Below are positions 1 through 64,000 of a DNA stretch of 64,000 nucleotides, piece after piece. The notes beneath the pieces were generated by a model. It saw nothing but the letters and a program-made list of their open reading frames with translations, had not been told where the DNA came from and did not search any database. This stretch comes from Escherichia coli O127:H6 str. E2348/69 (GTDB lineage: Bacteria > Pseudomonadota > Gammaproteobacteria > Enterobacterales > Enterobacteriaceae). How positions within the stretch are numbered: the first letter of the stretch is position 1; each line of letters begins with the position of its first letter. The position numbers were made by a program, and so were the translations under genes. Location of the stretch: the NCBI RefSeq assembly GCF_000026545.1, contig NC_011601.1, one strand, 5' to 3'.

Positions 1-929
1 TCGCCTGTTTCTCGGCATTTTTCTTCTGCATCTCCAGTTCATAAAGCTTCGCTTTCATCTGCTTCATGGCCTGGTCTTTGTTCTTGTGCTGGGAACGGTC
101 GTTCTGGCACTGAGTCACGATCCCGGTCGGGATGTGAGTAATACGCACCGCAGATTCGGTACGGTTAACGTGCTGACCGCCCGCGCCGGATGCGCGATAA
201 ACGTCGATGCGCAGATCCGCCGGATTGATTTCGATATCGATATCATCATCAACTTCCGGGTAAACAAACGCGGAGCTGAACGACGTGTGGCGACGACCGC
301 CGGAGTCAAACGGGCTCTTACGCACCAGGCGGTGAACGCCGGTTTCTGTACGCAGCCAGCCATAAGCGTAATCGCCGGAGATTTTGATCGTCACGGATTT
401 AATACCCGCCACTTCACCTTCCGACTCTTCGATGATTTCAGTTTTGAAACCACGCGATTCAGCCCAGCGCAGATACATACGCTCAAGCATGCTCGCCCAG
501 TCCTGTGCTTCCGTACCGCCAGACCCCGCCTGAATATCGAGGTAGCAGTCGGCGCTGTCATATTCGCCAGAGAACATACGGCGGAACTCAAGCTGCGCCA
601 GTTTTTCTTCCAGGGCGTCGAGTTCAGCAACGGCTTCGTTAAAGGTTTCTTCGTCGTCAGCTTCTACAGCCAGTTCCAGCAGACCAGAAACATCTTCCAG
701 CCCCTGTTTCATTTGGTCGAGGGTGTCGACAACGGCTTCGAGGGAGGAACGCTCTTTACCCAGCGCCTGTGCACGTTCGGGTTCGTTCCAGACATCCGGC
801 TGTTCCAGCTCGGCGTTTACTTCTTCCAGACGCTCTTTCTTGGCGTCATAGTCAAAGATACCCCCTAAGAACGTCGGAGCGTTCCGTGAGGTCCTGAATG
901 CGATTATTTACCGGATTAATTTCAAACAT
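1..929 (-). CDS. prfB: peptide chain release factor 2, partial (3' end lies beyond window start); two-frame gene with programmed +1 frameshift
   Basis: Reverse-complement translation from ATG at 929 gives [25 protein letters not shown] then in-frame TGA; the +1 frame continues with RF2 motifs ([39 protein letters not shown]). Not in the ORF track because it runs off the window edge. Confidence 0.9.
852..866 (-). other. prfB: programmed +1 ribosomal frameshift site (CTT TGA C) with upstream Shine-Dalgarno-like AGGGGG
   Basis: Minus-strand sequence AGGGGGTATCTTTGAC read directly; classic RF2 autoregulatory site. Confidence 0.85.
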
Positions 930-1019
930 GGTCTGATTTCTTTTATTGAGCTAGTCAAAATGCGGTGATAAGAGCGGGATTGTACCCAATCCACGCTCTT
1001 TTTTATAGAGAAGATGACG

Positions 1020-2753
1020 CTAAATTGGCCAGATATTGTCGATGATAATTTGCAGGCTGCGGTTGCCGCGAAACTCGTTGATATCGAGCTTGTAAGCCAG
1101 TTGCACTTCGCGCACACCGTTATCCGGCCAGAGGGCGGTATCGACATTAAAAGCAATCCCGTCCAGCAGCGGACCGCCGCCGACCGGTTCGACCATCACC
1201 TTCAAATGACGCTCGCCCACCAGCCGCTGTTGCAACAGACGGAAATGACCGTCAAACAACGGTTCCGGGAACATTTGTCCCCACGGGCCAGCATCACGCA
1301 ACAGCTGCGCCACTTCCATGGTCATCTCTGCCGCACTTAATGGGCCGTCTGATACCACTTCCCCTTGCAATAAAGAAGGATCTAACCACTCGGTAACCAG
1401 TTCGCCAAAGCGTTGCTGAAAGAGTTCGAATTTATCCTCTTCCAGCGACAATCCTGCCGCCATCGCATGGCCGCCAAACTTGAGCATCATGCCGGGGTAA
1501 AGCGTGTCTAGCCGCTCCAGCGCATCGCGCATATGCAGCCCCTGAATGGAGCGACCGGAACCTTTCAGCGTACCGTCGCCCGCAGGCGCAAAGGCGATAA
1601 CCGGACGGTGAAAACGCTCTTTGATACGCGATGCCAGAATGCCAACAACGCCCTGATGCCATTCAGGGTGATACATTGCCAGCCCACCTGGCAGCGTGTC
1701 GCGGCTACGTTCCAGCTTCTCGCACAGAGTGAGCGCTTCAACCTGCATTCCCTGTTCGATCTCTTTACGTGTTTGGTTTAGTGCATCGAGTTCATTCGCC
1801 AGCACACGCGCTTCGCCAATGTTGTCACACAACAACAGCGCCACGCCAACGGACATATCGTCCAGTCGCCCGGCAGCATTGAGACGTGGCCCCAGCGCAA
1901 AACCTAAATCGCTGGCGGCGAGTTTTTGTGGATCGCGATTGGCCACTTCCAGCAGCGCTTTAATCCCCGGACGGCACTTTCCGGCACGGATGCGACTCAT
2001 CCCCTGCCAGGTCAGAATGCGATTATTAGCGTCCAGCGGCACGACGTCCGCCACTGTCCCCAACGCGACCAGATCCAGCAGTTCTGCCAGATTAGGAATT
2101 GCGATGCCGCGCTCATCAAACCAGCCCTGATCGCGCAAAAAGGTGCGCAGCGCCAGCATCAGATAAAACGCCACACCCACGCCTGCCAGTGATTTCGACG
2201 GGAAATTACAGTCGCGCAAGTTAGGGTTAATGATCGCTTCCGCTGCGGGTAATGTGTCGCCTGGCAAATGGTGATCGGTAACAATAACCGGAATGCCCAA
2301 CGAACGAGCGTGTTCAACCCCCGCATGGGAGGAAATACCGTTATCCACCGTGACAATTAACTGCGCGCCACGGGCATGAGCCTGATCGACTACTTCCGGG
2401 CTTAAGCCGTAACCGTCTTCGAAACGGTTTGGAACCAGGTAGTCGATATTGCTGCAACCAAGCGAGCGCATCGCCAGCACGCTTAGAGCCGTGCTGGTGG
2501 CACCGTCGGCGTCGAAATCACCGACCACAATAATCCGCGTTCCTTCGCGAAAAGCGTTGTAAAGGATCTCAACGGCCTTTTCGACGCCGCTCAGTTGCTG
2601 CCAGGGCAGCATGCCTTTAACACTGCGTTCCAGTTCCTGCGCGCTACGCACACCCCGGCTGGCATATAAACGGCGCAGCAAGGGAGGCAATTCAGCGGGC
2701 AAGTCGGCCGTTTCATCGACTTCACGGCGACGAAGTTGTATCTGTTGTTTCAC
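1020..2753 (-). CDS. recJ: single-stranded-DNA-specific exonuclease RecJ
   Basis: 577-aa ORF with DHH/DHHA1 phosphoesterase motifs; synteny with prfB and dsbC. Confidence 0.93.
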   Translation of the reverse strand: MKQQIQLRRREVDETADLPAELPPLLRRLYASRGVRSAQELERSVKGMLPWQQLSGVEKAVEILYNAFREGTRIIVVGDFDADGATSTALSVLAMRSLGCSNIDYLVPNRFEDGYGLSPEVVDQAHARGAQLIVTVDNGISSHAGVEHARSLGIPVIVTDHHLPGDTLPAAEAIINPNLRDCNFPSKSLAGVGVAFYLMLALRTFLRDQGWFDERGIAIPNLAELLDLVALGTVADVVPLDANNRILTWQGMSRIRAGKCRPGIKALLEVANRDPQKLAASDLGFALGPRLNAAGRLDDMSVGVALLLCDNIGEARVLANELDALNQTRKEIEQGMQVEALTLCEKLERSRDTLPGGLAMYHPEWHQGVVGILASRIKERFHRPVIAFAPAGDGTLKGSGRSIQGLHMRDALERLDTLYPGMMLKFGGHAMAAGLSLEEDKFELFQQRFGELVTEWLDPSLLQGEVVSDGPLSAAEMTMEVAQLLRDAGPWGQMFPEPLFDGHFRLLQQRLVGERHLKVMVEPVGGGPLLDGIAFNVDTALWPDNGVREVQLAYKLDINEFRGNRSLQIIIDNIWPI

Positions 2754-2758
2754 GCGAA

Positions 2759-3469
2759 TTATTTACCGCTGGTCATTTTTTGGTGTTCGTCGAGGAATTC
2801 TTTCATGTCTTTCGGCGGCTGGTAACCTGGAACAAGTGTGCCATTGCTCAGCACAACTGCCGGAGTACCGCTAACGCCAAGCTGGACGCCAAGTGCGTAA
2901 TGGTCGGCAATATCCACGTCGCAGCTGGCTGGTGCGACGCTTTTACCTGCCATCACATCATCAAAGGCTTTGTTTTTATCTTTCGCGCACCAGATAGCTT
3001 TCATTTCTTTCTCTGCATCGCTGTCCAGCCCCTGGCGCGGGAAAGCAAGATAACGCACGGTGATCCCCAGCGCGTTATAGTCTGCCATTTGCTCATGCAG
3101 TTTGTGGCAGTAACCACAGGTAATATCAGTAAACACGGTGATGACGTGTTTTTCCTGCGGCGCTTTATAAACGATCATCTCTTTTTCAAGCGCATTCAAC
3201 TGCTTTAACAGCATCTTATTGGTGACATTGACCGGAGCCGTGCCACTAACGTCATACATTGGCCCCTGAATGATATGTTTACCATCATCGGTGATGTACA
3301 ACACACCGCTGTTAGTCAGAACTGTCTTCATGCCAGCTACGGGCGCGGGCTGAATATCGCTGCTTTTGATGCCCATTTTGGCTAACGTTTGTTGAATTGC
3401 CGCGTCATCAGCCTGAGCAAAGCCTGAAAACGCCGCTAACAAAGTAAACAACATAAAACCTTTCTTCAT
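2759..3469 (-). CDS. dsbC: periplasmic disulfide isomerase DsbC
   Basis: 236-aa ORF with signal peptide and thioredoxin-like CGYC active site. Confidence 0.93.
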   Translation of the reverse strand: MKKGFMLFTLLAAFSGFAQADDAAIQQTLAKMGIKSSDIQPAPVAGMKTVLTNSGVLYITDDGKHIIQGPMYDVSGTAPVNVTNKMLLKQLNALEKEMIVYKAPQEKHVITVFTDITCGYCHKLHEQMADYNALGITVRYLAFPRQGLDSDAEKEMKAIWCAKDKNKAFDDVMAGKSVAPASCDVDIADHYALGVQLGVSGTPAVVLSNGTLVPGYQPPKDMKEFLDEHQKMTSGK

Positions 3470-3493
3470 AAATCTTCCCGTTCTTTTCAGACA

Positions 3494-4390
3494 TCACGCC
3501 CGCGGGTGATGCTGTTGATGAAGTTGCCGCAGACGCTCGGTAGCGACATGCGTATAAATTTGCGTGGTGGAGAGATCACTGTGGCCCAGTAGCATCTGCA
3601 CCACGCGTAAATCCGCACCATGATTTAATAAGTGAGTGGCAAAAGCGTGACGCAACACATGCGGTGACAGCTTTTCGCTGTCGATACCCGCCAGCACGGC
3701 ATAATGTTTAATGCGGTGCCAGAAGGTCTGTCGCGTCATCTGCTGCGCACGCTGGCTGGGAAACAACACGTCAATTGACACACCATTCAACAGCCACGGA
3801 CGCCCATGTTCCAGATAGGTTTCCAGCCAGTAAACCGCCTCTTCACCTAACGGCACCAGGCGCTCTTTGTTGCCTTTACCAATGACCCGCACTACGCCCT
3901 GACGCAGGCTGATATCACTCATTGTCAGCCCGACCAGTTCAGAGACACGCAGTCCGGTAGCATACAACACTTCAAGCATGGCTTTATCGCGTAGCTCCAG
4001 TGGCTGATCAATTAATGGTGCCTGTAATAAACGTTCGACCTGCGCTTCGCTTAAATCTTTTGGCAAACGCTGGGGCAATTTCGGTGAAGCGAGATGCGCA
4101 CTGGGATCATCTTCACGAAACTTTTCGCGATAAAGATACTGGAACAATCGGCGCACTGCACTCAGCAAACGCGCTGAGCTGGTGGCTTTATACCCGCCCT
4201 CCAGCCGTTCTGCCAGTAATGCCTGCAAATCGTCACTTTGCGCCGTCGCCAGCGTCAACCCGCGGTGATGCAACCACTCCACCATCATTGACAGATCGCG
4301 ACGGTAAGCGTTCAACGTATTTTCAGCCAGATTTTTTTCCAGCCACAGAGCATCAAGAAACTGCTCGATGCGTGCCAGATCCTGTTTCAC
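3494..4390 (-). CDS. xerD: site-specific tyrosine recombinase XerD
   Basis: 298-aa ORF with C-terminal recombinase motifs (HxLRHAFATHLL, LGHSDLSTTQIYTH); housekeeping chromosome-dimer resolvase, not a mobile-element integrase. Confidence 0.93.
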   Translation of the reverse strand: MKQDLARIEQFLDALWLEKNLAENTLNAYRRDLSMMVEWLHHRGLTLATAQSDDLQALLAERLEGGYKATSSARLLSAVRRLFQYLYREKFREDDPSAHLASPKLPQRLPKDLSEAQVERLLQAPLIDQPLELRDKAMLEVLYATGLRVSELVGLTMSDISLRQGVVRVIGKGNKERLVPLGEEAVYWLETYLEHGRPWLLNGVSIDVLFPSQRAQQMTRQTFWHRIKHYAVLAGIDSEKLSPHVLRHAFATHLLNHGADLRVVQMLLGHSDLSTTQIYTHVATERLRQLHQQHHPRA

Positions 4391-4501
4391 TTGCGCCCCT
4401 TATGGTCACTCATTTGATCCATTATGCCTTATTGTGCCGTGACTAAAGCGATTCTGATACACTAGCCGCAAAAGCCACAGCAGAATCGAGAAGCTTACGT
4501 T

Positions 4502-5023
4502 ATGAATATGGGTCTTTTTTACGGTTCCAGCACCTGTTACACCGAAATGGCGGCAGAAAAAATCCGCGATATTATCGGCCCAGAACTGGTAACCTTACAT
4601 AACCTCAAGGACGACTCCCCGAAATTAATGGAGCAGTACGATGTGCTCATTCTGGGTATCCCGACCTGGGATTTTGGCGAAATCCAGGAAGACTGGGAAG
4701 CCGTCTGGGATCAGCTCGACGACCTGAACCTCGAAGGTAAAATTGTTGCGCTGTATGGGCTTGGCGATCAACTGGGATACGGCGAGTGGTTCCTCGATGC
4801 GCTCGGTATGCTGCATGACAAACTCTCGACCAAAGGCGTGAAGTTCGTCGGCTACTGGCCAACGGAAGGATATGAATTTACCAGCCCGAAACCGGTGATT
4901 GCTGACGGGCAACTGTTCGTGGGTCTGGCGCTGGATGAAACTAACCAGTATGACCTTAGCGACGAGCGTATTCAGAGCTGGTGCGAGCAAATCCTCAACG
5001 AAATGGCAGAGCATTACGCCTGA
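4502..5023 (+). CDS. fldB: flavodoxin 2
   Basis: 173-aa ORF with flavodoxin fold signature ([17 protein letters not shown]). Confidence 0.9.
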
Positions 5024-5062
5024 TGTCACTGACGGCTTAGCACATATGCTTTGCCGTCATCT

Positions 5063-5729
<667 letters not shown>

Positions 5730-5959
5730 TCACGAAAATCCAGTACCCGGCTATTGTAACGTGTTTTTCGACTTCTTTTACGGGAATATCAGTAAACACA
5801 ATCGCGATCGCGAAATTAATTCACAACAATTCAAGGGCTTCATTTTTTTGGAAGTCGCCTCGCAGAAGGCACAGATCGCGTAGTGAAAGCACTTGCATTG
5901 CCTCATAGCTCTTTTACCATTAGTTATTAATACGCCGTTAAGCAACTCAGGACTCTATT

Positions 5960-6940
5960 ATGGCTTTTACACCTTTTCCTCCCCGTCAGCCTACGGCTTC
6001 TGCCCGTTTGCCACTGACGCTGATGACGCTTGATGACTGGGCGCTTGCCACTATTACTGGCGCGGACAGCGAAAAATATATGCAAGGCCAGGTGACAGCA
6101 GATGTCAGCCAGATGACTGAAGATCAGCACCTGCTCGCCGCCCATTGCGACGCCAAAGGTAAAATGTGGAGCAATTTACGTCTGTTCCGCGACGGCGATG
6201 GCTTTGCATGGATTGAACGGCGCAGCGTGCGTGAACCGCAGCTGACTGAACTGAAAAAATATGCGGTGTTCTCTAAAGTGACCATCGCGCCAGACGACGA
6301 GCGTGTGCTGCTTGGTGTTGCCGGTTTTCAGGCGCGCGCCGCGTTGGCAAATCTCTTTAGTGAACTACCTTCGAGAGAAAAACAGGTAGTCAAAGAAGGC
6401 GCGACCACGTTGCTATGGTTTGAACACCCGGCAGAACGTTTCCTGATCGTAATCGATGAAGCTACTGCCAATATGCTGACCGATAAACTGCGCGGTGAAG
6501 CGGAACTGAACAATAGCCAACAGTGGCTGGCATTAAACATTGAAGCGGGTTTTCCGGTGATTGATGCCGCCAACAGCGGGCAGTTTATCCCCCAGGCGAC
6601 CAACCTCCAGGCGCTGGGCGGTATCAGCTTTAAGAAAGGCTGCTATACCGGACAAGAGATGGTGGCGCGAGCAAAATTCCGTGGTGCCAACAAACGCGCG
6701 CTCTGGTTGCTGAAGGGTAGCGCCAGCCGACTGCCGGAAGCTGGTGAAGACTTAGAGCTGAAAATGGGCGAGAACTGGCGTCGTACCGGTACGGTGCTGG
6801 CTGCGGTCAAACTGGAAGATGGTCAGGTTGTGGTGCAGGTTGTCATGAATAACGATATGGAACCGGACAGCATCTTCCGCGTGCGTGACGATGCGAATAC
6901 ATTGCGTATCGAGCCACTGCCATATTCGCTGGAAGAGTAA
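5960..6940 (+). CDS. ygfZ: tRNA-modifying folate-binding protein YgfZ
   Basis: 326-aa ORF with GcvT-like fold and conserved C-terminal KGCYTGQE motif. Confidence 0.9.
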
Positions 6941-7016
6941 ATCTCTGTATCGCATCAGGCATTTATCGCCTGATGCGACACTGGTGTGTCTTTTCGGGCC
7001 TACAAAGGCACGCCAA

Positions 7017-7679
<663 letters not shown>

Positions 7680-7839
7680 TTACTCCGGAAAAACGTACAC
7701 GCACATGTATACCTCTCCAGCGTAACTGAGAATAGTTCCAGTGAACACCTGTTAGCTAAAATAAATTCTGATTTGAGATTAATCTCCGAAAAATCATGAA
7801 ATTAAATGCGAAATTTCAACTAACAGGCGTGAGTTCAAT

Positions 7840-8151
7840 TTAAAGGCATTTAAATTCAATCACATAAAACTGTGTCTGGTCGGGATAGATGTCGGCAATG
7901 ACCTTTTTCAGTTCAGTCAGGGTCATATTTTCCTGCTTTGCATGTTTTTCCGTCAGCGTATCCAGTGTTACGGTTGAGGTTGCGGTGACTTCAATCGTGC
8001 AAAAATAACCGTCATCTTCAAACCGTCCGACACGAAGCACATCACCCGTTTTGAAGTGCGATTCAGACTCGTCGCGGATGGTGATGGTTTTACGCCCAGC
8101 CAGAATGTCATCCTGGAAACGTTGAAAAAAAGTGATGTCGTTTGGCTGCAT
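7840..8151 (-). CDS. yqfB: ASCH-domain protein YqfB
   Basis: 103-aa ORF; ASCH/PUA-like fold; position conserved next to bglA. Confidence 0.8.
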
Positions 8152-8168
8152 GGTAATATTTCCTGTAA

Positions 8169-9629
<1,461 letters not shown>

Positions 9630-9750
9630 TTAGCCGATGTGCCTGATGTGCTCCGCTCATCAGGCCTGGCACTCTTTTAATATATTGAGCTCGCAATATT
9701 TTATATTACGCCTCAGCCGACACACACAAAGCGCACTTTATTAACAAGCG

Positions 9751-9774
9751 AAAAAGGCGCCGAAGCGCCTTTAT
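9751..9774. terminator. bidirectional rho-independent terminator between convergent bglA and gcvP
   Basis: AAAAAGGCGCCGAAGCGCCTTTAT: GC hairpin flanked by an A-tract and a T-tract. Confidence 0.7.
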
Positions 9775-9794
9775 AAGATAGTCGAATCAGTAAA

Positions 9795-12668
9795 TTACTG
9801 GTATTCGCTAATCGGTACGCAGGAGCAGAACAGGTTACGGTCGCCGTAAACATCATCCAGACGTTTCACGGTCGGCCAGTATTTGTCTGCCACACCTGCC
9901 GGGAATACTGCAACTTCACGGCTGTACGGATGCGCCCACTCGGCGACCAGTTCGCTTTGAATGTGCGGCGCATTCACCAGCGGGTTATCTTCCAGCGGCC
10001 AGACACCGGCTTTCACCTGGTCAATTTCTGCGCGGATAGCCAGCATCGCATCGATAAAGCGATCCAGTTCCACTTTGCTTTCAGATTCAGTCGGTTCAAC
10101 CATCAGCGTACCCGCCACCGGGAACGACATGGTCGGCGCGTGGAAACCGTAGTCGATCAGGCGCTTGGCAATATCCAGCTCGCTGATGCCGGTTTCTTCT
10201 TTCAGCGGGCGAATATCGAGAATACATTCGTGCGCCACGCGACCGTCGCGACCGGTATACAGCACCGGGAAGGCATCCTGCAGACGGCTGGCAATATAGT
10301 TGGCGTTAAGAATTGCCACCTGGCTTGCTTTTTTCAGCCCTTCTGCGCCCATCATGCGGATGTACATCCAGCTGATTGGCAGGATAGAGGCACTACCGAA
10401 CGGTGCCGCAGAAACCGCGCCCTGACGGGTTAACATGCCTTCGATTTGCACCACGCTATGACCCGGTACAAACGGAGCCAGATGCGCTTTCACACCGATC
10501 GGTCCCATACCCGGACCACCACCGCCATGCGGAATGCAGAAAGTTTTATGCAGGTTAAGGTGGGAAACGTCCGCACCAATAAAGCCCGGCGAGGTGATGC
10601 CAACCTGAGCGTTCATGTTCGCGCCATCAAGGTAAACCTGACCGCCGAACTGATGCACGACTTCACACACTTCACGGATCGTTTCTTCATACACGCCGTG
10701 GGTAGAAGGATAGGTCACCATGATACAGGAGAGGTTATCGCCCGCCTGTTCCGCTTTCGCGCGCAGATCAGTCAGATCGATGTTGCCATTTTTATCACAC
10801 GCCACAACCACCACCTGCATTCCTGCCATATGCGCGGAAGCCGGGTTAGTGCCGTGCGCAGAAGCCGGGATCAGGCAGATATCGCGATGCCCTTCGTTGC
10901 GGCTTTCATGATAATGACGAATCGCCAGCAGGCCCGCGTATTCGCCCTGTGCGCCAGAGTTCGGCTGCATACAAACGGCGTCGTAACCGGTCAGTTTCAC
11001 CAGCCAGTCAGCCAGCTGCGCGATCATCTGCTGATAACCTTCAGCCTGTTCTGGCGGGCAGAACGGGTGCAGTTCGGCAAATTCCGGCCAGGTGATCGGG
11101 ATCATCTCGGCGGCGGCGTTCAGTTTCATGGTGCAGGAACCCAGCGGGATCATCGCCTGATTCAGCGCCAGATCTTTACGCTCCAGCGAGTGCATATAGC
11201 GCATCATTTCGGTTTCGCTGTGGTAGCGATTAAACACCGGATGGGTGAGGATTTCGTCGTCGCGCAGCATCGCAGCCTGAATAGAGCGACTGTCGTGAGC
11301 CACGTCTTTGTCCAGTGTGTCGATGTCCAGCCCGTGGTTATCGCCCAACAGCACGCTGAAAAGCTGCATCACGTTTTCGCGCGTGGTTGTTTCATCAAGG
11401 GTGATCCCAACCGCGTTCAGAATATCGCTACGCAGGTTGATTTCAGCCGCTTCGGCACGCGCCAGCACGCCCGCTTTGTCGGCCACTTCCACACACAAAG
11501 TATCGAAATAGTGCGCATGGCGCAGCTTCAGACCTTTTTGTTGCAGGCCCGCCGCCAGGATATCGGTCAGACGGTGGATGCGGTTAGCGATACGTTTCAG
11601 GCCAACCGGACCGTGATAAACGGCATACAGGCTGGCAATGTTTGCCAGCAGTACCTGGGAAGTACAAATGTTGGAGTTCGCTTTCTCACGACGAATATGT
11701 TGCTCGCGAGTCTGCATCGCCATGCGCAGAGCGGTGTTGCCAGCTGCATCTTTCGATACACCGATAATACGGCCCGGCATTGAGCGTTTGTATTCATCTT
11801 TCGCCGCAAAGAATGCCGCGTGTGGGCCACCATAGCCCATCGGCACGCCGAAGCGTTGCGCCGAACCAAAAACAATATCCGCGCCCTGTTTACCTGGCGC
11901 AGTTAACAGCACCAGCGCCATAATATCGGCGGCAACGCTGACCACAATTTTGCGTGATTTCAGTTCGCTAATAAGCGCAGTGTAGTCGTGAATTTCACCA
12001 GTAGTGCCGACCTGCTGTAACAGCACGCCGAAGACGTCCTGATGGTCGAGCACTTTTTGCGCGTCATCGACAATCACTTCAAAACCAAAGGTTTCGGCAC
12101 GAGTACGGACCACATCCAGCGTTTGCGGATGAACGTCAGAAGCAACAAAGAAGCGGTTGGCATTTTTCAGTTTGCTGACGCGTTTCGCCATCGCCATTGC
12201 TTCGGCGGCAGCGGTGGCTTCGTCAAGAAGAGAAGCAGAGGCCATATCCAGCCCGGTTAAATCCAGCGTTACCTGCTGGAAGTTGAGCAGTGCTTCAAGG
12301 CGGCCCTGGGAGACTTCAGGTTGATACGGAGTATACGCGGTATACCAGCCCGGATTTTCCAGCATGTTACGCAGGATAACCGGCGGTAGCTGCACGGCGG
12401 TGTAACCCATGCCGATGTAAGACGTGAAGCGTTTATTGCGACTGGCAATAGCCTTGAGTTCTGCCAGTGCGGCGTATTCGGTCGCCGGTGCGCCAACCTG
12501 CGGTGGTGTCGCAAGCTGAATATCTTTCGGCACAATCTGGCCGGTCAGCGCGTTTAACGATTGTGCACCAACGGCATTCAGCATTTCTTGCTGTTGCGCG
12601 GCGTCCGGTCCGATATGGCGTTCAATAAAAGCGCCGCTGTTTTCAAGCTGGCTTAACGTCTGTGTCAT
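9795..12668 (-). CDS. gcvP: glycine dehydrogenase (decarboxylating), glycine cleavage P protein
   Basis: 957-aa ORF with PLP-dependent GcvP motifs; gcvT-gcvH-gcvP operon order. Confidence 0.95.
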
Positions 12669-12786
12669 GAGCGATGGTTCCTGAAACGTGCAGTGAATTG
12701 TGAACCTCTCTCCTTACGAAGAGAGTGAGGGTGAGACGTAAATGTTCCTCACCCTGATCCTCTCCCGCAGAAGAGGAATAAAGCCG

Positions 12787-13176
12787 TTACTCGTCTTCTA
12801 ACAATGCTTCGTATGCGGTTGCATCCAGCAGTGATTCCAGTTCGCTTTCATCGCTGGCTTTGATTTTGAAAATCCAGCCGCCTGCATACGGTTCGCTGTT
12901 CACCAGTTCCGGGGAATCGCTCAGTGCATCGTTTACCGCCACGATTTCACCGCTTACTGGCGCATAAATGTCTGACGCCGCTTTTACCGATTCGGCAACC
13001 GCGCAGTCATCGCCCGCGCTAACCGTTGCGCCCACTTCCGGTAGGTCAACAAACACCATATCGCCTAACAGCTCCTGAGCGTGTTCGGTGATGCCAACGG
13101 TGTAAGTGCCGTAGGCTTCTTTACGCAGCCATTCGTGTTCTTTGCTGTATTTCAGTTCTGCTGGTACGTTGCTCAT
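12787..13176 (-). CDS. gcvH: glycine cleavage system H protein (lipoyl carrier)
   Basis: 129 aa from the second Met; lipoyl-lysine motif region ([18 protein letters not shown]). Confidence 0.93.
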
Positions 13177-13199
13177 CAATCAATCTCCAAAAAAGTAAA

Positions 13200-14294
13200 T
13201 CACGCGACGGCTTTGCCGTTACGCACAAAAACAGGTTTCGTCACTTTAACCGGCATTTCACGGTTGCGAATTTGCACAATCGCCGTTTCACCAATACCTT
13301 CCGGCACGCGCGCCAGCGCAATGCTATAACCCAGCGTTGGGGAGAAAGTACCGCTGGTGATAATGCCTTCATGCTGGTTGCCCTGCGCATCAGTAAAACG
13401 TACCGGCAGTTCATTACGCAGCACGCCTTTTTCGGTCATCACCAGACCAACCAGTTTTTCTGTGCCATGTTCACGCTGCGCTTCCAGAGCTTCACGACCG
13501 ATAAAGTCACGATCTGCCGGTTCCCAGGCGATAGTCCAGCCCATATTGGCGGCTAAAGGAGAAATAGTTTCGTCCATCTCCTGGCTATACAAATTCATGC
13601 CCGCTTCCAGACGCAGCGTGTCACGCGCGCCCAAGCCACATGGCTTAACGCCAGCTTCCACCAGCGCGCGCCAGAAATCGGCCGCTTTTTCATTGGGCAG
13701 CGCAATTTCGTAGCCCGCTTCACCGGTGTAACCGGTGGTTGCAATAAACAGATCGCCCGCCTGCACGCCAAAGAACGGTTTCATCCCTTCCACCGCCTGA
13801 CGCTGGGCGTCATTAAACAGTGTGGCAGCTTTTGCCTGCGCATTCGGCCCTTGTACGGCGATCATGGAAAGGTCATCACGAACAGTAATTTCGATGCCGA
13901 AAGGTTCAGCGTGTTGGGTAATCCAGGAGAGGTCTTTTTCGCGGGTGGCGGAGTTAACAACGAGGCGGAAGAAATCTTCAGTAAAGTAGTAGACGATGAG
14001 ATCATCTATCACACCGCCAGAGGCATTCAACATCCCCGAGTAAAGGGCTTTGCCGCTTTTGGTGAGCTTCGCCACATCGTTCGCCAGCAGATAACGTAGA
14101 AACTCCCGGGTGCGGCTGCCGCGAAGATCGACGATGGTCATATGTGACACATCAAACATTCCGGCATCGGTACGTACCGCATGATGTTCGTCGATTTGCG
14201 AACCGTAATGCAGCGGCATCATCCAGCCGTGGAAATCCACCATGCGAGCGCCGCAAAGCGTGTGTTGTTCGTACAAAGGAGTCTGTTGTGCCAT
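13200..14294 (-). CDS. gcvT: aminomethyltransferase, glycine cleavage T protein
   Basis: Track ORF is extended upstream; Met at 14294 ([11 protein letters not shown]) gives 364 aa. Confidence 0.92.
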
Positions 14295-14741
14295 CTTGTC
14301 CTCATTGAATAAGCGGGGCTGACAACTTTTCCATGGCGAAATTATCACCACGAAACCCAGCATCGGAGCCACTCCCGGTCCCCAACGCAATCGTTCTCTT
14401 TTGCCTGAACTTACCACCGAAACAGACTGTTAACCATAAGGTAAAATTGATCATCACATTAGCTTATGGTTAAAAAATGCAAAAATCGCAACAGAATAAA
14501 AAACCAAAAAACACTCCTTTTTCTATAAAAAGATGATGTAATGAGAAAGTTAATTTGAATAAGACAATATTAAGCGCTAAAAAAATGTCAAAAAACACTA
14601 AATCAAAAACCCATAACATTAGAAAATATAATGCGAAAACGGAGGTTAAATTAGTTTATTTCAAATGAGGAAAATCCCCCGGCGAAAAAACCGGGAGATG
14701 AAAGTGTGATGGGTATCAAATAAACAGCAGAAGAGAAATAT
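14295..14741 (-). promoter_or_regulatory. long AT-rich gcvTHP control region, including a terminator-like hairpin downstream of ubiI
   Basis: About 450 bp noncoding, strongly AT-rich from about 14440 to 14700; hairpin CCCGGCGAAAAAACCGGG near 14676-14700. Individual regulator binding sites not resolved by eye. Confidence 0.4.
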
Positions 14742-15944
14742 TTAACGCAGCCATTCAGGCAAATCGTTTAATCCCATTGCCTGACGAATAAGTTGTGGCT
14801 TAACGCCAGGAAGCGTATCAGCCAGTTTCAGGCCAATATCACGCAGCAATTTTTTCGCCGGATTAGCCCCGGAAAACAGATCGCGGAATCCCTGCATACC
14901 AGCCAGCATCAGCGCCGCGCTGTGCTTGCGGCTACGCTCATAGCGACGCAGGTAAATGTACTGCCCGATGTCTTTACCCTGACGATGCAACCGTTTCAGT
15001 TCAGCAATCAGCTCTGCAGCATCCATAAAGCCGAGATTTACCCCCTGCCCCGCCAGCGGGTGAATGGTATGCGCGGCGTCGCCCACCAACACCAGACGGT
15101 GCGCGGCAAACTGGCGCGCATAACGCCCCGTCAGCGGGAACACCTGACGCTCACTCTCAACCTTGCATAAGCCCAGGCGATTATCAAAAGCGATATTTAA
15201 CGCGCGATTAAATTCGTCTTCCCCTGCCTGCTGCATCCGCTGCGCTTCCTCTGGCGACAGTGACCAGACAATCGAGCAAAGATGCGGATCGCTAAGCGGT
15301 AAAAAGGCCAGAATGCCTTCGCCATGGAAAACCTGCCGCGCCACCGCATCATGCGGTTCTTCCGTGCGAATGGTCGCCACCAGCGCGTGATGCTGATAAT
15401 CCCAGAAAGTCAGCGGAATATCGGCTTTGTTGCGCAACCAGGAATTAGCGCCGTCCGCGCCAATCACCAGACGCGCCGTTAACATGCTGCCATCTTTCAA
15501 CGTCAGGAAGGTTTCATTTTCTCCCCAGGCGACCTGCTGTAATTCTGCGGGGGCCAACAGAGTGATATCTGACGACTGCTGCGCTTTGTTCCACAGCGCG
15601 TAGTGAATCACTGAATTTTCAACGATATGCCCAAGATGGCTATAGCCCATGCTTTGATCGTCAAACGAGATGTGACCAAAACTGTCTTTATCCCACACTT
15701 CCATACCGTGATAGCAACAGGCCCTACGAGAGAGAATGTCCTGCCAGACGCCAAGACGGGTGAGTAATTTTTCGCTGGCGGCATTGATAGCCGAAACGCG
15801 CAGTTGTGGTGGTGCATCCGCCGCCAGAGGTTCCGGTACGCGCTGCTCCAGTACGGCAACGCGTAAGCCGCTACCCTGTAAGCCGCAGGCAACCGCCAGC
15901 CCGACCATGCCGCCGCCAACAATGGCTACATCAACACTTTGCAT
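14742..15944 (-). CDS. ubiI: FAD-dependent ubiquinone biosynthesis hydroxylase UbiI (VisC)
   Basis: 400-aa ORF with N-terminal GGGMVG dinucleotide-binding motif; adjacent paralog ubiH. Confidence 0.9.
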   Translation of the reverse strand: MQSVDVAIVGGGMVGLAVACGLQGSGLRVAVLEQRVPEPLAADAPPQLRVSAINAASEKLLTRLGVWQDILSRRACCYHGMEVWDKDSFGHISFDDQSMGYSHLGHIVENSVIHYALWNKAQQSSDITLLAPAELQQVAWGENETFLTLKDGSMLTARLVIGADGANSWLRNKADIPLTFWDYQHHALVATIRTEEPHDAVARQVFHGEGILAFLPLSDPHLCSIVWSLSPEEAQRMQQAGEDEFNRALNIAFDNRLGLCKVESERQVFPLTGRYARQFAAHRLVLVGDAAHTIHPLAGQGVNLGFMDAAELIAELKRLHRQGKDIGQYIYLRRYERSRKHSAALMLAGMQGFRDLFSGANPAKKLLRDIGLKLADTLPGVKPQLIRQAMGLNDLPEWLR

Positions 15945-15966
15945 TGTTTATTCCTTAAAACCGCCT

Positions 15967-17145
15967 TCAACGCGCCACCCAACCAAGAGTGCGCTGCGCC
16001 AGCACATCGCGTGCCGGGGTAAATAATTCCATCGTCATCAGCCCGATGTTGCGCCCGACAACCAGCGGCGTCCAACGGTTGGCAAAAAGATGAACAAGGC
16101 TGTCCGTGACGCCGATGGTTGCTTCGCGATCGCTCTGTCGACGCTGCTGATAACGGCACAATACGCCGTAATCACCCATGTCTTCTCCGCGTTCCTGCGC
16201 CTGAGTCAGGGTTTCCGCAAGGCTCATGACATCACGCATACCGAGGTTAAATCCTTGCCCGGCGATGGGGTGCAGAGTTTGCGCCGCATTGCCCACCAGC
16301 ACGGTACGATGGGTAATAGGTTTGGCGGCGCGGGTTAACGCCAGCGGATAAGCACTGCGTTTACCGGCGTGAGTAATTTTCCCAAGTCGCCAGCCAAAGG
16401 CCGACTGGAGTTCACGGCAAAACTTCTCGTCGCTCCACGACAGCACCTCTTCGCGCCGTTCCAGTGGATGACACCAGACCAGCGAACAGCGTCCGTCAGA
16501 CATCGGCAACATCGCCAGCGGGCCATGTTGCGTAAAGCGTTCAAAAGCGCGCCCTTCATGCGCAACGGAAGTCGCAACGTTGGCAATCACAGCCAGTTGT
16601 TCGTAAGGCTCCTGCTGCCAGTCAACGCCGCACACGGTGGCTAACGCTGAATGGGTGCCATCAGCGGCTACCAGCACGCAGCCCGTCAGCGTCTCGCCAC
16701 TCTCCAGCGTCACTTCAACGTGACTCTGAGTACGGGCAACGTTAGCCACGCGATCAGGACAATGCAGCGTTACGCCAGGTGCTTTGCGCAGCAATGCAAA
16801 CAGCCGTTGCCCGACATTATGCAATTCGACAACCTGCCCCAGCGCCGCCAGTTGGTAATCTTCTGCGGCGAGGGTGACGAATCCGGCATGACCACGATCG
16901 CTGACATGCACGGTAGTGATGGCGGTTGCGCAATCAGCCAGAGATTGCCAGACGCCGATGCGCGCCAGTTGCTGACAGGTACCCACCGCCAGCGCTATCG
17001 CTCGTCCATCAAAGCCCGGATGAGCATGTGACTCTGGCGCAGTCGCTTCAATCAAATGTACCGGCAGCGCCCCGTGACTTAACCGGGAAATAGCCAGCGC
17101 CAGCGTCGCGCCCGCCATGCCGCCACCGACGATGATTACGCTCAT
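15967..17145 (-). CDS. ubiH: 2-octaprenyl-6-methoxyphenol hydroxylase
   Basis: 392-aa ORF with N-terminal GGGMAG FAD-binding motif; 4-bp overlap with pepP. Confidence 0.9.
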   Translation of the reverse strand: MSVIIVGGGMAGATLALAISRLSHGALPVHLIEATAPESHAHPGFDGRAIALAVGTCQQLARIGVWQSLADCATAITTVHVSDRGHAGFVTLAAEDYQLAALGQVVELHNVGQRLFALLRKAPGVTLHCPDRVANVARTQSHVEVTLESGETLTGCVLVAADGTHSALATVCGVDWQQEPYEQLAVIANVATSVAHEGRAFERFTQHGPLAMLPMSDGRCSLVWCHPLERREEVLSWSDEKFCRELQSAFGWRLGKITHAGKRSAYPLALTRAAKPITHRTVLVGNAAQTLHPIAGQGFNLGMRDVMSLAETLTQAQERGEDMGDYGVLCRYQQRRQSDREATIGVTDSLVHLFANRWTPLVVGRNIGLMTMELFTPARDVLAQRTLGWVAR

Positions 17146-18467
17146 TGCTTTCTCGCAGCAGCCATCAACGCTTCGATTTCTTCCGGCTTTTTCACCACGC
17201 TGGCGGTGAGGTTTTCGTTGCCGGTTTCGGTAATCACAATGTCGTCTTCAATACGAATGCCGATACCGCGATATTGTTCTGGCACATCCGCATCCGGCGC
17301 GATATACAGACCAGGCTCTACGGTCAGTACCATCCCCGGTTCCAGAATGCGCGAGCGATCCTGACCATAAACGCCAACGTCATGGACATCCAGTCCTAAC
17401 CAGTGGCTAAGGCCATGCATAAAGAAAGGACGATGGGCGTTCTGAGCGATCAGTTCATCAACATCACCCTTCAGGATGCCGAGTTTTACCAGGCCGCTAA
17501 CCATGATACGCACCACTTCACCAGTGACTTCCTGCATGGAAGTTCCCGGACGATACAGGCGCAGGCTGGTTTCAAGAGACTCCAGCACAATGTCATAGAT
17601 TTCACGCTGAGCCTGAGTGAATTTGCCGTTGACCGGGAAGGTGCGGGTAATGTCGCCAGCGTAACCTTTGTATTCACAACCCGCGTCAATCAACACCAGA
17701 TCACCGTCACGCAGTTCACACTCGTTTTCGGTGTAGTGCAAAATGCAGCCGTTTTCACCGCTGCCAACAATGGTGTTATAGGAAGGGTAACGCGCACCGT
17801 GGCGGTTAAACTCGTGGTGAATTTCGCCTTCCAGATGGTACTCGAACATCCCCGGACGGCATTTTTCCATCGCCCGGGTATGCGCCAGTGCGGTGATTTC
17901 ACCCGCGCGGCGAAGTACGGCAATCTCTTCTGGTGATTTGAACAGGCGCATTTCATGAACAACAGGACGCCAGTCGATCATCGTAGCCGGGGCAGTGAGA
18001 TTCTGTCGCGAGCCTTTACGCAGCTTTTCCAGCGCGCTGTTCACGATTTCATCAGCATAGGTATATTCGCCCTGAGCGTGATAAACCACATCCAGACCAT
18101 TAAGCAGTTGATAAAGTTGCTGATTGATTTCGCTGAATGCCAGTGCGCGGTCAACGCCCAGTTTCTCTGGCGCGGCATCCTGGCCTAAGCGACGACCAAA
18201 CCAGATCTCTGCCGTCAGGTCGCGAACGCGGTTAAACAAAACGCTGTGGTTATGAGTGTCGTCGCTTTTAATCAGCACCAGCACCGCTTCCGGTTCGTTA
18301 AAGCCGGTGAAGTACCAGAAGTCACTGTTCTGACGATAGGGGTATTCGCTGTCGGCGCTACGTGTTACTTCTGGTGCAGCAAAAATCAGCGCGGCGCTGC
18401 CGGGTTGCATTTGCTCCACCAGGGCCTGACGGCGACGCTGAAACTCTTGCCGGGATATCTCACTCAT
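17142..18467 (-). CDS. pepP: Xaa-Pro aminopeptidase (aminopeptidase P II)
   Basis: Track ORF extended; Met at 18467 (MSEISRQEF) gives 441 aa; M24 metallopeptidase motifs. Confidence 0.9.
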   Translation of the reverse strand: MSEISRQEFQRRRQALVEQMQPGSAALIFAAPEVTRSADSEYPYRQNSDFWYFTGFNEPEAVLVLIKSDDTHNHSVLFNRVRDLTAEIWFGRRLGQDAAPEKLGVDRALAFSEINQQLYQLLNGLDVVYHAQGEYTYADEIVNSALEKLRKGSRQNLTAPATMIDWRPVVHEMRLFKSPEEIAVLRRAGEITALAHTRAMEKCRPGMFEYHLEGEIHHEFNRHGARYPSYNTIVGSGENGCILHYTENECELRDGDLVLIDAGCEYKGYAGDITRTFPVNGKFTQAQREIYDIVLESLETSLRLYRPGTSMQEVTGEVVRIMVSGLVKLGILKGDVDELIAQNAHRPFFMHGLSHWLGLDVHDVGVYGQDRSRILEPGMVLTVEPGLYIAPDADVPEQYRGIGIRIEDDIVITETGNENLTASVVKKPEEIEALMAAARKQ

Positions 18468-18492
18468 AACACTCTCCTTACGTTTTTTGTTT

Positions 18493-19071
18493 TTAGTGTA
18501 GAGTCGGTTTTTGTACTTCTGGCGCGGTCGGTTGCGGATGAGTAAAGGTGTCGTGGCATAACAGCGCGGCAACACGAACGTATTCGATGATCTCTTCAAG
18601 CGACATTTCAAGCTCTTCCTGATCTTCGTCTTCGTCGTAGCCCAGCTGCGCGATGTTACGCAGATCGTCGATGGCTTCACCGGTTTCTCCGGTCACTTTG
18701 TCCAGCTTCGGTTGCGTAACGCCAAGACCAAGCAGGAAGTGATTGACCCAACCTGCCAGCGCATCAGCCCGATCGAAAACGCTGACATCATCGCCATCAG
18801 GCAGATAAAGCTGAAAAAGGAAGCCGTCATCCTGCAGGGCATCGCTGGTGGCAGAGTGCATTTTACGCAGTGCCTGTGCCAGCTCATGACCGAAAGCCAT
18901 GCCTTCGTTCGTCAGGTCGTGAAGTAGCGGCAGCCATGAGCTGTCATCGTTACCGCCACATATCATCCCGCTGATTAAACCATGCATCTCAGCAGGGGTC
19001 AGACCCGTCCCTTGTTGGTTCAGATACTGGTTCATTTCGTTGTAACCAGGCATTTCGTTCTGTATAGACAT
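18493..19071 (-). CDS. ygfB: UPF0149 family protein YgfB
   Basis: 192 aa from [10 protein letters not shown] (alternative Met two codons upstream at 19077); acidic C-terminal region. Confidence 0.85.
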
Positions 19072-19172
19072 AAGCATTCGTCGTCAAAGGGAGGAATATT
19101 CATGATATGCTACCACTTTGGGCCCTGGTGGACCAGAAAAGGGCTTGTCTCTTCTCATCAGGGTAGCTATAG

Positions 19173-19568
<396 letters not shown>

Positions 19569-19609
19569 CACTTTTCGGTTTACTGTGGTAGAGTAACCGT
19601 GAAGACAAA

Positions 19610-19793
19610 ATTTCTCTGAGATGTTCGCAAGCGGGCCAGTCCCCTGAGCCGATATTTCATACCACAAGAATGTGGCGCTCCGCGGTTGGTGAGCATGCTC
19701 GGTCCGTCCGAGAAGCCTTAAAACTGCGACGACACATTCACCTTGAACCAAGGGTTCAAGGGTTACAGCCTGCGGCGGCATCTCGGAGATTCC
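19610..19793 (+). ncRNA. ssrS: 6S RNA
   Basis: Sequence ATTTCTCTGAGATGTTCGCAAGCGGGCCAGTCCCCTGAGCC...GGAGATTCCC read directly; matches the 6S RNA primary sequence I recall; zapA-ssrS-fau context. Confidence 0.85.
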
Positions 19794-19813
19794 CTTCTTA
19801 TCTGGCACCAGCC

Positions 19814-20416
19814 ATGACGCAACTACCAGAACTCTCACTGACATTATCCCGACAAGAAATCCGCAAAATGATTCGGCAACGTCGTCGTGCGTTAACGCCG
19901 GAACAACAGCAGGAAATGGGTCAACAAGCCGCTACCCGGATGATGACTTATCCCCCGGTGGTGATGGCACATACGGTCGCTGTATTCCTCTCTTTTGATG
20001 GCGAACTCGACACCCTGCCACTCATAGAACAACTCTGGCGCGCCGGTAAGCGCGTATATCTTCCAGTTTTGCATCCCGTCAGTGCCGGTAATTTGCTGTT
20101 CCTGAATTACCATCCGCAAAGCGAACTGGTGATGAACAGGTTGAAGATCCATGAGCCAAAACTGGATGTGCGTGACGTGCTACCCCTTTCCCGATTAGAC
20201 GTGTTGATCACACCGCTGGTCGCCTTTGATGAGTACGGTCAGCGCCTGGGAATGGGCGGTGGTTTTTATGATCGGACCTTACAAAACTGGCAGCACTATA
20301 AAATGCAACCGGTGGGTTATGCGCATGATTGTCAGTTAGTGGAAAAACTCCCCGTTGAAGAGTGGGATATCCCTCTTCCTGCGGTGGTTACACCGTCGAA
20401 AGTCTGGGAGTGGTGA
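19814..20416 (+). CDS. fau: 5-formyltetrahydrofolate cyclo-ligase (YgfA/Fau)
   Basis: Track ORF begins inside ssrS; Met at 19814 (MTQLPELSL) gives 200 aa; the alternative Met at 19868 (MIRQRRR) would give 182 aa. Confidence 0.8.
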   Translation: MTQLPELSLTLSRQEIRKMIRQRRRALTPEQQQEMGQQAATRMMTYPPVVMAHTVAVFLSFDGELDTLPLIEQLWRAGKRVYLPVLHPVSAGNLLFLNYHPQSELVMNRLKIHEPKLDVRDVLPLSRLDVLITPLVAFDEYGQRLGMGGGFYDRTLQNWQHYKMQPVGYAHDCQLVEKLPVEEWDIPLPAVVTPSKVWEW

Positions 20417-20469
20417 GGGCGACACACCTGCATCGCCCTGATTGACATCGTTGATTCTTTAACCTAATT

Positions 20470-20616
20470 TAGTGAGTAAGGGTAAGGGAGGATGACTCCT
20501 CCCCTGAGACTGACTGTTAATAAGCTGGGAAACTTATGAGTAACAGTACAATCAGTATGATGACAAGTCGCATCATAACCCTTCTCCTTCAAGCCCTCGC
20601 TTCGGTGAGGGCTTTA
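20470..20616 (+). ncRNA. sibC: Sib-family antitoxin sRNA (SibC-like), antisense to ibsC
   Basis: Fully overlaps ibsC on the opposite strand; GGGTAAGGGAGG...CCTCCCCTGAGACTGACTG motif; ends in hairpin AGCCCTCGCTTCGGTGAGGGCTTT. Boundaries approximate. Confidence 0.5.
20517..20576 (-). CDS. ibsC: Ibs-family type I toxin, 19-aa hydrophobic peptide
   Basis: Minus-strand ATGATGCGACTTGTCATCATACTGATTGTACTGTTACTCATAAGTTTCCCAGCTTATTAA translates to MMRLVIILIVLLLISFPAY*. Confidence 0.6.
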   Translation of the reverse strand: MMRLVIILIVLLLISFPAY

Positions 20617-20751
20617 CCGTTACAGCCCCATGCTGCCCTGCCATCGTAAATCCCCATTAAATAAACACAACGCATTGATCTGACTTTGATTTATTTTCTG
20701 GAGCAGGCTCGCAAAGTAGAATGCGCAATGCGGCAACGGTGTGGAGAAGGG

Positions 20752-20784
20752 ATAAAAAAACGGGCAAGTCAGTGACCTGCCCGT
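20752..20784 (-). terminator. rho-independent terminator of serA
   Basis: Minus-strand hairpin CGGGCAGGTCACTGACTTGCCCG followed by TTTTTTT, 20 bp downstream of the serA stop. Confidence 0.75.
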
Positions 20785-20804
20785 TGATTTTCAGAGAAGG
20801 GGAT

Positions 20805-22037
20805 TTAGTACAGCAGACGGGCGCGAATGGTACCCGGAATAGCTTTCATTGCCTGCAGCGCTTTTTCGGCAACGTCTTCGTCGGCTTCAATATCAATAAC
20901 TACATAACCCATCTGGGCGGAAGTTTGCAGATATTGCGCGGCGATGTTGACGCCCTGCTCGGCAAAAATTTTGTTGAGCGCAGTCAGCACACCCGGACGG
21001 TTTTCGTGGATGTGCATCAGACGACGACCACCGTGCAGTGGCAGCGAGACTTCCGGGAAGTTCACCGCAGAGAGCGTTGAGCCATTGTCAGAATACTTGA
21101 TCAATTTACCCGCAACTTCCAGGCCGATATTCTCCTGCGCTTCCTGAGTCGAACCGCCAATGTGTGGCGTCAGAAGGACATTGTCGAATTCACACAGCGG
21201 AGAGGTAAATGGATCGCTGTTGGTCGCCGGTTCCGTCGGGAATACGTCGATTGCCGCCCCCGCCAGATGTTTGCTCGCCAGCGCGTCGCACAGCGCTGGA
21301 ATATCCACCACAGTACCGCGCGAAGCATTAATCAGCAGCGAGCCGGGTTTCATTAGCGAAATCTCTTTCGTGCCCATCATATTTTTGGTGGACGGATTCT
21401 CTGGTACATGCAGACTCACCACATCGCTCATATTCAGCAGGTCAGAAAGATGCTGTACCTGAGTGGCGTTGCCCAGCGGCAGTTTGTTTTCAATATCATA
21501 AAAGTAAACATACATTCCCAGCGATTCAGCCAGAATGCCCAATTGCGTACCAATATGACCATAGCCGATGATACCCAGCTTTTTGCCGCGCGCTTCAAAA
21601 GAACCCGCCGCCAGTTTGTTCCACACGCCACGGTGCGCTTTAGCATTGGCTTCCGGCACGCCGCGCAATAGCAGCAGCAGTTCGCCAATCACCAGCTCCG
21701 CAACAGAGCGCGTATTTGAGAACGGTGCGTTAAATACCGGGATCCCGCGCTTTGCCGCCGCATCCAGATCAACCTGGTTTGTTCCGATACAGAAACAGCC
21801 AATAGCGACCAGTTTTTCTGCGGCGTTGATCACGTCTTCAGTCAGATGGGTACGGGATCGCAGGCCGATGAAGTGGGCATCGCGGATGGATTCTTTTAAT
21901 TGTTCATCATCCAGCGCGCCTTTGTGAAATTCGATGTTGGTGTAACCAGCTGCACGAAGGCTTTCCAGCGCCTTTTGGTGCACGCCTTCTACCAGCAGAA
22001 ACTTAATCTTGTCTTTCTCCAGCGATACCTTTGCCAT
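20805..22037 (-). CDS. serA: D-3-phosphoglycerate dehydrogenase
   Basis: 410-aa ORF with NAD-binding GxGxxG (GIIGYGHIG) and C-terminal ACT domain. Confidence 0.95.
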   Translation of the reverse strand: MAKVSLEKDKIKFLLVEGVHQKALESLRAAGYTNIEFHKGALDDEQLKESIRDAHFIGLRSRTHLTEDVINAAEKLVAIGCFCIGTNQVDLDAAAKRGIPVFNAPFSNTRSVAELVIGELLLLLRGVPEANAKAHRGVWNKLAAGSFEARGKKLGIIGYGHIGTQLGILAESLGMYVYFYDIENKLPLGNATQVQHLSDLLNMSDVVSLHVPENPSTKNMMGTKEISLMKPGSLLINASRGTVVDIPALCDALASKHLAGAAIDVFPTEPATNSDPFTSPLCEFDNVLLTPHIGGSTQEAQENIGLEVAGKLIKYSDNGSTLSAVNFPEVSLPLHGGRRLMHIHENRPGVLTALNKIFAEQGVNIAAQYLQTSAQMGYVVIDIEADEDVAEKALQAMKAIPGTIRARLLY

Positions 22038-22292
22038 TTACCCAATCCTGTCTTTTGAAATGTTGTGTGCGGATTTGCATCCGCCTTTCAACATATCAAA
22101 AAATAATATTGCGGCAATATGAACGTTTGCGTCGCGATGTTGAGGAAATATCACGCAAAAGTATTTCTTGGATGAATATGCTGGTTTAGAAGATTTATTT
22201 AGAGCAATCGACAATTGCCAGGTAAAAACGTGACACATGTCACCAAATTTAATGAAGAGAATTTTTTTAACGGGGGAGGTTCCCCCGTCAGA

Positions 22293-22952
22293 TCATTTCA
22301 CAATAGTTTTGACACCGTCAGGTGTGCCAATCAGCGCAACGTCCGCGCCACGGTTAGCAAACAAACCAACAGTCACCACGCCAGGAATCGCATTTATGGC
22401 GTTTTCCATCGCTATCGGGTCAAGGATTTCCATGCCGTGGACGTCGAGGATCACGTTGCCGTTATCGGTCACTACGCCCTGACGGTATTCCGGACGACCG
22501 CCCAGTTTCACCAGCTGGCGCGCCACTGCACTACGTGCCATCGGGATAACTTCTACTGGCAGCGGGAATTTGCCCAGAATATCAACCTGCTTGGAAGCGT
22601 CTGCAATACAGATAAATTTTTCCGCAACCGAAGCAATGATTTTTTCACGGGTCAGCGCCGCGCCGCCGCCTTTGATCATTTGCATGTGGCCGTTGATTTC
22701 ATCTGCGCCATCAACGTAGATGCCAAGGCTGTCGACTTCGTTGAGATCAAAAACGTGAATGCCGAGGCTTTTCAGTTTTTCAGTGGAAGCATCTGAACTG
22801 GAAACGGCCCCTTCAATCTGGCCTTTCATTGTACCGAGTGCGTCAATAAAGTGTGCGGCGGTGGAACCTGTACCTACACCAACAATGGTGCCGGGCTGAA
22901 CATACTGAAGTGCCGCCCATCCTACTGCTTTTTTCAATTCATCCTGCGTCAT
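22293..22952 (-). CDS. rpiA: ribose-5-phosphate isomerase A
   Basis: Track ORF extended; Met at 22952 (MTQDELKK) gives 219 aa; RpiA motifs (GVGTGST). Confidence 0.92.
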
Positions 22953-22987
22953 GATCGTTTCGCCTGTGGTATGAAATTTCACACGCA

Positions 22988-23265
22988 TTATACTCTAAAT
23001 AATTCGAGTTGCAGGAAGGCGACAAGAGAGTGACAAATTCGTCAGGAACGAATTTGCCCAGCCGCAGGCTGGCCTTCGGTGAGAGACATGGATGTCTCTC
23101 ATTAATCCCCAGGAGCTTACAGAAGTAAGTGACTGGGGTGAGCGACAAATCCGCATGGAGCGGATTTGAACGCTGCTTGCAGCGGCCCCGTAAGGGGTGA
23201 GGCCCATGGATGGGCCGAATAACCCGCAGACGCAGCACATGCAACTTGAAGTATGACGAGTATAT
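22988..23265. repeat. ERIC (IRU) element, expanded form with two internal hairpin insertions
   Basis: Core matches the inverted copy at 30578-30702 (…AAGTAAGTGACTGGGGTGAGCGA…, terminal TATACTC/GAGTATA); two extra blocks at about 23033-23102 and 23145-23223. Confidence 0.8.
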
Positions 23266-23279
23266 ACAAAAAAAGCGAT

Positions 23280-23558
23280 TCAGACCCCGTTGGCAAGCCG
23301 GGTGGTTAACTCATCCATAAAATATCGCGCAATGGCGGGCATCCCCTTTCGCCCCGCAAATAAAGCATACAACGGTCTGGGGATGCTGCTCCACGGTGCG
23401 AACAGGCGCACCAGTTCCCCGTTAGCAAGCCCCTGTTTACAGGCAAACTGAGGCAATAACGCCACACCATTCAACACAACCAGGGCGCGAACTCGCTGAG
23501 CGAAATGCATTAGCGCAAATCCCTGATCTTTTAAGCTGCGCGTTAACCACTGATACAA
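23280..23558 (-). pseudogene. yqfE: LysR-family regulator fragment (C-terminal effector domain only)
   Basis: 92-aa ORF matching only the C-terminal part of LysR-type regulators; no N-terminal HTH region. Confidence 0.6.
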
Positions 23559-23650
23559 ATGTTACCCGCCAACGACTTCGGTATATGCAACCCGACACAA
23601 AATTGTGTCATAGTGCAGGAAAAAGCATTTACCAGGAGCAGACAACAGCA

Positions 23651-24544
23651 ATGAAACGCCCGGACTACAGAACATTACAGGCACTGGATGCGGTGATACG
23701 TGAACGAGGATTTGAGCGCGCGGCACAAAAGCTGTGCATTACACAATCAGCCGTCTCACAGCGCATTAAGCAACTGGAAAATATGTTCGGGCAGCCGCTG
23801 TTAGTGCGTACCGTACCGCCGCGCCCGACGGAACAAGGGCAAAAACTGTTGGCGCTACTACGCCAGGTGGAGCTGCTGGAAGAAGAGTGGCTGGGCGATG
23901 AACAAACCGGTTCGACTCCGCTGCTGCTTTCACTGGCGGTCAACGCCGACAGTCTGGCGACGTGGTTGCTTCCGGCGCTGGCTCCTGTGTTGGCTGATTC
24001 GCCTATCCGCCTCAACTTGCAGGTAGAAGATGAAACCCGCACTCAGGAACGTCTGCGCCGCGGCGAAGTGGTCGGCGCGGTGAGTATTCAACATCAGGCG
24101 CTGCCGAGTTGTCTTGTCGATAAGCTCGGTGCGCTCGACTATCTGTTCGTCAGCTCAAAACCGTTTGCCGAAAAATATTTCCCTAACGGCGTAACGCGTT
24201 CGGCATTATTGAAAGCACCTGTGGTCGCCTTTGACCATCTTGACGATATGCACCAAGCCTTTTTGCAGCAAAACTTCGATCTGCCCCCAGGCAGCGTACC
24301 GTGCCATATCGTTAATTCTTCAGAAGCGTTCGTACAACTTGCTCGCCAGGGCACCACCTGCTGTATGATCCCGCACCTGCAAATCGAGAAAGAACTGGCC
24401 AGCGGTGAACTGATTGACTTAACGCCGGGGCTATTTCAACGCCGGATGCTCTACTGGCATCGCTTTGCTCCTGAAAGCCGCATGATGCGTAAAGTCACTG
24501 ATGCGTTGCTCGATTATGGCCACAAAGTCCTTCGTCAGGATTAA
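23651..24544 (+). CDS. argP: LysR-type transcriptional regulator ArgP (IciA)
   Basis: Met at 23651 ([15 protein letters not shown]) gives 297 aa; N-terminal HTH; divergent from the yqfE fragment. Confidence 0.92.
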
Positions 24545-24747
24545 TCCATCAAATAATGCCTGATAGCACATATCAGGCATTATCCTCACTTCTTTTTGTA
24601 TTCCTTGAATCACATCACAAAATAGACAAATCTCAGGCGGCAAAAAACGACGTCTGAATGCATTTTTTTTGCTGGCGACAAACCCACGTAAAAAGCTCAC
24701 CGTAAGCGCAAATACCCTCATTTTGATTGCGTTTTACGGAGCAAATA

Positions 24748-25830
24748 ATGTCTAACGTGCAGGAGTGGCAACAGCTTGCCAACAAGGAATTGAGCCGTCG
24801 GGAGAAAACTGTCGACTCGCTGGTTCAGCAAACCGCGGAAGGGATCGCCATCAAGCCGCTGTATACCGAAGCCGATCTCGATAATCTGGAGGTGACAGGT
24901 ACCCTTCCTGGTTTGCCCCCCTACGTTCGTGGCCCGCGTGCTACTATGTATACCGCCCAACCGTGGACCATCCGTCAGTATGCTGGTTTTTCCACAGCAA
25001 ATGAGTCCAACGCTTTTTATCGCCGTAACCTGGCCGCCGGGCAAAAAGGTCTTTCCGTTGCGTTTGGCCTTGCCACCCACCGTGGCTACGACTCCGATAA
25101 CCCACGCGTGGCGGGCGACGTCGGCAAAGCGGGCGTCGCTATCGACACCGTGGAAGATATGAAAGTTCTGTTCGACCAGATCCCGCTGGATAAAATGTCG
25201 GTTTCGATGACCATGAATGGCGCAGTACTACCAGTACTGGCGTTTTATATCGTCGCCGCAGAAGAGCAAGGTGTTACACCCGATAAACTGACCGGCACCA
25301 TTCAAAACGATATCCTCAAAGAGTATCTTTGCCGCAACACCTATATTTACCCGCCAAAACCGTCAATGCGTATTATCGCAGACATCATCGCCTGGTGTTC
25401 CGGCAACATGCCGCGATTTAATACCATCAGTATCAGCGGTTACCATATGGGTGAAGCGGGTGCCAACTGCGTGCAGCAGGTAGCATTTACGCTCGCCGAT
25501 GGGATTGAGTACATCAAAGCAGCAATCTCCGCCGGGCTGAAAATTGATGACTTCGCCCCTCGCCTGTCGTTTTTCTTTGGCATTGGCATGGATCTGTTTA
25601 TGAACGTCGCCATGTTGCGTGCGGCACGTTATTTATGGAGCGAAGCGGTCAGTGGATTGGGCGCACAGGATCCGTATAACAACGTTATCCGCACCACCAT
25701 TGATCATTGTGCACATCCCATGTATCGGGATTATCTGCATCGCTATCTGGAAAATGCGCCTGGCGGACATATTCACCACGATCTTCAGCAATATGCTGAA
25801 GCATCGTGGCGGTATAACGATGATTTCTGA
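24748..25830 (+). pseudogene. scpA: methylmalonyl-CoA mutase (Sbm/ScpA), N-terminal fragment only
   Basis: N-terminal ~325 aa match mutase sequence (…[31 protein letters not shown]); the frame then departs from mutase sequence near 25702 and stops at 25830; the C-terminal B12-binding domain is absent. Confidence 0.75.
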
Positions 25831-26656
25831 TTGAATAAAGATATTCCTGCATATACATCGGCCTGTGCGGCGCATCAAAATATTTCAGCGTTGCCGGATT
25901 CACCAGTCGCCAGGCAAAATGCGGGATCACCGTCAGAAAATGTCCGCGCTCCACGGCGCTGATTTTGGCCATAAAACTGTAGGGACGATAAATAATGGTG
26001 GGATTGATCCCACAAGGTCGCATATTCGCATCAATCATTGCTTCGAAGTTGGCCCGGTTCTGAAAGCGCATTTGTAGCCAGGGTAGCTCCTGAAGCAACT
26101 CTTGCTCTTGTCGCTCTTCATAACGACGAGAAACGAGAAAGCCCAATCGCAGCGGCGGTAGTTCACTGATAGTCAGGTTTTCCAGTTCCTGAACTCGTGC
26201 AGATACATGCTGTGGGGAGATAATAAAATCTAACTGACGGTCAAAAAGATTATCGATAACGCCATTTGCGCTGAACTCAACTGGCTGGGCGGTCACGCCT
26301 TCGTACTTATCTCCGAGACTAATCAACTGATCAAAAATAATGGTCGGATAAGTATTATCTATGCCTATCACAATGTCTCGTGAACGACGTCCTGAGTTAT
26401 GGATTTCATTATCAATCGCAGAAAGTCGTTGATAAACCGGGAACAGTTTTTGATACAGTTCCTGTCCGGCTTTATTGAGGCTGATATTATTATCTTTGCG
26501 GGTAAATAGCGTATAGCCAATTTGTTCTTCCAGCGCGGCAATGCTTTTGCCAAATCGCGAAGCCGTCATATGGATTTTTTCTGCCGCCCGGGCAATATTA
26601 TTGGTTTGCGCTAATAAAATGAAATTGCGCATCTTTTTCGAAATAAAAATGTCCAT
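25685..26656 (-). CDS. ygfI: LysR-family transcriptional regulator (YgfI-like)
   Basis: 323-aa ORF with N-terminal HTH ([21 protein letters not shown]); its 3' end overlaps the truncated sbm ORF by 146 bp; start could be the second Met at 26632. Confidence 0.75.
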
Positions 26657-26813
26657 CCCCCCTCTCCCGCATCCTTGTCCGCTTAACCGTTTCAGTCAGC
26701 CTATCCTTGATGAAACCGCGAGCAAAGATAGGTGATTACGTCATGGTTTTACAGAAAAAGGAGACAATATCGGGTAAAGACATTAGCCCGACGAATACGT
26801 CGGGCTACAAGTA

Positions 26814-27554
26814 TTAATGTGCAGCAGGTGTTTTAGCGGGGGGTTGATCCACAGGTTCTAACTGGAAGACTACATCGACCTGATCATCAAACTGAATAGC
26901 GGCCTGCTCGTAAGTTTCCTGTGCGGACACCGGTGCAGCATCAGCTTTCATCATCCGCACCATTGGGCTGGGCTGATAGTTGGAAACATGATAACGCACG
27001 CTATATACCGGCCCCAGTTTGCGATTAAAGCCATTCGCCAGTTCCTGCGCCTGATGAATCGCGTTATCAATCGCTGCCTTACGCGCTTTGTCTTTATAGG
27101 CATCCGGCTGCGCCACGCCCAGCGACACAGAACGAATTTCGTTAAGACCCGCCTTTAGCGCGCCGTCCAGCAAGGAATTCAGTTTATCTAACTGACGGAG
27201 CGTGACTTCCACCGTTCTCACTGCGCGGTAGCCTTTCAGGATACTTTTACCATCCTGATAATCATAATCTGGCTGAGTGCGTAAGTTCGCTGAGCTGATA
27301 TCTTTTTTCGCGATCTGATTGAGCTCAAGGAAGGAAATGTATTGTGCGACGCGCTCATCTGCCTGTTTCTTGGCAGTAGCGGCATCCTTCGCGGCCACGT
27401 TAACTTCAATCGCAAGAGTGGCAATGTCTGGCACCGCATCCACGCTTGCCGTACCGGAGGTGACAATATGCGGTCCATCCGGCAATTCGTTAGCCTGCGC
27501 TGCCATCCCGCTAATACCCATTAATGCCGCCAGGGCGATAACTTTGAACTTCAC
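26814..27554 (-). CDS. yggE: periplasmic SIMPL/DUF541 family protein YggE
   Basis: 246-aa ORF with signal peptide. Confidence 0.88.
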   Translation of the reverse strand: MKFKVIALAALMGISGMAAQANELPDGPHIVTSGTASVDAVPDIATLAIEVNVAAKDAATAKKQADERVAQYISFLELNQIAKKDISSANLRTQPDYDYQDGKSILKGYRAVRTVEVTLRQLDKLNSLLDGALKAGLNEIRSVSLGVAQPDAYKDKARKAAIDNAIHQAQELANGFNRKLGPVYSVRYHVSNYQPSPMVRMMKADAAPVSAQETYEQAAIQFDDQVDVVFQLEPVDQPPAKTPAAH

Positions 27555-27646
27555 GTTAGTCTCTCCGTGTTAATTGACTTGCCCAAAATTCAGGACCTCT
27601 GGAGGCAAGCTTAGCGCCTCTGTTTTATTTTTCCATCAGATAGCGC

Positions 27647-28282
27647 CTAACTGAACAAGGCTTGTGCATGAGCAATACCGTCTCTCGCCAGCTGCAAGGC
27701 AATAAACCACATAACACATCCCACTACCAGATTGATAATGCGCTGTGATTTTGCCGTGCGCAGGCGCGGTGCCAGCCAGGCTGCGAGAATAGCCAGACCA
27801 AAGAACCACAGGAAAGAGGCGCTAATTGTTCCGAGCGCAAACCAACGTTTTGGTTCCACATCAAGTTGCCCGCCAAGGCTGCCCAGCACAACAAAAGTAT
27901 CCAGGTAAACATGCGGATTCAGCCAGGTCACTGCCAACATGGTGGCGATAATTTTCCATCTGCCTTGTTTCAGAACTTCGGCACTGGCTAACTCAATGTT
28001 ACTGCTCATTGCTGTTTTAAAAGCGCCAAAACCATACCACAGCAAGAAGGCTACGCCGCCCCAGGTGACCAGCGCCAGCAACCACGGCGACTGCATCAAT
28101 AACGCGCTGCCACCAAAAATCCCCGCACAAATCAGGACCAAATCGCTGATAGCACAAAGTAAGGCAATCATAATGTGGTACTGACGACGAATGCCCTGAT
28201 TCATCACAAAAGCATTTTGTGGACCGAGCGGTAGGATCATAGCTGCGCCAAGTGCAAGACCTTGAAAGTAATAAGAAAACAC
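27647..28282 (-). CDS. argO: arginine exporter ArgO (LysE family)
   Basis: 211-aa multi-pass membrane protein; adjacent to mscS. Confidence 0.88.
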
Positions 28283-28420
28283 GTTGGATATTCCGAATTA
28301 AGTATCTGATGCAGAGACTATATCGCGGGATTGTTATTAGCGGAAATTGATAATATTAATTGGCAATCAGAAAAACTAATAAGAGAGAGGCCAGAGAGTA
28401 TTATCTGGCCTCAGCGTTGA

Positions 28421-29281
<861 letters not shown>

Positions 29282-29421
29282 TCAATATTCCTTTTCAACT
29301 GACTCAAAATGGAGAAATACACTCCGCCGCCTTATGACGGGCAGTCTGACAAGGGTAAACAATAAAGCATAATTTTGCCAAATAGATCACAGATTTCTCA
29401 TCTGTATCACCTTGCTTTTGG

Positions 29422-29448
29422 CGAAAAAAAGACCCGCAGAGCGGGCCT
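29422..29448 (-). terminator. rho-independent terminator of the epd-pgk-fbaA operon
   Basis: Minus-strand GGCCCGCTCTGCGGGTC followed by TTTTTTT, downstream of the fbaA stop. Confidence 0.75.
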
Positions 29449-29471
29449 TGAGATAAGCAGAAAGGAATATC

Positions 29472-30551
29472 TTACAGAACGTCGATCGCGTTCAGTTCCT
29501 GGAATGCTTTTTCCAGACGAGCGATCATCGAAGTCTGACCGGCACGCAGCCATACGCGCGGATCGTAGTATTTCTTGTTCGGCTGATCTTCGCCTTTCGG
29601 GTTGCCCAGCTGGCCTTGCAGGTAAGCTTCGTTTTCTTTGTAGTAGTTCAGAACACCTTCCCAGGTTGCCCATTGGGTATCGGTATCGATGTTCATTTTC
29701 ACTACGCCGTAGCTTACGGAGTCTTTGATTTCCTGAGCAGTAGAACCGGAACCACCGTGGAATACGAAGTTCAGGCTGTTGTGCGGCAGGTTGTGTTTCT
29801 TAGAAACATATTCCTGAGAGTCGCGCAGGATGGTCGGAGTCAGAACCACGTTACCCGGCTTGTAAACACCGTGTACGTTACCGAAGGAGGCAGCGATGGT
29901 GAAACGCGGGCTGATTTTGCTCAGCTCGGTATACGCATAATCAACGTCTTCCGGCTGGGTGTACAGTGCAGAAGCGTCCATGTGGCTGTTGTCCACGCCG
30001 TCTTCTTCACCACCGGTGCAACCCAGTTCGATTTCCAGAGTCATGCCGATTTTGGACATGCGCTCCAGGTATTTAGAGCAGATTTCAATGTTCTCTTGCA
30101 GAGATTCTTCAGACAGGTCAATCATGTGAGAAGAGAACAGCGGCTTACCGGTAGCAGCGAAGTGTTTTTCACCCGCGTCCAGCAGACCGTCGATCCACGG
30201 CAGCAGTTTTTTCGCGCAGTGGTCAGTATGCAGGATCACCGGAACACCGTAGTGTTCAGCCATCTGGTGAACGTGATGCGCACCAGAGATCGCACCCAGG
30301 ATAGCAGCGCCCTGCGGAACGTCAGATTTCACGCCTTTACCAGCGATAAAAGAAGCACCACCGTTGGAGAACTGAACGATAACCGGCGCTTTAACTTTAG
30401 CAGCGGTTTCCAGCACGGCGTTGATGGAGTCAGTACCGACGCAGTTTACTGCTGGCAGTGCGAAGTTGTTTTCTTTTGCTACCTGGAAAACTTTCTGTAC
30501 GTCATCACCAGTGATTACGCCAGGTTTTACGAAATCAAAAATCTTAGACAT
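29472..30551 (-). CDS. fbaA: fructose-bisphosphate aldolase class II
   Basis: Track ORF extended through ERIC; Met at 30551 (MSKIFDFVKPGV) gives 359 aa. Confidence 0.95.
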   Translation of the reverse strand: MSKIFDFVKPGVITGDDVQKVFQVAKENNFALPAVNCVGTDSINAVLETAAKVKAPVIVQFSNGGASFIAGKGVKSDVPQGAAILGAISGAHHVHQMAEHYGVPVILHTDHCAKKLLPWIDGLLDAGEKHFAATGKPLFSSHMIDLSEESLQENIEICSKYLERMSKIGMTLEIELGCTGGEEDGVDNSHMDASALYTQPEDVDYAYTELSKISPRFTIAASFGNVHGVYKPGNVVLTPTILRDSQEYVSKKHNLPHNSLNFVFHGGSGSTAQEIKDSVSYGVVKMNIDTDTQWATWEGVLNYYKENEAYLQGQLGNPKGEDQPNKKYYDPRVWLRAGQTSMIARLEKAFQELNAIDVL

Positions 30552-30577
30552 GTCTCTTGTCCTGTATCGTCGGGCCT

Positions 30578-30702
30578 TATACTCGTCATACTTCAAGTTG
30601 CATGTGCTGCGTCTGCGTTCGCTCACCCCAGTCACTTACTTATGTAAGCTCATGGGATTCACTCTCTTGTCGCCTTCCTGCAACTCGAATTATTTAGAGT
30701 AT
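30578..30702. repeat. ERIC (IRU) element, canonical ~125 bp form
   Basis: Imperfect palindrome with core CCCCAGTCACTTACTTATGTAAGCTCATGGGATTCACTCTCTTGTCGCC; inverted relative to the copy at 22988-23265; lies 27 bp upstream of the fbaA start. Confidence 0.8.
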
Positions 30703-30764
30703 GAAAAAGTGCGTGCTTTAAAAGCGCGCTGCAACAAGGGCAGGTTTCCCTGCCCTGTGATTTT

Positions 30765-31928
30765 TTACTTCTTAGCGCGCTCTTCGAGCATCGCTACTGC
30801 AGGCAGTACTTTACCTTCCACGAATTCGAGGAATGCACCGCCGCCAGTGGAGATGTAGGAGATTTTGTCAGCAATGCCGAACAGGTCGATTGCTGCCAGA
30901 GTGTCGCCGCCGCCAGCGATGGAGAACGCTTCGCTGTCTGCGATAGCGTTAGCCACGATTTCAGTACCTTTGCGGAAGTTCGGGAATTCGAACACGCCAA
31001 CCGGACCGTTCCACAAAATGGTTTTCGCATTCTTCAGGATTTCAGCCAGTTCCTGAGCGGAAGCATCACCGATATCCAGGATCTGCTCGTCAGCTTTCAC
31101 ATCGTTAACAGATTTCAGGGTAGCCGGTGCAGTTTCAGAGAACTCAGTTGCTACACGAACATCAGACGGAACCGGGATGTTGCAGGTGGTCAGCAGACGT
31201 TTTGCTTCGTCAACCAGATCAGCTTCGTACAGGGATTTACCCACATCGTGGCCTTGTGCCGCGATAAAGGTGTTAGCGATACCACCACCAACAATCAGCT
31301 GGTCAGCGATTTTAGACAGGGAGTCCAGAACGGTCAGTTTGGTAGATACTTTAGAACCACCAACGATAGCCACCATCGGGCGAGCAGGTTCTTTCAGTGC
31401 TTTACCCAGCGCGTCCAGTTCAGCTGCCAGCAGCGGGCCTGCGCACGCAACGTCAGCGAATTTACCGATACCGTGAGTAGAAGCCTGCGCGCGGTGAGCA
31501 GTACCGAATGCGTCCATTACGAACACGTCACACAGTGCAGCGTATTTTTTGGACAGGGTTTCGTCGTCTTTCTTCTCGCCTTTGTTGAAGCGAACGTTTT
31601 CCAGAACAACCAGTTCACCTTCAGCAACGTCAACGCCGTCGAGGTAATCTTTAACCAGACGAACCGGGTTAGACAGTTTGTCTTTCAGGTAGTTAACAAC
31701 CGGCAGCAGAGAGAATTCTTCGTTGTACTCGCCTTCGGTAGGACGACCCAGGTGGGAAGTTACCATCACTTTTGCGCCTTGTTTCAGGGCAAGTTCGATG
31801 GTCGGCAGAGAAGCACGGATACGCGCGTCGCTGGTTACTTTCCCGTCTTTTACTGGTACGTTCAGATCCGCACGGATAAATACACGTTTCCCAGCAAGAT
31901 CCAGATCGGTCATCTTAATTACAGACAT
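30765..31928 (-). CDS. pgk: phosphoglycerate kinase
   Basis: Met at 31928 ([10 protein letters not shown]) gives 387 aa. Confidence 0.95.
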
Positions 31929-31977
31929 GGTGAATCCTCTCGTTGATTCTAAAAGTTTTGCAGACGCTGCTTGCGTC

Positions 31978-32997
31978 TTACCTGAAAGCAACAGTAGCCA
32001 TAGCTAACGTCGTGTCGAGCATTCGGTTAGCAAAGCCCCATTCGTTATCGCACCAGACCAACGTTTTGATCAGGTGTGCGCCACTAACCCGGGTTTGGGT
32101 GCCATCGACAATGGCACTGTGCGGATCGTGGTTAAAATCTACAGAGACCAACGGCAATTCCGTATAGTCAACTATACCATGAAATGCACCTTGTGCTGCT
32201 TTTTGCAGCAACAGGTTGACTTCATTGGCTTTTACAGGTTTCTTCACCGTCACGCTTAAATCGATTGCCGTCACATTTATGGTTGGCACACGTACCGCAA
32301 TCGCTTCAAAGCGATCGTTAAATTGCGGAAAAAATCGTGTGATACCGGCGGCCAGTTTAGTATCGACCGGAATGATCGACTGGCTGGCTGCCCGGGTGCG
32401 ACGCAGGTCAGGATGGTATGCATCAATAACCTGTTGATCGTGCATGGCGGAGTGAATTGTGGTCACAGTGCCGGACTCAATACCGTACGCATCATCTAAC
32501 AATTTGATGACGGGAATTATGCAATTCGTGGTACAGGAAGCGTTAGAAACGATGCGGTGTTCCGCACGAAGTTGATCCTGATTGACGCCATAAACAACGG
32601 TCGTGTCGAGATCGTTACTGCCAGGATGTGAAAAGAGCACTTTTTTAGCCCCGGCGGCAATGTGTGCTTCACCATGCTCGCGGGAGCCATATACGCCGGT
32701 GCAGTCGAGGACTACATCAACGCCAAGTTCACGCCAGGGGAGCGATTGCAGTGAACGTTCATGCAATACACGGATGGCGTCATCACCAACAAAAAGTTGA
32801 TCGCGTTCCTGTCGTACTTCCCATGCAAAACGGCCATGGCTGGTGTCATATTTCAACAAATGCGCCATGCCCGCAGCATCCGCCAGTTCGTTGATTGCCA
32901 CCACGGTAATTTCCGCACGGCGTCCGGATTCATACAAAGCACGAACCACATTACGCCCGATGCGACCGAAGCCATTTATCGCTACGCGTACGGTCAT
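31978..32997 (-). CDS. epd: D-erythrose-4-phosphate dehydrogenase
   Basis: Met at 32997 ([15 protein letters not shown]) gives 339 aa; GAPDH-family catalytic Cys motif (SNASCTTN). Confidence 0.93.
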
Positions 32998-33368
32998 AGA
33001 TCTCCTGCAAGGTTTTCCCTGAGCAAATTTGCCAGACAGAGTAATCCAGCAAATCGTTCGGGGAAACCTTACCTGTCGCAAACTGCGACTGATTGGTTAA
33101 TTGTCGAACATTTAATCGACTGAAACGCTTCAGCTAGGATAAGCGAAACGTGGAATAAAAGGAATGATTGTCCAGTCAAAGAAGACAATTATCTGACTTA
33201 CGTCACGTTTTCAGCCCCGCCCCTGTGGAATTTATTCCACTTTGCAGAATCACGAATAAGCGTAGCAAAATCTTTTCGTTGTGCCGTCACAAACCCTGAC
33301 TTATATCAGAATATGACTGATGCAGCGTCGATATTATCCGCAATACGTCCGAGTTTCGGAGTACTCCA

Positions 33369-33800
33369 ATGATGACATTGCCCTACCCATATTCTTCCTC
33401 CGCACGTTTTTACGCGCTGCGCCTGCTCCCCGGGCAGGAAGTTCTCTCCCAATTACGCGCCTTCGCGCAGCAACAACAACTCCACGCCGCGTGGATTGCA
33501 GGTTGTACCGGCAGTCTGACTGACGTCGCCTTACGCTATGCCGGGCAAGAAAACACTGCCCTGCTAAGCGGTAAGTTCGAAGTCATCGCATTGAACGGCA
33601 CGCTGGAACAGAGTGGTGAACATCTTCATCTCTGCGTTTCCGATCCACACGGCACGATGCTTGGCGGTCATATGATGCCCGGCTGTACCGTGCGGACCAC
33701 GCTTGAACTGGTGATCGGCTGCCTGGAGGAACTGGCGTTTAGCCGCCAGCTTTGCGCGCTTTCTGGTTACGACGAGTTGCATATTTCCCCCGTTAAATAA
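33369..33800 (+). CDS. DUF296/PPC-domain protein, function unknown
   Basis: 143-aa ORF; PPC-fold pattern (…LSGKFEVIALNGTL…HLHLCVSDPHGTMLGGHM…); first gene of a plus-strand cluster divergent from epd. Confidence 0.7.
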   Translation: MMTLPYPYSSSARFYALRLLPGQEVLSQLRAFAQQQQLHAAWIAGCTGSLTDVALRYAGQENTALLSGKFEVIALNGTLEQSGEHLHLCVSDPHGTMLGGHMMPGCTVRTTLELVIGCLEELAFSRQLCALSGYDELHISPVK

Positions 33801-33822
33801 CTATTTTCAGAGAGGTTTTCTT

Positions 33823-34401
33823 ATGGCGCGTCGCCACTTTTCCAGTCAGGCACTGGTGTTGATCGTTATCTCTATCGCCATCAATATGATCGGCGGACAA
33901 CTGGCCAGCATGGTTAAATTACCTATTTTTCTCGACTCCATCGGCACACTTATTAGCGCGGTACTGCTTGGTCCGGTGATCGGGATGCTGACCGGTTTAC
34001 TGACCAATTTACTCTGGGGATTGCTGACCGACCCGATCGCCGCCGCATTTGCGCCCGTCGCGATGGTCATCGGCCTGGTCGCCGGTTGGCTGGCGCGAGC
34101 GGGTTGGTTTCGCACCCTGCCAAAAGTCGTTGTTAGCGGCGTGATTATTACGCTTGCGGTAACGGTCGTCGCTGTACCGCTGCGTACTGCGCTGTTCGGC
34201 GGCGTGACAGGAAGCGGAGCCGATTTGTTCGTTGCCTGGATGCACTCGATGGGGCAAAACCTGGTGGAGTCGGTGGCGATTACGGTGATAGGCGCGAACC
34301 TGGTCGATAAAATTCTCACAGCGGTGATTGTCTGGCTTTTACTGCGTCAGCTGCCGATTCGCACCACGCGCCATTTTCCGGCAATGGCTGCCGTGCGCTA
34401 A
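33823..34401 (+). CDS. ECF transporter substrate-specific (S) component, substrate unassigned
   Basis: 192-aa ORF, about six TM helices, small-residue-rich helices (ISAVLLGPVIGMLTGLLTNLLWGL); Shine-Dalgarno AGAGG upstream; stop abuts the next ATG. Confidence 0.7.
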   Translation: MARRHFSSQALVLIVISIAINMIGGQLASMVKLPIFLDSIGTLISAVLLGPVIGMLTGLLTNLLWGLLTDPIAAAFAPVAMVIGLVAGWLARAGWFRTLPKVVVSGVIITLAVTVVAVPLRTALFGGVTGSGADLFVAWMHSMGQNLVESVAITVIGANLVDKILTAVIVWLLLRQLPIRTTRHFPAMAAVR

Positions 34402-35109
34402 ATGCATCCGTTTACATCCTTAACGCTGTGGGCGCTGGCGGCCTGCACCACGCTTATCCTGCCCACACAGACAATATTGCCAGTCTATAGCGCGGCGACC
34501 TTTTTCTGCCTTATTGCGCTAAAGGCCACGCGGCGGCGGGCAAAATATGTCGTCTGGCTGATGTTCTCGCTGGGGGCTGGATTGTGGCTGGTGCACGGTG
34601 GCTGGCTGACAGAATGGCTAAGCGGCACGCCACGCTCTCCAGAACGGTGGGCGCATGCTATTACGCTCTGGTTGCGGATTCTGGCGATTGTTTCAACCTC
34701 ACAGTTGTGGATGCAGTACGTCCCCGTGCAACGTTTTATCCGCGCTTTGTTTGCTTCTCGCCTGCCGCCGGGCGTCGCTTATCTGTTTGCCGGGCCATTA
34801 TTGGTCGTTGAGCAGTTAAAACGGCAATTGGCGATTATTCATGAAGCGCAGCGCGCCCGCGGCGTGCCGCTGGATGAGGGCTGGTATCAGCGTTTACGTG
34901 CGATGCCCACGTTAATTATTCCGCTAACACACAATGCGCTAAACGATCTTGCTGTCCGTGGTGCGGCGCTGGATATGCGGGCATTTCGAATCAACAATAG
35001 GCGCACTACGTTATGGGCACCAGCCGATAGCACCCTACAACGCGTAGCACGTTACACCATGATATTGCTAATGCTGGCTGAATTCGGAGCGTGGATATGG
35101 TTACGTTAG
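34402..35109 (+). CDS. ECF transporter transmembrane (T) component, EcfT/CbiQ family
   Basis: 235-aa membrane protein with the coupling motif region (…AIIHEAQRARGVPLDEG…). Confidence 0.75.
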   Translation: MHPFTSLTLWALAACTTLILPTQTILPVYSAATFFCLIALKATRRRAKYVVWLMFSLGAGLWLVHGGWLTEWLSGTPRSPERWAHAITLWLRILAIVSTSQLWMQYVPVQRFIRALFASRLPPGVAYLFAGPLLVVEQLKRQLAIIHEAQRARGVPLDEGWYQRLRAMPTLIIPLTHNALNDLAVRGAALDMRAFRINNRRTTLWAPADSTLQRVARYTMILLMLAEFGAWIWLR

Positions 35110-35774
35110 AACAGTTTCGCTATTGCCCGACACACTCAACGCATCCTCCGTTCTGTTATGACTTTCACTATGTCAAACCGGGGATGGTCGCCATCTTTGG
35201 TGACAACGGCAGTGGCAAAAGTACGCTGGCGCAGCTGATGGCGGGCTGGTATCCGGACTTTCTACCAGGAGAGATAACCGGCACGGGGACGCTTCTCGGT
35301 ACGCCCATTGGGCGTCTCCCGCTTAATGAACAATCCGCCACCATCCAGCTCGTCCAGCAATCGCCCTATTTGCAGCTCTCCGGCTGTACCTTTAGCGTGG
35401 AAGAAGAAGTTGCCTTTGGGCCAGAAAATCTGTGTCTTGCTGAAAAAGAGATTATGGCGCGGATTGACGCCGCCCTGGCCCTGACCGAGTGCCAGCCGTT
35501 GCGCCATCGTCACCCGGCAACACTCTCCGGTGGAGAGACACAGCGTGTGGTCATCGCCTGCGCCATCGCGATGCAGCCAAAGCTCTTAATTCTTGATGAA
35601 GCCTTTAGCCGCCTGACGCCGAAGGCCAGCGAAATGCTGTTGCAGCGCTTACAACACTGGGCGCTTGAACGTGGTTCGCTGATTATTCTTTTTGAACGTC
35701 ATCACACACCTTTCCTGAACCACTGCCAGCAAGCGTGGCAATTGCAAAACGGAGCGCTCCAGCCACTATGTTAA
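35091..35774 (+). CDS. ECF transporter ATPase component (EcfA-like ABC ATPase)
   Basis: Walker A GDNGSGKST, ABC signature LSGGETQR, Walker B LLILDEA; GTG at 35091 or ATG at 35097. Confidence 0.8.
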   Translation: MDMVTLEQFRYCPTHSTHPPFCYDFHYVKPGMVAIFGDNGSGKSTLAQLMAGWYPDFLPGEITGTGTLLGTPIGRLPLNEQSATIQLVQQSPYLQLSGCTFSVEEEVAFGPENLCLAEKEIMARIDAALALTECQPLRHRHPATLSGGETQRVVIACAIAMQPKLLILDEAFSRLTPKASEMLLQRLQHWALERGSLIILFERHHTPFLNHCQQAWQLQNGALQPLC

Positions 35775-45544: not shown

Positions 45545-46303
45545 ATGAAAATTCGCGCCTTATTGGTAGCAATGAGCGTGGCAACGGTACTGACTGGTTG
45601 CCAGAATATGGACTCCAACGGACTGCTCTCATCAGGAGCGGAAGCTTTTCAGGCTTACAGTTTGAGTGATGCGCAGGTGAAAACCCTGAGCGATCAGGCA
45701 TGTCAGGATATGGACAGCAAGGCGACGATTGCGCCAGCCAATAGCGAATACGCTAAACGTCTGACGACAATTTCTCGCGCGTTAGGCGATAACATCAATG
45801 GTCAGCCGGTGAATTACAAAGTGTATATAGCGAAGGATGTGAACGCCTTTGCAATGGCTAACGGCTGTATCCGCGTCTATAGCGGGCTGATGGATATGAT
45901 GACGGATAACGAAGTCGAAGCGGTGCTCGGTCACGAAATGGGGCACGTGGCATTAGGCCATGTGAAGAAAGGAATGCAGGTAGCACTTGGTACAAACGCA
46001 ATTCGCGTTGCGGCGGCCTCTGCAGGCGGAATTGTCGGCAGTTTGTCACAATCACAACTGGGAGACCTGGGCGAAAAGCTAGTCAATTCGCAATTTACCC
46101 AACGTCAGGAATCAGAGGCCGATGATTACTCCTACGATTTGCTGCGCCAACGCGGTATCAGCCCGGCAGGTCTTGCCACCAGCTTTGAAAAACTGGCGAA
46201 ACTGGAAGAAGGCCGCCAAAGCTCAATGTTTGACGACCATCCTGCATCCGCCGAACGCGCCCAGCATATTCGCGATCGTATGAGCGCGGATGGAGTTAAG
46301 TAA
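45545..46303 (+). CDS. loiP: M48-family outer-membrane metalloprotease lipoprotein LoiP (YggG)
   Basis: Met at 45545 gives 252 aa; lipobox LTGC; HEMGH zinc motif. Confidence 0.9.
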   Translation: MKIRALLVAMSVATVLTGCQNMDSNGLLSSGAEAFQAYSLSDAQVKTLSDQACQDMDSKATIAPANSEYAKRLTTISRALGDNINGQPVNYKVYIAKDVNAFAMANGCIRVYSGLMDMMTDNEVEAVLGHEMGHVALGHVKKGMQVALGTNAIRVAAASAGGIVGSLSQSQLGDLGEKLVNSQFTQRQESEADDYSYDLLRQRGISPAGLATSFEKLAKLEEGRQSSMFDDHPASAERAQHIRDRMSADGVK

Positions 46304-46317
46304 AGCCAGGTAGTGCC

Positions 46318-46475
<158 letters not shown>

Positions 46476-46506
46476 ACACATCACCCGTACGCCTCTTATC
46501 TGGCGC

Positions 46507-47427
46507 TTACTCGCCCTTTTTCGCCGCCTGGATATACAGCATCTCCAGCGCCAGCGTCGCCGCAGCCAGAGCGGTGATTTCCGACTGATCGTATGCCGGA
46601 GCCACTTCCACTACGTCCATCCCAACGATGTTGAGATCTTTCAAGCCGCGTACCAGTTTAATGGCGCGATCGGAGGTCAGGCCGCCAATTACCGGCGTAC
46701 CGGTTCCCGGCGCGAAAGCAGGATCCAGGCAGTCGATATCAAAGGTCAGGTAAACCGGCATATCACCCACAATCTGTTTCACCTGGGCGATAATGTCATC
46801 CACGCTGCGATCGTTCACCTGGCAGGCGTCCAGCACGGTAAAGCCGTTGTCTTTATCAAACTCGGTACGAATACCAATCTGCACGGAATGATTCGGGTCG
46901 ATCAGACCTTCTTTCGGCGCGGTATAGAACATAGTGCCGTGGTCAAATTCACAACCGTTCGCATAGGTATCGGTGTGGGCGTCAAAGTGTACCAGTGCCA
47001 TTTTGCCGAAATGCTTCGCATGAGCGCGCAGCAGCGGCAGCGTAACAAAGTGGTCACCACCGAAGGAGAGCATACGCTTACCAGCAGCCAGCAGCTTCTC
47101 GGCGTGCGCCTGCAGCTTCTCGCTCATCTCACGGGCATCGCCGAAGGCATATACCAGATCACCGCAGTCCACGACGTTCAGGCGCTCACGCATGTCGAAA
47201 TTCCACGGGAAGCGGTTGTGTTCCCAGGCCAGATTCGTCGAAACCTGACGGATCGCTGCCGGACCGTGGCGCCCCCCCGCACGGCCAGAAGTGGCCATAT
47301 CGAACGGCACGCCAGTAATCACCCAGTCAGCATCGCTGTCATACGGCTGGAAGTTCATCGGCAGGCGTAAAAAACCAAAGGCGTTGGAAACCAGTGAGTT
47401 ATCGTATTGATGACCTAAGGTGCTCAT
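46507..47427 (-). CDS. speB: agmatinase
   Basis: 306-aa ORF, arginase-fold family. Confidence 0.93.
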
Positions 47428-47455
47428 GGATGGACTCCTATTACAAAGTCGATAT

Positions 47456-47495
47456 AAAAAAACCCTTCCGCGTCGTTAGGCCCGACGAGGAAGGG
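47456..47495 (-). terminator. rho-independent terminator downstream of the lipoprotein gene, just upstream of the speB start
   Basis: Minus-strand hairpin CCCTTCCTCGTCGGGCCTAACGACGCGGAAGGG followed by TTTTTTT. Confidence 0.65.
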
Positions 47496-47562
47496 TTGGA
47501 TTTGCGAAACACAAGTTTGTGCTAATTATCGCCTTAAATGGGCGAGGCATCAAGCAAGGTTG

Positions 47563-48294
47563 CTATTTCCGACACGGTGGCGGCGCATAGCCATTGTTAT
47601 CTGCCGGAAAGGCTTGTCCAGAGCACGGCGGCAGCGCGTTTTTCGCCGCGCCTTGTAATTCAAAGGCGGCAAAGCCTATTACACCGGTATTACGCACATC
47701 GCCTTGCGCCGAATTGGCTGCGTAGGAATCAGCAACGTTGGCGAACTGAAAAGCCGCTTCGGTATGTTTATCTTTGCGGAATCCTTTAATCGCTAACGAA
47801 TCTCCGGCATTCACAATATAACCGTTGTTATTCAGCGAACCTTGTTTACCATTCAGAACATCCAGGCCATCAACCGTAGCAACGATCTCGTAGTTGGTGT
47901 TACGACTGTAATTACGGACATATAATTGATAATTCATTCCGACTCTGGCATGGACAATATAGCGTGGTTCATTATTGGATGAATCATAAACCCGCGTAAT
48001 AGGTAGAGAATTAAAATTACCATCGCGAATAGCATATTCCAGTTCGTTAATACGAATGCTATAAACGCGGTCGTAGCCGGAAGGAACATTAGTCGAATAA
48101 CTAATAACGATCATCTCTGCCGGATCGCGCCAGGCTCGTTCAGCAGATACGCCCTGAACCGTTGAGTGCACATCCCCACCCCAGGCGGTGCCGACATTAC
48201 CCGATGCACTGCTATTATACTGCGCATTACTGGAACAACCGGCCAGCAGCACGGCTAATGCTATCAACGCGCTACGTACTTTCCATTTTTTCAT
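47563..48294 (-). CDS. predicted lipoprotein of unknown function
   Basis: 243-aa ORF; signal peptide with lipobox LLAGC; Shine-Dalgarno GAGGGA; AT-rich promoter-like region upstream (48295-48390); own terminator downstream. Confidence 0.7.
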   Translation of the reverse strand: MKKWKVRSALIALAVLLAGCSSNAQYNSSASGNVGTAWGGDVHSTVQGVSAERAWRDPAEMIVISYSTNVPSGYDRVYSIRINELEYAIRDGNFNSLPITRVYDSSNNEPRYIVHARVGMNYQLYVRNYSRNTNYEIVATVDGLDVLNGKQGSLNNNGYIVNAGDSLAIKGFRKDKHTEAAFQFANVADSYAANSAQGDVRNTGVIGFAAFELQGAAKNALPPCSGQAFPADNNGYAPPPCRK

Positions 48295-48377
48295 AACCGT
48301 TCCCTCTGCATTTAATTAATGCAGCGATTGTAGGGAGATTATTTAATAAGAAAAGCAGCTAAATTATTTTTAAGAAT

Positions 48378-48423
48378 ATATAAAAAGAAAGCGGGCCGAT
48401 TTACGTAAATAAATCGACCCGCC
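48378..48423 (-). terminator. rho-independent terminator of speA
   Basis: Minus-strand imperfect hairpin GCGGGTCGATTTATTTACGTAAATCGGCCCGC followed by a T-rich tract, 17 bp after the speA stop. Confidence 0.6.
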
Positions 48424-48439
48424 AGCGGAATAATCTTAA

Positions 48440-50416
48440 TTATTCATCTTCAAGATAGGTATAACCGTACAAACCTGCCTCGAACTCTTCAAGGAACTGT
48501 TGTTGCAGTTCAGCATCAAGATCGGTTTTCTTCACTTGATCACGGAACTGGGTTAACAACGTTTTCGGATCGAGCTGCACATATTGCAGCATGTCCGCCA
48601 CGGTATCGCCTTCGTCAGACAGTTCCACTTCTACACTACCGTCAGGGAAGACGAACACGTCAACCGCTTCGGTATCACCGAACAGGTTGTGCATGTTGCC
48701 GAGGATCTCCTGATATGCGCCAACCATAAAGAAACCGAGCATCGGCGGATTCTCCGGATCGTACTCCGGCATAGGCATTGTCGTGGCAATACCGTCACCA
48801 TCAATATAGTGGTCGATAGCACCGTCTGAGTCACAGGTAATATCCAGCAGCACAGCGCGGCGTTCCGGCACTTGATCCAGCCCTTCCAGCGGCAGAACCG
48901 GGAACAACTGGTCGATCCCCCACGCATCCGGCATCGACTGGAACAGCGAGAAGTTGACGTACATTTTGTCCGCCATACGTTCCTGCAGCTCGTCGATAAT
49001 CGGACGATGAGCACGGTTTTGCGGATCCAGCTGCTTTTGCACTTCATGGCACATGCTCAAATAAAGCTGCTCAGCCCATGCGCGTTCTTGCAGGCTAAAG
49101 GTGCCGGAAGAGTAGCCGATATGAATATCGTGCAGATCCATCTGGCTGTCGTGTAACCATTCACGCAGAGAACGGCGAGTTCCCGGTTCGTGCATTTCCT
49201 GCCAGGTTTCCCACATGCTTTGCAGGGCGCGCGGTGCGTCTTCTGCAGGCGCGGTCGGCACCGTGTATTCGTTACGTTCCACGCCGATGATATTCGACAC
49301 CAGCACGGTGTGATGCGCAGTCACCGCACGACCCGATTCGGTGATTACCGTCGGATGTGGCAGACCATTTTCTTCACACGCATCACCAATCGCCCAGATG
49401 ATGTTGTTGGCGTATTCATTGAGGCCGTAGTTTACGGAGCAGTCAGACTGCGAACGGGTGCCTTCATAGTCCACGCCCAGACCGCCGCCGACGTCGAAGC
49501 ACTGAATATTGACGCCCAGCTTGTGCAGTTCCACATAGAAACGCGCGGATTCACGAACGCCTGTCGCGATATCGCGAATATTCGCCATCTGCGAACCGAG
49601 GTGGAAGTGCAGCAGTTGCAGACTGTCGAGACGCCCGGCTTCACGCAGCGTTTCAACCAGTTGCAGTACCTGAGTCGCCGCCAGGCCAAACTTCGATTTT
49701 TCCCCGCCGGAGGACTGCCATTTACCCGAGCCTTGCGACGCCAGACGTGCACGCACGCCCAGACGAGGAACAACATTCAGACGTTCTGCTTCATCCAGCA
49801 CAATGGCAATTTCTGACATCTTCTCAATGACCAGATAGACCTTGTGGCCCATCTTCTCGCCAATTAATGCCAGGCGGATATATTCGCGGTCCTTATAACC
49901 GTTGCAGACGATGACGCTACGGGTCATGCCAGCATGTGCCAGCACCGCCATCAACTCAGCTTTGGAACCGGCTTCCAGGCCCAGCGGTTCGCCCGAATGA
50001 ATCAGGGACTCAATCACCCGGCGGTGCTGGTTAACTTTGATCGGATAAACGAGGAAGTAATCGCCGTTATAGCCGTAGGATTCCCGCGCTCGTTTGAACG
50101 CGGCGTTAATGGAACGCAAACGGTGCTGCAGGATCTGTGGGAAACAGAACAGTGCAGGCAGACGCTGGCCCTGTGCTTCACGAGTTTTCACTAACTGCGC
50201 GAGATCGACGCGAGCTTCCGGGACGTCCGGGTCCGGGCACACGCTAATGTGGCCCAGCTCGTTAACGTCATAGTAGTTATTGCCCCACCAGGCAATATTG
50301 TAAGTACGCAGCATCTTGCTGGCTTCCTGGGAGCTCATTGCAACCTCCTGCATGGAGCGTAGTACACCGTGTTCGCCCGCTGACGAAGGCAAACCCATAG
50401 ACATGTCGTCAGACAT
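48440..50416 (-). CDS. speA: biosynthetic arginine decarboxylase
   Basis: Met at 50416 ([12 protein letters not shown]) gives 658 aa; PLP-dependent fold III decarboxylase. Confidence 0.93.
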
Positions 50417-50424
50417 AGCGAACC

Positions 50425-50556
50425 TCAAATTATTTTATTAAGTGTAAAACAGTTAACGACTATCGCAGCCTGGAACTGCGATAACAACCCATAAGCACAT
50501 GGATTTTCCAGCAGTGAATGCTGACGCTCCAACTGCGCAACCGGTTTCTTTTTCAT
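50425..50556 (-). CDS. yqgB: small protein YqgB (43 aa)
   Basis: Minus-strand ORF translating to [43 protein letters not shown], immediately upstream of speA. Confidence 0.6.
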
Positions 50557-50691
50557 AACATTATTAAGCACATAACCGAACGTAAGTGTGACAGTTCGGC
50601 GAAACCACGAGAAAACTCTTGTTTTTACAAGAGCGCCCTTGTTCAGTCCTCAGTAGCTGTAACCAGCTCTTGAATCCTGAGAAGCGCCGAG

Positions 50692-50907
50692 ATGGGTATA
50701 ACATCGGCAGGTATGCAAAGCAGAGATGCAGAGTGCGGGGAACGAATCTTCACCAGAACGGTGAGACAGGTTAAGCAGCAGACAACGGTTCATTATTTCG
50801 TATCACCTCCACGGCCGCCTGTTAAGACGAACCCACAAGCCAAAACTCTGTTTTCAACCCGGCTGGAAGTGGCAACACGAAAGAAACGTCGTGTGCTTTT
50901 TATTTAA
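50692..50907 (+). CDS. yqgC: small hypothetical protein (YqgC-like, 71 aa)
   Basis: Track ORF; position and length match my recollection of yqgC; no recognizable domain. Confidence 0.4.
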
Positions 50908-51170
50908 GCCGCGCGCCGCGTTTTATACCCCACAATGGCAGAAAATTGCAAAAGATAAATACGCAGAATGCCAGCATTGTCAGGAAAAATTTCCAGCCAC
51001 GTTTTTAACAGAATGAGACACGATTCAAAAAAAAGTGGAAATCGGGTGAAGAATTGACCTAAAATAGCCATCCAGATGTTAATCCATCCATACCGATTAA
51101 CACTCAGACTGCCAGTGTTTTTAACCTGCAGAGTCGTGGTAGGATCCGCTACCACAGAAAATCCACACAA
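50904..51170 (-). CDS. yqgD: small hypothetical membrane protein (YqgD-like)
   Basis: Track ORF of 88 aa with hydrophobic segments, divergent from metK; identity uncertain. Confidence 0.4.
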
Positions 51171-51210
51171 CAGTTTGAGCTAACCAAATTCTCTTTAGGT
51201 GATATTAAAT

Positions 51211-52365
51211 ATGGCAAAACACCTTTTTACGTCCGAGTCCGTCTCTGAAGGGCATCCTGACAAAATTGCTGACCAAATCTCTGATGCCGTTTTAGACGCG
51301 ATCCTCGAACAGGATCCGAAAGCACGCGTTGCTTGCGAAACCTACGTAAAAACCGGCATGGTTTTAGTTGGCGGCGAAATCACCACCAGCGCCTGGGTAG
51401 ACATCGAAGAGATCACCCGTAACACCGTTCGCGAAATTGGCTATGTGCATTCCGACATGGGCTTTGACGCTAATTCCTGTGCGGTTCTGAGCGCTATCGG
51501 CAAACAGTCTCCTGACATCAACCAGGGCGTTGACCGTGCCGATCCGCTGGAACAGGGCGCGGGTGACCAGGGTCTGATGTTTGGCTACGCAACCAATGAA
51601 ACCGACGTGCTGATGCCAGCGCCTATCACCTATGCACACCGTCTGGTACAGCGTCAGGCTGAAGTGCGTAAAAACGGCACTCTGCCGTGGCTGCGCCCGG
51701 ACGCGAAAAGCCAGGTGACTTTCCAGTATGACGACGGCAAAATCGTTGGTATCGATGCTGTCGTGCTTTCCACTCAGCACTCTGAAGAAATCGACCAGAA
51801 ATCGCTGCAAGAAGCGGTAATGGAAGAGATCATCAAGCCGATTCTGCCGGCTGAATGGCTGACTTCTGCCACCAAATTCTTCATCAACCCGACCGGTCGT
51901 TTTGTTATCGGTGGCCCGATGGGTGACTGCGGTCTGACTGGTCGTAAAATTATCGTTGATACCTACGGCGGCATGGCACGTCACGGTGGTGGTGCATTCT
52001 CTGGTAAAGATCCATCAAAAGTGGACCGTTCCGCAGCGTACGCAGCACGTTATGTCGCGAAAAACATCGTTGCTGCTGGCCTGGCCGATCGTTGTGAAAT
52101 TCAGGTTTCCTACGCAATCGGCGTGGCTGAACCGACCTCTATCATGGTGGAAACTTTCGGTACCGAGAAAGTGCCTTCTGAACAACTGACTCTGCTGGTA
52201 CGTGAGTTCTTTGACCTGCGTCCATACGGTCTGATTCAGATGCTGGATCTGCTGCACCCGATCTACAAAGAAACCGCAGCATACGGTCACTTTGGTCGCG
52301 AACATTTCCCGTGGGAAAAAACCGACAAAGCGCAGCTGCTGCGCGATGCTGCCGGTCTGAAGTAA
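51211..52365 (+). CDS. metK: S-adenosylmethionine synthetase
   Basis: Met at 51211 ([18 protein letters not shown]) gives 384 aa. Confidence 0.96.
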
Positions 52366-52385
52366 TCTTTCTTCACCTGCTTTCA

Positions 52386-52418
52386 AAGGCCAGCCTCGCG
52401 CTGGCCTTTTTCTTTTAC
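52386..52418 (+). terminator. rho-independent terminator of metK
   Basis: AAGGCCAGCCTCGCGCTGGCCTT followed by TTTCTTTT. Confidence 0.8.
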
Positions 52419-52800
52419 CTCACCGCGGTGGATAGGCGTTCACGCGGCATCCGGCAAAAAGCTGCCCGCACAATAACATCATTCTTCCTGAACACGTTTT
52501 ACCGCAAATTATCATCGCTACTGAAACCGATTACACCAACCACACCAGACAAAGATTTGTAATATTTTCATATTATTATTCGGTTTTCACAGTTGTTACA
52601 TTTCTTTTCAGTAAAGTCTTAATTGCAGATAACAGCCTTTAATCTATGATGATATAACTCAATTATTTTCATACACTTAAATCATAACTAAGATAAATGT
52701 TAGTGTAAGCGATTACACTGATGTGATTTGCTTCACATCTTTTTACGTCGTACTCACCTATCTTAATTCACAATAAAAAATAACCATATTGGAGGGCATC

Positions 52801-54195
52801 ATGCCTGACGCTAAAAAACAGGGGCGGTCAAACAAGGCAATGACGTTTTTCGTCTGCTTCCTTGCTGCTCTGGCGGGATTACTCTTTGGCCTGGATATCG
52901 GTGTAATTGCTGGCGCACTGCCGTTTATTGCAGATGAATTCCAGATTACTTCGCACACGCAAGAATGGGTCGTAAGCTCCATGATGTTCGGTGCGGCAGT
53001 CGGTGCGGTGGGCAGCGGCTGGCTCTCCTTTAAACTCGGGCGCAAAAAGAGCCTGATGATCGGCGCAATCCTGTTTGTTGCCGGTTCACTGTTCTCTGCG
53101 GCTGCGCCAAACGTTGAAGTACTGATTCTTTCCCGCGTTCTGCTGGGGCTGGCGGTGGGTGTGGCCTCTTATACCGCACCACTGTACCTGTCAGAAATTG
53201 CGCCGGAAAAAATTCGCGGCAGTATGATCTCGATGTATCAGTTGATGATCACTATCGGGATCCTCGGCGCTTATCTTTCTGATACCGCCTTCAGCTACAC
53301 CGGTGCATGGCGCTGGATGCTGGGTGTGATTATCATCCCGGCAATTTTGCTGCTGATTGGTGTCTTCTTCCTGCCAGACAGCCCACGTTGGTTTGCCGCC
53401 AAACGCCGTTTTGTTGATGCCGAACGCGTGCTGCTACGCCTGCGTGACACCAGCGCGGAAGCGAAACGCGAACTGGATGAAATCCGTGAAAGTTTGCAGG
53501 TTAAACAGAGTGGCTGGGCGCTGTTTAAAGAGAATAGCAACTTCCGCCGCGCGGTGTTCCTTGGCGTACTATTGCAGGTAATGCAGCAATTCACCGGGAT
53601 GAACGTCATCATGTATTACGCGCCGAAAATCTTCGAACTGGCGGGTTATACCAACACCACCGAGCAAATGTGGGGGACAGTGATTGTCGGCCTGACCAAC
53701 GTACTTGCCACCTTTATCGCAATCGGCCTTGTTGACCGCTGGGGACGTAAACCAACGCTAACGCTGGGCTTCCTGGTGATGGCTGCTGGTATGGGCGTAC
53801 TCGGTACAATGATGCATATCGGTATCCACTCTCCGTCGGCGCAGTATTTCGCCATCGCCATGCTGCTGATGTTTATTGTCGGTTTTGCCATGAGTGCCGG
53901 TCCGCTGATTTGGGTACTGTGCTCCGAAATTCAGCCGCTGAAAGGCCGCGATTTTGGCATCACCTGCTCCACTGCCACCAACTGGATTGCCAACATGATC
54001 GTTGGCGCAACGTTCCTGACCATGCTCAACACGCTGGGTAACGCCAACACCTTCTGGGTGTATGCTGCTCTGAACGTACTGTTTATCCTGCTGACATTGT
54101 GGCTGGTACCGGAAACCAAACACGTTTCGCTGGAACATATTGAACGTAATCTGATGAAAGGTCGTAAACTGCGCGAAATCGGCGCTCACGATTAA
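52801..54195 (+). CDS. galP: galactose:H+ symporter (MFS sugar porter)
   Basis: Met at 52801 after GGAGGG gives 464 aa; 12 TM helices with sugar-porter motifs. Confidence 0.95.
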
Positions 54196-54271
54196 TCTCC
54201 TCAGGCTTCCTCCCATCATGGAGGAAGCCACCTCTTGCAGTCATCTTTTCTTCGCTCTATCCTCTGCCGCT

Positions 54272-54769
54272 ATGAAAACATCCCGTCTCCCTATCGCCAT
54301 CCAACAGGCCGTTATGCGTCGCCTGCGGGAAAAACTCGCCCAGGCCAACCTGAAGCTAGGGCGTAACTACCCGGAGCCAAAACTCTCTTACACCCAGCGC
54401 GGAACCTCTGCCGGAACAGCCTGGCTGGAAAGCTATGAAATTCGCCTCAATCCCGTTTTGCTGTTGGAAAACAGTGAAGCCTTTATTGAAGAGGTAGTGC
54501 CACACGAACTGGCACATTTGCTGGTATGGAAACATTTCGGGCGCGTAGCGCCACATGGCAAAGAGTGGAAGTGGATGATGGAAAGCGTGCTGGGCGTTCC
54601 CGCCCGTCGTACGCATCAGTTCGAACTGCAATCCGTGCGCCGCAACACCTTCCCCTACCGCTGCAAGTGCCAGGAGCATCAGCTTACCGTACGCCGCCAT
54701 AATCGCGTAGTTCGTGGCGAAGCCGTCTATCGCTGTGTTCACTGCGGCGAACAACTGGTCGCAAAATAA
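54272..54769 (+). CDS. sprT: SprT-family zinc metallopeptidase-like protein (YggI)
   Basis: Met at 54272 ([11 protein letters not shown]) gives 165 aa; HExxH (HELAH) and C-terminal Cys pairs. Confidence 0.88.
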
Positions 54770-54863
54770 CCACCTGAACTATCAGGAACTTTCCTGATCT
54801 GGCTGATTGCATACCAAAACAACTTTCGCTACGTTGCTGGCTCGTTTTAACACGGAGTAAGTG

Positions 54864-55571
54864 ATGTACCGTTATTTGTCTATTGCTGCGGTGGTACTGA
54901 GCGCAGCATTTTCCGGCCCGGCGTTGGCCGAAGGTATCAATAGTTTTTCTCAGGCGAAAGCCGCGGCGGTAAAAGTCCACGCTGACGCGCCCGGTACGTT
55001 TTATTGCGGATGTAAAATTAACTGGCAGGGCAAAAAAGGCGTTGTTGATCTGCAATCGTGCGGCTATCAGGTGCGAAAAAATGAAAACCGTGCCAGCCGC
55101 GTAGAGTGGGAACACGTCGTTCCTGCCTGGCAATTCGGTCACCAGCGCCAGTGCTGGCAGGACGGTGGACGTAAAAATTGCGCCAAAGATCCGGTTTATC
55201 GCCAAATGGAAAGCGATATGCATAACCTGCAGCCCGCGATAGGTGAAGTGAACGGCGATCGCGGCAACTTTATGTACAGCCAGTGGAATGGCGGCGAGGG
55301 TCAGTATGGGCAGTGCGCCATGAAGGTTGATTTCAAAGAAAAAGTTGCTGAACCGCCAGCTCATGCCCGTGGCCCCATTGCGCGGATTTACTTCTACATG
55401 CGTGACCAGTACAACCTGAACCTCTCACGCCAGCAAACGCAGCTGTTTAACGCCTGGAACAAGATGTATCCGGTCACCGACTGGGAGTGTGAGCGTGACG
55501 AACGCATCGCGAAGGTGCAAGGCAATCACAACCCGTATGTGCAACGCGCTTGCCAGGCGCGAAAGAGCTAA
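54864..55571 (+). CDS. endA: periplasmic DNA-specific endonuclease I
   Basis: 235-aa ORF with signal peptide. Confidence 0.92.
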
Positions 55572-55649
55572 CCTACACTAGCGAAATTCTTTTTGTTAAC
55601 CCTACCCCACGCGCGCAACCGCGTGGGGAGACGACGCGGATTTTTAACC

Positions 55650-56381
55650 ATGCGTATCCCCCGCATTTATCATCCTGAACCACTGACCAGCCATTCTCAC
55701 ATCGCGCTTTGCGAAGATGCCGCCAACCATATCGGGCGCGTACTGCGTATGGGGCCGGGACAGGCGCTGCAATTGTTTGACGGCAGCAACCAGGTCTTTG
55801 ACGCCGAAATTACCAGCGCCAGCAAAAAAAGCGTGGAAGTGAAGGTGCTGGAAGGCCAGATCGACGATCGCGAATCTCCGCTGCATATTCACCTCGGTCA
55901 GGTGATATCGCGTGGTGAAAAAATGGAATTTACTATCCAGAAATCGATCGAACTCGGTGTAAGCCTCATTACGCCACTTTTTTCTGAGCGCTGCGGCGTT
56001 AAACTGGATAGTGAACGTCTGAACAAGAAGCTCCAGCAGTGGCAGAAGATTGCAATTGCTGCCTGTGAGCAGTGTGGCCGTAACCGGGTGCCGGAAATCC
56101 GTCCAGCGATGGATCTGGAAGCCTGGTGTGCAGAGCAGGATGAAGGACTGAAACTGAATCTTCACCCGCGCGCCAGTAACAGCATCAATACGTTGCCGTT
56201 ACCGGTCGAACGCGTCCGCCTGCTGATTGGCCCGGAAGGCGGTTTATCGGCAGATGAAATTGCCATGACTGCCCGCTATCAATTTACTGATATCCTGTTG
56301 GGACCTCGCGTTTTGCGTACTGAGACAACTGCGCTCACCGCCATTACCGCGCTACAAGTGCGTTTTGGCGATTTGGGCTAA
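55650..56381 (+). CDS. rsmE: 16S rRNA m3U1498 methyltransferase
   Basis: Met at 55650 ([12 protein letters not shown]) gives 243 aa; SPOUT-fold family. Confidence 0.9.
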
Positions 56382-56393
56382 CGGAGAAGAATA

Positions 56394-57344
56394 ATGATCA
56401 AGCTCGGCATCGTGATGGACCCCATCGCAAACATCAACATCAAGAAAGATTCCAGTTTCGCTATGTTGCTGGAAGCACAGCGTCGTGGTTACGAACTTCA
56501 CTATATGGAGATGGCCGATCTCTATTTGATCAATGGTGAGGCTCGCGCTCGTACCCGTACTTTGAGCGTCGAACAGAACTACGATAAATGGTACGAGTTC
56601 ACGGGTGAGCAGGATCTGCCGCTGGCCGATCTCGATGTGATCCTGATGCGTAAAGACCCGCCGTTTGATACCGAGTTTATCTACGCGACCTATATTCTGG
56701 AACGTGCCGAAGAGAAAGGGACGCTGATCGTTAACAAGCCGCAGAGCCTGCGCGATTGTAACGAAAAACTGTTCACTGCCTGGTTCTCTGACTTAACACC
56801 AGAAACGCTGGTCACACGCAATAAAGCGCAGCTAAAAGCTTTCTGGGAAAAACACAGCGACATCATTCTTAAGCCGCTGGACGGTATGGGCGGCGCGTCG
56901 ATTTTCCGCGTGAAAGAAGGTGATCCAAACCTCGGCGTGATTGCCGAAACCCTGACTGAGCATGGCACTCGCTACTGCATGGCGCAAAATTACCTGCCAG
57001 CCATTAAAGATGGCGACAAACGCGTGCTGGTAGTGGATGGCGAGCCGGTGCCGTATTGCCTGGCGCGTATTCCGCAGGGGGGCGAAACCCGTGGCAATCT
57101 GGCTGCCGGTGGTCGCGGTGAACCTCGTCCGCTAACGGAGAGTGACTGGAAAATCGCCCGTCAGATCGGACCGACGCTGAAAGAAAAAGGGCTGATTTTT
57201 GTTGGTCTGGATATCATTGGCGACCGTCTGACTGAAATTAACGTCACCAGCCCAACCTGTATTCGTGAGATTGAAGCAGAGTTTCCGGTGTCGATCACCG
57301 GAATGTTAATGGATGCCATCGAAGCACGTTTACAGCAGCAGTAA
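56394..57344 (+). CDS. gshB: glutathione synthetase
   Basis: 316-aa ORF, ATP-grasp family (MIKLGIVMDPI). Confidence 0.95.
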   Translation: MIKLGIVMDPIANINIKKDSSFAMLLEAQRRGYELHYMEMADLYLINGEARARTRTLSVEQNYDKWYEFTGEQDLPLADLDVILMRKDPPFDTEFIYATYILERAEEKGTLIVNKPQSLRDCNEKLFTAWFSDLTPETLVTRNKAQLKAFWEKHSDIILKPLDGMGGASIFRVKEGDPNLGVIAETLTEHGTRYCMAQNYLPAIKDGDKRVLVVDGEPVPYCLARIPQGGETRGNLAAGGRGEPRPLTESDWKIARQIGPTLKEKGLIFVGLDIIGDRLTEINVTSPTCIREIEAEFPVSITGMLMDAIEARLQQQ

Positions 57345-57452
57345 CCCACCTTAGCGAGAAGGATCTCGTTGAGACTCTGAGTGACAGCGCCCTTCTTTCC
57401 ACGCATACTGGGCGCTGTTGCTTTTTTGAACCAGGAAACAGAACCTCTGACA

Positions 57453-58016
57453 ATGAATTTACAGCATCACTTTCTTATTGCCATGCCTGCTCTCCAGGAT
57501 CCGATTTTCCGTCGTTCCGTGGTCTACATTTGCGAACATAATACCAATGGTGCAATGGGGATCATCGTCAACAAGCCGCTGGAAAATCTCAAAATTGAAG
57601 GGATTCTGGAAAAGCTGAAGATCACGCCGGAGCCGCGTGATGAATCAATCCGTCTGGATAAACCGGTTATGCTCGGCGGCCCACTGGCTGAAGATCGCGG
57701 GTTTATTTTGCATACTCCGCCCTCCAATTTTGCTTCCAGCATTCGCATTTCAGACAACACGGTGATGACCACTTCCCGCGATGTGCTGGAAACGCTCGGC
57801 ACCGATAAACAACCGTCTGACGTATTGGTGGCGCTGGGTTATGCCTCCTGGGAGAAAGGTCAACTGGAACAAGAAATTCTCGATAACGCGTGGCTAACGG
57901 CCCCGGCAGATCTGAATATTCTGTTCAAAACGCCGATTGCCGACCGCTGGCGCGATGCGGCAAAACTGATTGGTGTGGATATTCTCACCATGCCTGGCGT
58001 TGCGGGGCACGCCTGA
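57453..58016 (+). CDS. yqgE: UPF0301/DUF179 family protein YqgE
   Basis: Met at 57453 ([12 protein letters not shown]) gives 187 aa; stop overlaps the ruvX start (ATGA). Confidence 0.88.
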
Positions 58017-58432
58017 TGAGTGGAACCTTACTCGCCTTCGACTTCGGCACCAAAAGCATTGGCGTAGCGGTCGGCCAACGCATTACCGGCACCGCTCGCC
58101 CTTTGCCTGCAATTAAAGCGCAGGACGGTACGCCGGACTGGAATCTTATCGAACGTTTACTGAAAGAGTGGCAGCCGGACGAAATCATCGTCGGTTTGCC
58201 GCTGAATATGGACGGCACAGAACAGCCGTTGACTGCCAGAGCGCGTAAATTTGCCAACCGTATTCATGGTCGTTTCGGTGTTGAAGTAAAGCTCCATGAC
58301 GAGCGTCTTAGCACCGTAGAGGCACGTTCCGGTCTGTTTGAACAAGGTGGCTACCGGGCGCTTAATAAAGGCAAAGTCGACTCTGCCTCTGCGGTTATTA
58401 TTCTCGAAAGCTATTTCGAGCAGGGATATTAA
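58016..58432 (+). CDS. ruvX: RuvC-like pre-16S rRNA nuclease / Holliday junction resolvase-like protein YqgF
   Basis: 138 aa from [20 protein letters not shown]. Confidence 0.9.
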
Positions 58433-58438
58433 GGCGAT

Positions 58439-59419
58439 TTACAAACGCCCTTCCCCCACCCGCTGCTGATAACTCTGCTGAAACGTTAACATCCCCACTT
58501 GTTGCCCAGTTTGAATAACATGCGGTAACTGGTGGGTTTTCCCTTCGCGAATCAAATTCCCCACCGCGGGTGTGTTAATCAGCAATTCAAACAGCGCCAC
58601 GCGTCCTTCCTGTTTATCCACTTCCAGCTTTTGTGACAACACTGCCCGTAAACTCCCTGCCAGTTGATTACGTACGGGATCTTTTTCCTGCGCCGGAAAT
58701 GAATCCACCAGTCGCTCAACTGCCTGCGCCGCACCACGCGTATGTAATGTTGCCAGCACCAAATGCCCGGTTTCTGCCGCCGTCAGCGCCAGACGGATTG
58801 TCTCGCTGTCACGTAGCTCTCCGAGCAAAATCACATCAGGATCTTCCCGCAACGCAGCCCGCAATCCCGATGCGAACGTCATACAGTGCAAACCAATCTC
58901 CCGCTGCTGGATCAAACATCGCTGACTGGTATAGAGATATTCGACAGGATCTTCCAGCGTCAGAATATGCGCATCGGCATGTTGATTAAGATAGCCAACC
59001 ATCGCCGCCAGCGTGGTAGATTTGCCACTCCCCGTCGCCCCCGTCACCAGAATCAGGCCATTCTCGCTCTTGAGTAATTCCGGCAATACCGGTGGCGCAC
59101 CAAGTTGTTCGAGCTGCGGGCAGTGCGAAGGTAACAACCGTAATGCCAGAGAAATACCTTGCCGTTGCGCGAACGCACTGCCACGCAACCGCTGGTTTTC
59201 CGCCAGCGACACAGCAAAATCCAGCTGACCATTCTCCAGCAATATTGCCCGCTGATCGTCATCCAGCCACTCCCGCAGTAGCTCTTCGACGTCCGGCGCA
59301 TCAAACGGCGCAGCTTCCATTAGCCCGCGAATGCGCCATCGTGCGGGCCAGGCGCTGCACAGGTGTAGATCCGAGACGTTATGCTTTACACTAAGGGCCA
59401 CAATTTCTTCCATATTCAT
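58439..59419 (-). CDS. yggR: PilT-like type IV pilus retraction ATPase family protein
   Basis: Met at 59419 (MNMEEIVAL) gives 326 aa; Walker A GATGSGKST. Confidence 0.88.
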   Translation of the reverse strand: MNMEEIVALSVKHNVSDLHLCSAWPARWRIRGLMEAAPFDAPDVEELLREWLDDDQRAILLENGQLDFAVSLAENQRLRGSAFAQRQGISLALRLLPSHCPQLEQLGAPPVLPELLKSENGLILVTGATGSGKSTTLAAMVGYLNQHADAHILTLEDPVEYLYTSQRCLIQQREIGLHCMTFASGLRAALREDPDVILLGELRDSETIRLALTAAETGHLVLATLHTRGAAQAVERLVDSFPAQEKDPVRNQLAGSLRAVLSQKLEVDKQEGRVALFELLINTPAVGNLIREGKTHQLPHVIQTGQQVGMLTFQQSYQQRVGEGRL

Positions 59420-59436
59420 ACTAAGATCCTCGGAAA

Positions 59437-60141
59437 ATGAACGATATTGCGCATAACCTGGCACAGGTCCGGGACAAAATCTCAGCGGCTGCAACGCGTT
59501 GCGGCCGTTCTCCAGAAGAAATTACGCTGCTTGCAGTCAGTAAAACAAAACCTGCGAGCGCCATCGCAGAAGCCATTGATGCCGGGCAGCGTCAATTTGG
59601 TGAAAACTACGTTCAGGAAGGGGTAGATAAAATTCGCCACTTTCAGGAACTGGGCGTAACAGGATTAGAATGGCATTTTATTGGCCCGTTGCAGTCTAAT
59701 AAAAGCCGCCTGGTGGCAGAGCATTTCGACTGGTGTCATACCATCGACCGTTTGCGCATTGCTACCCGCCTCAACGATCAGCGCCCGGCAGAACTTCCCC
59801 CTCTTAACGTACTGATTCAAATTAATATTAGTGATGAAAACAGTAAGTCCGGGATTCAACTGGCAGAACTGGACGAGCTGGCAGCTGCGGTCGCTGAACT
59901 ACCGCGTTTACGTCTGCGCGGGCTGATGGCAATCCCTGCGCCTGAGTCAGAATATGTAAGGCAGTTTGAAGTTGCACGCCAAATGGCTGTAGCATTTGCC
60001 GGACTGAAAACGCGCTACCCGCATATCGACACGCTCTCTCTGGGAATGTCGGACGATATGGAAGCCGCTATTGCGGCAGGTAGCACGATGGTTCGTATCG
60101 GCACTGCAATTTTTGGTGCGCGTGATTACTCTAAAAAATAA
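59437..60141 (+). CDS. yggS: PLP-binding homeostasis protein (YggS/COG0325)
   Basis: 234-aa ORF; alanine-racemase-like N-terminal barrel. Confidence 0.92.
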   Translation: MNDIAHNLAQVRDKISAAATRCGRSPEEITLLAVSKTKPASAIAEAIDAGQRQFGENYVQEGVDKIRHFQELGVTGLEWHFIGPLQSNKSRLVAEHFDWCHTIDRLRIATRLNDQRPAELPPLNVLIQINISDENSKSGIQLAELDELAAAVAELPRLRLRGLMAIPAPESEYVRQFEVARQMAVAFAGLKTRYPHIDTLSLGMSDDMEAAIAAGSTMVRIGTAIFGARDYSKK

Positions 60142-60158
60142 GGAATTAAAGGAACGCC

Positions 60159-60725
60159 ATGAATACGTTGACTTTCCTGCTTTCAACGGTCATTGAGCTG
60201 TATACCATGGTGCTGTTATTACGCATCTGGATGCAGTGGGCTCATTGTGATTTTTACAACCCCTTCTCACAGTTTGTAGTGAAGGTAACGCAGCCGATTA
60301 TCGGGCCACTGCGCCGCGTTATTCCGGCAATGGGCCCCATTGATAGCGCCTCGCTGCTGGTTGCCTATATTCTCAGTTTCATTAAAGCCATCGTGCTGTT
60401 TAAAGTGGTGACCTTCCTGCCAATCATCTGGATTGCCGGTTTACTGATTCTGCTGAAAACCATCGGCCTGCTGATTTTCTGGGTCCTGCTGGTGATGGCG
60501 ATTATGAGCTGGGTAAGCCAGGGTCGTAGCCCGATTGAATACGTGCTGATTCAGCTGGCCGATCCGCTGCTGCGCCCGATTCGCCGCCTGCTACCGGCAA
60601 TGGGTGGGATTGATTTCTCGCCGATGATCCTCGTTCTGCTGCTGTATGTCATCAATATGGGTGTCGCAGAAGTATTACAAGCAACCGGAAACATGCTGCT
60701 GCCGGGGCTGTGGATGGCGTTATGA
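60159..60725 (+). CDS. yggT: YggT-family inner-membrane protein
   Basis: 188-aa ORF with duplicated TM modules. Confidence 0.88.
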
Positions 60726-61012
60726 GTGCCGTAACAATTAATGATGACGGTCTGGTTTTACGGCTCTATATTCAGCCGAAAGCCAGCCGTGATTCTATTG
60801 TCGGTTTACATGGCGACGAAGTTAAAGTCGCCATTACCGCGCCGCCGGTTGACGGCCAGGCCAACAGTCATCTGGTGAAGTTTCTCGGTAAGCAATTCCG
60901 GGTTGCCAAAAGCCAGGTGGTGATTGAAAAAGGCGAACTTGGCCGCCACAAACAAATTAAAATCATTAATCCGCAACAAATCCCGCCAGAAATCGCGGCG
61001 TTACTTAATTAG
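60722..61012 (+). CDS. yggU: DUF167/UPF0235 family protein YggU
   Basis: Met at 60722 gives 96 aa; overlaps the yggT stop. Confidence 0.85.
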
Positions 61013-61019
61013 GTATCCT

Positions 61020-61613
61020 ATGCAAAAAGTTGTCCTCGCAACCGGCAATGCCGGTAAAGTGCGTGAGCTGGCGTCGCTGCTTAGCGACTTCGGTCTTGAT
61101 ATCGTGGCCCAAACAGACCTCGGCGTAGATTCCGCTGAAGAAACCGGCCTGACCTTTATCGAAAACGCGATTCTGAAAGCGCGCCATGCTGCAAAAGTGA
61201 CCGGTTTACCGGCAATTGCCGACGACTCCGGTCTGGCGGTAGATGTACTTGGCGGTGCGCCGGGGATTTACTCCGCGCGTTATTCCGGTGAAGACGCGAC
61301 CGATCAAAAGAATCTGCAAAAACTGCTGGAAACACTGAAAGACGTACCGGACGACCAACGTCAGGCGCGTTTCCACTGCGTGCTGGTATATCTGCGTCAC
61401 GCGGAAGATCCGACTCCGCTGGTGTGCCACGGTAGCTGGCCGGGCGTGATTACTCGTGAACCAGCGGGCACTGGTGGCTTTGGTTATGATCCAATCTTCT
61501 TCGTACCTTCCGAAGGGAAAACCGCTGCCGAACTGACCCGCGAAGAAAAGAGCGCCATTTCCCACCGTGGTCAGGCATTGAAACTGCTGCTGGACGCTTT
61601 ACGTAATGGTTAA
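61020..61613 (+). CDS. rdgB: non-canonical purine NTP pyrophosphatase (dITP/XTP)
   Basis: Met at 61020 ([17 protein letters not shown]) gives 197 aa; Maf/Ham1 family. Confidence 0.93.
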
Positions 61614-62742
61614 ATTACCGCCGCTGAGTCTCTACATTCACATCCCGTGGTGCGTGCAGAAATGCCCGTACTGCGATTTCAACTCTCACGCGTTGAAAGG
61701 AGAAGTGCCGCACGACGATTATGTTCAGCATCTGCTTAACGATCTGGACAACGATGTGGCTTACGCTCAGGGCCGTGAAGTAAAGACAATCTTTATTGGC
61801 GGTGGTACGCCGAGCCTGCTTTCCGGCCCGGCGATGCAAACGCTGCTGGACGGCGTGCGTGCGCGTTTGCCGCTGGCAGCGGATGCAGAAATTACTATGG
61901 AAGCGAACCCTGGTACGGTAGAAGCCGATCGCTTTGTTGATTATCAGCGTGCTGGTGTGAACCGCATCTCTATTGGTGTGCAGAGTTTTAGCGAAGAAAA
62001 GCTGAAACGACTTGGGCGCATTCATGGCCCGCAAGAAGCGAAACGGGCTGCGAAGCTGGCGAGCGGTTTAGGGTTACGTAGCTTTAACCTCGATTTGATG
62101 CATGGGCTACCGGATCAATCACTGGAAGAGGCGTTTGGCGATCTACGCCAGGCCATTGAACTGAATCCGCCGCATCTTTCCTGGTATCAGCTAACCATCG
62201 AACCTAATACGCTGTTTGGCTCGCGCCCTCCTGTACTGCCGGACGATGACGCGCTGTGGGATATTTTCGAACAGGGGCATCAGTTATTAACCGCAGCGGG
62301 CTATCAGCAGTATGAAACATCCGCTTACGCCAAACCCGGTTATCAGTGCCAGCACAATCTCAACTACTGGCGCTTTGGTGACTACATCGGTATTGGCTGC
62401 GGCGCGCACGGCAAAGTGACCTTCCCGGATGGGCGCATTCTGCGTACCACCAAAACGCGTCATCCGCGTGGTTTTATGCAAGGGCGGTATCTGGAAAGCC
62501 AGCGTGATGTCGAAGCCGCAGATAAGCCGTTTGAGTTCTTTATGAATCGCTTCCGTCTGCTGGAAGCCGCGCCGCGCGTGGAGTTTAGCCAGTATACTGG
62601 CCTTTCTGAAGAAGTTATTCGCTCTCAGTTAGACGAGGCCATCGCTCAGGGTTATCTCACAGAATGTGCGGATTACTGGCAGATAACGGAACATGGGAAG
62701 TTGTTTTTAAATTCGCTGCTGGAGCTTTTTCTGGCGGAGTAA
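61606..62742 (+). CDS. hemW: radical SAM heme chaperone HemW (YggW)
   Basis: 378-aa ORF with CxxxCxxC radical-SAM motif ([10 protein letters not shown]). Confidence 0.92.
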
Positions 62743-62806
62743 ATTTGTATTGCCGGATGCGGCGTGTACGCAACATCCGGCTACAACTCTTGCGTCATCG
62801 CAAAAA

Positions 62807-63814
62807 TTACTTAATCACCCCATTGCGCCGCAATTGTTCGGTATCTTTTTTCCAGCGTTCATGAGCCTGGTTGATATCGTCAATTTTCATCAAAATCGTG
62901 ACTTTTTTACTGTTTATTTCTGAAACTTTCATCGTTAACGGATATTGCCCTTTTTCGAGCGTTATCCAGTCATCCTGCAATTTACGGCTAAGTTTTTGTG
63001 ATTGCAGAAAAGTCTGTCGCCGTTGTTCGTTGATATCAAAATCTCGTTTCTGCTGAATTGGCACTTCATAACACTCTTCACTCTGTTTATGACATGCCGC
63101 AATCGCCGGTTGATAAACCTCTTTGTCATATTTAACCGCGAACGCCTCGCTATCGTTCTGTTTATTAAAATCATCACGCTGTTGGTGAATTTTTTTAAAG
63201 GCGTCTTCGCGGGTCATTTGCTTACCGTTTGCATCTTTTCCCCAATATGCATCCGCTGCTTTCTGCGCCGCCACCATTTGCTTATCAAGCGCTTTCACTT
63301 CCTTTTCCAGCGCAGGAATCGAGTTCTTCTGGGTATTCAACGCAGTCTCAAGCTGACTAAAGCGATAATTGAAATCTTCGCTATTCACGATCAGATATTT
63401 ATTATTCGTTTTGATATCGTCGACCACCCGCCCACGATCGCTGGCTGCCGCCTGAAAAGAGTAAAAGTTCACCGACCAGCCAGACGCGGGCGTTCCTTTA
63501 CTGGTTAACATCGCCGAGAATTTTACCGGTTTATCTTTCGTCCAGGTCTGTTCGAGCAGTTCGTAATCTGCCAACTGACCGACCCAGGTATAGAGATCGT
63601 CACTGGAAGAGACATCGCCTTCCGCTGACCAGGTGGCCTGATTACCCTTAGCATCAAGATTTTTTAAGGTGATGGCATCAAGCTTGAGAATGCCGTGATA
63701 CTGCTTTTTGAATTGATCTTTTAAGATATTTTCAGTTGGCGGTTCACCATCTGCCCGGACATTACCAGTCATCAACATAAACAGCGCCGTACCAACAATC
63801 CATTGCTTTTTCAC
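62807..63814 (-). CDS. yggM: DUF1202-family periplasmic protein YggM
   Basis: 335-aa ORF with signal peptide. Confidence 0.85.
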   Translation of the reverse strand: MKKQWIVGTALFMLMTGNVRADGEPPTENILKDQFKKQYHGILKLDAITLKNLDAKGNQATWSAEGDVSSSDDLYTWVGQLADYELLEQTWTKDKPVKFSAMLTSKGTPASGWSVNFYSFQAAASDRGRVVDDIKTNNKYLIVNSEDFNYRFSQLETALNTQKNSIPALEKEVKALDKQMVAAQKAADAYWGKDANGKQMTREDAFKKIHQQRDDFNKQNDSEAFAVKYDKEVYQPAIAACHKQSEECYEVPIQQKRDFDINEQRRQTFLQSQKLSRKLQDDWITLEKGQYPLTMKVSEINSKKVTILMKIDDINQAHERWKKDTEQLRRNGVIK

Positions 63815-63902
63815 CCGAAAACCCTCGCGCGGAATAATTTATTCCGGTGATTATCATTAGGGTAATAAAAATTGGCAATGGACGTGAGTCTGAAGTGAAT
63901 AA

Positions 63903-63923
63903 GCCCCGGCACGATACCGGGGC
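63903..63923. terminator. hairpin between convergent yggM and ansB, likely terminator
   Basis: GCCCCGGCACGATACCGGGGC perfect stem; flanking U-tracts are weak. Confidence 0.4.
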
Positions 63924-63930
63924 GAAGTGA

Positions 63931-64000
63931 TTAGTACTGATTGAAGATCTGCTGGATCTGCTGCGGATCTTTAGTTTGCGTCAGAGCCAGTTGCAGCAGA
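63931..64000 (-). CDS. ansB: L-asparaginase II, C-terminal fragment (5' part beyond window end)
   Basis: Minus-strand translation …LLQLALTQTKDPQQIQQIFNQY* read directly; expected synteny after yggM. Confidence 0.8.
   Translation of the reverse strand, partial: LLQLALTQTKDPQQIQQIFNQY

Follow-up and report, generated by a model that had tools for sequence, protein, structure and literature searches.

The window analysed here, a 64,000-nt stretch of E. coli DNA, opens within prfB, the gene for release factor RF2, which lies on the minus strand and crosses the window start. Codons 1-309 of its 365, or 929 of the annotated 1099 nt, are inside the window; the 170 nt beyond it, which encode residues 310-365 (56 codons) and the stop, were seen in enteropathogenic E. 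coli O127:H6 strain E2348/69. Over the 1019 bases that separate the window edge from the recJ stop, the DNA matches that genome with 100% identity; there, xerD, dsbC, and recJ are upstream of prfB and lysS, also outside the window, is downstream. In the RefSeq record of E2348/69, the prfB CDS is joined from two pieces and carries the note 'programmed frameshift', and the joining gives a 365-aa RF2. The identity extends over the whole window (1..64000), which is 100% identical to positions 853057-917056 of E2348/69 NZ_CP059840.2 in reverse orientation; the next-best genomes among the matches listed are approximately 98.9% identical to the window.

The spacer between recJ and prfB is 90 nt long and holds a GC-rich hairpin at 970..1000. 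The sense strand of both genes has an A-run here, and the T-run of the hairpin is antisense to them, on the plus strand; a bidirectional or antisense terminator is one possible role of this hairpin. A consensus scan of 700..1300 for promoters and terminators returned this one hairpin and no sigma-70-like promoter upstream of prfB. We also scanned the whole window at the Rfam gathering thresholds, and no family was assigned at the prfB site, a result that says little about the site itself.

The beginning of prfB contains a +1 frameshift site, which is on the minus strand and intact (Table 1). The sequence-only reading had described an RF2 gene split over two frames at CTT TGA C and preceded by AGGGGG, and this is what we saw: the minus strand from 866 to 851 reads AGGGGG TAT CTT TGA C, in exact agreement with the published consensus. 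As described for prfB, that consensus consists of an SD-like element close to AGGGGG in sequence, a slippery CTTT that begins after three more nucleotides, the stop codon TGA, and then a C (PMC12421855), and each of these elements was found in place. The stop codon of the upstream frame is TGA (854..852) at codon 26, as in the published description (PMC12421855); CTT stands directly before it, which creates CTTT; C at 851 stands right after it, which creates TGAC; and AGGGGG (866..861) with its TAT spacer is three nucleotides upstream of CTTT. The range given earlier for the site, 852-866, covers AGGGGG-TAT-CTT-TGA, leaves the C at 851 one base outside, and came with no strand. On the plus strand, 852..866 reads GTCAAAGATACCCCC. 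The complete 16-mer, AGGGGGTATCTTTGAC, occurs a single time in the 64-kb window (minus strand, 866..851); even with two mismatches permitted, chance alone would give only approximately 0.02 matches.

Table 1. Elements of the prfB frameshift site and the two reading frames that it connects (window positions)
Feature	Position	Strand	Remarks
prfB ORF0	855..929	-	ATG 929..927 to Leu25 CTT 857..855; 25 sense codons, frame 0
Internal Shine-Dalgarno-like AGGGGG	861..866	-	3 nt (TAT 860..858) upstream of CTT; matches the PMC12421855 consensus
Slippery CTTT	854..857	-	Leu25 CTT 857..855 plus T (854) of TGA; sequence seen directly, role from PMC12421855
RF2-specific in-frame TGA (854..852) followed by C (851)	851..854	-	Weak-termination context, rule from PMC12421855
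prfB +1 frame	1..853	-	Asp26 GAC 853..851 to residue 309; ends at the window edge; contains SPF 205-207, Ala246 (193..191), GGQ 250-252

Beyond this point, 284 codons of the +1 frame, from GAC (853..851) to window position 1, can be read without a stop. This frame has no stop after codon 7, whereas frame 0 meets 19 more stops beyond codon 26. The prediction that a naive ORF caller would break the gene held as well, in that the mechanical ORF list of the window has nothing but a 25-aa fragment at prfB.

We then joined Leu25 to Asp26; the product is 309 residues long and has both the stop-codon recognition tripeptide SPF (205-207) and the catalytic motif GGQ (250-252). Against the NCBIfam model TIGR00020 (prfB), this product scores 439.2 bits, above the cutoff of 370 despite the 56 missing C-terminal residues, and the RF1 models stay below their cutoffs (prfA, 275.6 vs. 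a cutoff of 423). Pfam finds the PCRF and RF-1 domains on it. By these scores and by the presence of both SPF and GGQ, the joined product is a class I release factor of the RF2 type. Residues 1-309 align without gaps and nearly identically to the solved E. coli RF2 (1gqe, E = 6e-204), and the alignment is unbroken over the 25/26 junction. The upstream frame holds the RF2 N-terminus, as it should if the two frames belong to one gene, since residues 1-25 are identical to those of 1gqe, and the downstream frame holds the GGQ region (GGQ at 250, SPF at 205). A single +1 shift therefore gives one continuous RF2 frame, to residue 309 in the window and to 365 aa plus a stop in the joined E2348/69 CDS; the earlier expectation of a full-length RF2 is borne out in the identical reference, and within the window the gene is cut by the edge.

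Next, we asked how well the AGGGGG region could pair with the anti-SD sequence of the ribosome, using the well-established canonical 16S tail, since the window has no 16S gene. In the 1019 nt of sense strand, this region is the strongest predicted anti-SD binder, at -10.7 kcal/mol vs. a mean of -1.0 (sd 2.3), and in 20 kb of the same strand only 4 of approximately 20,000 positions are predicted to bind equally or more strongly. Such strong predicted binding is also what a genuine initiation SD would show, and one could read the downstream frame as starting independently at an internal start codon with no frameshift at all. We give this reading almost no weight. In the +1 frame, the first codons after AGGGGG are GAC TAT GAC, and there is therefore no ATG, GTG, or TTG at initiation distance in that frame; the sole ATG just downstream (848..846) is out of frame with it. 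In addition, residues 1-25 are contiguous with residue 26 onward in solved RF2 chains, and frameshifting at prfB has been demonstrated experimentally (PMC12421855). Internal initiation fails because an in-frame start codon at initiation distance is lacking and RF2 chains are continuous from residue 1.

The locus was then compared across E. coli. Of 5426 complete genomes, 5425 have it in a single copy. When 60 bases with the site at their centre were used as the query, 5422 of the 5426 gave matches, of which 997 are identical and the others are 95-99% identical. We also aligned five sequences, those of the window, E2348/69, K-12 MG1655, and two more strains. Variation is confined to two of the 230 alignment columns (Leu14, CTC/CTA; Tyr27, TAT/TAC); both changes are synonymous and both fall outside the frameshift motif, which is invariant in all five sequences. 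Each of the four database records retrieved has prfB annotated with a 'programmed frameshift'. On a wider scale, a prfB survey of 12,753 bacterial genomes, which covers conservation across phyla, recorded the SD-like/CTTT/TGA/C arrangement in 64% (Prince et al., 2025, PMC12421855).

These data bear on a second reading, in which a genuine frameshift mutation, or else an error in sequencing, has split prfB and the gene is a pseudogene here. The 25-aa fragment, which is all that a mechanical ORF caller gives, is what one would expect of such a gene, but all E. coli sequences that we examined have the identical split and motif, and the consensus AGGGGG-N3-CTTTGAC is precisely where the break occurs. 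RF2 is, moreover, essential in E. coli, and there is one place for prfB per genome (single-copy in 5425/5426), with no other copy found there. Given a split common to all of these E. coli sequences, a single-copy locus, and a break that sits exactly on the consensus motif, a mutation or an error is extremely improbable as the origin of the split.

Taken together, the motif, the two frames, the identity of the product, the annotation of identical DNA, and the conservation across E. coli indicate that the site is almost certainly the canonical autoregulatory +1 programmed ribosomal frameshift of E. coli prfB, and none of our observations speaks against it. The sequence-only reading had recognized it as the autoregulatory prfB recoding site, and the TIGR00020 score of the joined product (439 bits vs. 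a cutoff of 370) and the RefSeq 'programmed frameshift' note on identical DNA agree with that view. Frameshifting is not observable from sequence, and published E. coli work is the source for how RF2 and slippage compete and for what SD pairing contributes. RF2 competes with +1 slippage at prfB, and this autoregulation, in which frameshift efficiency varies inversely with the concentration of RF2, is established in E. coli (PMC12421855). On this model, the ribosome would translate 25 codons and then have CUU, paired with tRNA-Leu, in its P site and UGA-C in its A site. RF2 alone decodes UGA, and C as the next base weakens termination there. With ample RF2, termination at UGA-C would free a peptide of 25 residues. 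With little RF2, the ribosome would pause, and AGGGGG, three bases upstream, would base-pair with 16S rRNA at its 3' tail and assist the slip of the P-site tRNA-Leu from CUU to UUU (TTT, 856..854); GAC (Asp26) would be decoded next, and translation after the slip would yield the full-length 365-aa RF2, so that RF2 would control its own synthesis.

The site shares with the E. coli prfB system the gene, the position at codon 26, AGGGGG, the 3-nt spacer, CTTT, TGA, and the following C, as well as the gene order xerD-dsbC-recJ-prfB (lysS is next in the identical reference, outside the window). Craigen and Caskey reportedly gave the first description of the E. coli prfB frameshift in the mid-1980s, and it was surveyed by Baranov et al. 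(2002, as cited in PMC12421855) and by Prince et al. (2025, PMC12421855). Among other bacterial +1 or -1 recoding sites, the -1 frameshift of dnaX also uses an internal SD, together with a heptanucleotide and a downstream stem-loop. The two systems have in common, by established knowledge, that an internal SD-like element modulates frame maintenance. They differ in that dnaX combines a -1 shift at its heptanucleotide with a longer SD spacing and the stem-loop, whereas the prfB site described here would bring about a +1 shift at a stop codon and be autoregulated by its own product.

Compared with K-12, the differences in prfB are allelic only: Tyr27 is TAT here vs. TAC, and residue 246 is Ala here vs. 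Thr. The Tyr27 codon (845..847, minus strand) lies three bases past the motif and is TAT in the window and in E2348/69, and TAC in K-12 and the two other strains. The change is synonymous and without known effect, and the exact 60-mer with TAT is common to only 997 of the 5422 E. coli genomes. Residue 246 of RF2 is encoded by GCA (193..191, minus strand) in the window and by ACG in K-12 MG1655. In published work, Ala246 is given as the canonical RF2 residue outside K-12, and Thr246 as a less active variant specific to K-12 (PMC5373646). One could imagine that TAT at Tyr27 together with the more active Ala246 RF2 measurably alters the frameshift set-point in this lineage; the idea is speculative, and we consider it very unlikely.

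Several other features of the window were recorded along the way. The only families that Rfam placed in the window were 6S RNA (ssrS) at 19610..19793 on the plus strand, a Sib antitoxin RNA at 20442..20592 on the plus strand, which overlaps ibsC, annotated as a type I toxin gene, and the ES036 small RNA at 43127..43169 on the minus strand, just downstream of tkt. A search of the window with ARAGORN gave no tRNA genes. Most of the scpA-meaB-scpB-scpC (methylmalonyl-CoA mutase) operon appears to have been deleted at 24748..26656, where RefSeq annotates partial pseudogene remnants only, namely a mutase fragment (24748-25713) and a truncated srsR (25778-26656); in other E. coli, with scpA, meaB, and scpC present, an 8-kb query over this region extends across 12.4-13.9 kb. 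At 35768..36445 is an ABC transporter ATP-binding gene of an ECF-transporter cluster; the identical reference genome lists it as a pseudogene that contains an internal stop.

The prfB recoding site is already known and is already annotated in the identical reference genome; being canonical, it adds nothing biologically new. Its value is for annotation only: at this point, automated ORF callers break prfB into pieces or cut it short, and a pipeline unaware of recoding could mislabel this essential gene as a pseudogene.

What the first reader, a model, noticed from the sequence alone, without database searches (positions are those of the whole stretch)
20470..20616. sibC/ibsC type I toxin-antitoxin locus with a variant toxin C-terminus
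A 19-codon hydrophobic ORF on the minus strand (MMRLVIILIVLLLISFPAY) lies fully inside a plus-strand region that ends in a hairpin, the layout of an Ibs toxin with a Sib antisense RNA. The toxin ends in FPAY where I recall SAY-type endings for Ibs peptides, so this may be an allelic variant. This locus is easily missed by ORF-length filters.
Basis: partly seen in the sequence, partly recalled or inferred. Interest (0 to 1): 0.3.

Follow-up and report, generated by a model that had tools for sequence, protein, structure and literature searches.

The report
Known sibC/ibsC toxin-antitoxin, common allele
This is the well-known SibC/IbsC small-RNA/toxic-peptide pair of E. coli, here in strain E2348/69, and its "variant" peptide ending (FPAY) is a common, already annotated natural allele, so the finding is correct but ordinary.

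Summary
The 19-codon ORF (minus strand, 20576..20517) translates exactly as described. It lies wholly inside a plus-strand Sib RNA gene: Rfam SIB_RNA scores 136.5 bits (cut-off 56), and Pfam Ibs_toxin scores 47.3 bits (cut-off 27). The window is 100% identical to E. coli O127:H6 E2348/69, where RefSeq already annotates this ORF as ibsC (WP_071525914.1). The site between fau and serA is the K-12 sibC/ibsC position.

The only coding difference from K-12 IbsC is Ser17Pro (AGC to CCA). It is not unusual:
- The exact 77-nt allele occurs in 963 of 5,426 complete E. coli genomes.
- K-12 IbsB also ends in FPAY.
- Pro is the majority residue at position 17 across the family (26 of 49 peptides). Ser, as in K-12 IbsC, is the rare one.

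One modest addition: the changed triplet is SibC nt 49-51, in the loop of the experimentally defined target-recognition domain TRD1. Among E. coli sibC alleles, variation concentrates there (4 of 4 sites against 9 of 137; p = 4.5e-5). The peptide polymorphism may therefore reflect diversification of the antisense-RNA recognition loop.

Verdict: already known, low interest.

The parts
20442..20470 (+). Putative sibC promoter: -35 TTGACA (20442-20447), 17-nt spacer, -10 TAATTT (20465-20470), 7 nt before the inferred +1 at 20478
   Evidence: Sequence read. The perfect -35 hexamer is conserved and forms positions 1-6 of the Rfam SIB_RNA model. The +1 is placed by alignment to the K-12 sibC annotation. 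The generic promoter scan did not flag it because the -10 matches only 3 of 6, so the assignment is inferred.
20478..20618 (+). SibC antitoxin sRNA (141 nt), cis-antisense to ibsC
   Evidence: Rfam RF00113 at 136.5 bits. Aligns to K-12 sibC (b4446) with 5 differences in 141 nt. Same MFE structure as K-12 SibC, -55.3 kcal/mol, z = -4.9.
20523..20545 (+). SibC target-recognition domain 1 (TRD1, nt 46-68), with its 8-nt P5 hairpin loop at 20525-20532
   Evidence: TRD1 coordinates come from Han et al. 2010 (PMC2943612), mapped through the K-12 alignment. The loop position comes from the fold. The P5 stem is conserved in 52 family members, with a compensatory G-C/C-G switch at pair 39-67.
20526..20528 (.). 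The variable triplet: SibC nt 49-51 (UGG here, GCU in K-12), which is ibsC codon 17 on the other strand (CCA Pro here, AGC Ser in K-12)
   Evidence: Alignment and translations. It is the same triplet (G49CU51) that Han et al. mutated to UGC to retarget SibC to ibsD.
20576..20592 (+). SibC target-recognition domain 2 (TRD2, nt 99-115), antisense to the ibsC start codon and Shine-Dalgarno sequence; identical to K-12
   Evidence: Han et al. 2010; alignment.
20591..20614 (+). SibC terminator hairpin (10-bp stem, 4-nt loop) followed by UUUACC
   Evidence: Fold. Identical to K-12. Stem pairs are kept in 47-51 of 52 family members, with compensatory changes at pairs 120-131 and 121-130. The generic terminator scan did not flag it because the U tract is short.
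20517..20576 (-). ibsC ORF: 19 codons plus stop, encoding MMRLVIILIVLLLISFPAY
   Evidence: Translation. Pfam PF13956 Ibs_toxin at 47.3 bits, cut-off 27. RefSeq CDS ibsC, WP_071525914.1, at exactly these coordinates in the identical genome.
20584..20589 (-). ibsC Shine-Dalgarno sequence AAGGAG, 7 nt upstream of the ATG
   Evidence: Read directly from the sequence. It lies within the target of SibC TRD2.
20478..20636 (-). Inferred ibsC mRNA (about 159 nt, 60-nt 5' UTR), with a weak promoter-like TTGTGT-16 nt-TACGAT at 20670..20643
   Evidence: Inferred, not shown. Han et al. mapped the K-12 ibsC 5' end and used a 159-nt transcript. They report ibsC G51/G53 pairing with SibC C107/C109/C110, which places ibsC +1 opposite SibC nt 159. 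This region is identical to K-12. The promoter hexamers are my reading of the sequence, and the scan found none.

Best explanation
This is the chromosomal sibC/ibsC type I toxin-antitoxin module of E. coli, here in EPEC strain E2348/69. The minus strand encodes IbsC, a 19-residue hydrophobic membrane peptide. In K-12 its overproduction depolarises the membrane and stops growth. The plus strand encodes SibC, a 141-nt constitutive antisense RNA that overlaps the whole ibsC ORF and its ribosome-binding site. SibC recognises ibsC mRNA through two independent domains. TRD1 is a hairpin loop complementary to codons 16-18 near the 3' end of the ORF. TRD2 is a single-stranded stretch over the Shine-Dalgarno sequence and start codon. 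Pairing spreads from these contacts, translation is blocked and the mRNA is degraded. The FPAY ending is a common natural allele (Ser17Pro relative to K-12). The three changed bases sit in the TRD1 loop. Because the two genes share the same DNA, the antisense RNA and its target change together, so cognate repression is preserved automatically. What is shown here: identity, anatomy, conservation and allele frequency. What is inferred from K-12 and Salmonella experiments: expression, toxicity and repression.
For: - Rfam SIB_RNA scores 136.5 bits against a gathering score of 56.
- Pfam Ibs_toxin scores 47.3 bits against a cut-off of 27.
- The window is 64,000/64,000 identical to NZ_LT827011.1, where RefSeq annotates ibsC at these coordinates.
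- The synteny is the same as K-12 sibC (b4446)/ibsC (b4665) between fau and serA.
- SibC differs from K-12 at 5 of 141 nt, and the MFE fold is identical.
- TRD2, the Shine-Dalgarno sequence, the start codon and the terminator are identical to K-12.
- The mechanism and the TRD1/TRD2 mapping come from Han et al. 2010, PMC2943612. Toxin properties come from the review PMC8309996.
- Exact 77-nt allele counts among 5,426 complete genomes: window 963, K-12 1,546, FGAY allele 1,837.
- Pro17 is found in 26 of 49 family peptides across Enterobacteriaceae species.
- K-12 IbsB ends in FPAY. K-12 IbsE, annotated 'toxic peptide', has Pro17.
- In Salmonella IbsA, alanine scanning found only positions 3 and 11 essential. 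The window peptide keeps a basic residue 3 (Arg) and Leu11 (a preprint).
Against: Nothing contradicts the identification. The gaps are these:
- There are no expression data for this strain.
- Toxicity of the Pro17 form of IbsC itself has not been tested in any paper I could read. Mok et al. 2010 and Fozo et al. 2008 are not in the held library.
- The review states that the C-terminal residues of IbsC are needed for toxicity, so an effect of Ser17Pro on potency cannot be excluded.
- The generic promoter and terminator scans did not flag the sibC signals.
- NCBIfam has no model that hits either the window peptide or K-12 IbsC.
Confidence: 0.97

Rival explanations
1. The module is a decaying relic. 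Ser17Pro puts a helix-breaking proline into the C-terminal part that IbsC needs for toxicity, so the toxin is inactive in this lineage and the locus is drifting.
For: The review PMC8309996 reports that residues 6-19 of IbsC, including the C-terminus, are needed for toxicity. All three bases of codon 17 differ from K-12. E2348/69 has lost or damaged other Sib/Ibs copies: it has three modules against five in K-12, and one of them is cut by ISEc13.
Against: The ORF, Shine-Dalgarno sequence, start codon, TRD2, terminator and -35 box are all intact and nearly identical to K-12. The exact allele is kept in 963 genomes. Pro17 is the majority state in the family, and IbsE, with Pro17, is annotated as toxic in K-12. 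The Pfam score is higher than for K-12 IbsC. The Salmonella IbsA alanine scan tolerated substitution at every position except 3 and 11.
Confidence: 0.04
2. The FPAY codon arose by gene conversion from a paralogous ibs copy, such as the ibsD-type gene whose codon 17 is GCA, one base from CCA. It did not arise by mutation in place.
For: Three adjacent base differences from K-12 are unlikely to be independent point mutations. The window triplet UGG is one base from the SibD-type UGC. The sequences flanking the loop are identical between sibC and sibD for 12 nt on one side and 8 nt on the other.
Against: The nearest diagnostic sites on both sides (SibC nt 36 and nt 59) are sibC-type, not sibD-type, and nt 51 still differs from sibD. 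A simple conversion tract from ibsD therefore does not reproduce the allele. The closest relatives of the window allele are the fau-proximal copies of the tandem sibC pairs: UGGC in O157:H7, and an identical peptide in the GTDB E. coli representative. E. albertii and Escherichia sp. E1V33 also carry Pro17 at the fau-serA site. This suggests that Pro17 is old at this locus and that K-12's Ser17 is the derived state.
Confidence: 0.1
3. The short ORF is a chance reading frame, and the region encodes only a non-coding sRNA.
For: A 19-codon ORF is short enough to occur by chance, and ORF finders skip it. It falls below the 20-aa floor of the ORF listing.
Against: Pfam Ibs_toxin gives E = 1.8e-12 over the full 19 residues. 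A consensus Shine-Dalgarno sequence sits at the right spacing. The ORF is intact at three syntenic sites in 49 of 52 modules from species-representative genomes of Escherichia, Salmonella, Citrobacter, Kluyvera and other Enterobacteriaceae genera. RefSeq annotates it as a CDS. Published work on K-12 IbsC reports toxicity.
Confidence: 0.01

Closest known systems
E. coli K-12 sibC (b4446) / ibsC (b4665), between fau and serA
   Same: Same chromosomal position, same orientation and same 141-nt antisense layout. 136 of 141 SibC bases are identical, and the predicted fold, TRD2, Shine-Dalgarno sequence, start codon and terminator are identical too. 18 of 19 peptide residues match.
   Different: Codon 17 is CCA (Pro) rather than AGC (Ser), which makes SibC nt 49-51 UGG rather than GCU in the TRD1 loop. 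There are also two bases different in the P2 hairpin loop (nt 17-18) and one base in the promoter spacer.
The fau-proximal copy of the tandem sibC/ibsC pair in O157:H7 and many other E. coli ('Ibs family toxin' WP_100635201.1), and copy 1 of the GTDB E. coli representative
   Same: This is the closest sequence to the window allele, with 2 mismatches in 77 nt. It shares the Pro17 codon CCA, the P2 loop and the promoter-spacer base. Copy 1 in strain SCPM-O-B-8794 encodes exactly the window peptide.
   Different: In those genomes the module is one of two tandem copies (781-bp against 388-bp intergenic region). The O157 copy has Leu16 (LPAY; loop UGGC), and its downstream flank has diverged.
K-12 IbsB / SibB (yegL-mdtA site)
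   Same: The peptide ends in the same SFPAY, and the antisense architecture is the same.
   Different: It is a different paralog at a different site, with an 18-residue peptide and diverged TRD1 and TRD2 sequences.
Loop-initiated cis-antisense control systems (hok/Sok, CopA/CopT, RNAI/RNAII) - from general knowledge and as cited by Han et al.
   Same: A short hairpin loop in the antisense RNA makes the first contact with a complementary loop in the target. Han et al. note a YUNR motif in the ibsC loop. Pairing then spreads and the target is silenced.
   Different: Sib has two independent recognition domains. The toxin ORF is completely covered by the antisense RNA, so every base change is shared by both partners.

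Membership tests
Rfam RF00113 SIB_RNA (Sib antitoxin sRNA) | Covariance-model score at or above the curated gathering score | tested here: met
   136.5 bits against 56, E = 5.4e-28, full model 1-147.
Rfam RF00113 SIB_RNA (Sib antitoxin sRNA) | Encoded antisense to, and completely overlapping, an ibs ORF | tested here: met
   The ORF at 20517-20576 (-) lies inside the inferred transcript at 20478-20618 (+).
Rfam RF00113 SIB_RNA (Sib antitoxin sRNA) | Located at one of the conserved intergenic sites; for sibC, between fau (ygfA) and serA | tested here: met
   The order fau-ibsC-serA matches K-12. Across Enterobacteriaceae the modules fall at three sites: yegL-mdtA, fau-serA and yqiK-hldE.
Rfam RF00113 SIB_RNA (Sib antitoxin sRNA) | Own promoter and intrinsic terminator giving an RNA of about 140 nt | tested here: inconclusive
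   There is a perfect -35 TTGACA, a weak -10, and a 10-bp G+C-rich hairpin followed by UUU at the K-12 3' end. The generic scans flagged neither signal. Transcript ends were not measured in this strain.
Rfam RF00113 SIB_RNA (Sib antitoxin sRNA) | TRD1 hairpin loop and single-stranded TRD2 as mapped in SibC | tested here: met
   TRD2 is identical to K-12. TRD1 is in the same P5 hairpin with three loop bases changed. The P5 stem is conserved, with a compensatory pair 39-67.
Rfam RF00113 SIB_RNA (Sib antitoxin sRNA) | Represses its cognate ibs mRNA in vivo | not testable with these tools
   Shown for K-12 SibC/ibsC by Han et al. 2010. Inferred here from perfect cis complementarity.
Pfam PF13956 Ibs_toxin (Ibs type I toxin) | HMM score at or above the gathering score over the full length | tested here: met
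   47.3 bits against 27, E = 1.8e-12, profile 1-19 of 19. K-12 IbsC scores 45.0 bits. One in-frame upstream codon was added to reach the tool's 20-residue minimum, and the match covers residues 2-20 only.
Pfam PF13956 Ibs_toxin (Ibs type I toxin) | 18-19 residues, MM start, hydrophobic core, C-terminal aromatic residue, and a Shine-Dalgarno sequence | tested here: met
   MMRLVIILIVLLLISFPAY, with AAGGAG 7 nt upstream of the ATG. The pattern matches the five K-12 paralogs and 49 peptides from other species.
Pfam PF13956 Ibs_toxin (Ibs type I toxin) | Residues reported as essential in a homolog: basic residue 3 and Leu11 (Salmonella IbsA) | tested here: met
   Arg3 and Leu11 are present. The requirement comes from a bioRxiv preprint.
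Pfam PF13956 Ibs_toxin (Ibs type I toxin) | Toxic on overproduction (membrane depolarisation, growth arrest) | not testable with these tools
   Shown for K-12 IbsC, as summarised in PMC8309996. Not tested for the Pro17 allele in any paper I could read.
NCBIfam protein family models | A hit to a curated Ibs model | tested here: not met
   No NCBIfam model hits the window peptide or K-12 IbsC. This reflects the absence of an HMM for so short a family in that library, not a failure of membership. RefSeq still names the protein IbsC.

The most novel reading that the evidence does not exclude
The peptide 'variant' may be a by-product of selection on the RNA. The four bases at SibC nt 49-52 (ibsC codon 17 plus the third base of codon 16) form the centre of the TRD1 recognition loop. 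[quoted passage not shown] On this reading residue 17 simply tolerates whatever the loop requires. A corollary concerns E2348/69 itself. It has only three modules, and its SibC loop (UGG) is one base from the co-resident SibD-type loop (UGC). SibC and the ibsD-type mRNA in this strain may therefore partly cross-regulate, which the K-12 pair does not.
Probability: 0.25. Interest if true: 0.3.

Novelty: already known. Interest (0 to 1): 0.1.

Why it matters
As found, it matters little. The locus, its mechanism and this exact protein sequence are already in the literature and in RefSeq.

Two small practical points remain. First, RefSeq's E2348/69 record annotates ibsC but has no sibC feature, so the antitoxin half of the module is invisible to anyone relying on that annotation. 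Second, the natural allelic series at the TRD1 loop offers a ready-made set of variants for testing how a cis-antisense RNA family keeps its members from cross-reacting. The loops are UGGG, GCUG, UGGC and UCCG, giving endings FPAY, FSAY, LPAY and FGAY. Han et al. addressed this question only with engineered K-12 mutants.

Tried and rejected
- **NCBIfam.** The scan gave no hit for either the window peptide or K-12 IbsC, so it is uninformative.
- **Generic promoter and terminator scans.** They flagged neither the sibC nor the ibsC signals. The only hit is the serA terminator at 20785..20759. The promoter assignments therefore rest on K-12 homology.
- **Primary papers.** Fozo et al. 2008 (PMC2597788) and Mok et al. 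2010 (PMC3009890) are not held, and the ACS Omega paper has no residue-17 data. I could not check whether Ser17Pro was among the tested IbsC mutants.
- **Gene conversion from ibsD.** I considered this as the source of the triplet. I rejected it as a simple explanation because the flanking diagnostic sites are sibC-type and nt 51 still differs.
- **Cross-talk by duplex energy.** E2348 SibC TRD1 on the resident ibsD-type target gives -33.8 kcal/mol. The non-repressing control gives -28.0 and the repressing control -37.4. The result is indecisive.
- **Family-wide entropy.** Nt 49-52 is a variable block, but it is only one of several; codon third positions, codons 3-4 and the 3' part of TRD2 also vary. 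The hot-spot claim therefore holds clearly only among closely related sibC alleles.

Full report
**1. The observation**

The sequence at 20440-20620 contains, on the minus strand, ATGATGCGACTT...TTCCCAGCTTATTAA at 20576..20517. An AAGGAG Shine-Dalgarno sequence lies 7 nt upstream, at 20589..20584.

On the plus strand, the Rfam scan of the whole window gives three matches at gathering level. One is RF00113 SIB_RNA at 20442-20592, scoring 136.5 bits against a cut-off of 56, with E = 5.4e-28 over the full model.

**2. Where the window comes from, and what is annotated there**

The fau-serA intergenic region is 100% identical to E. coli O127:H6 strain E2348/69. The whole window is identical at 64,000 of 64,000 bases to NZ_LT827011.1:3,200,702-3,264,701. 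RefSeq annotates a CDS named ibsC, 'type I toxin-antitoxin system toxin IbsC', WP_071525914.1, at exactly 20517-20576 on the minus strand.

The gene order is ygfB, zapA, ssrS (6S RNA), fau, ibsC, serA, rpiA, the same as in K-12 MG1655. K-12 annotates both sibC (b4446, 141 nt) and ibsC (b4665) at this position. The E2348/69 record has no sibC feature, which is an annotation gap rather than a biological difference.

**3. Anatomy**

Aligning the 388-bp intergenic region with K-12 gives 99% mean column identity. Transferring the K-12 sibC ends puts SibC at 20478-20618.

- **Promoter.** A perfect -35 TTGACA lies at 20442-20447, and TAATTT follows 17 nt later. The Rfam model begins at this -35 box and stops before the terminator. 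Its hit coordinates are therefore shifted relative to the transcript.
- **Fold.** SibC from the window and from K-12 give the same minimum-free-energy structure at -55.3 kcal/mol. The window z-score is -4.9, and none of 200 shuffles folds as well.
- **Helices.** The structure has a closing stem (nt 1-6 with 101-106), a P2 hairpin (nt 9-26), a P5 hairpin (nt 36-70, with an 8-nt loop at 48-55), a P6 hairpin (nt 79-100) and a terminator hairpin (nt 114-137, window 20591-20614).
- **Differences from K-12.** Inside the transcript there are only two groups of differences: two bases in the P2 loop (nt 17-18), and the triplet at nt 49-51 in the P5 loop. That triplet is UGG here and GCU in K-12.
- **Effect on the peptide.** On the other strand the triplet is ibsC codon 17, CCA (Pro) here and AGC (Ser) in K-12. 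It is the only coding difference.

**4. Family membership**

The peptide matches Pfam PF13956 Ibs_toxin over all 19 profile positions, at 47.3 bits against a cut-off of 27 and E = 1.8e-12. K-12 IbsC scores 45.0 bits. To meet the tool's 20-residue minimum I included one upstream in-frame codon, and the match covers only the 19 real residues. NCBIfam has no model that hits either peptide.

The five K-12 paralogs end in SFQAY (IbsA), SFPAY (IbsB), SFSAY (IbsC), SFAAY (IbsD) and SFPTY (IbsE). Position 17 is thus the variable site of the family, and the FPAY ending already exists in K-12 IbsB.

**5. How common the allele is**

I used 77-nt queries that differ only at the loop and counted the genomes holding an exact copy, out of 5,426 complete E. 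coli genomes.

| Ending | SibC nt 49-52 | Source of query | Genomes |
|---|---|---|---|
| FGAY | UCCG | O157:H7 copy 2 | 1,837 |
| FSAY | GCUG | K-12 | 1,546 |
| FPAY | UGGG | window | 963 |
| LPAY | UGGC | O157:H7 copy 1 | 307 |

Other FPAY sub-variants also exist, namely MMQL... and MMRF..., so 963 is a lower bound for the FPAY ending. About 1,870 genomes hold two places for the query. In O157:H7 these are two tandem modules in a 781-bp fau-serA spacer. The fau-proximal copy is the closest relative of the window allele, with 2 mismatches in 77 nt.

**6. Conservation beyond E. coli**

I scanned one genome per species with the conserved Sib/Ibs core, leaving the loop and codons 3-4 free. This returned 51 loci from Escherichia, Salmonella, Citrobacter, Kluyvera, Pseudocitrobacter, Phytobacter and Enterobacter. 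The modules fall at three syntenic sites: yegL-mdtA, fau-serA and yqiK-hldE. This agrees with the inference of Fozo et al. 2010 that the common ancestor of Enterobacteriaceae had at least three copies (PMC2887945).

Among 49 intact peptides, residue 17 is Pro in 26, Ala in 8, Gln in 7, His in 5, Ser in 2 and Gly in 1. The endings LPAY and FPAY together make up 22. At the fau-serA site itself:
- E. albertii has ...SCPAF.
- Escherichia sp. E1V33 has ...SLPAY.
- The GTDB E. coli representative has a tandem pair whose first copy encodes exactly the window peptide.

Pro17 therefore looks like the old state at this locus, and K-12's Ser17 looks derived.

**7. Mechanism (from the literature, mapped onto this sequence)**

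Han et al. 2010 (PMC2943612) showed that SibC has two independent target-recognition domains.
- **TRD1** (nt 46-68, the P5 loop) pairs inside the ibsC ORF and is sufficient for repression.
- **TRD2** (nt 99-115) pairs with the translation-initiation region and needs the closing stem.

Pairing then spreads from these contacts. Repression is specific to the cognate pair. Changing G49CU51 to UGC, the SibD sequence, let SibC act on ibsD through TRD1.

In window coordinates, TRD1 is 20523-20545 and TRD2 is 20576-20592. TRD2 is identical to K-12. The window's changed triplet is exactly G49CU51. Because the RNA and its target are two strands of one duplex, the change is automatically compensated in the cognate pair.

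On the toxin side, IbsC overproduction depolarises the membrane and kills or arrests cells (review PMC8309996). A 2025 preprint on Salmonella IbsA reports inhibition of the Fo sector of ATP synthase. It also reports that only H3A and L11A abolish activity in an alanine scan. The window peptide has Arg3 and Leu11. I infer, but have not shown, that the Pro17 form is toxic.

**8. What the 'variant' may mean**

I compared six full-length fau-serA modules from the E. coli clade. All four sites at nt 49-52 vary, against 9 of the other 137 sites (Fisher one-sided p = 4.5e-5). The two tandem copies in O157:H7 differ at three of these four sites but at only two sites elsewhere.

The hairpin that presents the loop is conserved in 52 distinct family members. 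Seven core pairs are kept in at least 49 of the 52. Pair 39-67 switches completely between G-C (21 sequences) and C-G (31).

Family-wide, nt 49-52 is one of several variable blocks and not the only one. Han et al. had already noted that TRD1 and TRD2 lie in variable regions of the five K-12 paralogs. The allelic series within a single locus extends that observation modestly.

**9. The strain's Sib/Ibs repertoire**

E2348/69 has three Sib matches in all.
- This sibC.
- A single module between yqiK and hldE. It has a SibD-type TRD1 and a SibE-type TRD2, and it encodes an IbsD-type peptide.
- A SibB-type module between yegL and mdtA. An ISEc13 end cuts its terminator hairpin.

The window SibC loop (UGG) is one base from the resident SibD-type loop (UGC). 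The TRD1 duplex energy on the non-cognate target is -33.8 kcal/mol. That lies between the K-12 pair that does not cross-react (-28.0) and the engineered pair that does (-37.4). The figure is suggestive only.

**10. Verdict**

The finding is correct and well located, but it describes a known, annotated module carrying a common allele.
- Novelty: already known.
- Interest: about 0.1.
- Most novel reading not excluded: the codon-16/17 polymorphism reflects diversification of the antisense recognition loop, with possible partial cross-talk in this strain. I put its probability at about 0.25 and its interest, if true, at about 0.3.

Noticed in passing
window 20478-20618: RefSeq's E2348/69 record annotates ibsC but has no sibC ncRNA feature, although the Rfam match is strong (136.5 bits) and K-12 annotates sibC at the homologous place. 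This is an annotation gap.
   Followed up: yes
window 20442-20592 (Rfam hit) against 20478-20618 (transcript): The Rfam SIB_RNA model starts at the -35 TTGACA of the promoter and ends before the terminator hairpin. Its hit coordinates are therefore offset from the real transcript by about 36 nt at the 5' end and lack about 26 nt at the 3' end.
   Followed up: partly
L006 1418-2198 (E. coli O157:H7 Balcarce_14.2, fau-serA spacer): The Sib/Ibs module is tandemly duplicated (781 bp against 388 bp). The two copies differ mainly in the TRD1 loop (UGGC against UCCG; peptides ...SLPAY and ...SFGAY). About 1,870 of 5,422 genomes hold two places for the 77-nt query.
   Followed up: partly
L062 1725-2060 (E2348/69, yegL-mdtA spacer; outside the window): The strain's SibB-type module (peptide MMKLLIIVVLLVISWPAY) has its Sib terminator hairpin interrupted by the end of an ISEc13 (IS4-family) insertion. 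The insertion probably also separates the ibs ORF from its promoter.
   Followed up: partly
L005 23724-23873 (E2348/69, yqiK-hldE spacer; outside the window): There is only one Sib/Ibs module where K-12 has two (sibD, sibE). It has a SibD-type TRD1 and ORF but a SibE-type TRD2 region, as expected from a deletion by recombination between the tandem copies.
   Followed up: partly
SibC nt 39 and 67 (window 20516 and 20544): There is a fully compensatory G-C/C-G switch (21 against 31 of 52 sequences, all paired). It links the base just after the ibs stop codon with the third position of Leu codon 11. This is RNA-structure constraint acting on a synonymous codon position.
   Followed up: partly
L066 518-577 (E. 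coli 2021CK-01784): A natural IbsC variant, MMQLVIILIVLLLISFPAY, lacks the basic residue at position 3. The Salmonella IbsA preprint reports that residue as needed for toxicity.
   Followed up: no
window 43127-43169 (-): An Rfam match to ES036 (CssrF) sRNA, 50 bits against a cut-off of 37.6. It lies between a prohibitin-family gene and tkt and is not annotated in RefSeq.
   Followed up: no
window 24748-26656: RefSeq marks truncated remnants of a methylmalonyl-CoA mutase family gene and of srsR, abutting each other. This suggests that the operon K-12 carries next to argP has been deleted in this strain; that K-12 operon is recalled from memory and was not checked here.
   Followed up: no
window 35768-36445: An ABC transporter ATP-binding gene of an ECF-type transporter cluster is annotated as a pseudogene with an internal stop.
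   Followed up: no
window 14585-14668 (+): A 27-codon 'hypothetical protein' (WP_122988963.1) is annotated in the gcvT-ubiI intergenic region. I did not examine it.
   Followed up: no

Follow-up and report, generated by a model that had tools for sequence, protein, structure and literature searches.

A long-form ERIC element with two internal cassettes upstream of rpiA in Escherichia coli E2348/69

The element between rpiA and yqfE

The window analyzed here is a stretch of 64,000 nucleotides from contig NC_011601.1 of Escherichia coli O127:H6 strain E2348/69. The spacer between rpiA and a yqfE-like LysR-fragment ORF holds a non-coding, MITE-like ERIC/IRU repeat in its long form, which is probably selfish DNA and under which RefSeq carries no annotation. 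The element, its parts and its neighbors are the following:

22293..22952, minus strand: rpiA coding sequence, the neighbor gene outside the element
22987..22992, minus strand: TATAAT at the junction of the insertion, in the sense direction of rpiA, read by eye
22989..23264, plus strand: whole long-form ERIC/IRU element, 276 bp including the terminal TATA...TATA (alignment to the canonical copy, empty-site comparison)
22993-23264: net insertion relative to the empty site, 272 bp (comparison with K-12 and O157)
22989..23033, plus strand: ERIC left arm, terminal inverted repeat TATACTC...GAGAGTGA (alignments, natural alleles)
23034..23104, plus strand: cassette 1 (ins1), 71 nt (presence/absence at the same locus, 06-00048 versus EC42405)
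23034-23056, 23058-23072 and 23080-23101, plus strand: hairpins of ins1, followed by the tail TTA
23105..23145, plus strand: ERIC core hairpin (CCCCAGGAGCTTACAGAAGTAAGTGACTGGGG) plus TGAGCGA (alignments, inverted repeat)
23146..23224, plus strand: cassette 2 (ins2), 79 nt (matches to model R1, described below, and to RF02902; absent at the same locus in 06-00048)
23146-23168, 23171-23184, 23186-23197 and 23202-23215, plus strand: hairpins H1, H2, H3 and H4 of ins2, with the linker TGAG between H3 and H4 and the tail CGAATAACC
23225..23264, plus strand: ERIC right arm, CGCAGACGCAGCACATGCAACTTGAAGTATGACGAGTATA (alignments, natural alleles)
23280-23558, minus strand: LysR-fragment ORF (yqfE-like)
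about 23650, plus strand: start of argP
30578..30702, minus strand: canonical short ERIC copy, 125 bp, used as reference

The first-pass annotation had described an expanded ERIC copy upstream of rpiA with two extra blocks, each opening with a palindrome, and this description holds. When 22980-23275 (plus strand) is aligned pairwise with the reverse complement of 30570-30710, the two copies prove to share one nearly identical framework, which differs only near CCCCAGGAG/CCCATGAG and in the core loop (ACAGAAG/ACATAAG), and the two blocks are present in the 276-bp copy and missing from the 125-bp copy. With the blocks removed the long copy matches the short one except for a few substitutions and shows the imperfect palindrome of about 127 bp, with its central inverted repeat, that is typical of ERIC. 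The block limits given above were refined from natural alleles of the rpiA locus, and the coordinates first assigned (23033-23102 and 23145-23223) were correct to within 1-2 nt. The end of ins1 is ambiguous by one A, and ins2 stands where the short form has a single A, which makes its net gain 78 nt. Both cassettes begin with a perfect hairpin of 9 bp with a 5-nt loop (CAAATTCGT..ACGAATTTG in ins1, CAAATCCGC..GCGGATTTG in ins2), and they align with each other in direct orientation, not as mirror images. They are thus related as direct repeats and are diverged paralogs of one module.

Of 5,426 complete E. coli genomes, 5,425 contain pieces of ERIC, at a median of 5 sites, and the window contains two copies. 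All copies inspected are intergenic, so that the element at rpiA belongs to a multi-copy, dispersed and intergenic family. The sequence AAGTAAGTGACTGGGGTGAGCG, which we take to be that of the ERIC2 primer, is read exactly at 23123-23144. The short copy at 30578-30702 gives, in addition, a weak Rfam match to V_AS5 (E = 8e-5).

The long form itself is not a new kind of element. Insertions within ERIC sequences are described, to judge by the titles, by Sharp (1997; 'Insertions within ERIC sequences') and by Cromie et al. (1997), which means that long ERICs were already known. In framework, terminal repeats, TA-containing target and intergenic multi-copy distribution the rpiA element is like the ERIC/IRU/RU-1 repeats in general (Sharples and Lloyd, 1990; Hulton and coworkers, 1991; Sharp, 1997; Cromie et al., 1997; Wilson and Sharp, 2006). 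It also resembles their reported long forms in having folded blocks of ~70–80 nt at fixed internal positions; here these are blocks of 71 and 79 nt, and the fold is kept. Nothing essential distinguishes it from the known long forms, and what is particular to the rpiA copy is that it is restricted to a few strains and occupies a site that is normally empty. Wilson and Sharp are said to have reported insertions of ~70 bp at specific internal ERIC sites.

Insertion site, alleles and the candidate rpiA promoter region

In K-12 and O157 the site is empty and reads GCATTATATACAAAAAAAG, and in the window it is filled and reads GCATTATA[CTCTAAAT...CGAGTATA]TACAAAAAAAG. Set side by side, GCATTATATACAAAA (empty) and GCATTATA[CTCTAAAT..CGAGTATA]TACAAAA (filled) differ by an insertion of 272 bp at TATATA that is bounded by 7-bp terminal inverted repeats (TATACTC/GAGTATA). 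The insertion point is at TA/TATA within the 55-bp spacer between rpiA and yqfE. The junction is compatible with a target duplication of TA or of TATA, the length being ambiguous because the target is TATATA. ERIC has been characterized as a MITE with a 7-bp terminal inverted repeat and a TA duplication (PMC2229807), and the insertion at rpiA agrees with this, since terminal inverted repeats, a junction compatible with a TA target duplication and a presence/absence polymorphism are all found. When a 701-bp query composed of rpiA, ERIC and yqfE was used, only 6 genomes covered it in full, and nearly all others gave 429 bp, which is 272 bp shorter.

Four alleles of the site were found among the 5,426 E. 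coli genomes. The site is empty in ~99% of them (~5,370); a short ERIC is present in 44 (e.g., EC42405 and CFSAN018748); ERIC with ins1 is present in one, strain 06-00048; and ERIC with both ins1 and ins2 is present in six (~0.1%), namely three assemblies of E2348/69-O127:H6, VCSW5, VCSW7 and AST215. All filled alleles have in common a G in the core loop (TTACAGAAGTAA, ACAGAAG), where the other ERIC copies that were aligned have T. The common insertion point and the common core-loop G indicate that the filled alleles go back to one ERIC insertion and, since this G is shared, that the blocks were gained or lost as discrete cassettes inside the resident ERIC. Flanking SNPs place the ERIC-bearing rpiA alleles on at least three mosaic flank haplotypes. 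The composite of ERIC and cassettes also moves as one unit to other loci: two-cassette copies with 98.6–98.9% identity are found upstream of gyrA in SMS-3-5 and ~30 other genomes, and another with the same identity to the rpiA copy lies at the yeiS-preT locus of strain A25. The yeiS-preT locus holds either both cassettes or ins2 only.

The junctions of the two cassettes are not alike. Removal of ins1 gives the canonical GAGTGAATCCCC exactly. At the ins2 site GAGCGA-A-CGCAG is replaced by GAGCGA-[79 nt]-CGCAG, which is to say that one A is exchanged for 79 nt; ins2 is therefore not a clean insertion, and its two states are related neither by simple insertion nor by simple deletion. Gene conversion, in which sequence is exchanged with an ERIC of the other type, would connect the two states.

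This bears on the direction of the change. It could be that the long form is the ancestral ERIC and that the short copies, including the 44 rpiA alleles, arose from it by palindrome-induced deletion, a process named in the title of an earlier paper ('Palindrome-induced deletion...'; Sharp and Leach, 1996). Indeed, internal deletions do exist (ybfA_GN25 and dxs_JNE, and chimeric cassettes in Intestinirhabdus alba), and the long form is carried by the soil strains VCSW5 and VCSW7, in which an intact LysR gene adjoins the element. However, random or slippage deletion would not repeatedly excise exactly one cassette with canonical junctions, the cassettes are not flanked by direct repeats of more than 1 nt, and the change from GAGCGA[CAAAT..AATAACC]CGCAG to GAGCGAACGCAG is impossible by a single deletion.

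With respect to rpiA, the element lies 37–40 nt upstream of the ATG. Immediately downstream of it, on the rpiA-sense strand, there is a TATAAT which is kept in the empty as well as in the filled alleles and which, read by eye, may be taken as a candidate −10 box. Transcription may start downstream of the element, which is placed exactly at this surviving TATAAT, and if the hexamer is the −10 box, what ERIC replaces is the −35 and upstream region and not the leader. It should be noted that a strict sigma-70 scan was negative for promoters in both the filled and the empty allele, and the promoter argument is for this reason one made by eye only. An effect on rpiA, if there is any, would thus be expected from the displacement of sequence upstream of the retained TATAAT and not from remodeling of the leader.

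That the expanded element is instead a putative cis-regulatory leader altering the structure or stability of rpiA mRNA appears to us improbable, even though several observations point that way. In Yersinia, co-transcribed ERICs change the stability of mRNAs according to the orientation of the element (De Gregorio, 2005, as reported in PMC2229807 and PMC3184786), the element is close to the rpiA ATG, the predicted fold of the rpiA-sense RNA is very stable (−140 kcal/mol, z = −8.3), and a terminator-like hairpin is present on the rpiA-sense strand at 23058-23032. However, this fold is a self-contained ERIC structure that does not pair confidently with the ribosome-binding site, and one terminator-like match is what shuffled sequences lead one to expect. 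The sense strand of the cassettes is the antisense strand of rpiA, in contrast to 7 of 9 other E. coli loci, where it is sense to the flanking genes, and, with the TATAAT downstream of the element, the main transcript may start only after it. Finally, 99% of E. coli do without the element, which therefore is not part of the normal control of rpiA.

Cassette types in E. coli and their covarying structure

The first-pass annotation had taken the blocks for secondary insertions of a small mobile palindrome and had proposed a genome search for them on their own. Within E. coli this search returned only ERIC-embedded copies. Among the 5,426 genomes ins1 alone matches 615, and 614 when 30-nt ERIC flanks are included on each side; for ins2 the numbers are 648 and 688. 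Carrier genomes have about one copy of each. All 15 cassette loci inspected (13 genomic sites) are within ERIC, and neither these loci nor the comparison of block-alone with block-plus-flank counts revealed a free-standing cassette in E. coli. Inside ERIC the two cassettes have fixed places, one directly behind ..GAGTGA and the other directly behind ..GAGCGA, and each ERIC site holds its own cognate block type; both sites are used at the rpiA, gyrA, preT, panC, ybfA and dxs loci. There is, in addition, a third type (ins3) in the ERIC left arm after GCAGGA, with which triple-cassette ERICs of ~340 bp are formed at ybhM and mnmH. Its junction is also not clean, the dinucleotide AG being replaced by the cassette, which amounts to one adjacent G/C difference, and for ins3, too, a simple insertion or excision does not account for the two states. 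Cassettes like ins3 occur in 1,482 genomes, at loci including pepB-iscX, waaO-rfaJ and uhpA, and some of these loci are without the ERIC core, which was apparently lost by recombination between cassettes.

A practical aspect should be mentioned here. ins1 splits what is presumably the ERIC1R primer site, and the cassette polymorphism may for this reason contribute to ERIC-PCR band differences between strains.

The cassettes ins1 to ins3 have a common architecture of four hairpins: H1 (CAAA..TTTG), AAC, H2, H3 (GCCCC..GGGG), (T)GAG, H4 and CGA(A/G)TA(AC). The stems of the different types differ by compensatory changes, i.e., there is structure-preserving covariation between the cassettes. The complete element folds far better than dinucleotide shuffles (z = −9.7 for the plus strand and −10.2 for the minus strand), and in the minimum-free-energy folds of both strands the ERIC termini pair around locally folded cassettes. 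Since the cassettes fold autonomously, the arms of ERIC can still pair around them.

For a covariance model (R1), ten cassettes of the ins3 type from as many taxa were used, all of them from other species and other ERIC sites. In the 64-kb window this model matches ins2 (23144-23223) with 52.5 bits (E = 9e-15), and the scan gave nothing else convincing; we regard a weak match at 37134-37187 (12 bits, E = 0.04) as accidental. In ins2 the order H1-AAC-H2-H3-GAG-H4-CGARTA of the four-hairpin family is found together with the covariation. Cassettes of the ins1 type in other loci match R1 weakly (16–22 bits), for which reason ins1 is to be regarded as a divergent member whose place in the family is supported mainly by direct alignment.

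Covariation was evaluated with 60 distinct model-aligned sequences, the alignment being fitted to the model structure and hairpin 1 fixed by the search pattern. In this alignment 96.2% of the cells are paired, and changes on both sides are seen in 15 of 22 pairs. The covariation score is 0.220 compared to 0.072 for column shuffles, none of 500 of which attains the score of the real alignment, and to at most 0.029 for slid controls; a separate filtered covariation count agrees. With MAFFT and RNAalifold only hairpins 1 and 3 were recovered because the stems vary in length, and the covariance-model alignment was used instead. The counts of G·U versus A·C (38 versus 12) mildly favor the cassette-sense strand as the one that is folded. 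There is, with these data, practically no room for the view that a faulty assembly or two unrelated palindromes arisen by chance account for the blocks, a view for which we have no observation to bring forward: the same sequence is present in six independent complete genomes at rpiA and in hundreds at other loci, and both the R1 match and the covariation, which lies far above its controls, speak against chance.

The module outside ERIC and the proposed origin of the cassettes

The sole Rfam match of the cassettes is to RF02902 (AaHKsRNA22, Aggregatibacter sRNA 22). With 29.1 bits for ins2 and 36.5 bits for ins3 the E. coli cassettes stay below the gathering threshold of 39.8 and are therefore related to this family but not formal members of it, whereas the sequence from Aggregatibacter kilianii (L019) passes the threshold (63.2 bits with RF02902, 46 bits with R1). 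The two are alike in having four hairpins with conserved single-stranded linkers (ACAAAACGC..GCGUUUUG AAC .. GCCCC..GGGGC GAG .. GAGUA) and differ in that the Aggregatibacter unit is alone in its intergenic region and the E. coli cassettes are within ERIC.

When 100,044 species genomes were scanned for hairpin 1 of the ins3/RF02902 type, at least 120 loci were obtained. Among the matches listed, the module is found at the ins3 site of ERIC-like elements in Enterobacter, Citrobacter, Salmonella arizonae/diarizonae, Dickeya, Erwinia, Leclercia, Pseudocitrobacter and I. alba, often followed by ins1; I. alba has more than 90 copies among these matches. In I. alba and Citrobacter koseri the module is also inside a different MITE of ~230 nt with TAAGAGCCTGG termini. 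Free-standing modules are found, again among the matches listed, in A. kilianii, Mannheimia haemolytica and a genome labeled P. stutzeri NCTC11607. The module family to which the blocks belong is thus found outside ERIC, though in other bacteria than E. coli.

A further context is that of tRNA genes. In Kangiella, Gilvimarinus (two loci), Zhongshania, Mangrovimicrobium and a gammaproteobacterial MAG the module is 72–127 nt downstream of a tRNA gene and on the same strand (6 of 6 loci among the matches listed), and it cuts precisely through the T-loop of a duplicated tRNA 3' fragment (TTCGA^AT, the caret marking the junction here and below). For example, Kangiella has GGTGGTTTGA, then the module, then ATCCACTCGCGACTACCA, compared to GGTGGTTCGAATCCACTCGCGACTACCA in the tRNA itself. 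The same T-loop-split layout, in some cases with tandem modules, is shown by 6 of 12 marine metagenome matches, which were obtained with a search pattern that presupposed TTCGA. The arrangement resembles the tRNA 3'-end duplications of integrative elements (attL/attR, T-loop crossover) in that the marine module is in a duplicated tRNA 3' fragment beside the intact gene. It differs from them in that the module interrupts the repeat rather than the repeat flanking an island, and it was not seen in E. coli. With no more than a terminator and a short spacer, ~70–130 bp in all, between the tRNA gene and the module, an integrase gene would not fit there. In three of the tRNA-linked loci (C)UGAUGAG-hairpin-CGA precedes the module, for which reason a hammerhead ribozyme was considered; it was rejected since the core would read CGA-C-AAAA and Rfam gave no hammerhead at E ≤ 1.

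Whatever the host, the module is preceded by ..GA (or ..CA), begins with CAAA, ends in ..TA and has an A after it. In the two clean cases, ins1 in ERIC and the tRNA T-loop, deletion of the module restores the host without duplication or footprint. These regularities have led us to consider, tentatively, that the ERIC inserts may belong to an unnamed, Gammaproteobacteria-wide family of cassettes of ~70–85 nt which would be a site- and orientation-specific nested mobile element with a GA^A target, the ends CAAA...TA and no target duplication. ERIC might then be one carrier among several, and the ins1 site (GAGTGA^ATCCCC) could possibly be a T-loop mimic. The hosts would conceivably be the three ERIC positions, the MITE ending in TAAGAGCCTGG, in tandem arrays the cassette that comes before, and the T-loop of dispensable tRNA 3' fragments next to tRNA genes, the module being free-standing in Pasteurellaceae.

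Other repeats offer points of comparison. Correia/NEMIS (155 versus 107 bp) and RUP are, like ERIC, non-coding, have terminal inverted repeats, a TA target duplication, long stem-loop transcripts and length variants differing by internal blocks; the difference is that the ERIC blocks are a separate, wider module family with up to three paralogous copies per element. The IS200/IS605-derived PATEs and REP/REPIN sequences, which move as single strands by Y1/HUH transposases with a guide sequence that pairs with the target tetranucleotide, share with the cassettes hairpin ends, a fixed orientation 3' of a short motif, the lack of a target duplication and the occurrence of tandem arrays. The cassette junctions (GA^CAAA...TA^A) resemble the anatomy of PATEs and REPINs, and hence that of single-strand elements (IS200/IS605 or REP-type), but by analogy only. 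In IS608 the hairpins are subterminal, whereas hairpin 1 of the cassettes begins immediately at the junction.

Whether such an element is active at present is a related question. A putative IS200/IS605-like or RAYT-like transposase, or a T-loop-targeting recombinase, might mobilize the cassettes in trans and insert them 3' of ..GA without target duplication. This is conceivable, though we would bet against it. The clean presence or absence of 71 nt between otherwise identical rpiA alleles, the defined ends with restoration of the host upon removal, the constant orientation after ..GA/..CA, the tandem arrays (L034, L124, L262-L269), the occurrence in at least four unrelated host contexts and the high copy number in I. 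alba would all be understandable on this basis. What is difficult to reconcile with it is that the 5,426 E. coli genomes have about one copy of each type per carrier, none of them free and none at a non-cognate site, and that the junctions of ins2 and ins3 are not clean. Also, a 14-mer scan of viral sequences gave at least 120 loci, with the module hairpin in none of the matches listed, and the specific module pattern had zero matches in viral sequences.

The first-pass reading of a secondary insertion by a small mobile palindrome is thus supported in part. The 0-, 1- and 2-block alleles on one framework show that the cassettes are discrete, and the module exists outside ERIC in other bacteria; on the other hand, in E. 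coli there are no free copies, each site has its cognate type, the composite moves as a whole and ins2 is not a clean insertion. The opposite possibility raised at the same time was an ancestral long form without independent copies of the blocks; in E. coli none is free, and elsewhere the module is found outside ERIC. An ancestral long form is in keeping with the cognate block type at each site and with long forms at the same sites in Escherichia, Salmonella, Dickeya, Erwinia and Intestinirhabdus. We nevertheless consider it unlikely that the short copies are products of palindrome-induced deletion, because such deletion does not regenerate the canonical junctions and because an ancestral ERIC segment leaves the non-ERIC hosts of the module unexplained.

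The explanation that we prefer, with a probability of roughly 75% for the whole of it, is that of an ERIC that was inserted once at rpiA and, in its long form, carries two paralogous nested cassettes which now spread passively. A canonical ERIC framework of ~125 bp was inserted once at TA/TATA in the rpiA-yqfE spacer, and within it the E2348/69 lineage has one cassette of 71 nt and one of 79 nt, each at its own fixed site. The cassettes would have originated as orientation-specific nested insertions at GA^A without target duplication, and their present spread in E. coli would be mostly passive: they would travel with the composite ERIC when it transposes and be passed between ERICs by homologous exchange or gene conversion. 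Passive spread together with exchange among ERICs would explain the site-cognate types as well as the junction of ins2.

As a variant of ERIC the finding is ordinary; the module family is a moderately interesting lead. What may be new is the four-state allelic series at one site and the third cassette type, and likewise the link of the module to RF02902, to a second MITE and to tRNA fragments split in the T-loop. The four rpiA alleles (empty, short ERIC, one cassette, two cassettes) are a natural, isogenic-looking series with which the effects of ERIC and its cassettes on a housekeeping gene could be measured and insertion, excision and conversion be told apart. To our knowledge, no mechanism has been established for the movement of ERICs and their inserts, and with a wider module family that has defined ends and a GA^A/T-loop target this movement becomes a testable question.

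Cassette types and their spread in Enterobacterales

Besides ins1 and ins2, the four-hairpin cassettes carried by the ERIC (enterobacterial MITE-like repeat) upstream of rpiA, E. coli has a third cassette type, ins3, which follows GCAGGA in the left arm of other ERIC copies. ERICs with three cassettes, ins3 included, are about 340 bp long, and of the 5,426 genomes of E. coli, 1,482 contain ins3-like cassettes. In some ins3-bearing copies the ERIC core is absent, leaving left arm, cassette and right arm.

ins3 copies (L-numbers, loci cut from other genomes or metagenomes; local coordinates)
L013 429-500, ins3 at ybhM
L012 435-506, ins3 at mnmH
L137, ins3 at pepB-iscX
L136, ins3 at waaO-rfaJ
L135, ins3 at uhpA

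Among the matches listed, Intestinirhabdus alba BIT-B35 (L036-L119) has more than 90 exact matches to the cassette hairpin, nearly all of them within ERIC-like elements, and many of its cassettes are chimeric, the 5' half being of the ins3 type and the 3' half of the ins1 or ins2 type. This copy number, together with the chimeric cassettes, indicates that long-form ERICs have massively expanded in I. alba and that their cassettes have recombined with each other. A shortened cassette is also found, after ..GCTCGCA, at the centre of a second MITE, which is not an ERIC, is about 230 nt long and has the termini TAAGAGCCTGGCC...GGCCAGGCTCTTA.

Non-ERIC MITEs with cassette
L052 ~540-900, L054, L096, L105, L106, L112, I. 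alba
L125, Citrobacter koseri

Modules beside tRNA genes

At the loci listed below, outside Enterobacterales and Pasteurellaceae, a tRNA gene lies 72-127 nt upstream of the four-hairpin module, which is hosted by a duplicated 3' end of the neighbouring tRNA, within the T-loop (between TTCGA and AT). When the module is removed from the duplicated 3' end, the T-loop sequence is regained. At some of these loci the modules form tandem arrays.

tRNA-linked modules
L027 10160-10400
L134 6960-7286 (-)
L126 280-612 (-)
L124 5850-6198 (-)
L034 8934-9290
L035 1256-1600
L262-L264, L269, L271, L272, from metagenomes

It should be noted that in L126, L027 and L134 a (C)TGATGAG-hairpin-(C/T)GA motif directly precedes the module on its 5' side. 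Its likeness to a hammerhead core is superficial, the spacing being wrong and Rfam giving no hammerhead match; the cassette's own tail, TGAG-H4-CGA, is similar to the motif.

Other signals in the window

At 37134-37187 (-) the cassette model matches weakly (12.2 bits, E = 0.04). Most of hairpin 1 and hairpin 3 is absent there, and the match is probably due to chance. Hairpin 1 of ins1, read on the rpiA-sense strand and followed by a T-rich run (23058-23032 (-)), scores as terminator-like; this is probably without meaning, because the count of such matches (1) equals that expected from shuffling.

Rfam strongly matches SIB_RNA at 20442-20592 (+) (136.5 bits, E = 1e-28), which is a Sib antitoxin RNA locus adjoining serA. 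For the short, canonical ERIC (30586-30704 (-)) there is a match below threshold (36 bits, E = 8e-5) to the Rfam family V_AS5, 'Vibrio RNA AS5', which suggests that this Vibrio family is the transcript of an ERIC-like repeat.

The rpiA ERIC, its neighbours and ERIC-PCR

The LysR-type gene yqfE adjoining the ERIC (23280-23558 (-); L140, L003, L004, L138, L139) varies among strains. VCSW5 and VCSW7, both from soil, have an intact regulator of 897 bp; in K-12 and E2348/69 the gene is a fragment of 231 bp, and in O157-like flanks it has an additional 45-bp deletion. Downstream of argP, scpA/sbm (methylmalonyl-CoA mutase; ~24727-25830 (+); L002 3469-3701) is annotated in E2348/69 as an incomplete pseudogene, and the longest ORF of the region is 367 aa.

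Within the ERIC, the ERIC2 primer site is unbroken (23123-23144). The ERIC1R site, GTGA followed by ATCCCCAGGAGCTTACA, is split by ins1 into its two parts (23030-23033 and 23105-23126), and cassette polymorphism could therefore shift ERIC-PCR patterns.

Follow-up and report, generated by a model that had tools for sequence, protein, structure and literature searches.

The short reading frame that lies between rpiA and argP in Escherichia coli O127:H6 str. E2348/69 is best explained as a dead gene fragment, the E2348/69 allele of the E. coli pseudogene yqfE, and we assign this reading a probability of about 0.93. We are equally confident that the stub is the inert debris of one complex deletion. 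The feature is ordinary and matters little in itself: yqfE is already known as an annotated pseudogene of K-12. What is added here is the parent locus itself, the precise position of the junctions, the chimeric composition of the open reading frame (ORF), the population frequencies of the alleles and the exclusion of a neighboring ERIC element as the cause of the damage.

The frame occupies positions 23280..23558 on the minus strand of the window (the whole stretch of 64,000 nucleotides that was analyzed, from contig NC_011601.1). The ORF listing of the window gives it 92 codons and a TTG start, and 92 nt separate this start from argP. The latter gene (23651..24544, plus strand) is intact, with both HTH_1 and LysR_substrate domains in Pfam, and is transcribed divergently from the stub, as the preliminary description of this DNA had stated; rpiA (22293..22952, minus strand), also intact, follows downstream on the same strand as the stub. 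Inside the ORF, RefSeq places a coding sequence of 76 aa (WP_000545310.1; 23280..23510, minus strand, ATG at 23510), whose product is named 'LysR substrate-binding domain-containing protein'. Its K-12 counterpart, 231 nt long, is annotated as the pseudogene yqfE (b2915), and the cluster that contains the 76-codon sequence has 528 distinct members. Flanking genes (rpiA and argP), strand and junctions are the same at both loci, which can be aligned end to end. The label 'yqfE-like' given previously can thus be made firmer: this is an allele of b2915, identified by position, strand and sequence. The upstream boundary of the frame is not conserved among alleles, because a 1-bp indel near 23548 places a stop codon just upstream of 'RSLKDQ' in K-12, CUVET19 and 1EC213.

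Pfam aligns residues 31-88 of the 92-aa ORF with positions 151-208 of the 209 in LysR_substrate, with a score of 29.3 bits for a cutoff of 28 (E 7e-7). Taken alone, this score is marginal. At the level of sequence comparison, the LysR homology is settled by tblastn with the intact ortholog: residues 229-298 of the query match positions 23492-23283 (E 8e-43), and over residues 236-298 of this 298-aa LysR protein 62 of 63 residues are identical, with a nucleotide identity of 96%. Whereas the parent protein covers LysR_substrate positions 2-208 at 116 bits, the ORF retains positions 151-208 only. Pfam detects no HTH_1 domain in the ORF and its match is confined to the end of the effector domain, which agrees with the initial view of a LysR remnant devoid of its DNA-binding domain. 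A search for out-of-frame remnants of the HTH had also been suggested. It found none: when the full-length ortholog was compared by tblastn with positions 22950-23700, residues 1-228 gave nothing better than E 1.7, and no trace of the HTH appeared in any frame of that interval. Neither is there an intact 5' extension encoding an HTH in frame, a stop codon being present directly upstream of the TTG. Lacking the HTH and the linker helix, and with 63 of about 210 effector-domain residues left, a product of the stub would not bind DNA. The 63 retained residues form a non-contiguous part of the LTTR regulatory fold, and it is unlikely that they would fold on their own.

The origin of the fragment is revealed by a blastn alignment of the window with the corresponding locus of strain GN04592 (L002), which served as the reference for the scar. 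This strain was found through a sample spread over the E. coli matches; its rpiA-argP distance is 3.4 kb versus 0.43 kb. Reading from rpiA towards argP, the 5' end of rpiA and its upstream sequence (window 22900-22992) correspond to L002 3951-4043 at 100% identity. Window positions 23261-23472 then correspond to L002 4040-4251 at 96% identity. This block contains a spacer past the LysR stop codon (23261..23279), collinear with the intact loci, and the LysR-derived part proper (23280..23472, minus strand), that is, the stop and the codons for residues 236-298 of 298, as delimited by blastn, tblastn and Pfam. Immediately beyond lies a 62-bp piece of the 3' end of an azoreductase gene (23473..23534, plus strand), equivalent to L002 5598-5659 with 89-91% identity in blastn; tblastn locates azoreductase residues 182-202 of 209 at 23474-23536 (E 8e-10). 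Being on the plus strand, this piece is read antisense by the yqfE ORF. It is followed by a junction filler of 55 bp (23535..23589) that matches nothing in the intact loci and marks the deletion allele, and finally by the region upstream of argP (23590..23650, plus strand), which is collinear from L002 7359 onwards at 97-99% identity. Collinearity before argP thus resumes 10 bp past the stop codon of a lost ferric-reductase-like gene.

The deletion junctions accordingly fall at 23472/23473 and at 23534-23590, on the argP-proximal side of the stub. Relative to GN04592, the first missing stretch amounts to 1,346 bp and comprises LysR codons 1-235 and azoreductase codons 1-181 together with the divergent promoter region between them. 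The second amounts to 1,699 bp and comprises the azoreductase tail together with the BhsA-like and NOX-like genes, in place of which stands the 55-bp filler. As collinear pieces of two separate genes can come only from the long form, the direction of change is a deletion. This makes the ORF a chimera: the filler supplies codons 1-8 and the antisense azoreductase codons 9-28, codon 29 spans the junction and codons 30-92 encode LysR residues 236-298, so that, given the filler and the antisense azoreductase, the first 29 codons of the ORF are not LysR; the onset of the LysR part at codon 30 agrees with a Pfam match starting at residue 31. A lenient tblastn search of positions 22950-23700 (word size 2, E up to 50), using the intact LysR and the other lost proteins as queries, returned only the LysR and azoreductase tails as significant. 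Compared with eight intact loci on both strands, the filler (23535-23589) gave local alignment scores that did not exceed those of shuffled controls. A 63-bp query across it (23530-23592) matches exactly once per genome in 5,176 of the 5,426 E. coli genomes, at this locus only, and in most genomes the filler is 90-95% identical to the E2348/69 version.

In its intact form, the interval has the order rpiA <- LysR (298 aa) / azoreductase -> BhsA/YdgH-like -> ferric-reductase/NOX-like -> argP. The LysR protein of GN04592 (WP_000568123.1) is 298 aa long and carries an HTH_1 domain (71 bits) and a full LysR_substrate domain (116 bits) in Pfam. Next to it, the divergent gene encodes an FMN-dependent NADH-azoreductase (Flavodoxin_2), and the locus further encodes a YdgH/BhsA-like periplasmic protein. 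The last gene of the unit (L002 6024-7349) encodes a 441-aa protein with Ferric_reduct, FAD_binding_8 and NAD_binding_1 domains in Pfam, and equivalent genes are present in loci L003-L005 and L014. The order of these domains is that of NADPH oxidases, a NOX-like architecture. An 'EcNOX' that may correspond to this gene was previously cloned from E. coli KTE10 (UniProt L2VL28; Hajjar et al. 2017, PMC5676040). From the usual arrangement of LTTR genes, the ancestral LysR was probably the regulator of this divergent three-gene unit. The intact parent is a separate, uncharacterized LTTR that does not reach the cutoff of any NCBIfam equivalog model: its highest score is with PRK14997 (172 bits for a cutoff of 380), and the next models are YafC and AaeR. 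The closest solved relatives are PDB entries 3t1b and 3szp (E 1e-34), which are structures of AphB of Vibrio cholerae.

We found the intact locus at the same site in GN04592, TUM13936, AHM21C2872I, IMT16316 and VCSW7. Overall, the intact segment is detected in 249 of 5,426 complete E. coli genomes, 233 of which retain 80% or more of its length. Identical synteny (serA-rpiA-LysR-...-argP) also occurs in Escherichia whittamii, Escherichia sp. E1V33, Escherichia sp. MOD1-EC7003 and a Pseudocitrobacter MAG, the LysR protein of the latter being 72% identical. A scan with exact peptide words did not find the locus in E. albertii, E. fergusonii or Salmonella, although with this method such misses are no sign of absence. 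E. whittamii and E1V33 (L006, L007) have the ferric-reductase gene in fragments, MOD1-EC7003 (L009) has a frameshifted LysR gene and a deletion running from the BhsA-like gene into the ferric-reductase gene, and in several E. coli the ferric-reductase gene is interrupted by IS1. Judging from such lesions, the rpiA-argP module is decaying independently in several lineages.

Based on these comparisons, we propose the following history. The ancestral Escherichia arrangement would be the long rpiA-argP form, with LysR and the three-gene unit. A complex deletion of about 3.0 kb net would have occurred once in an E. coli ancestor, affecting two stretches in either one event or two. An ORF has persisted simply because the LysR tail, by chance, runs open into antisense azoreductase and filler. 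As for the ERIC element, it is a separate and rare insertion on the rpiA side of the stub. Both junctions and the filler are common to all five remnant alleles compared (E2348/69, K-12, 104, CUVET19-1396 and 1EC213). Furthermore, genomes with the filler marker (5,176) and genomes with the intact segment (249) add up to 5,425 of 5,426, indicating that the two states partition the species, with about 95.4% of genomes deleted and about 4.6% intact.

The stub has continued to erode after the main event. An alignment of alleles identifies a secondary, in-frame deletion of 45 bp (23405..23449), equivalent to 15 LysR codons, in strains 104, CUVET19 and AST215. The segment is present in 3,806 of 5,426 genomes and absent from about 1,620 (about 30%). 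The CUVET19 stub has, in addition, a nonsense codon in frame. PGAP calls vary from one genome to another, the locus being annotated as a LysR substrate-binding domain, as a 'hypothetical protein' of 61 aa or with no CDS at all. Nei-Gojobori counts between the E2348 and K-12 stubs give eight synonymous differences and one nonsynonymous difference, and comparisons between the four intact E. coli alleles give two to nine synonymous changes and no nonsynonymous one; with five stubs and five intact alleles counted, the sample is too small for a formal test. Within the 63 LysR codons, every amino-acid change is private to a stub: 1EC213 has N->T, P->L and Y->H, and E2348 and strain 104 have one change each, G->S and P->S respectively. 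The nucleotide sequence of the K-12 stub is the same as that of the intact AHM21C2872I allele, and the CUVET19 stub likewise matches the GN04592 allele. We considered purifying selection on the stub as the reason for its low pairwise pN/pS and rejected it, since the synonymous variants are those segregating among intact alleles. The low pN/pS can instead be explained if recombination with intact alleles imported variation already filtered by selection, which is what we infer from these shared variants. The ERIC insertion is itself found on intact, 76-codon and 45-bp-deleted backgrounds. Together, the shared polymorphisms and the backgrounds of the ERIC insertion suggest that recombination has often taken place within this short interval. 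The stub also appears dispensable, as the genes eliminated from DGF-298, a genome-reduced strain that is viable, include yqfE (PMC10652928). Our search of literature naming yqfE found no functional study, and matches to 'b2915' were unrelated strain numbers and citations.

The expanded ERIC element said to adjoin the ORF is real. It is a long-form copy of 268 bp (22993..23260), inserted at a run of TATATA, 41 bp before the ATG of rpiA, and ending 15-19 bp from the stop codon of the ORF. Its 25-nt terminal inverted repeats are 80% complementary, and it shares its core with a short canonical copy found elsewhere in the window (about 30578-30715, minus strand). A query across the element has a median of six matches per E. 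coli genome. Terminal inverted repeats, a conserved core and multiple copies per genome place it in the ERIC/IRU family, and the element contains the sequence of the ERIC2 PCR primer. Relative to the short element, it has two internal inserts (about 23033-23103 and 23145-23220), which bring its length to 268 bp versus about 127 bp. Near-identical long copies (276-278 bp, 98.6-98.9% identity) occur at other loci of other strains, so that the expansion is a variant of the family rather than a peculiarity of this locus.

The element does not, however, mark the deletion, as had been suggested. It is present at this site in only six or seven of 5,426 genomes (E2348/69, two other O127:H6 genomes, VCSW5, VCSW7 and AST215) versus 5,176 genomes for the deletion, and is therefore absent from the site in more than 99% of deletion-carrying genomes. 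In VCSW7, the same ERIC is found at the same site beside an intact 298-aa LysR gene (WP_000568125.1) and the azoreductase and BhsA-like genes, the third gene of the unit being a shorter CDS (1,104 nt) of the ferredoxin-reductase family; in VCSW5, too, it lies beside intact LysR and operon. The 3' end of the stub and the spacer towards rpiA are collinear with the intact loci. Located beyond this intact 3' end and away from both junctions, which are on the argP side, the ERIC is unrelated to the deletion. The insertion nevertheless alters the surroundings of rpiA: it regenerates a perfect TATAAT (22992->22987, minus strand) and swaps all sequence upstream of it for ERIC sequence. As a result, either the -35 region of rpiA would differ in E2348/69 or its leader would contain the 268-nt ERIC.

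Three other readings of the stub deserve discussion, of which the most plausible, though we still think it doubtful, is compatible with pseudogene status: the stub may be kept for its DNA, the rpiA promoter or upstream elements being located within the old 3' end of LysR. The distance from the LysR/yqfE stop to the rpiA ATG is 55 bp in all alleles lacking the ERIC, and the perfect TATAAT is found only 35 nt upstream of the rpiA ATG, close enough to the stub that any -35 or upstream element would reach to it or into it. Moreover, the primary deletion and the 45-bp deletion both leave the rpiA-proximal 125 bp of the stub untouched. Yet in E2348/69 and five or six other genomes the 268-bp ERIC separates the stub from the TATAAT with no apparent harm, and consensus scans for promoters and terminators, applied to the intergenic regions of E2348/69 and K-12, identified no sigma-70-like site in either. 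A much less probable hypothesis is that of a functional small protein, whether an orphan fragment of an effector domain or a newborn chimeric peptide. The 76-codon frame starts with ATG, stays open in many strains, is called as a CDS by PGAP and has its 528 cluster members, and pairwise pN/pS is low between some remnant alleles. But variants shared with intact alleles account for this low ratio, 15 of the codons are missing from about 30% of genomes, some alleles have a stop, and the start of the frame shifts with the indel; in addition, the retained 63 residues reach just 29 bits on Pfam and K-12 curators list yqfE as a pseudogene. We would grant only a slim chance to the broader proposition that the chimeric frame (eight filler, 21 antisense-azoreductase and 63 LysR codons) yields a peptide that has acquired some function, or else that the stub carries control elements of rpiA. 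Should either be true, yqfE would be more than inert debris.

The preliminary description had favored yet another origin, a decayed duplicate of a neighboring LysR gene such as argP, with the ERIC marking the loss of the 5' part. The stub does adjoin both argP and the ERIC, but there is next to no room for this hypothesis in view of the sequences: the stub is the 3' end of a separate ancestral LysR gene, of which intact copies survive at this position in 249 of 5,426 genomes and in sister species. The intact ortholog is an old syntenic gene in several Escherichia species and is far from ArgP. As for the ERIC, it is 3' of the intact stop codon, at the opposite end from the junctions, and it coexists with the intact LysR gene in VCSW7. 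A direct comparison also led us to reject argP as a paralog: the intact LysR and ArgP proteins share 28% identity over 36 residues (E 0.003), and the former scores 56 bits on the NCBIfam ArgP model (cutoff 297) versus 172 bits on PRK14997. We thus retain the reading of yqfE as a deletion remnant.

A few practical points emerge. In thousands of genomes, the N-terminal third of the protein called by PGAP consists of antisense azoreductase and filler, and a pseudogene label would be better. The rpiA-argP interval provides a clean presence/absence polymorphism for a redox module that is linked to LysR and has a NOX-like flavocytochrome among its products; this polymorphism may interest researchers working on bacterial NOX homologues. 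More generally, an ERIC found beside a gene fragment should not be assumed to have caused the damage. The neighborhood shows other losses. At window positions 24748-26656, E2348/69 lacks most of the scpA-argK-scpB-scpC (sbm) operon carried by K-12; the loss, of about 4.3 kb, begins inside scpA and stops close to the end of scpC. The LysR gene srsR/ygfI (25685-26656, minus strand) has lost its true C-terminus there and is a pseudogene according to PGAP, making it a second damaged LysR gene 2 kb from yqfE.

Comparison with known systems places the stub as follows. K-12 yqfE and the E2348/69 allele have in common their position between rpiA and argP, strand, two junctions, filler and a 231-nt frame from ATG to stop. 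They differ by the 1-bp indel near 23548, which opens the E2348/69 frame up to the TTG (92 versus 76 codons), by one private Gly->Ser change and eight synonymous differences, and by the 268-bp ERIC inserted 15-19 bp past the yqfE stop, which K-12 lacks. That element resembles other members of the ERIC/IRU family in its terminal inverted repeats and core, but is here the long form with two inserts. ArgP (IciA) and the parent of the stub both belong to the LysR family; their similarity is at family level only and ArgP is not the source of the stub. The true counterpart is the intact LysR gene (WP_000568123.1 in GN04592, WP_000568125.1 in VCSW7), which shares its stop codon and downstream spacer with the stub. 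Compared with it, the stub has lost residues 1-235 and, along with them, all three presumed target genes.

Follow-up and report, generated by a model that had tools for sequence, protein, structure and literature searches.

The scpA locus of enteropathogenic Escherichia coli O127:H6 E2348/69 is very probably (about 93%) a decaying pseudogene locus left over from the scpA(sbm)-argK-scpB-scpC operon, which converts succinate to propionate in a cobalamin-dependent way. When the locus was compared with that of K-12 MG1655, 4,415 bp were found to be lost in three deletions of 63, 4,273 and 79 bp, hereafter called Δ1, Δ2 and Δ3. In K-12 the gene order is argP, scpA (sbm, 714 aa), argK, scpB, scpC and srsR(ygfI), just as the original prediction had stated, and scpC converges on srsR so closely that the two stop codons overlap by 4 bp. 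In E2348/69 the order serA-rpiA-yqfE'-argP is followed by the remnant and then by srsR(ygfI)-yggE-argO-mscS. The remnant lies at the same site, between argP and srsR/ygfI, as the K-12 'sleeping beauty mutase' operon scpA(sbm)-argK(ygfD/meaB)-scpB(ygfG)-scpC(ygfH). The upstream neighbor argP anchors the synteny and carries zero nonsynonymous differences from K-12. NCBI's PGAP annotation of E2348/69 labels srsR and the pieces of scpA and scpC as pseudogenes. The original prediction, made from the sequence alone, had put the loss at about 5 kb, which was an overestimate, and had listed argK, scpB and scpC as absent; argK and scpB are indeed gone, but scpC keeps 82 bp of its 3′ part.

Breakpoints were placed by BLAST and exact-match extension against K-12, and the resulting features are collected in Table 1. 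The 5′ part of the remnant is collinear with positions 2363-4777 of the K-12 locus (L003) at 97.1% identity, the identity being about 97% over the first 923 nt of scpA, and the exact match runs to position 25670 of the window (the whole 64,000-nt stretch of E2348/69 DNA that was analysed). The original prediction had noticed that the open reading frame (ORF) after argP begins with a genuine mutase N-terminal region, and residues 1-309 of the frame at 24748-25830 match K-12 ScpA. It had also proposed that mutase sequence ends at about 25702, and the alignment moves this by a single nucleotide, to 25703. Between Δ1 and Δ2 a 39-bp island of scpA survives (25665-25703), which is a 100% match to K-12 L003 4831-4869. 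The scpC fragment lies in a region that matches K-12 L003 9128-9224 at 95.9%, and at the protein level it aligns to ScpC residues 443-474. Where relatives lack Δ3, the corresponding scpC piece carries the PGAP label 'acetyl-CoA hydrolase, missing N-terminus'.

Table 1. Features of the scp remnant and its flanks in E2348/69 (positions in the window)
Feature	Position	Strand	Description
argP (iciA)	23651..24544	+	Intact upstream neighbor, PGAP annotation; anchors synteny with K-12
scpA (sbm) 5′ remnant	24748..25670	+	K-12 scpA nt 1-923; ScpA residues 1 to ~308, part of the substrate-binding barrel
Δ1 junction	25665..25674		63-bp in-frame deletion within scpA; ScpA residues 310-330 (21 aa) lost
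scpA island between Δ1 and Δ2	25671..25703	+	K-12 scpA nt 981-1019 counting the repeat
srsR read-through extension	25685..25777	-	30 unrelated codons and stop, antisense to the scpC/scpA remnants
Δ2 junction	25689..25703		4,273-bp deletion, scpA nt 1019 to scpC nt 1341
scpC 3′ fragment, 82 bp	25704..25785	+	K-12 scpC nt 1341-1422 of 1479, in frame with the scpA remnant
Δ3 junction	25777..25785		79-bp deletion between perfect 9-bp direct repeats
srsR (ygfI) native codons 1-293 of 298	25778..26656	-	290/293 residues identical to K-12 SrsR
Chimeric ORF tail	25786..25830	+	14 unrelated codons and stop, from the srsR antisense strand; compared with the native ScpC C-terminus

Alignment to the K-12 locus, the check proposed along with the original prediction, located the breakpoints and microhomology at all three junctions. 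Δ1 lies between direct repeats of the form ACAGGA(C/T)CCG, in which 6 bp are exact and 10 bp match with one mismatch. It accounts for the conserved segment that had been suspected to be missing between the motifs GAQDP and YNNVIRT. The Δ2 repeats form an imperfect 15-bp direct pair (13/15 identical), CCGCACCACCATTGA in scpA and CCGCACTATCATTGA in scpC, with the exact microhomology CATTGA at 25698-25703. This deletion removed the 3′ half of scpA including the B12-binding domain, all of argK/meaB and scpB, and nt 1-1340 of scpC, so that, unlike K-12, E2348/69 lacks 90% of ScpC in addition to the B12-binding half of ScpA and the whole of ArgK/MeaB and ScpB; scpA and scpC were fused in frame. The Δ3 repeats are perfect (CACGATCTT), and this deletion took the last 57 nt of scpC together with 17 nt at the 3′ end of srsR (its stop and the five codons before it). 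A junction overlapping the 3′ end of ygfI had been envisaged. The overlap with ygfI is real, but at the main junction scpA meets scpC, and it is the separate 79-bp Δ3 that removes the ygfI stop. The suspicion that more than one event had occurred was correct.

All three junctions are seamless, and each retains one copy of a 6-15-bp direct repeat. We found neither an insertion sequence (IS) nor foreign DNA at any of the three junctions; scpA joins scpC directly and scpC joins srsR directly. The locus combines truncated collinear homology with seamless short-repeat junctions, as a pseudogene remnant would, and it lacks the IS or terminal repeat that an IS-mediated deletion would have at its junction. 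The junctions read as the signature of replication slippage or another microhomology-mediated form of illegitimate recombination rather than of IS activity. Slipped-strand, RecA-independent deletion between short direct repeats leaves the same seamless one-repeat junctions as those of Δ1, Δ2 and Δ3, and mechanistically nothing about them is unusual. Each of the three deletions would have arisen by slippage or microhomology at a short direct repeat. The proposed order of events starts from an intact operon, which would have suffered Δ1 and Δ2 (old and widely shared), then Δ3 (later and polymorphic), with extra lesions accumulating in other lineages.

Only about 33 bp separate the Δ1 junction from that of Δ2, a spacing that would also fit an origin of both in one complex template-switch event, in which the polymerase jumped twice and left a 33-39-bp scpA island behind. 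Co-occurrence of the two deletions is near-perfect (1,110 genomes have the Δ1 junction and about 1,113 the deleted arrangement), and no genome among the matches listed carries Δ1 alone. On the other hand, strains HH97 and HH45 have a Δ2-type deletion of 4,273 bp without Δ1, so Δ2 can arise and persist by itself. Each junction has its own ordinary direct repeat, and two slippages fixed before the clade diversified fit the data equally well. A single double-jump event is a serious possibility, although we do not favor it.

HH97 and HH45 have a K-12-like background, and their deletion lies at the same imperfect 15-bp repeat. The HH97 junction (L004 2500-2530) keeps the scpC-side variant of the repeat, CGCACTATCATTGA. 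Their deletion is either an independent occurrence at the same repeat or the outcome of a different mismatch resolution or correction. These observations suggest that the 15-bp repeat pair is a recurrent deletion site. An independent operon loss of another kind was seen in the poultry isolate MB51 (L006 3577-4510), in which scpA breaks off against IS1A at nt 576 and the deletion extends into srsR, of which only a 162-bp HTH fragment is left. This IS1-mediated deletion has IS1 at its breakpoint, in contrast to the IS-free junctions of E2348/69.

The remnant ORF starts with the ATG at 24748, stops at 25828-25830 and encodes 360 aa, composed of ScpA residues 1-309, ScpA residues 331-340, ScpC residues ~453-474 and 14 junk residues. 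The same 360-aa chimera, identical in sequence, is present in the EPEC O55:H6 strain 2362-75. In a Pfam scan, the chimera matched MM_CoA_mutase (PF01642) over model positions 1-276 of 512 (E = 1e-126) and weakly at 300-316, and no B12-binding domain was found in it; the DNA coding for that domain falls inside Δ2. The remnant covers about 55% of the catalytic (barrel) domain of the mutase, residues 310-330 and everything after residue ~340 having been deleted, and nothing of the operon partners argK/meaB, scpB and scpC is left except the 82 bp of scpC. With about 55% of the barrel, and with neither a B12 domain nor partner enzymes, the chimera is predicted to be unable to work as an active mutase or to catalyze the pathway. 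Judged from these gene contents, E2348/69 would have lost the route from succinate through methylmalonyl-CoA and propionyl-CoA to propionate, and the original prediction of a lost pathway is borne out by the base-level alignment to K-12. K-12 keeps the full operon, and a B12-binding domain could not be reconstructed from the E2348/69 sequence; either a deletion-like arrangement in K-12 or a recoverable full-length mutase would have argued the other way.

Some features of the chimera are mildly unexpected under pure decay. The ORF is still open in E2348/69, and 11 of 12 loci examined that bear the deletion have it open. The reading frame is preserved by Δ1, by the Δ2 fusion and by a further 39-bp deletion found in relatives (Δ39), an outcome with a chance of about 1 in 27. 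In addition, gene callers report the exact chimeric protein on 42 contigs. One could suppose from this, and from a dN/dS below 1, that the ScpA'-'ScpC chimera is an expressed new protein that has been retained by selection. This is highly improbable, however. The encoded protein has only about 55% of the barrel, broken by a 21-aa gap, and a frameshift of the type found in SCU-204 truncates it to 93 aa. Its C-terminus varies among lineages with the presence or absence of Δ3, 13 more residues are missing in 946 genomes, and the parental operon is itself barely expressed in K-12 (PMC3850637). The in-frame alignment of the scpA and scpC pieces is an arithmetic coincidence, arising by chance.

To assess selection on the remnant, dN/dS was calculated over scpA codons 1-305. 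The value was 0.21 (9 nonsynonymous and 13 synonymous differences) between E2348/69 and FDAARGOS_1259, both of which have the deletion, and 0.04-0.11 when the remnant was compared with K-12 or HH97, where the gene is intact or was recently so. A value of 0.21 is raised but still below the neutral 1, and weakly suggests relaxed constraint. Part of the remnant's divergence may have been imported by recombination from functional alleles, because the SNP pattern is mosaic and the counts are small.

To determine how widespread the loss is, we counted the arrangements in 5,426 complete genomes of E. coli. Of these, 4,276 contain 80% or more of the K-12 operon. The operon interior is absent genome-wide in 1,115, and these genomes therefore have no relocated or second copy of the operon; 1,113 show the same collinear deleted arrangement as E2348/69. 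A 61-mer spanning the Δ1 junction was found in 1,110 of the 5,426 genomes, and a Δ2-type deletion without Δ1 in two (HH97 and HH45). The combined Δ1 and Δ2 loss is thus found in about 20% of complete E. coli genomes (~1,110), and the survey of related genomes suggested with the original prediction shows that the deletion is not specific to one strain. Carriers that we recognised by name, and take to be phylogroup B2, are E2348/69, UTI89, Nissle 1917, LF82, NRG 857C, NC101, ATCC 25922, NU14 and DSM 30083, and the assignment of the ~1,110 genomes to B2 is by such recognised strain names only. The locus is an ordinary gene-loss polymorphism, for which public records already annotate pseudogenes here and in more than 1,000 other genomes; our literature search found no paper on a lineage-wide (B2) scp deletion or on its junctions.

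The short arrangement could in principle be an assembly or sequencing artefact, or it could be ancestral, with the K-12 operon inserted later, but the only thing that speaks for either is the bare difference in length. Three E2348/69 / O127:H6 assemblies made independently agree at 100% over 24500-26800, and the Δ1 and Δ2 junctions are found in more than 1,100 genomes. Truncated scpA and scpC fragments are both present and can derive only from a full operon that was deleted. Full-length ScpA of 714 aa also occurs in Citrobacter, Shigella and other Escherichia. We regard both versions as practically inconceivable.

Loss from an intact operon, the reading we adopt, is accompanied by further decay in related lineages. 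Other B2-type loci annotated as pseudogenes by PGAP (FDAARGOS_1259, UTI89, LF82 and Nissle 1917) have Δ1 and Δ2 junctions identical to those of E2348/69. Δ39, the 39-bp in-frame deletion, removes 13 further residues; it was found in 946 genomes, including UTI89, LF82 and others, and is absent from E2348/69. Genomes of the SCU-204 type carry a 1-bp insertion whose frameshift cuts the ORF to 93 aa. Together with the polymorphic Δ3, these are additional disabling lesions of a kind expected in a locus that has lost its function. The Δ3 junction 51-mer (E <= 1e-12) was present in 55 of the 5,426 genomes, including LF82, NRG 857C, NC101 and M-17, so that E2348/69 shares the junction with LF82, NC101 and 50 others. 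Two earlier ways of counting Δ3 were set aside. A 120-bp junction query had made it seem private to E2348/69, which the 51-mer ruled out, the carriers having been masked by identity ranking. Counting through the 89-bp removed segment left 541 genomes without a match and was dropped as unreliable, because in many intact genomes this segment is only 95.5% identical and a megablast match has to start from an exact 28-mer.

Δ39 and Δ3 occur in all four possible combinations. E2348/69 differs from its relatives in lacking Δ39 and in the haplotype that carries its Δ3. SNP haplotypes at the locus form a mosaic: immediately left of Δ3, E2348/69 is K-12-like and the LF82 group is B2-typical, whereas the alleles on the right are common to both. 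Δ3 lies on at least two haplotypes, which may reflect either recurrent deletion at the 9-bp repeat or a single origin followed by recombination.

The convergent regulator is affected as well. As predicted, the ORFs of the LysR gene (25685-26656) and of the remnant (24748-25830) overlap by exactly 146 bp, because Δ3 removed the srsR stop codon and caused a 30-codon read-through. The resulting srsR ORF encodes 323 aa; K-12 and those B2 strains that do not have Δ3 encode a 298-aa SrsR, and the LF82 allele specifies 312 aa. Both Pfam domains of the regulator are kept (HTH_1 at residues 8-65 and LysR_substrate at 91-283), and the native C-terminal DGTSH is replaced by 30 unrelated residues. PGAP classifies the gene in E2348/69 as a pseudogene with a 'missing C-terminus', and the original annotation of this genome gave the 323-aa product as a regulator (CAS10716.1). 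Most relatives retain the native srsR stop, and a large group has instead a nonsense change at codon 92 (S92*, TCA to TAA), seen in Nord8 (L005 3174-3176) and CCUG 73778 (L010) and called 'internal stop' by PGAP. This exact allele is present in 552 of the 5,426 genomes. SCU-204 has a 6-bp in-frame deletion in srsR.

Among the genomes without the scp operon, more than half have a changed srsR, through only a few clonal events. The swapped C-terminus produced by Δ3 (55 genomes, on at least two haplotypes), S92* (552 genomes) and the SCU-204 6-bp deletion amount to about three or four events, with genome counts inflated by one heavily sampled clone and in a comparison that covers the genomes without the operon. 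From this pattern one could propose that repeated independent damage to srsR follows loss of scp, either with the value of SrsR tied to the scp operon, by regulating or sensing it, or with B2 shedding the SrsR stationary-phase stress regulon. We consider this proposal unlikely. In K-12, SrsR activates genes for stationary-phase stress, biofilm formation and H2O2 tolerance, and the scp genes are not mentioned in the SrsR target screen (PMC9181523).

Other features of the neighborhood were recorded in the same analysis. A 231-bp LysR substrate-binding-domain fragment, yqfE (23280-23510, minus strand), lies between rpiA and argP and is a pseudogene in the K-12 annotation and a short CDS in that of E2348/69. 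It is a second LysR remnant at the locus, kept in all strains examined, with a frameshift in 13TMH22. A 268-bp insertion (22993-23260) lies between rpiA and yqfE and is found in neither K-12 nor the B2 strain FDAARGOS_1259. Inside it, at 23107-23144, is the presumed ERIC/IRU repeat core CCCCAGGAGCTTACAGAAGTAAGTGACTGGGGTGAGCG; another such core is found at 30620-30657 (minus strand). The insertion looks like an enlarged, strain-variable ERIC element. An Rfam scan of 22000-27000, the ERIC-like insertion included, gave zero matches, and a scan for promoters and terminators returned nothing informative. Elsewhere in the window, 6S RNA (ssrS, 19610-19793), a Sib antitoxin RNA (20442-20592) and the sRNA ES036/CssrF (43127-43169) scored above the Rfam gathering threshold, as expected for the region, and no tRNA genes were found in the 64,000 nt.

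Loss of the operon was probably close to neutral. The scp operon of K-12 has been described as "hardly expressed", and cobalamin (B12) is neither synthesized nor required by E. coli (PMC3850637). With the operon gone, E2348/69 and about one-fifth of sequenced E. coli, the recognised members of which are B2, would lack the B12-dependent route from succinate to propionate. This would be relevant to strain-specific metabolic models and to attempts to "awaken" the Sbm pathway in hosts other than K-12. For genome annotation, the locus shows that fragments of two genes joined in frame can pass for a long open "methylmalonyl-CoA mutase" ORF, and that the "YgfI" of E2348/69 owes its 323 aa to read-through and is not a natural long isoform. 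The nested series of Δ1/Δ2, Δ39, Δ3 and S92* provides convenient lineage markers within B2. SrsR differs among E2348/69, K-12 and the S92* group, which could matter when strains are compared for stationary-phase stress and biofilm regulation.

Follow-up and report, generated by a model that had tools for sequence, protein, structure and literature searches.

The lipoprotein gene between speA and speB in Escherichia coli O127:H6 str. E2348/69 is most probably an ancestral, outer-membrane-sorted gene with a transcription unit of its own, which was lost in the lineage of K-12, and the hairpin that precedes speB is speB's own. We analysed a window of 64,000 nt, which matches the E2348/69 record at 100%. 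A preliminary description of this DNA had proposed a self-contained lipoprotein cassette with its own promoter and its own terminator, leaving very little room for a promoter of speB. Several parts of that reading hold, i.e. the gene is real and has no known domain, a conserved -10 element precedes it, speA has a terminator and K-12 lacks the gene; the cassette, the private terminator and the missing room for a speB promoter had to be given up.

Gene order and features of the speA-speB spacer

The spacer between the two genes covers exactly positions 47428-48439 of the window (Table 1). As had been described, it harbours an ORF for a lipoprotein of 243 aa; the lipobox of the protein is LAGC. 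An AT-rich stretch lies at 48250-48549 (GC 0.377 vs 0.52-0.60 in the flanks), and the lipoprotein gene itself has a GC content of 48% (flanks 55%) and a GC3 of 44% (flanks 62%). This low GC3 is common to most of the orthologues, and thus reflects a stable property of the gene rather than a recent import.

Table 1. Features of the speA-speB region, in coordinates of the window
Feature	Position	Strand	Basis and details
speB, agmatinase CDS	46507-47427 (46507-47440 with Shine-Dalgarno sequence)	-	annotation
speB Shine-Dalgarno sequence	47434-47440	-	
speB leader hairpin, 14 bp + U7	47456-47497	-	fold, inverted repeat; hairpin 47461-47497, U7 47456-47462
Long-allele segment, 935 nt	47505-48439	-	60 nt take its place in the K-12-type allele
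speB-proximal sigma-70-like promoter	47525-47553	-	promoter scan; TTGATG-17-GATAAT; begins 9 nt past the lipoprotein stop
Lipoprotein CDS, 243 aa, WP_000758889.1	47563-48294	-	ORF call and annotation
Lipobox LAGC including Cys20	48235-48246	-	Ser at +2
Signal peptide, residues 1-19	48238-48294	-	
5' UTR palindrome CTGCATTAATTAAATGCAG with Shine-Dalgarno GAGGGAA	48300-48324	-	palindrome 48306-48324, abutting Shine-Dalgarno 48300-48306
Putative lipoprotein promoter	48327-48356	-	-10 TACAAT 48327-48332; weak -35-like TTTTCT 48349-48354; 16-nt spacer
Predicted speA intrinsic terminator	48380-48423	-	terminator scan and fold; 15-bp hairpin 48391-48423 and T-rich tail
speA, biosynthetic arginine decarboxylase CDS	48440-50416	-	RefSeq features of E2348/69 (identical sequence), transferred to the window

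Two alleles of the spacer in E. coli

The long allele is found in 3542 of the 5426 complete E. coli genomes and a single K-12-type junction in 1867 of them, including K-12 MG1655. In the K-12-type allele 60 nt stand in place of 935 nt (a net difference of 875 nt); high-identity homology between the two alleles ends at the speA stop codon and picks up again at position 47504. A comparison with K-12 had been named as a possible refutation of the preliminary description, and it turned out in its favour: MG1655 is without the gene and its spacer measures 137 nt (speB 3082877-3083797, speA 3083935-3085911; PMC8674398). This K-12 spacer (3083798-3083934) is colinear over its entire length with the 135 nt from the lipoprotein stop to the speB ATG (47428-47562). 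It contains a promoter-like site, TTGAAT-17-GATAAT, as well as an identical 37-nt hairpin with its U7 and an identical Shine-Dalgarno sequence and spacer, whereas it has no speA terminator, no lipoprotein promoter and no ORF; for speA, the hairpin is the sole terminator in K-12.

The 60-nt segment of K-12 is colinear with the speB promoter segment, to which it is ~75% identical in the E. coli long allele; its identity to all genera examined is 64-77%, and no source of the segment was found among these genera. Since it is about as diverged from the long allele of its own species as the corresponding segment of other genera is, a simple recent deletion does not account for it.

K-12 is unrepresentative at this locus: a lipoprotein gene and an extra terminator separate speA from speB in about two thirds of the complete E. 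coli genomes, and in every other sampled Escherichia species or enterobacterial genus that has an orthologue. speA and speB are partly co-transcribed in K-12, and models built on this co-transcription should not be transferred unchecked to EPEC, EHEC or UPEC.

Ancestry of the lipoprotein gene

The order speA-lipoprotein-speB recurs in at least 10 enterobacterial genera. Carriers are E. whittamii and two other Escherichia genomes, Citrobacter, Kluyvera, Klebsiella, Intestinirhabdus, Phytobacter, Kosakonia, Entomohabitans and an Enterobacter sp.; in E. albertii the contig begins within the lipoprotein gene, so that only lipoprotein-speB is visible. Identity of the protein declines from 94-96% within Escherichia to 53-75% in the other genera, consistent with vertical descent. 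The ORF is full-length and intact in sampled genomes of every genus and is under purifying selection (dN/dS 0.07-0.13), and it evolves ~10 times faster than speA and speB. As judged from gene order and divergence, a speA-speB spacer with the lipoprotein gene is ancestral in Enterobacteriaceae, and thus the K-12 state is derived.

In Salmonella enterica, an orthologue annotated as 'outer membrane lipoprotein' (74% identical, 243 aa; presumably STM3085 of LT2, going by gene order) follows speA directly and has the speA terminator and the -10 TACAAT of the long allele in front of it. In place of speB, however, an island with a GntR regulator and a dehydrogenase follows the lipoprotein gene, and speB is found kilobases off, behind an alpha/beta-hydrolase gene, where it has kept its leader hairpin.

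The speA terminator and the putative lipoprotein promoter

The terminator of speA, noted before just upstream of the lipoprotein gene, was recovered as a 15-bp hairpin (-23.4 kcal/mol, z -5.0) 17 nt past the speA stop. Its stem is kept over 15 taxa with many compensatory changes, and with a GC-rich hairpin, a U-rich tract and a conserved structure the sequence is predicted to be an intrinsic terminator. The K-12-type allele does not have it.

The proposal that the lipoprotein gene has an AT-rich promoter of its own at 48295-48390 was borne out in part. The region upstream of the putative promoter is indeed AT-rich, and most genera keep a -10 element (TAC[ACT]AT or TATACT) at the corresponding position; a consensus promoter scan of 48295-48390, however, returned no sigma-70 site at its threshold. 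The promoter that we infer here is thus indicated by the position-conserved -10 TACAAT. The speA terminator and this -10 element are, on the sequences compared, the only signals specific to the long allele. We had also considered the palindrome in the 5' UTR as a conserved translational hairpin and rejected it, as it is kept within Escherichia only, with different structures or none elsewhere.

The leader of speB

Contrary to the earlier expectation that little room would be left for a promoter of speB, the promoter scan identified a sigma-70-like site between the lipoprotein stop and speB that agrees with the consensus at 9 of 12 positions. Both hexamers align in 13 of 15 non-K-12 taxa and also in the K-12 allele; the sequence of the spacer varies among taxa, and its length of 17 nt was counted in the two E. 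coli alleles. A nearly invariant hairpin with a U7, conserved across Enterobacteriaceae and Edwardsiella, lies 28-30 nt upstream of speB, and in 13 of 17 taxa it is preceded by the conserved sigma-70-like site. In E2348/69 the hairpin folds with -24.5 kcal/mol (z -3.9) and, with its U7, leaves 28 nt to the start codon of speB. Over an alignment of 13 taxa the pairing holds in 100% of the cells, with compensatory changes at 2 pairs. Rfam returned chance-level matches only and no family for either this hairpin or that of speA.

A hairpin ~30 bp before speB had been taken for the terminator of the lipoprotein gene. The hairpin exists, but it is not private to that gene: it neither occurs only together with the lipoprotein gene nor moves with it. 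Its sequence is identical in K-12; it still precedes the speB of Salmonella, which has an unrelated gene on its upstream side, and that of Edwardsiella, where there is no lipoprotein gene at this place; and no hairpin of this type follows the lipoprotein gene of Salmonella. Because it is kept with speB in these two genera despite the differing upstream gene, the hairpin belongs to speB. In Term-seq data of K-12 (Adams et al. 2021, PMC7815308 supplement 3), 31650 reads mark a 3' end on the sixth U of the U7, 30 nt ahead of speB. The sequence at 47456-47497 thus has the properties of an intrinsic terminator including an in vivo 3' end, the latter from K-12.

Signals, structure and family of the lipoprotein

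The protein begins with MKKWKVRSALIALAVLLAG, a positively charged start followed by a hydrophobic core and the lipobox, and continues with CSS. Signal peptide and lipobox agree with the pattern of SPase II substrates ([LVI][ASTVI][GAS]C), and Cys20 is nearly invariant, with at least 90% conservation over 60 aligned homologues. The protein is therefore predicted, from sequence, to be acylated on Cys20 via a Sec/SPase II signal peptide. In Enterobacteriaceae, Asp at +2 is the signal for retention in the inner membrane. The mature N-terminus, C-S-S-N, carries Ser at +2 and so lacks this signal, in line with the sequence rule for Lol-dependent sorting to the outer membrane, where the protein would probably reside. 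The Cys-containing tail seen previously (PPCSGQAF...PPPCRK) is present in the translation, with Cys224 and Cys241.

The impression that the protein has no recognisable domain was confirmed by homology and profile searches. Pfam gave 0 matches for the lipoprotein and no consistent match for 60 homologues or 10 longer relatives, sequence and profile searches of the PDB gave no match, and the only matches in NCBIfam were weak and confined to lipoprotein signal regions. The family is nevertheless large (2905 clusters at 50% identity), and 28 columns of its alignment are invariant over alpha-, beta- and gamma-proteobacteria. Homologues such as those of Variovorax, Paracoccus, Neisseria sicca and P. 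aeruginosa PA7 are 35-44% identical across the whole mature protein. Proteobacterial homologues share the motifs GTxWG, YEIVATVDGLDVLxG, GFRK, YAAN, NxGVIG and the C-terminal AFPAD..YAPPP, whereas most of them lack the Cys224/Cys241 pair of the enterobacterial lipoproteins. Outside Enterobacteriaceae the genomic context differs: homologues lie between hisD and hisC in Comamonadaceae, next to recO in Gilliamella, near metJ in Providencia or ahcY in Ralstonia, and at other places. Clustering of the neighbouring genes at 80 loci yielded lineage-specific neighbours only and no universal partner.

The structure model is a confident beta-sandwich (pLDDT 82.7, pTM 0.80), for which Foldseek listed nothing at E <= 0.001. 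Ig-like, MATH-TRAF and MSP beta-sandwich domains resemble it at Z values of 5.3 or lower, with 2-20% identity and about half of the model aligned; for the predicted fold this likeness indicates a fold class only and is no evidence for homology or function. On the conserved polar surface lie E136, D142, D145, Y159, R173, K174 and Y191, and the protein would most likely be a periplasm-facing, membrane-tethered beta-sandwich binding module. Such a binding function is suggested by the surface and finds no support in homology, structural matches or conserved neighbours. Independent inactivations, by an IS1 insertion and in truncated alleles, indicate that the lipoprotein is dispensable. As a widespread and conserved family without a Pfam model or an informative structural relative it offers a modest target for envelope biology, and this lipoprotein, if followed up, would be the first studied member of the family (among ~2,900 clusters).

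Transcription map and alternative explanations

We propose that in the long allele the transcript of speA stops at its own intrinsic terminator and that the lipoprotein gene would be transcribed from the -10-dominated promoter at TACAAT. The speB module that is common with K-12 would then run from the sigma-70-like promoter through the hairpin and U7 to the Shine-Dalgarno sequence, and its leader hairpin would also terminate the lipoprotein transcript. In K-12-type strains the transcripts of speA would pass straight into the speB leader hairpin, as neither a terminator of speA nor the promoter and ORF of the lipoprotein lie in between. The three units of this map, including their transcription starts, are deduced from the signals described above. 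Judging from these signals, the long allele probably allows less read-through from speA to speB, because speA transcripts meet an additional terminator.

A horizontally acquired cassette that uncouples speB from speA in non-K-12 strains would fit the conserved -10 element preceding the gene, the terminators on either side of it, its GC content below that of the flanks and its absence from K-12. This view, which takes up the cassette of the preliminary description, is largely refuted, and we regard it as very improbable. The gene sits at a fixed position between speA and speB in at least 10 genera, with identities as under vertical descent, and it occurs in all other sampled Escherichia species as well as in E. 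albertii. No meaningful direct or inverted repeats marking a mobile element and no mobility genes were found at the locus; the sole flanking repeat, 22 nt of AT-rich sequence following each of the two terminators, has 73% identity. Besides, the supposed downstream terminator exists in K-12 and is that of speB, and the low GC3 is seen in most orthologues. We regard it as equally improbable that the ORF is decaying or has lost its function and that the real feature is merely an enlarged regulatory spacer. Loss or truncation has indeed recurred (the K-12 allele, an IS1 insertion, a cluster of 174 aa, frameshifts in Salmonella), and a search over 18 candidate locus tags gave no literature on the lipoprotein under the 4 likeliest of them. 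The low dN/dS, the intact ORFs in every genus, the 28 invariant family columns and the confident structure model all speak against decay.

The stable synteny over many enterobacterial genera might also point to a partner of the arginine decarboxylase pathway, e.g. an envelope factor that serves SpeA or the handling of polyamines and stays between speA and speB as all three work together; we consider this distinctly unlikely. In its favour, work cited in PMC8674398 reports an envelope-associated or periplasmic SpeA, and some of the distant homologues lie near the methionine/SAM genes metJ and ahcY. On the other hand, a conserved terminator and a separate -10 element stand between speA and the lipoprotein gene, a multi-gene island parts the latter from speB in Salmonella, and homologues beyond Enterobacteriaceae are located away from polyamine genes. 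As far as these sequences tell, the gene would thus belong neither to a speAB operon nor to the polyamine genes. The SpeA/SpeB pathway, moreover, works in the one third of E. coli genomes, K-12 included, that do without the gene, and the gene evolves much faster than its neighbours. On the preferred reading, an ancestral gene with its own transcription unit, the lipoprotein has no role in the polyamine pathway.

A further, more speculative possibility, which we hold to be unlikely, concerns the hairpin of speB: it may be a regulated attenuator, or the 3' end of a leader RNA or sRNA of ~60 nt, which all transcription of speB must cross. When the K-12 lineage lost the lipoprotein gene together with the terminator of speA, speA would then have been rewired to feed directly into this element. 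Our literature search found no paper describing a leader or attenuator of speB. Expression of speB is said, in literature from 1992, to be controlled by agmatine and cAMP, and the hairpin could be the cis element behind this control. If so, the textbook co-transcription of speA and speB in K-12 would be a derived state, unrepresentative of most E. coli. Conserved at the sequence level in two enterobacterial families and terminating transcripts in K-12, the leader hairpin is a concrete candidate for setting the expression level of speB.

The lipoprotein gene between speA and speB

In the window, speA and speB are separated by a 243-aa ORF on the same strand, with spacers of 145 nt (speA stop to lipoprotein ATG) and 135 nt (lipoprotein stop to speB ATG). 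The 1301 bases around the locus match NZ_CP059840.2 at 100%. RefSeq labels the ORF (WP_000758889.1) as a hypothetical protein, and its O157:H7 orthologue is annotated as 'lipoprotein'. The N-terminus (MKKWKVRSALIALAVLLAG-C20-SSN) contains a canonical lipobox with Cys20, the C-terminus reads PPCSGQAF...PPPCRK, and the preliminary description of a lipoprotein gene at this place thus holds. As Ser at +2 leads to Lol-dependent outer-membrane sorting, the protein is predicted to reach the outer membrane. At the speA 5' end (window 50417-50428), the mechanical ORF list gives a TTG start at 50428 (662 aa), RefSeq one at 50416 (658 aa); further upstream lie the same small genes as in K-12, yqgB, yqgG and yqgD. 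Rho-dependent premature termination has been described for the K-12 speA 5' UTR (Adams et al. 2021, PMC7815308).

Features of the speA-speB region in the window
Feature	Coordinates	Strand	Remarks
speA	48440-50416	-	
speA terminator hairpin	48391-48423	-	T-rich tail; 17 nt past speA stop; -23.4 kcal/mol, z -5.0
Lipoprotein ORF	47563-48294	-	243 aa
speB leader hairpin	47461-47497	-	T7 run ending 28 nt before speB ATG; -24.5 kcal/mol, z -3.9
speB	46507-47427	-	

A phmmer search of 1.84 billion cluster representatives, the homology search proposed in the preliminary description, returned 2905 clusters at E ≤ 0.001 and 841 at E ≤ 1e-10. They spread over gamma-, beta- and alpha-proteobacteria and include Providencia, Proteus, Gilliamella, P. 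aeruginosa PA7, Neisseria, Kingella, Variovorax, Comamonas, Ralstonia, Burkholderia, Paracoccus and Inquilinus. In agreement with the earlier statement that the protein has no recognised domain, neither Pfam nor NCBIfam has a matching family; the PDB contains no sequence relative. In the family alignment 28 columns are invariant, with the motifs GTxWG, YEIVATVDGLDVLxG, GFRK, AAFxF, YAAN and NxGVIGxAxF. The C-terminal tail AFPAD..YAPPP is conserved but of low confidence, and its two cysteines occur only in enterobacteria.

Ancestry of the long allele

In a synteny scan of one genome per species, the order speA-lipoprotein gene-speB on one strand was found in E. whittamii and two further Escherichia genomes without named species, in three Citrobacter species, Kluyvera, two Klebsiella species, Intestinirhabdus, Phytobacter, Kosakonia, Entomohabitans and an Enterobacter sp. 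Only lipoprotein gene and speB are visible in E. albertii (the contig begins within the lipoprotein gene), and in Salmonella speA and the lipoprotein gene are followed by an inserted GntR/dehydrogenase island. Lipoprotein identity is 94-96% inside Escherichia and 53-75% in other genera (66-75% in Salmonella, Citrobacter, Klebsiella and Kluyvera; 58% in Kosakonia and Phytobacter), with 94-99% for SpeA and 88-99% for SpeB over the compared genera. The dN/dS of 0.07-0.13, against 0.004-0.03 for speA/speB, shows that the gene is real, is subject to purifying selection and changes ~10 times faster than its neighbours. This evidence of selection contradicts the reading as a non-functional remnant, which we consider highly improbable.

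The preliminary description had seen a self-contained cassette between speA and speB. Indeed, the gene has a GC content of 48% (GC3 44%) compared to 55% (GC3 62%) for the flanks. However, its GC3 is below that of speA in all 10 genera compared (by just 2.5 points in the Enterobacter sp.), and a low GC common to most orthologues is a lasting trait of the gene itself rather than a trace of recent import. Together with the gene order shared by many genera and the lack of flanking repeats around the gene, this leads us to reject a cassette insertion, and we give horizontal acquisition hardly any weight. From gene order, identity pattern, stable GC and missing repeats it follows that the long allele, which carries the gene, is ancestral and the K-12 state derived.

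Two alleles in E. coli

The comparison with K-12 proposed earlier showed that MG1655 has no gene between speA and speB but a spacer of 137 nt, as PMC8674398 likewise gives. Among 5426 complete E. coli genomes, 3542 contain the long allele (counted at ≥80% coverage of window 47300-48600) and another 1867 the K-12-type junction (counted at ≥95% identity), which thus represents one single short allele. High-identity homology between the two ends at the speA stop codon and restarts at window 47504, with 935 nt of the long allele corresponding to 60 nt in K-12. Besides the K-12-type allele, other lesions occur in a few genomes: in strain 23CRST038 (locus L093, 2764-3950) an IS1 insertion in the lipoprotein gene comes with a rearrangement linking the locus to actS, a truncated E. 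coli allele of 174 aa stands for 448 database sequences, and frameshifted alleles are present in Salmonella. Hence, the gene is dispensable and has been lost independently several times.

The short allele is not simply a recent deletion of today's long allele. Its promoter segment (60-70 nt; 1705-1765 of the K-12-type locus L003, also in the K-12 locus L094) is only ~75% identical to that of the E. coli long allele (window 47498-47565) and similarly distant from Citrobacter, Kluyvera and Klebsiella (64-77%), whereas the flanks of E2348/69 and the K-12-type locus are 97-98% identical. The long-allele segment is 93-99% conserved throughout Escherichia. Between O157 and the K-12-type locus, speA and speB differ at 2-3 per 100 nt and the adjacent loiP at ~0. 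The short allele may have arisen by allelic replacement through recombination with a donor, for which our search found no candidate, or may be an old polymorphism.

Transcription signals in the spacers

The hairpin of the speA terminator noted earlier just upstream of the lipoprotein gene was confirmed; it is kept in 15 of 15 taxa with many compensatory changes. As for the proposed promoter of the lipoprotein gene, a conserved -10 element lies ~35 nt upstream of the ATG (TACAAT in Escherichia, Salmonella and the Enterobacter sp.; TACTAT, TACCAT or TATACT in other genera), with a weak -35 and AT-rich DNA upstream, but a consensus promoter scan made no call there, so that we regard the promoter as putative. 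Between this -10 and the lipoprotein Shine-Dalgarno sequence, a near-perfect palindrome (CTGCATTAATTAAATGCAG, window 48306-48324, - strand) pairs with the sequence directly 5' of the Shine-Dalgarno and is conserved in Escherichia only; other hairpins overlap the Shine-Dalgarno in Salmonella, Phytobacter and Kosakonia, and none in the remaining genera.

The 135-nt spacer is colinear with the whole K-12 spacer. Both alleles show the same order of a promoter-like site, ~30 variable nt, a hairpin with U7 and an identical Shine-Dalgarno. In contrast to the earlier view that little room is left for a speB promoter, the spacer holds a conserved sigma-70-like site, TTGATG-17-GATAAT (TTGAAT-17-GATAAT in K-12); both hexamers align in 13 of 15 non-K-12 taxa, the sequence between them being variable. 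Across Enterobacteriaceae and Edwardsiella, and regardless of which gene lies upstream, the hairpin sequence is nearly invariant, in the loop as well as in the stem. Over 13 taxa its 14 base pairs have 100% of cells paired; compensatory changes affect 2 pairs, and 9 are constant. In Salmonella no such hairpin follows the lipoprotein gene, and speB, behind an unrelated hydrolase gene, still has it 28 nt upstream; in Edwardsiella (Hafniaceae) the locus lacks a lipoprotein gene, and the hairpin again precedes speB. These arrangements indicate that the hairpin belongs to speB rather than to the lipoprotein gene; it is absent upstream of speB in Providencia, Phytobacter and Kosakonia. The K-12 Term-seq data of Adams et al. 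2021 (PMC7815308, supplement 3) place a 3' end, with 31650 reads, at 3083827 on the - strand; it lies 30 nt before speB, on the sixth U of the U run. The terminator ascribed to the lipoprotein gene thus exists, but as it is shared with K-12 and stays with speB in Salmonella and Edwardsiella, it is an element of the speB leader, at which the lipoprotein transcript would end as well.

Consequently, only the speA terminator and the conserved -10 of the putative lipoprotein promoter are specific to the long allele. In K-12, speA and speB are partly co-transcribed, and speB is under agmatine/cAMP control. Two terminators lie between speA and speB in the long allele and one in K-12; speA and speB may plausibly be less tightly coupled in the former. 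In the stretch from the promoter-like site to the U7 run (window 47456-47553, - strand), all speB transcription has to read through the leader hairpin. That the hairpin acts as an attenuator or leader RNA of roughly 60 nt is a tentative idea of low probability, and it could instead be a plain leaky terminator common to two transcription units. Rfam has no family for the arrangement of promoter, hairpin and speB, and our literature search found no description of a promoter and conserved hairpin upstream of speB. The 22 nt past each terminator (window 47439-47460, TATTACAAAGTCGATATAAAAA, and 48365-48386, TATTTTTAAGAATATATAAAAA, + strand) are 73% identical, probably reflecting U-run and AT-rich sequence alone, and do not match the indel boundaries.

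Possible function

Taken together, we think it likely that the locus would comprise an ancestral, dispensable outer-membrane lipoprotein gene, transcribed independently, which the derived K-12 allele lacks, with the putative proximal speB promoter and the leader hairpin being the same in both alleles. Synteny in enterobacteria is the sole support for the protein as a partner of the polyamine pathway; the family's contexts elsewhere and the dispensability of the gene contradict this, and we consider it unlikely. Family members neighbour speA and speB in Enterobacteriaceae, but lie between hisD and hisC in Comamonadaceae, next to metJ and an outer-membrane beta-barrel gene in Providencia, to ahcY in Ralstonia and to recO in Gilliamella. 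None of these lineage-specific neighbourhoods reveals a universal partner, and genomic context therefore allows no functional inference. With low confidence, we regard the lipoprotein as a probable binding module of the periplasm, tethered to the membrane, because many invariant polar residues cluster in loops, the tail motif is conserved and the gene is stand-alone and often lost; these features suggest an accessory protein of the envelope, of a binding or inhibitor type, rather than a core role in structure or catalysis.

The Comamonadaceae his operon is the second biosynthetic gene cluster found to harbour the family. The homologue occupies this position in Variovorax, Comamonas and Acidovorax (loci L008/L009, 6001-7171) and at at least 20 other Comamonadaceae loci (e.g. 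L045, L047 and L052); in L008/L009 it is followed by a 115-aa ORF weakly matching the Rap1a immunity-protein family.
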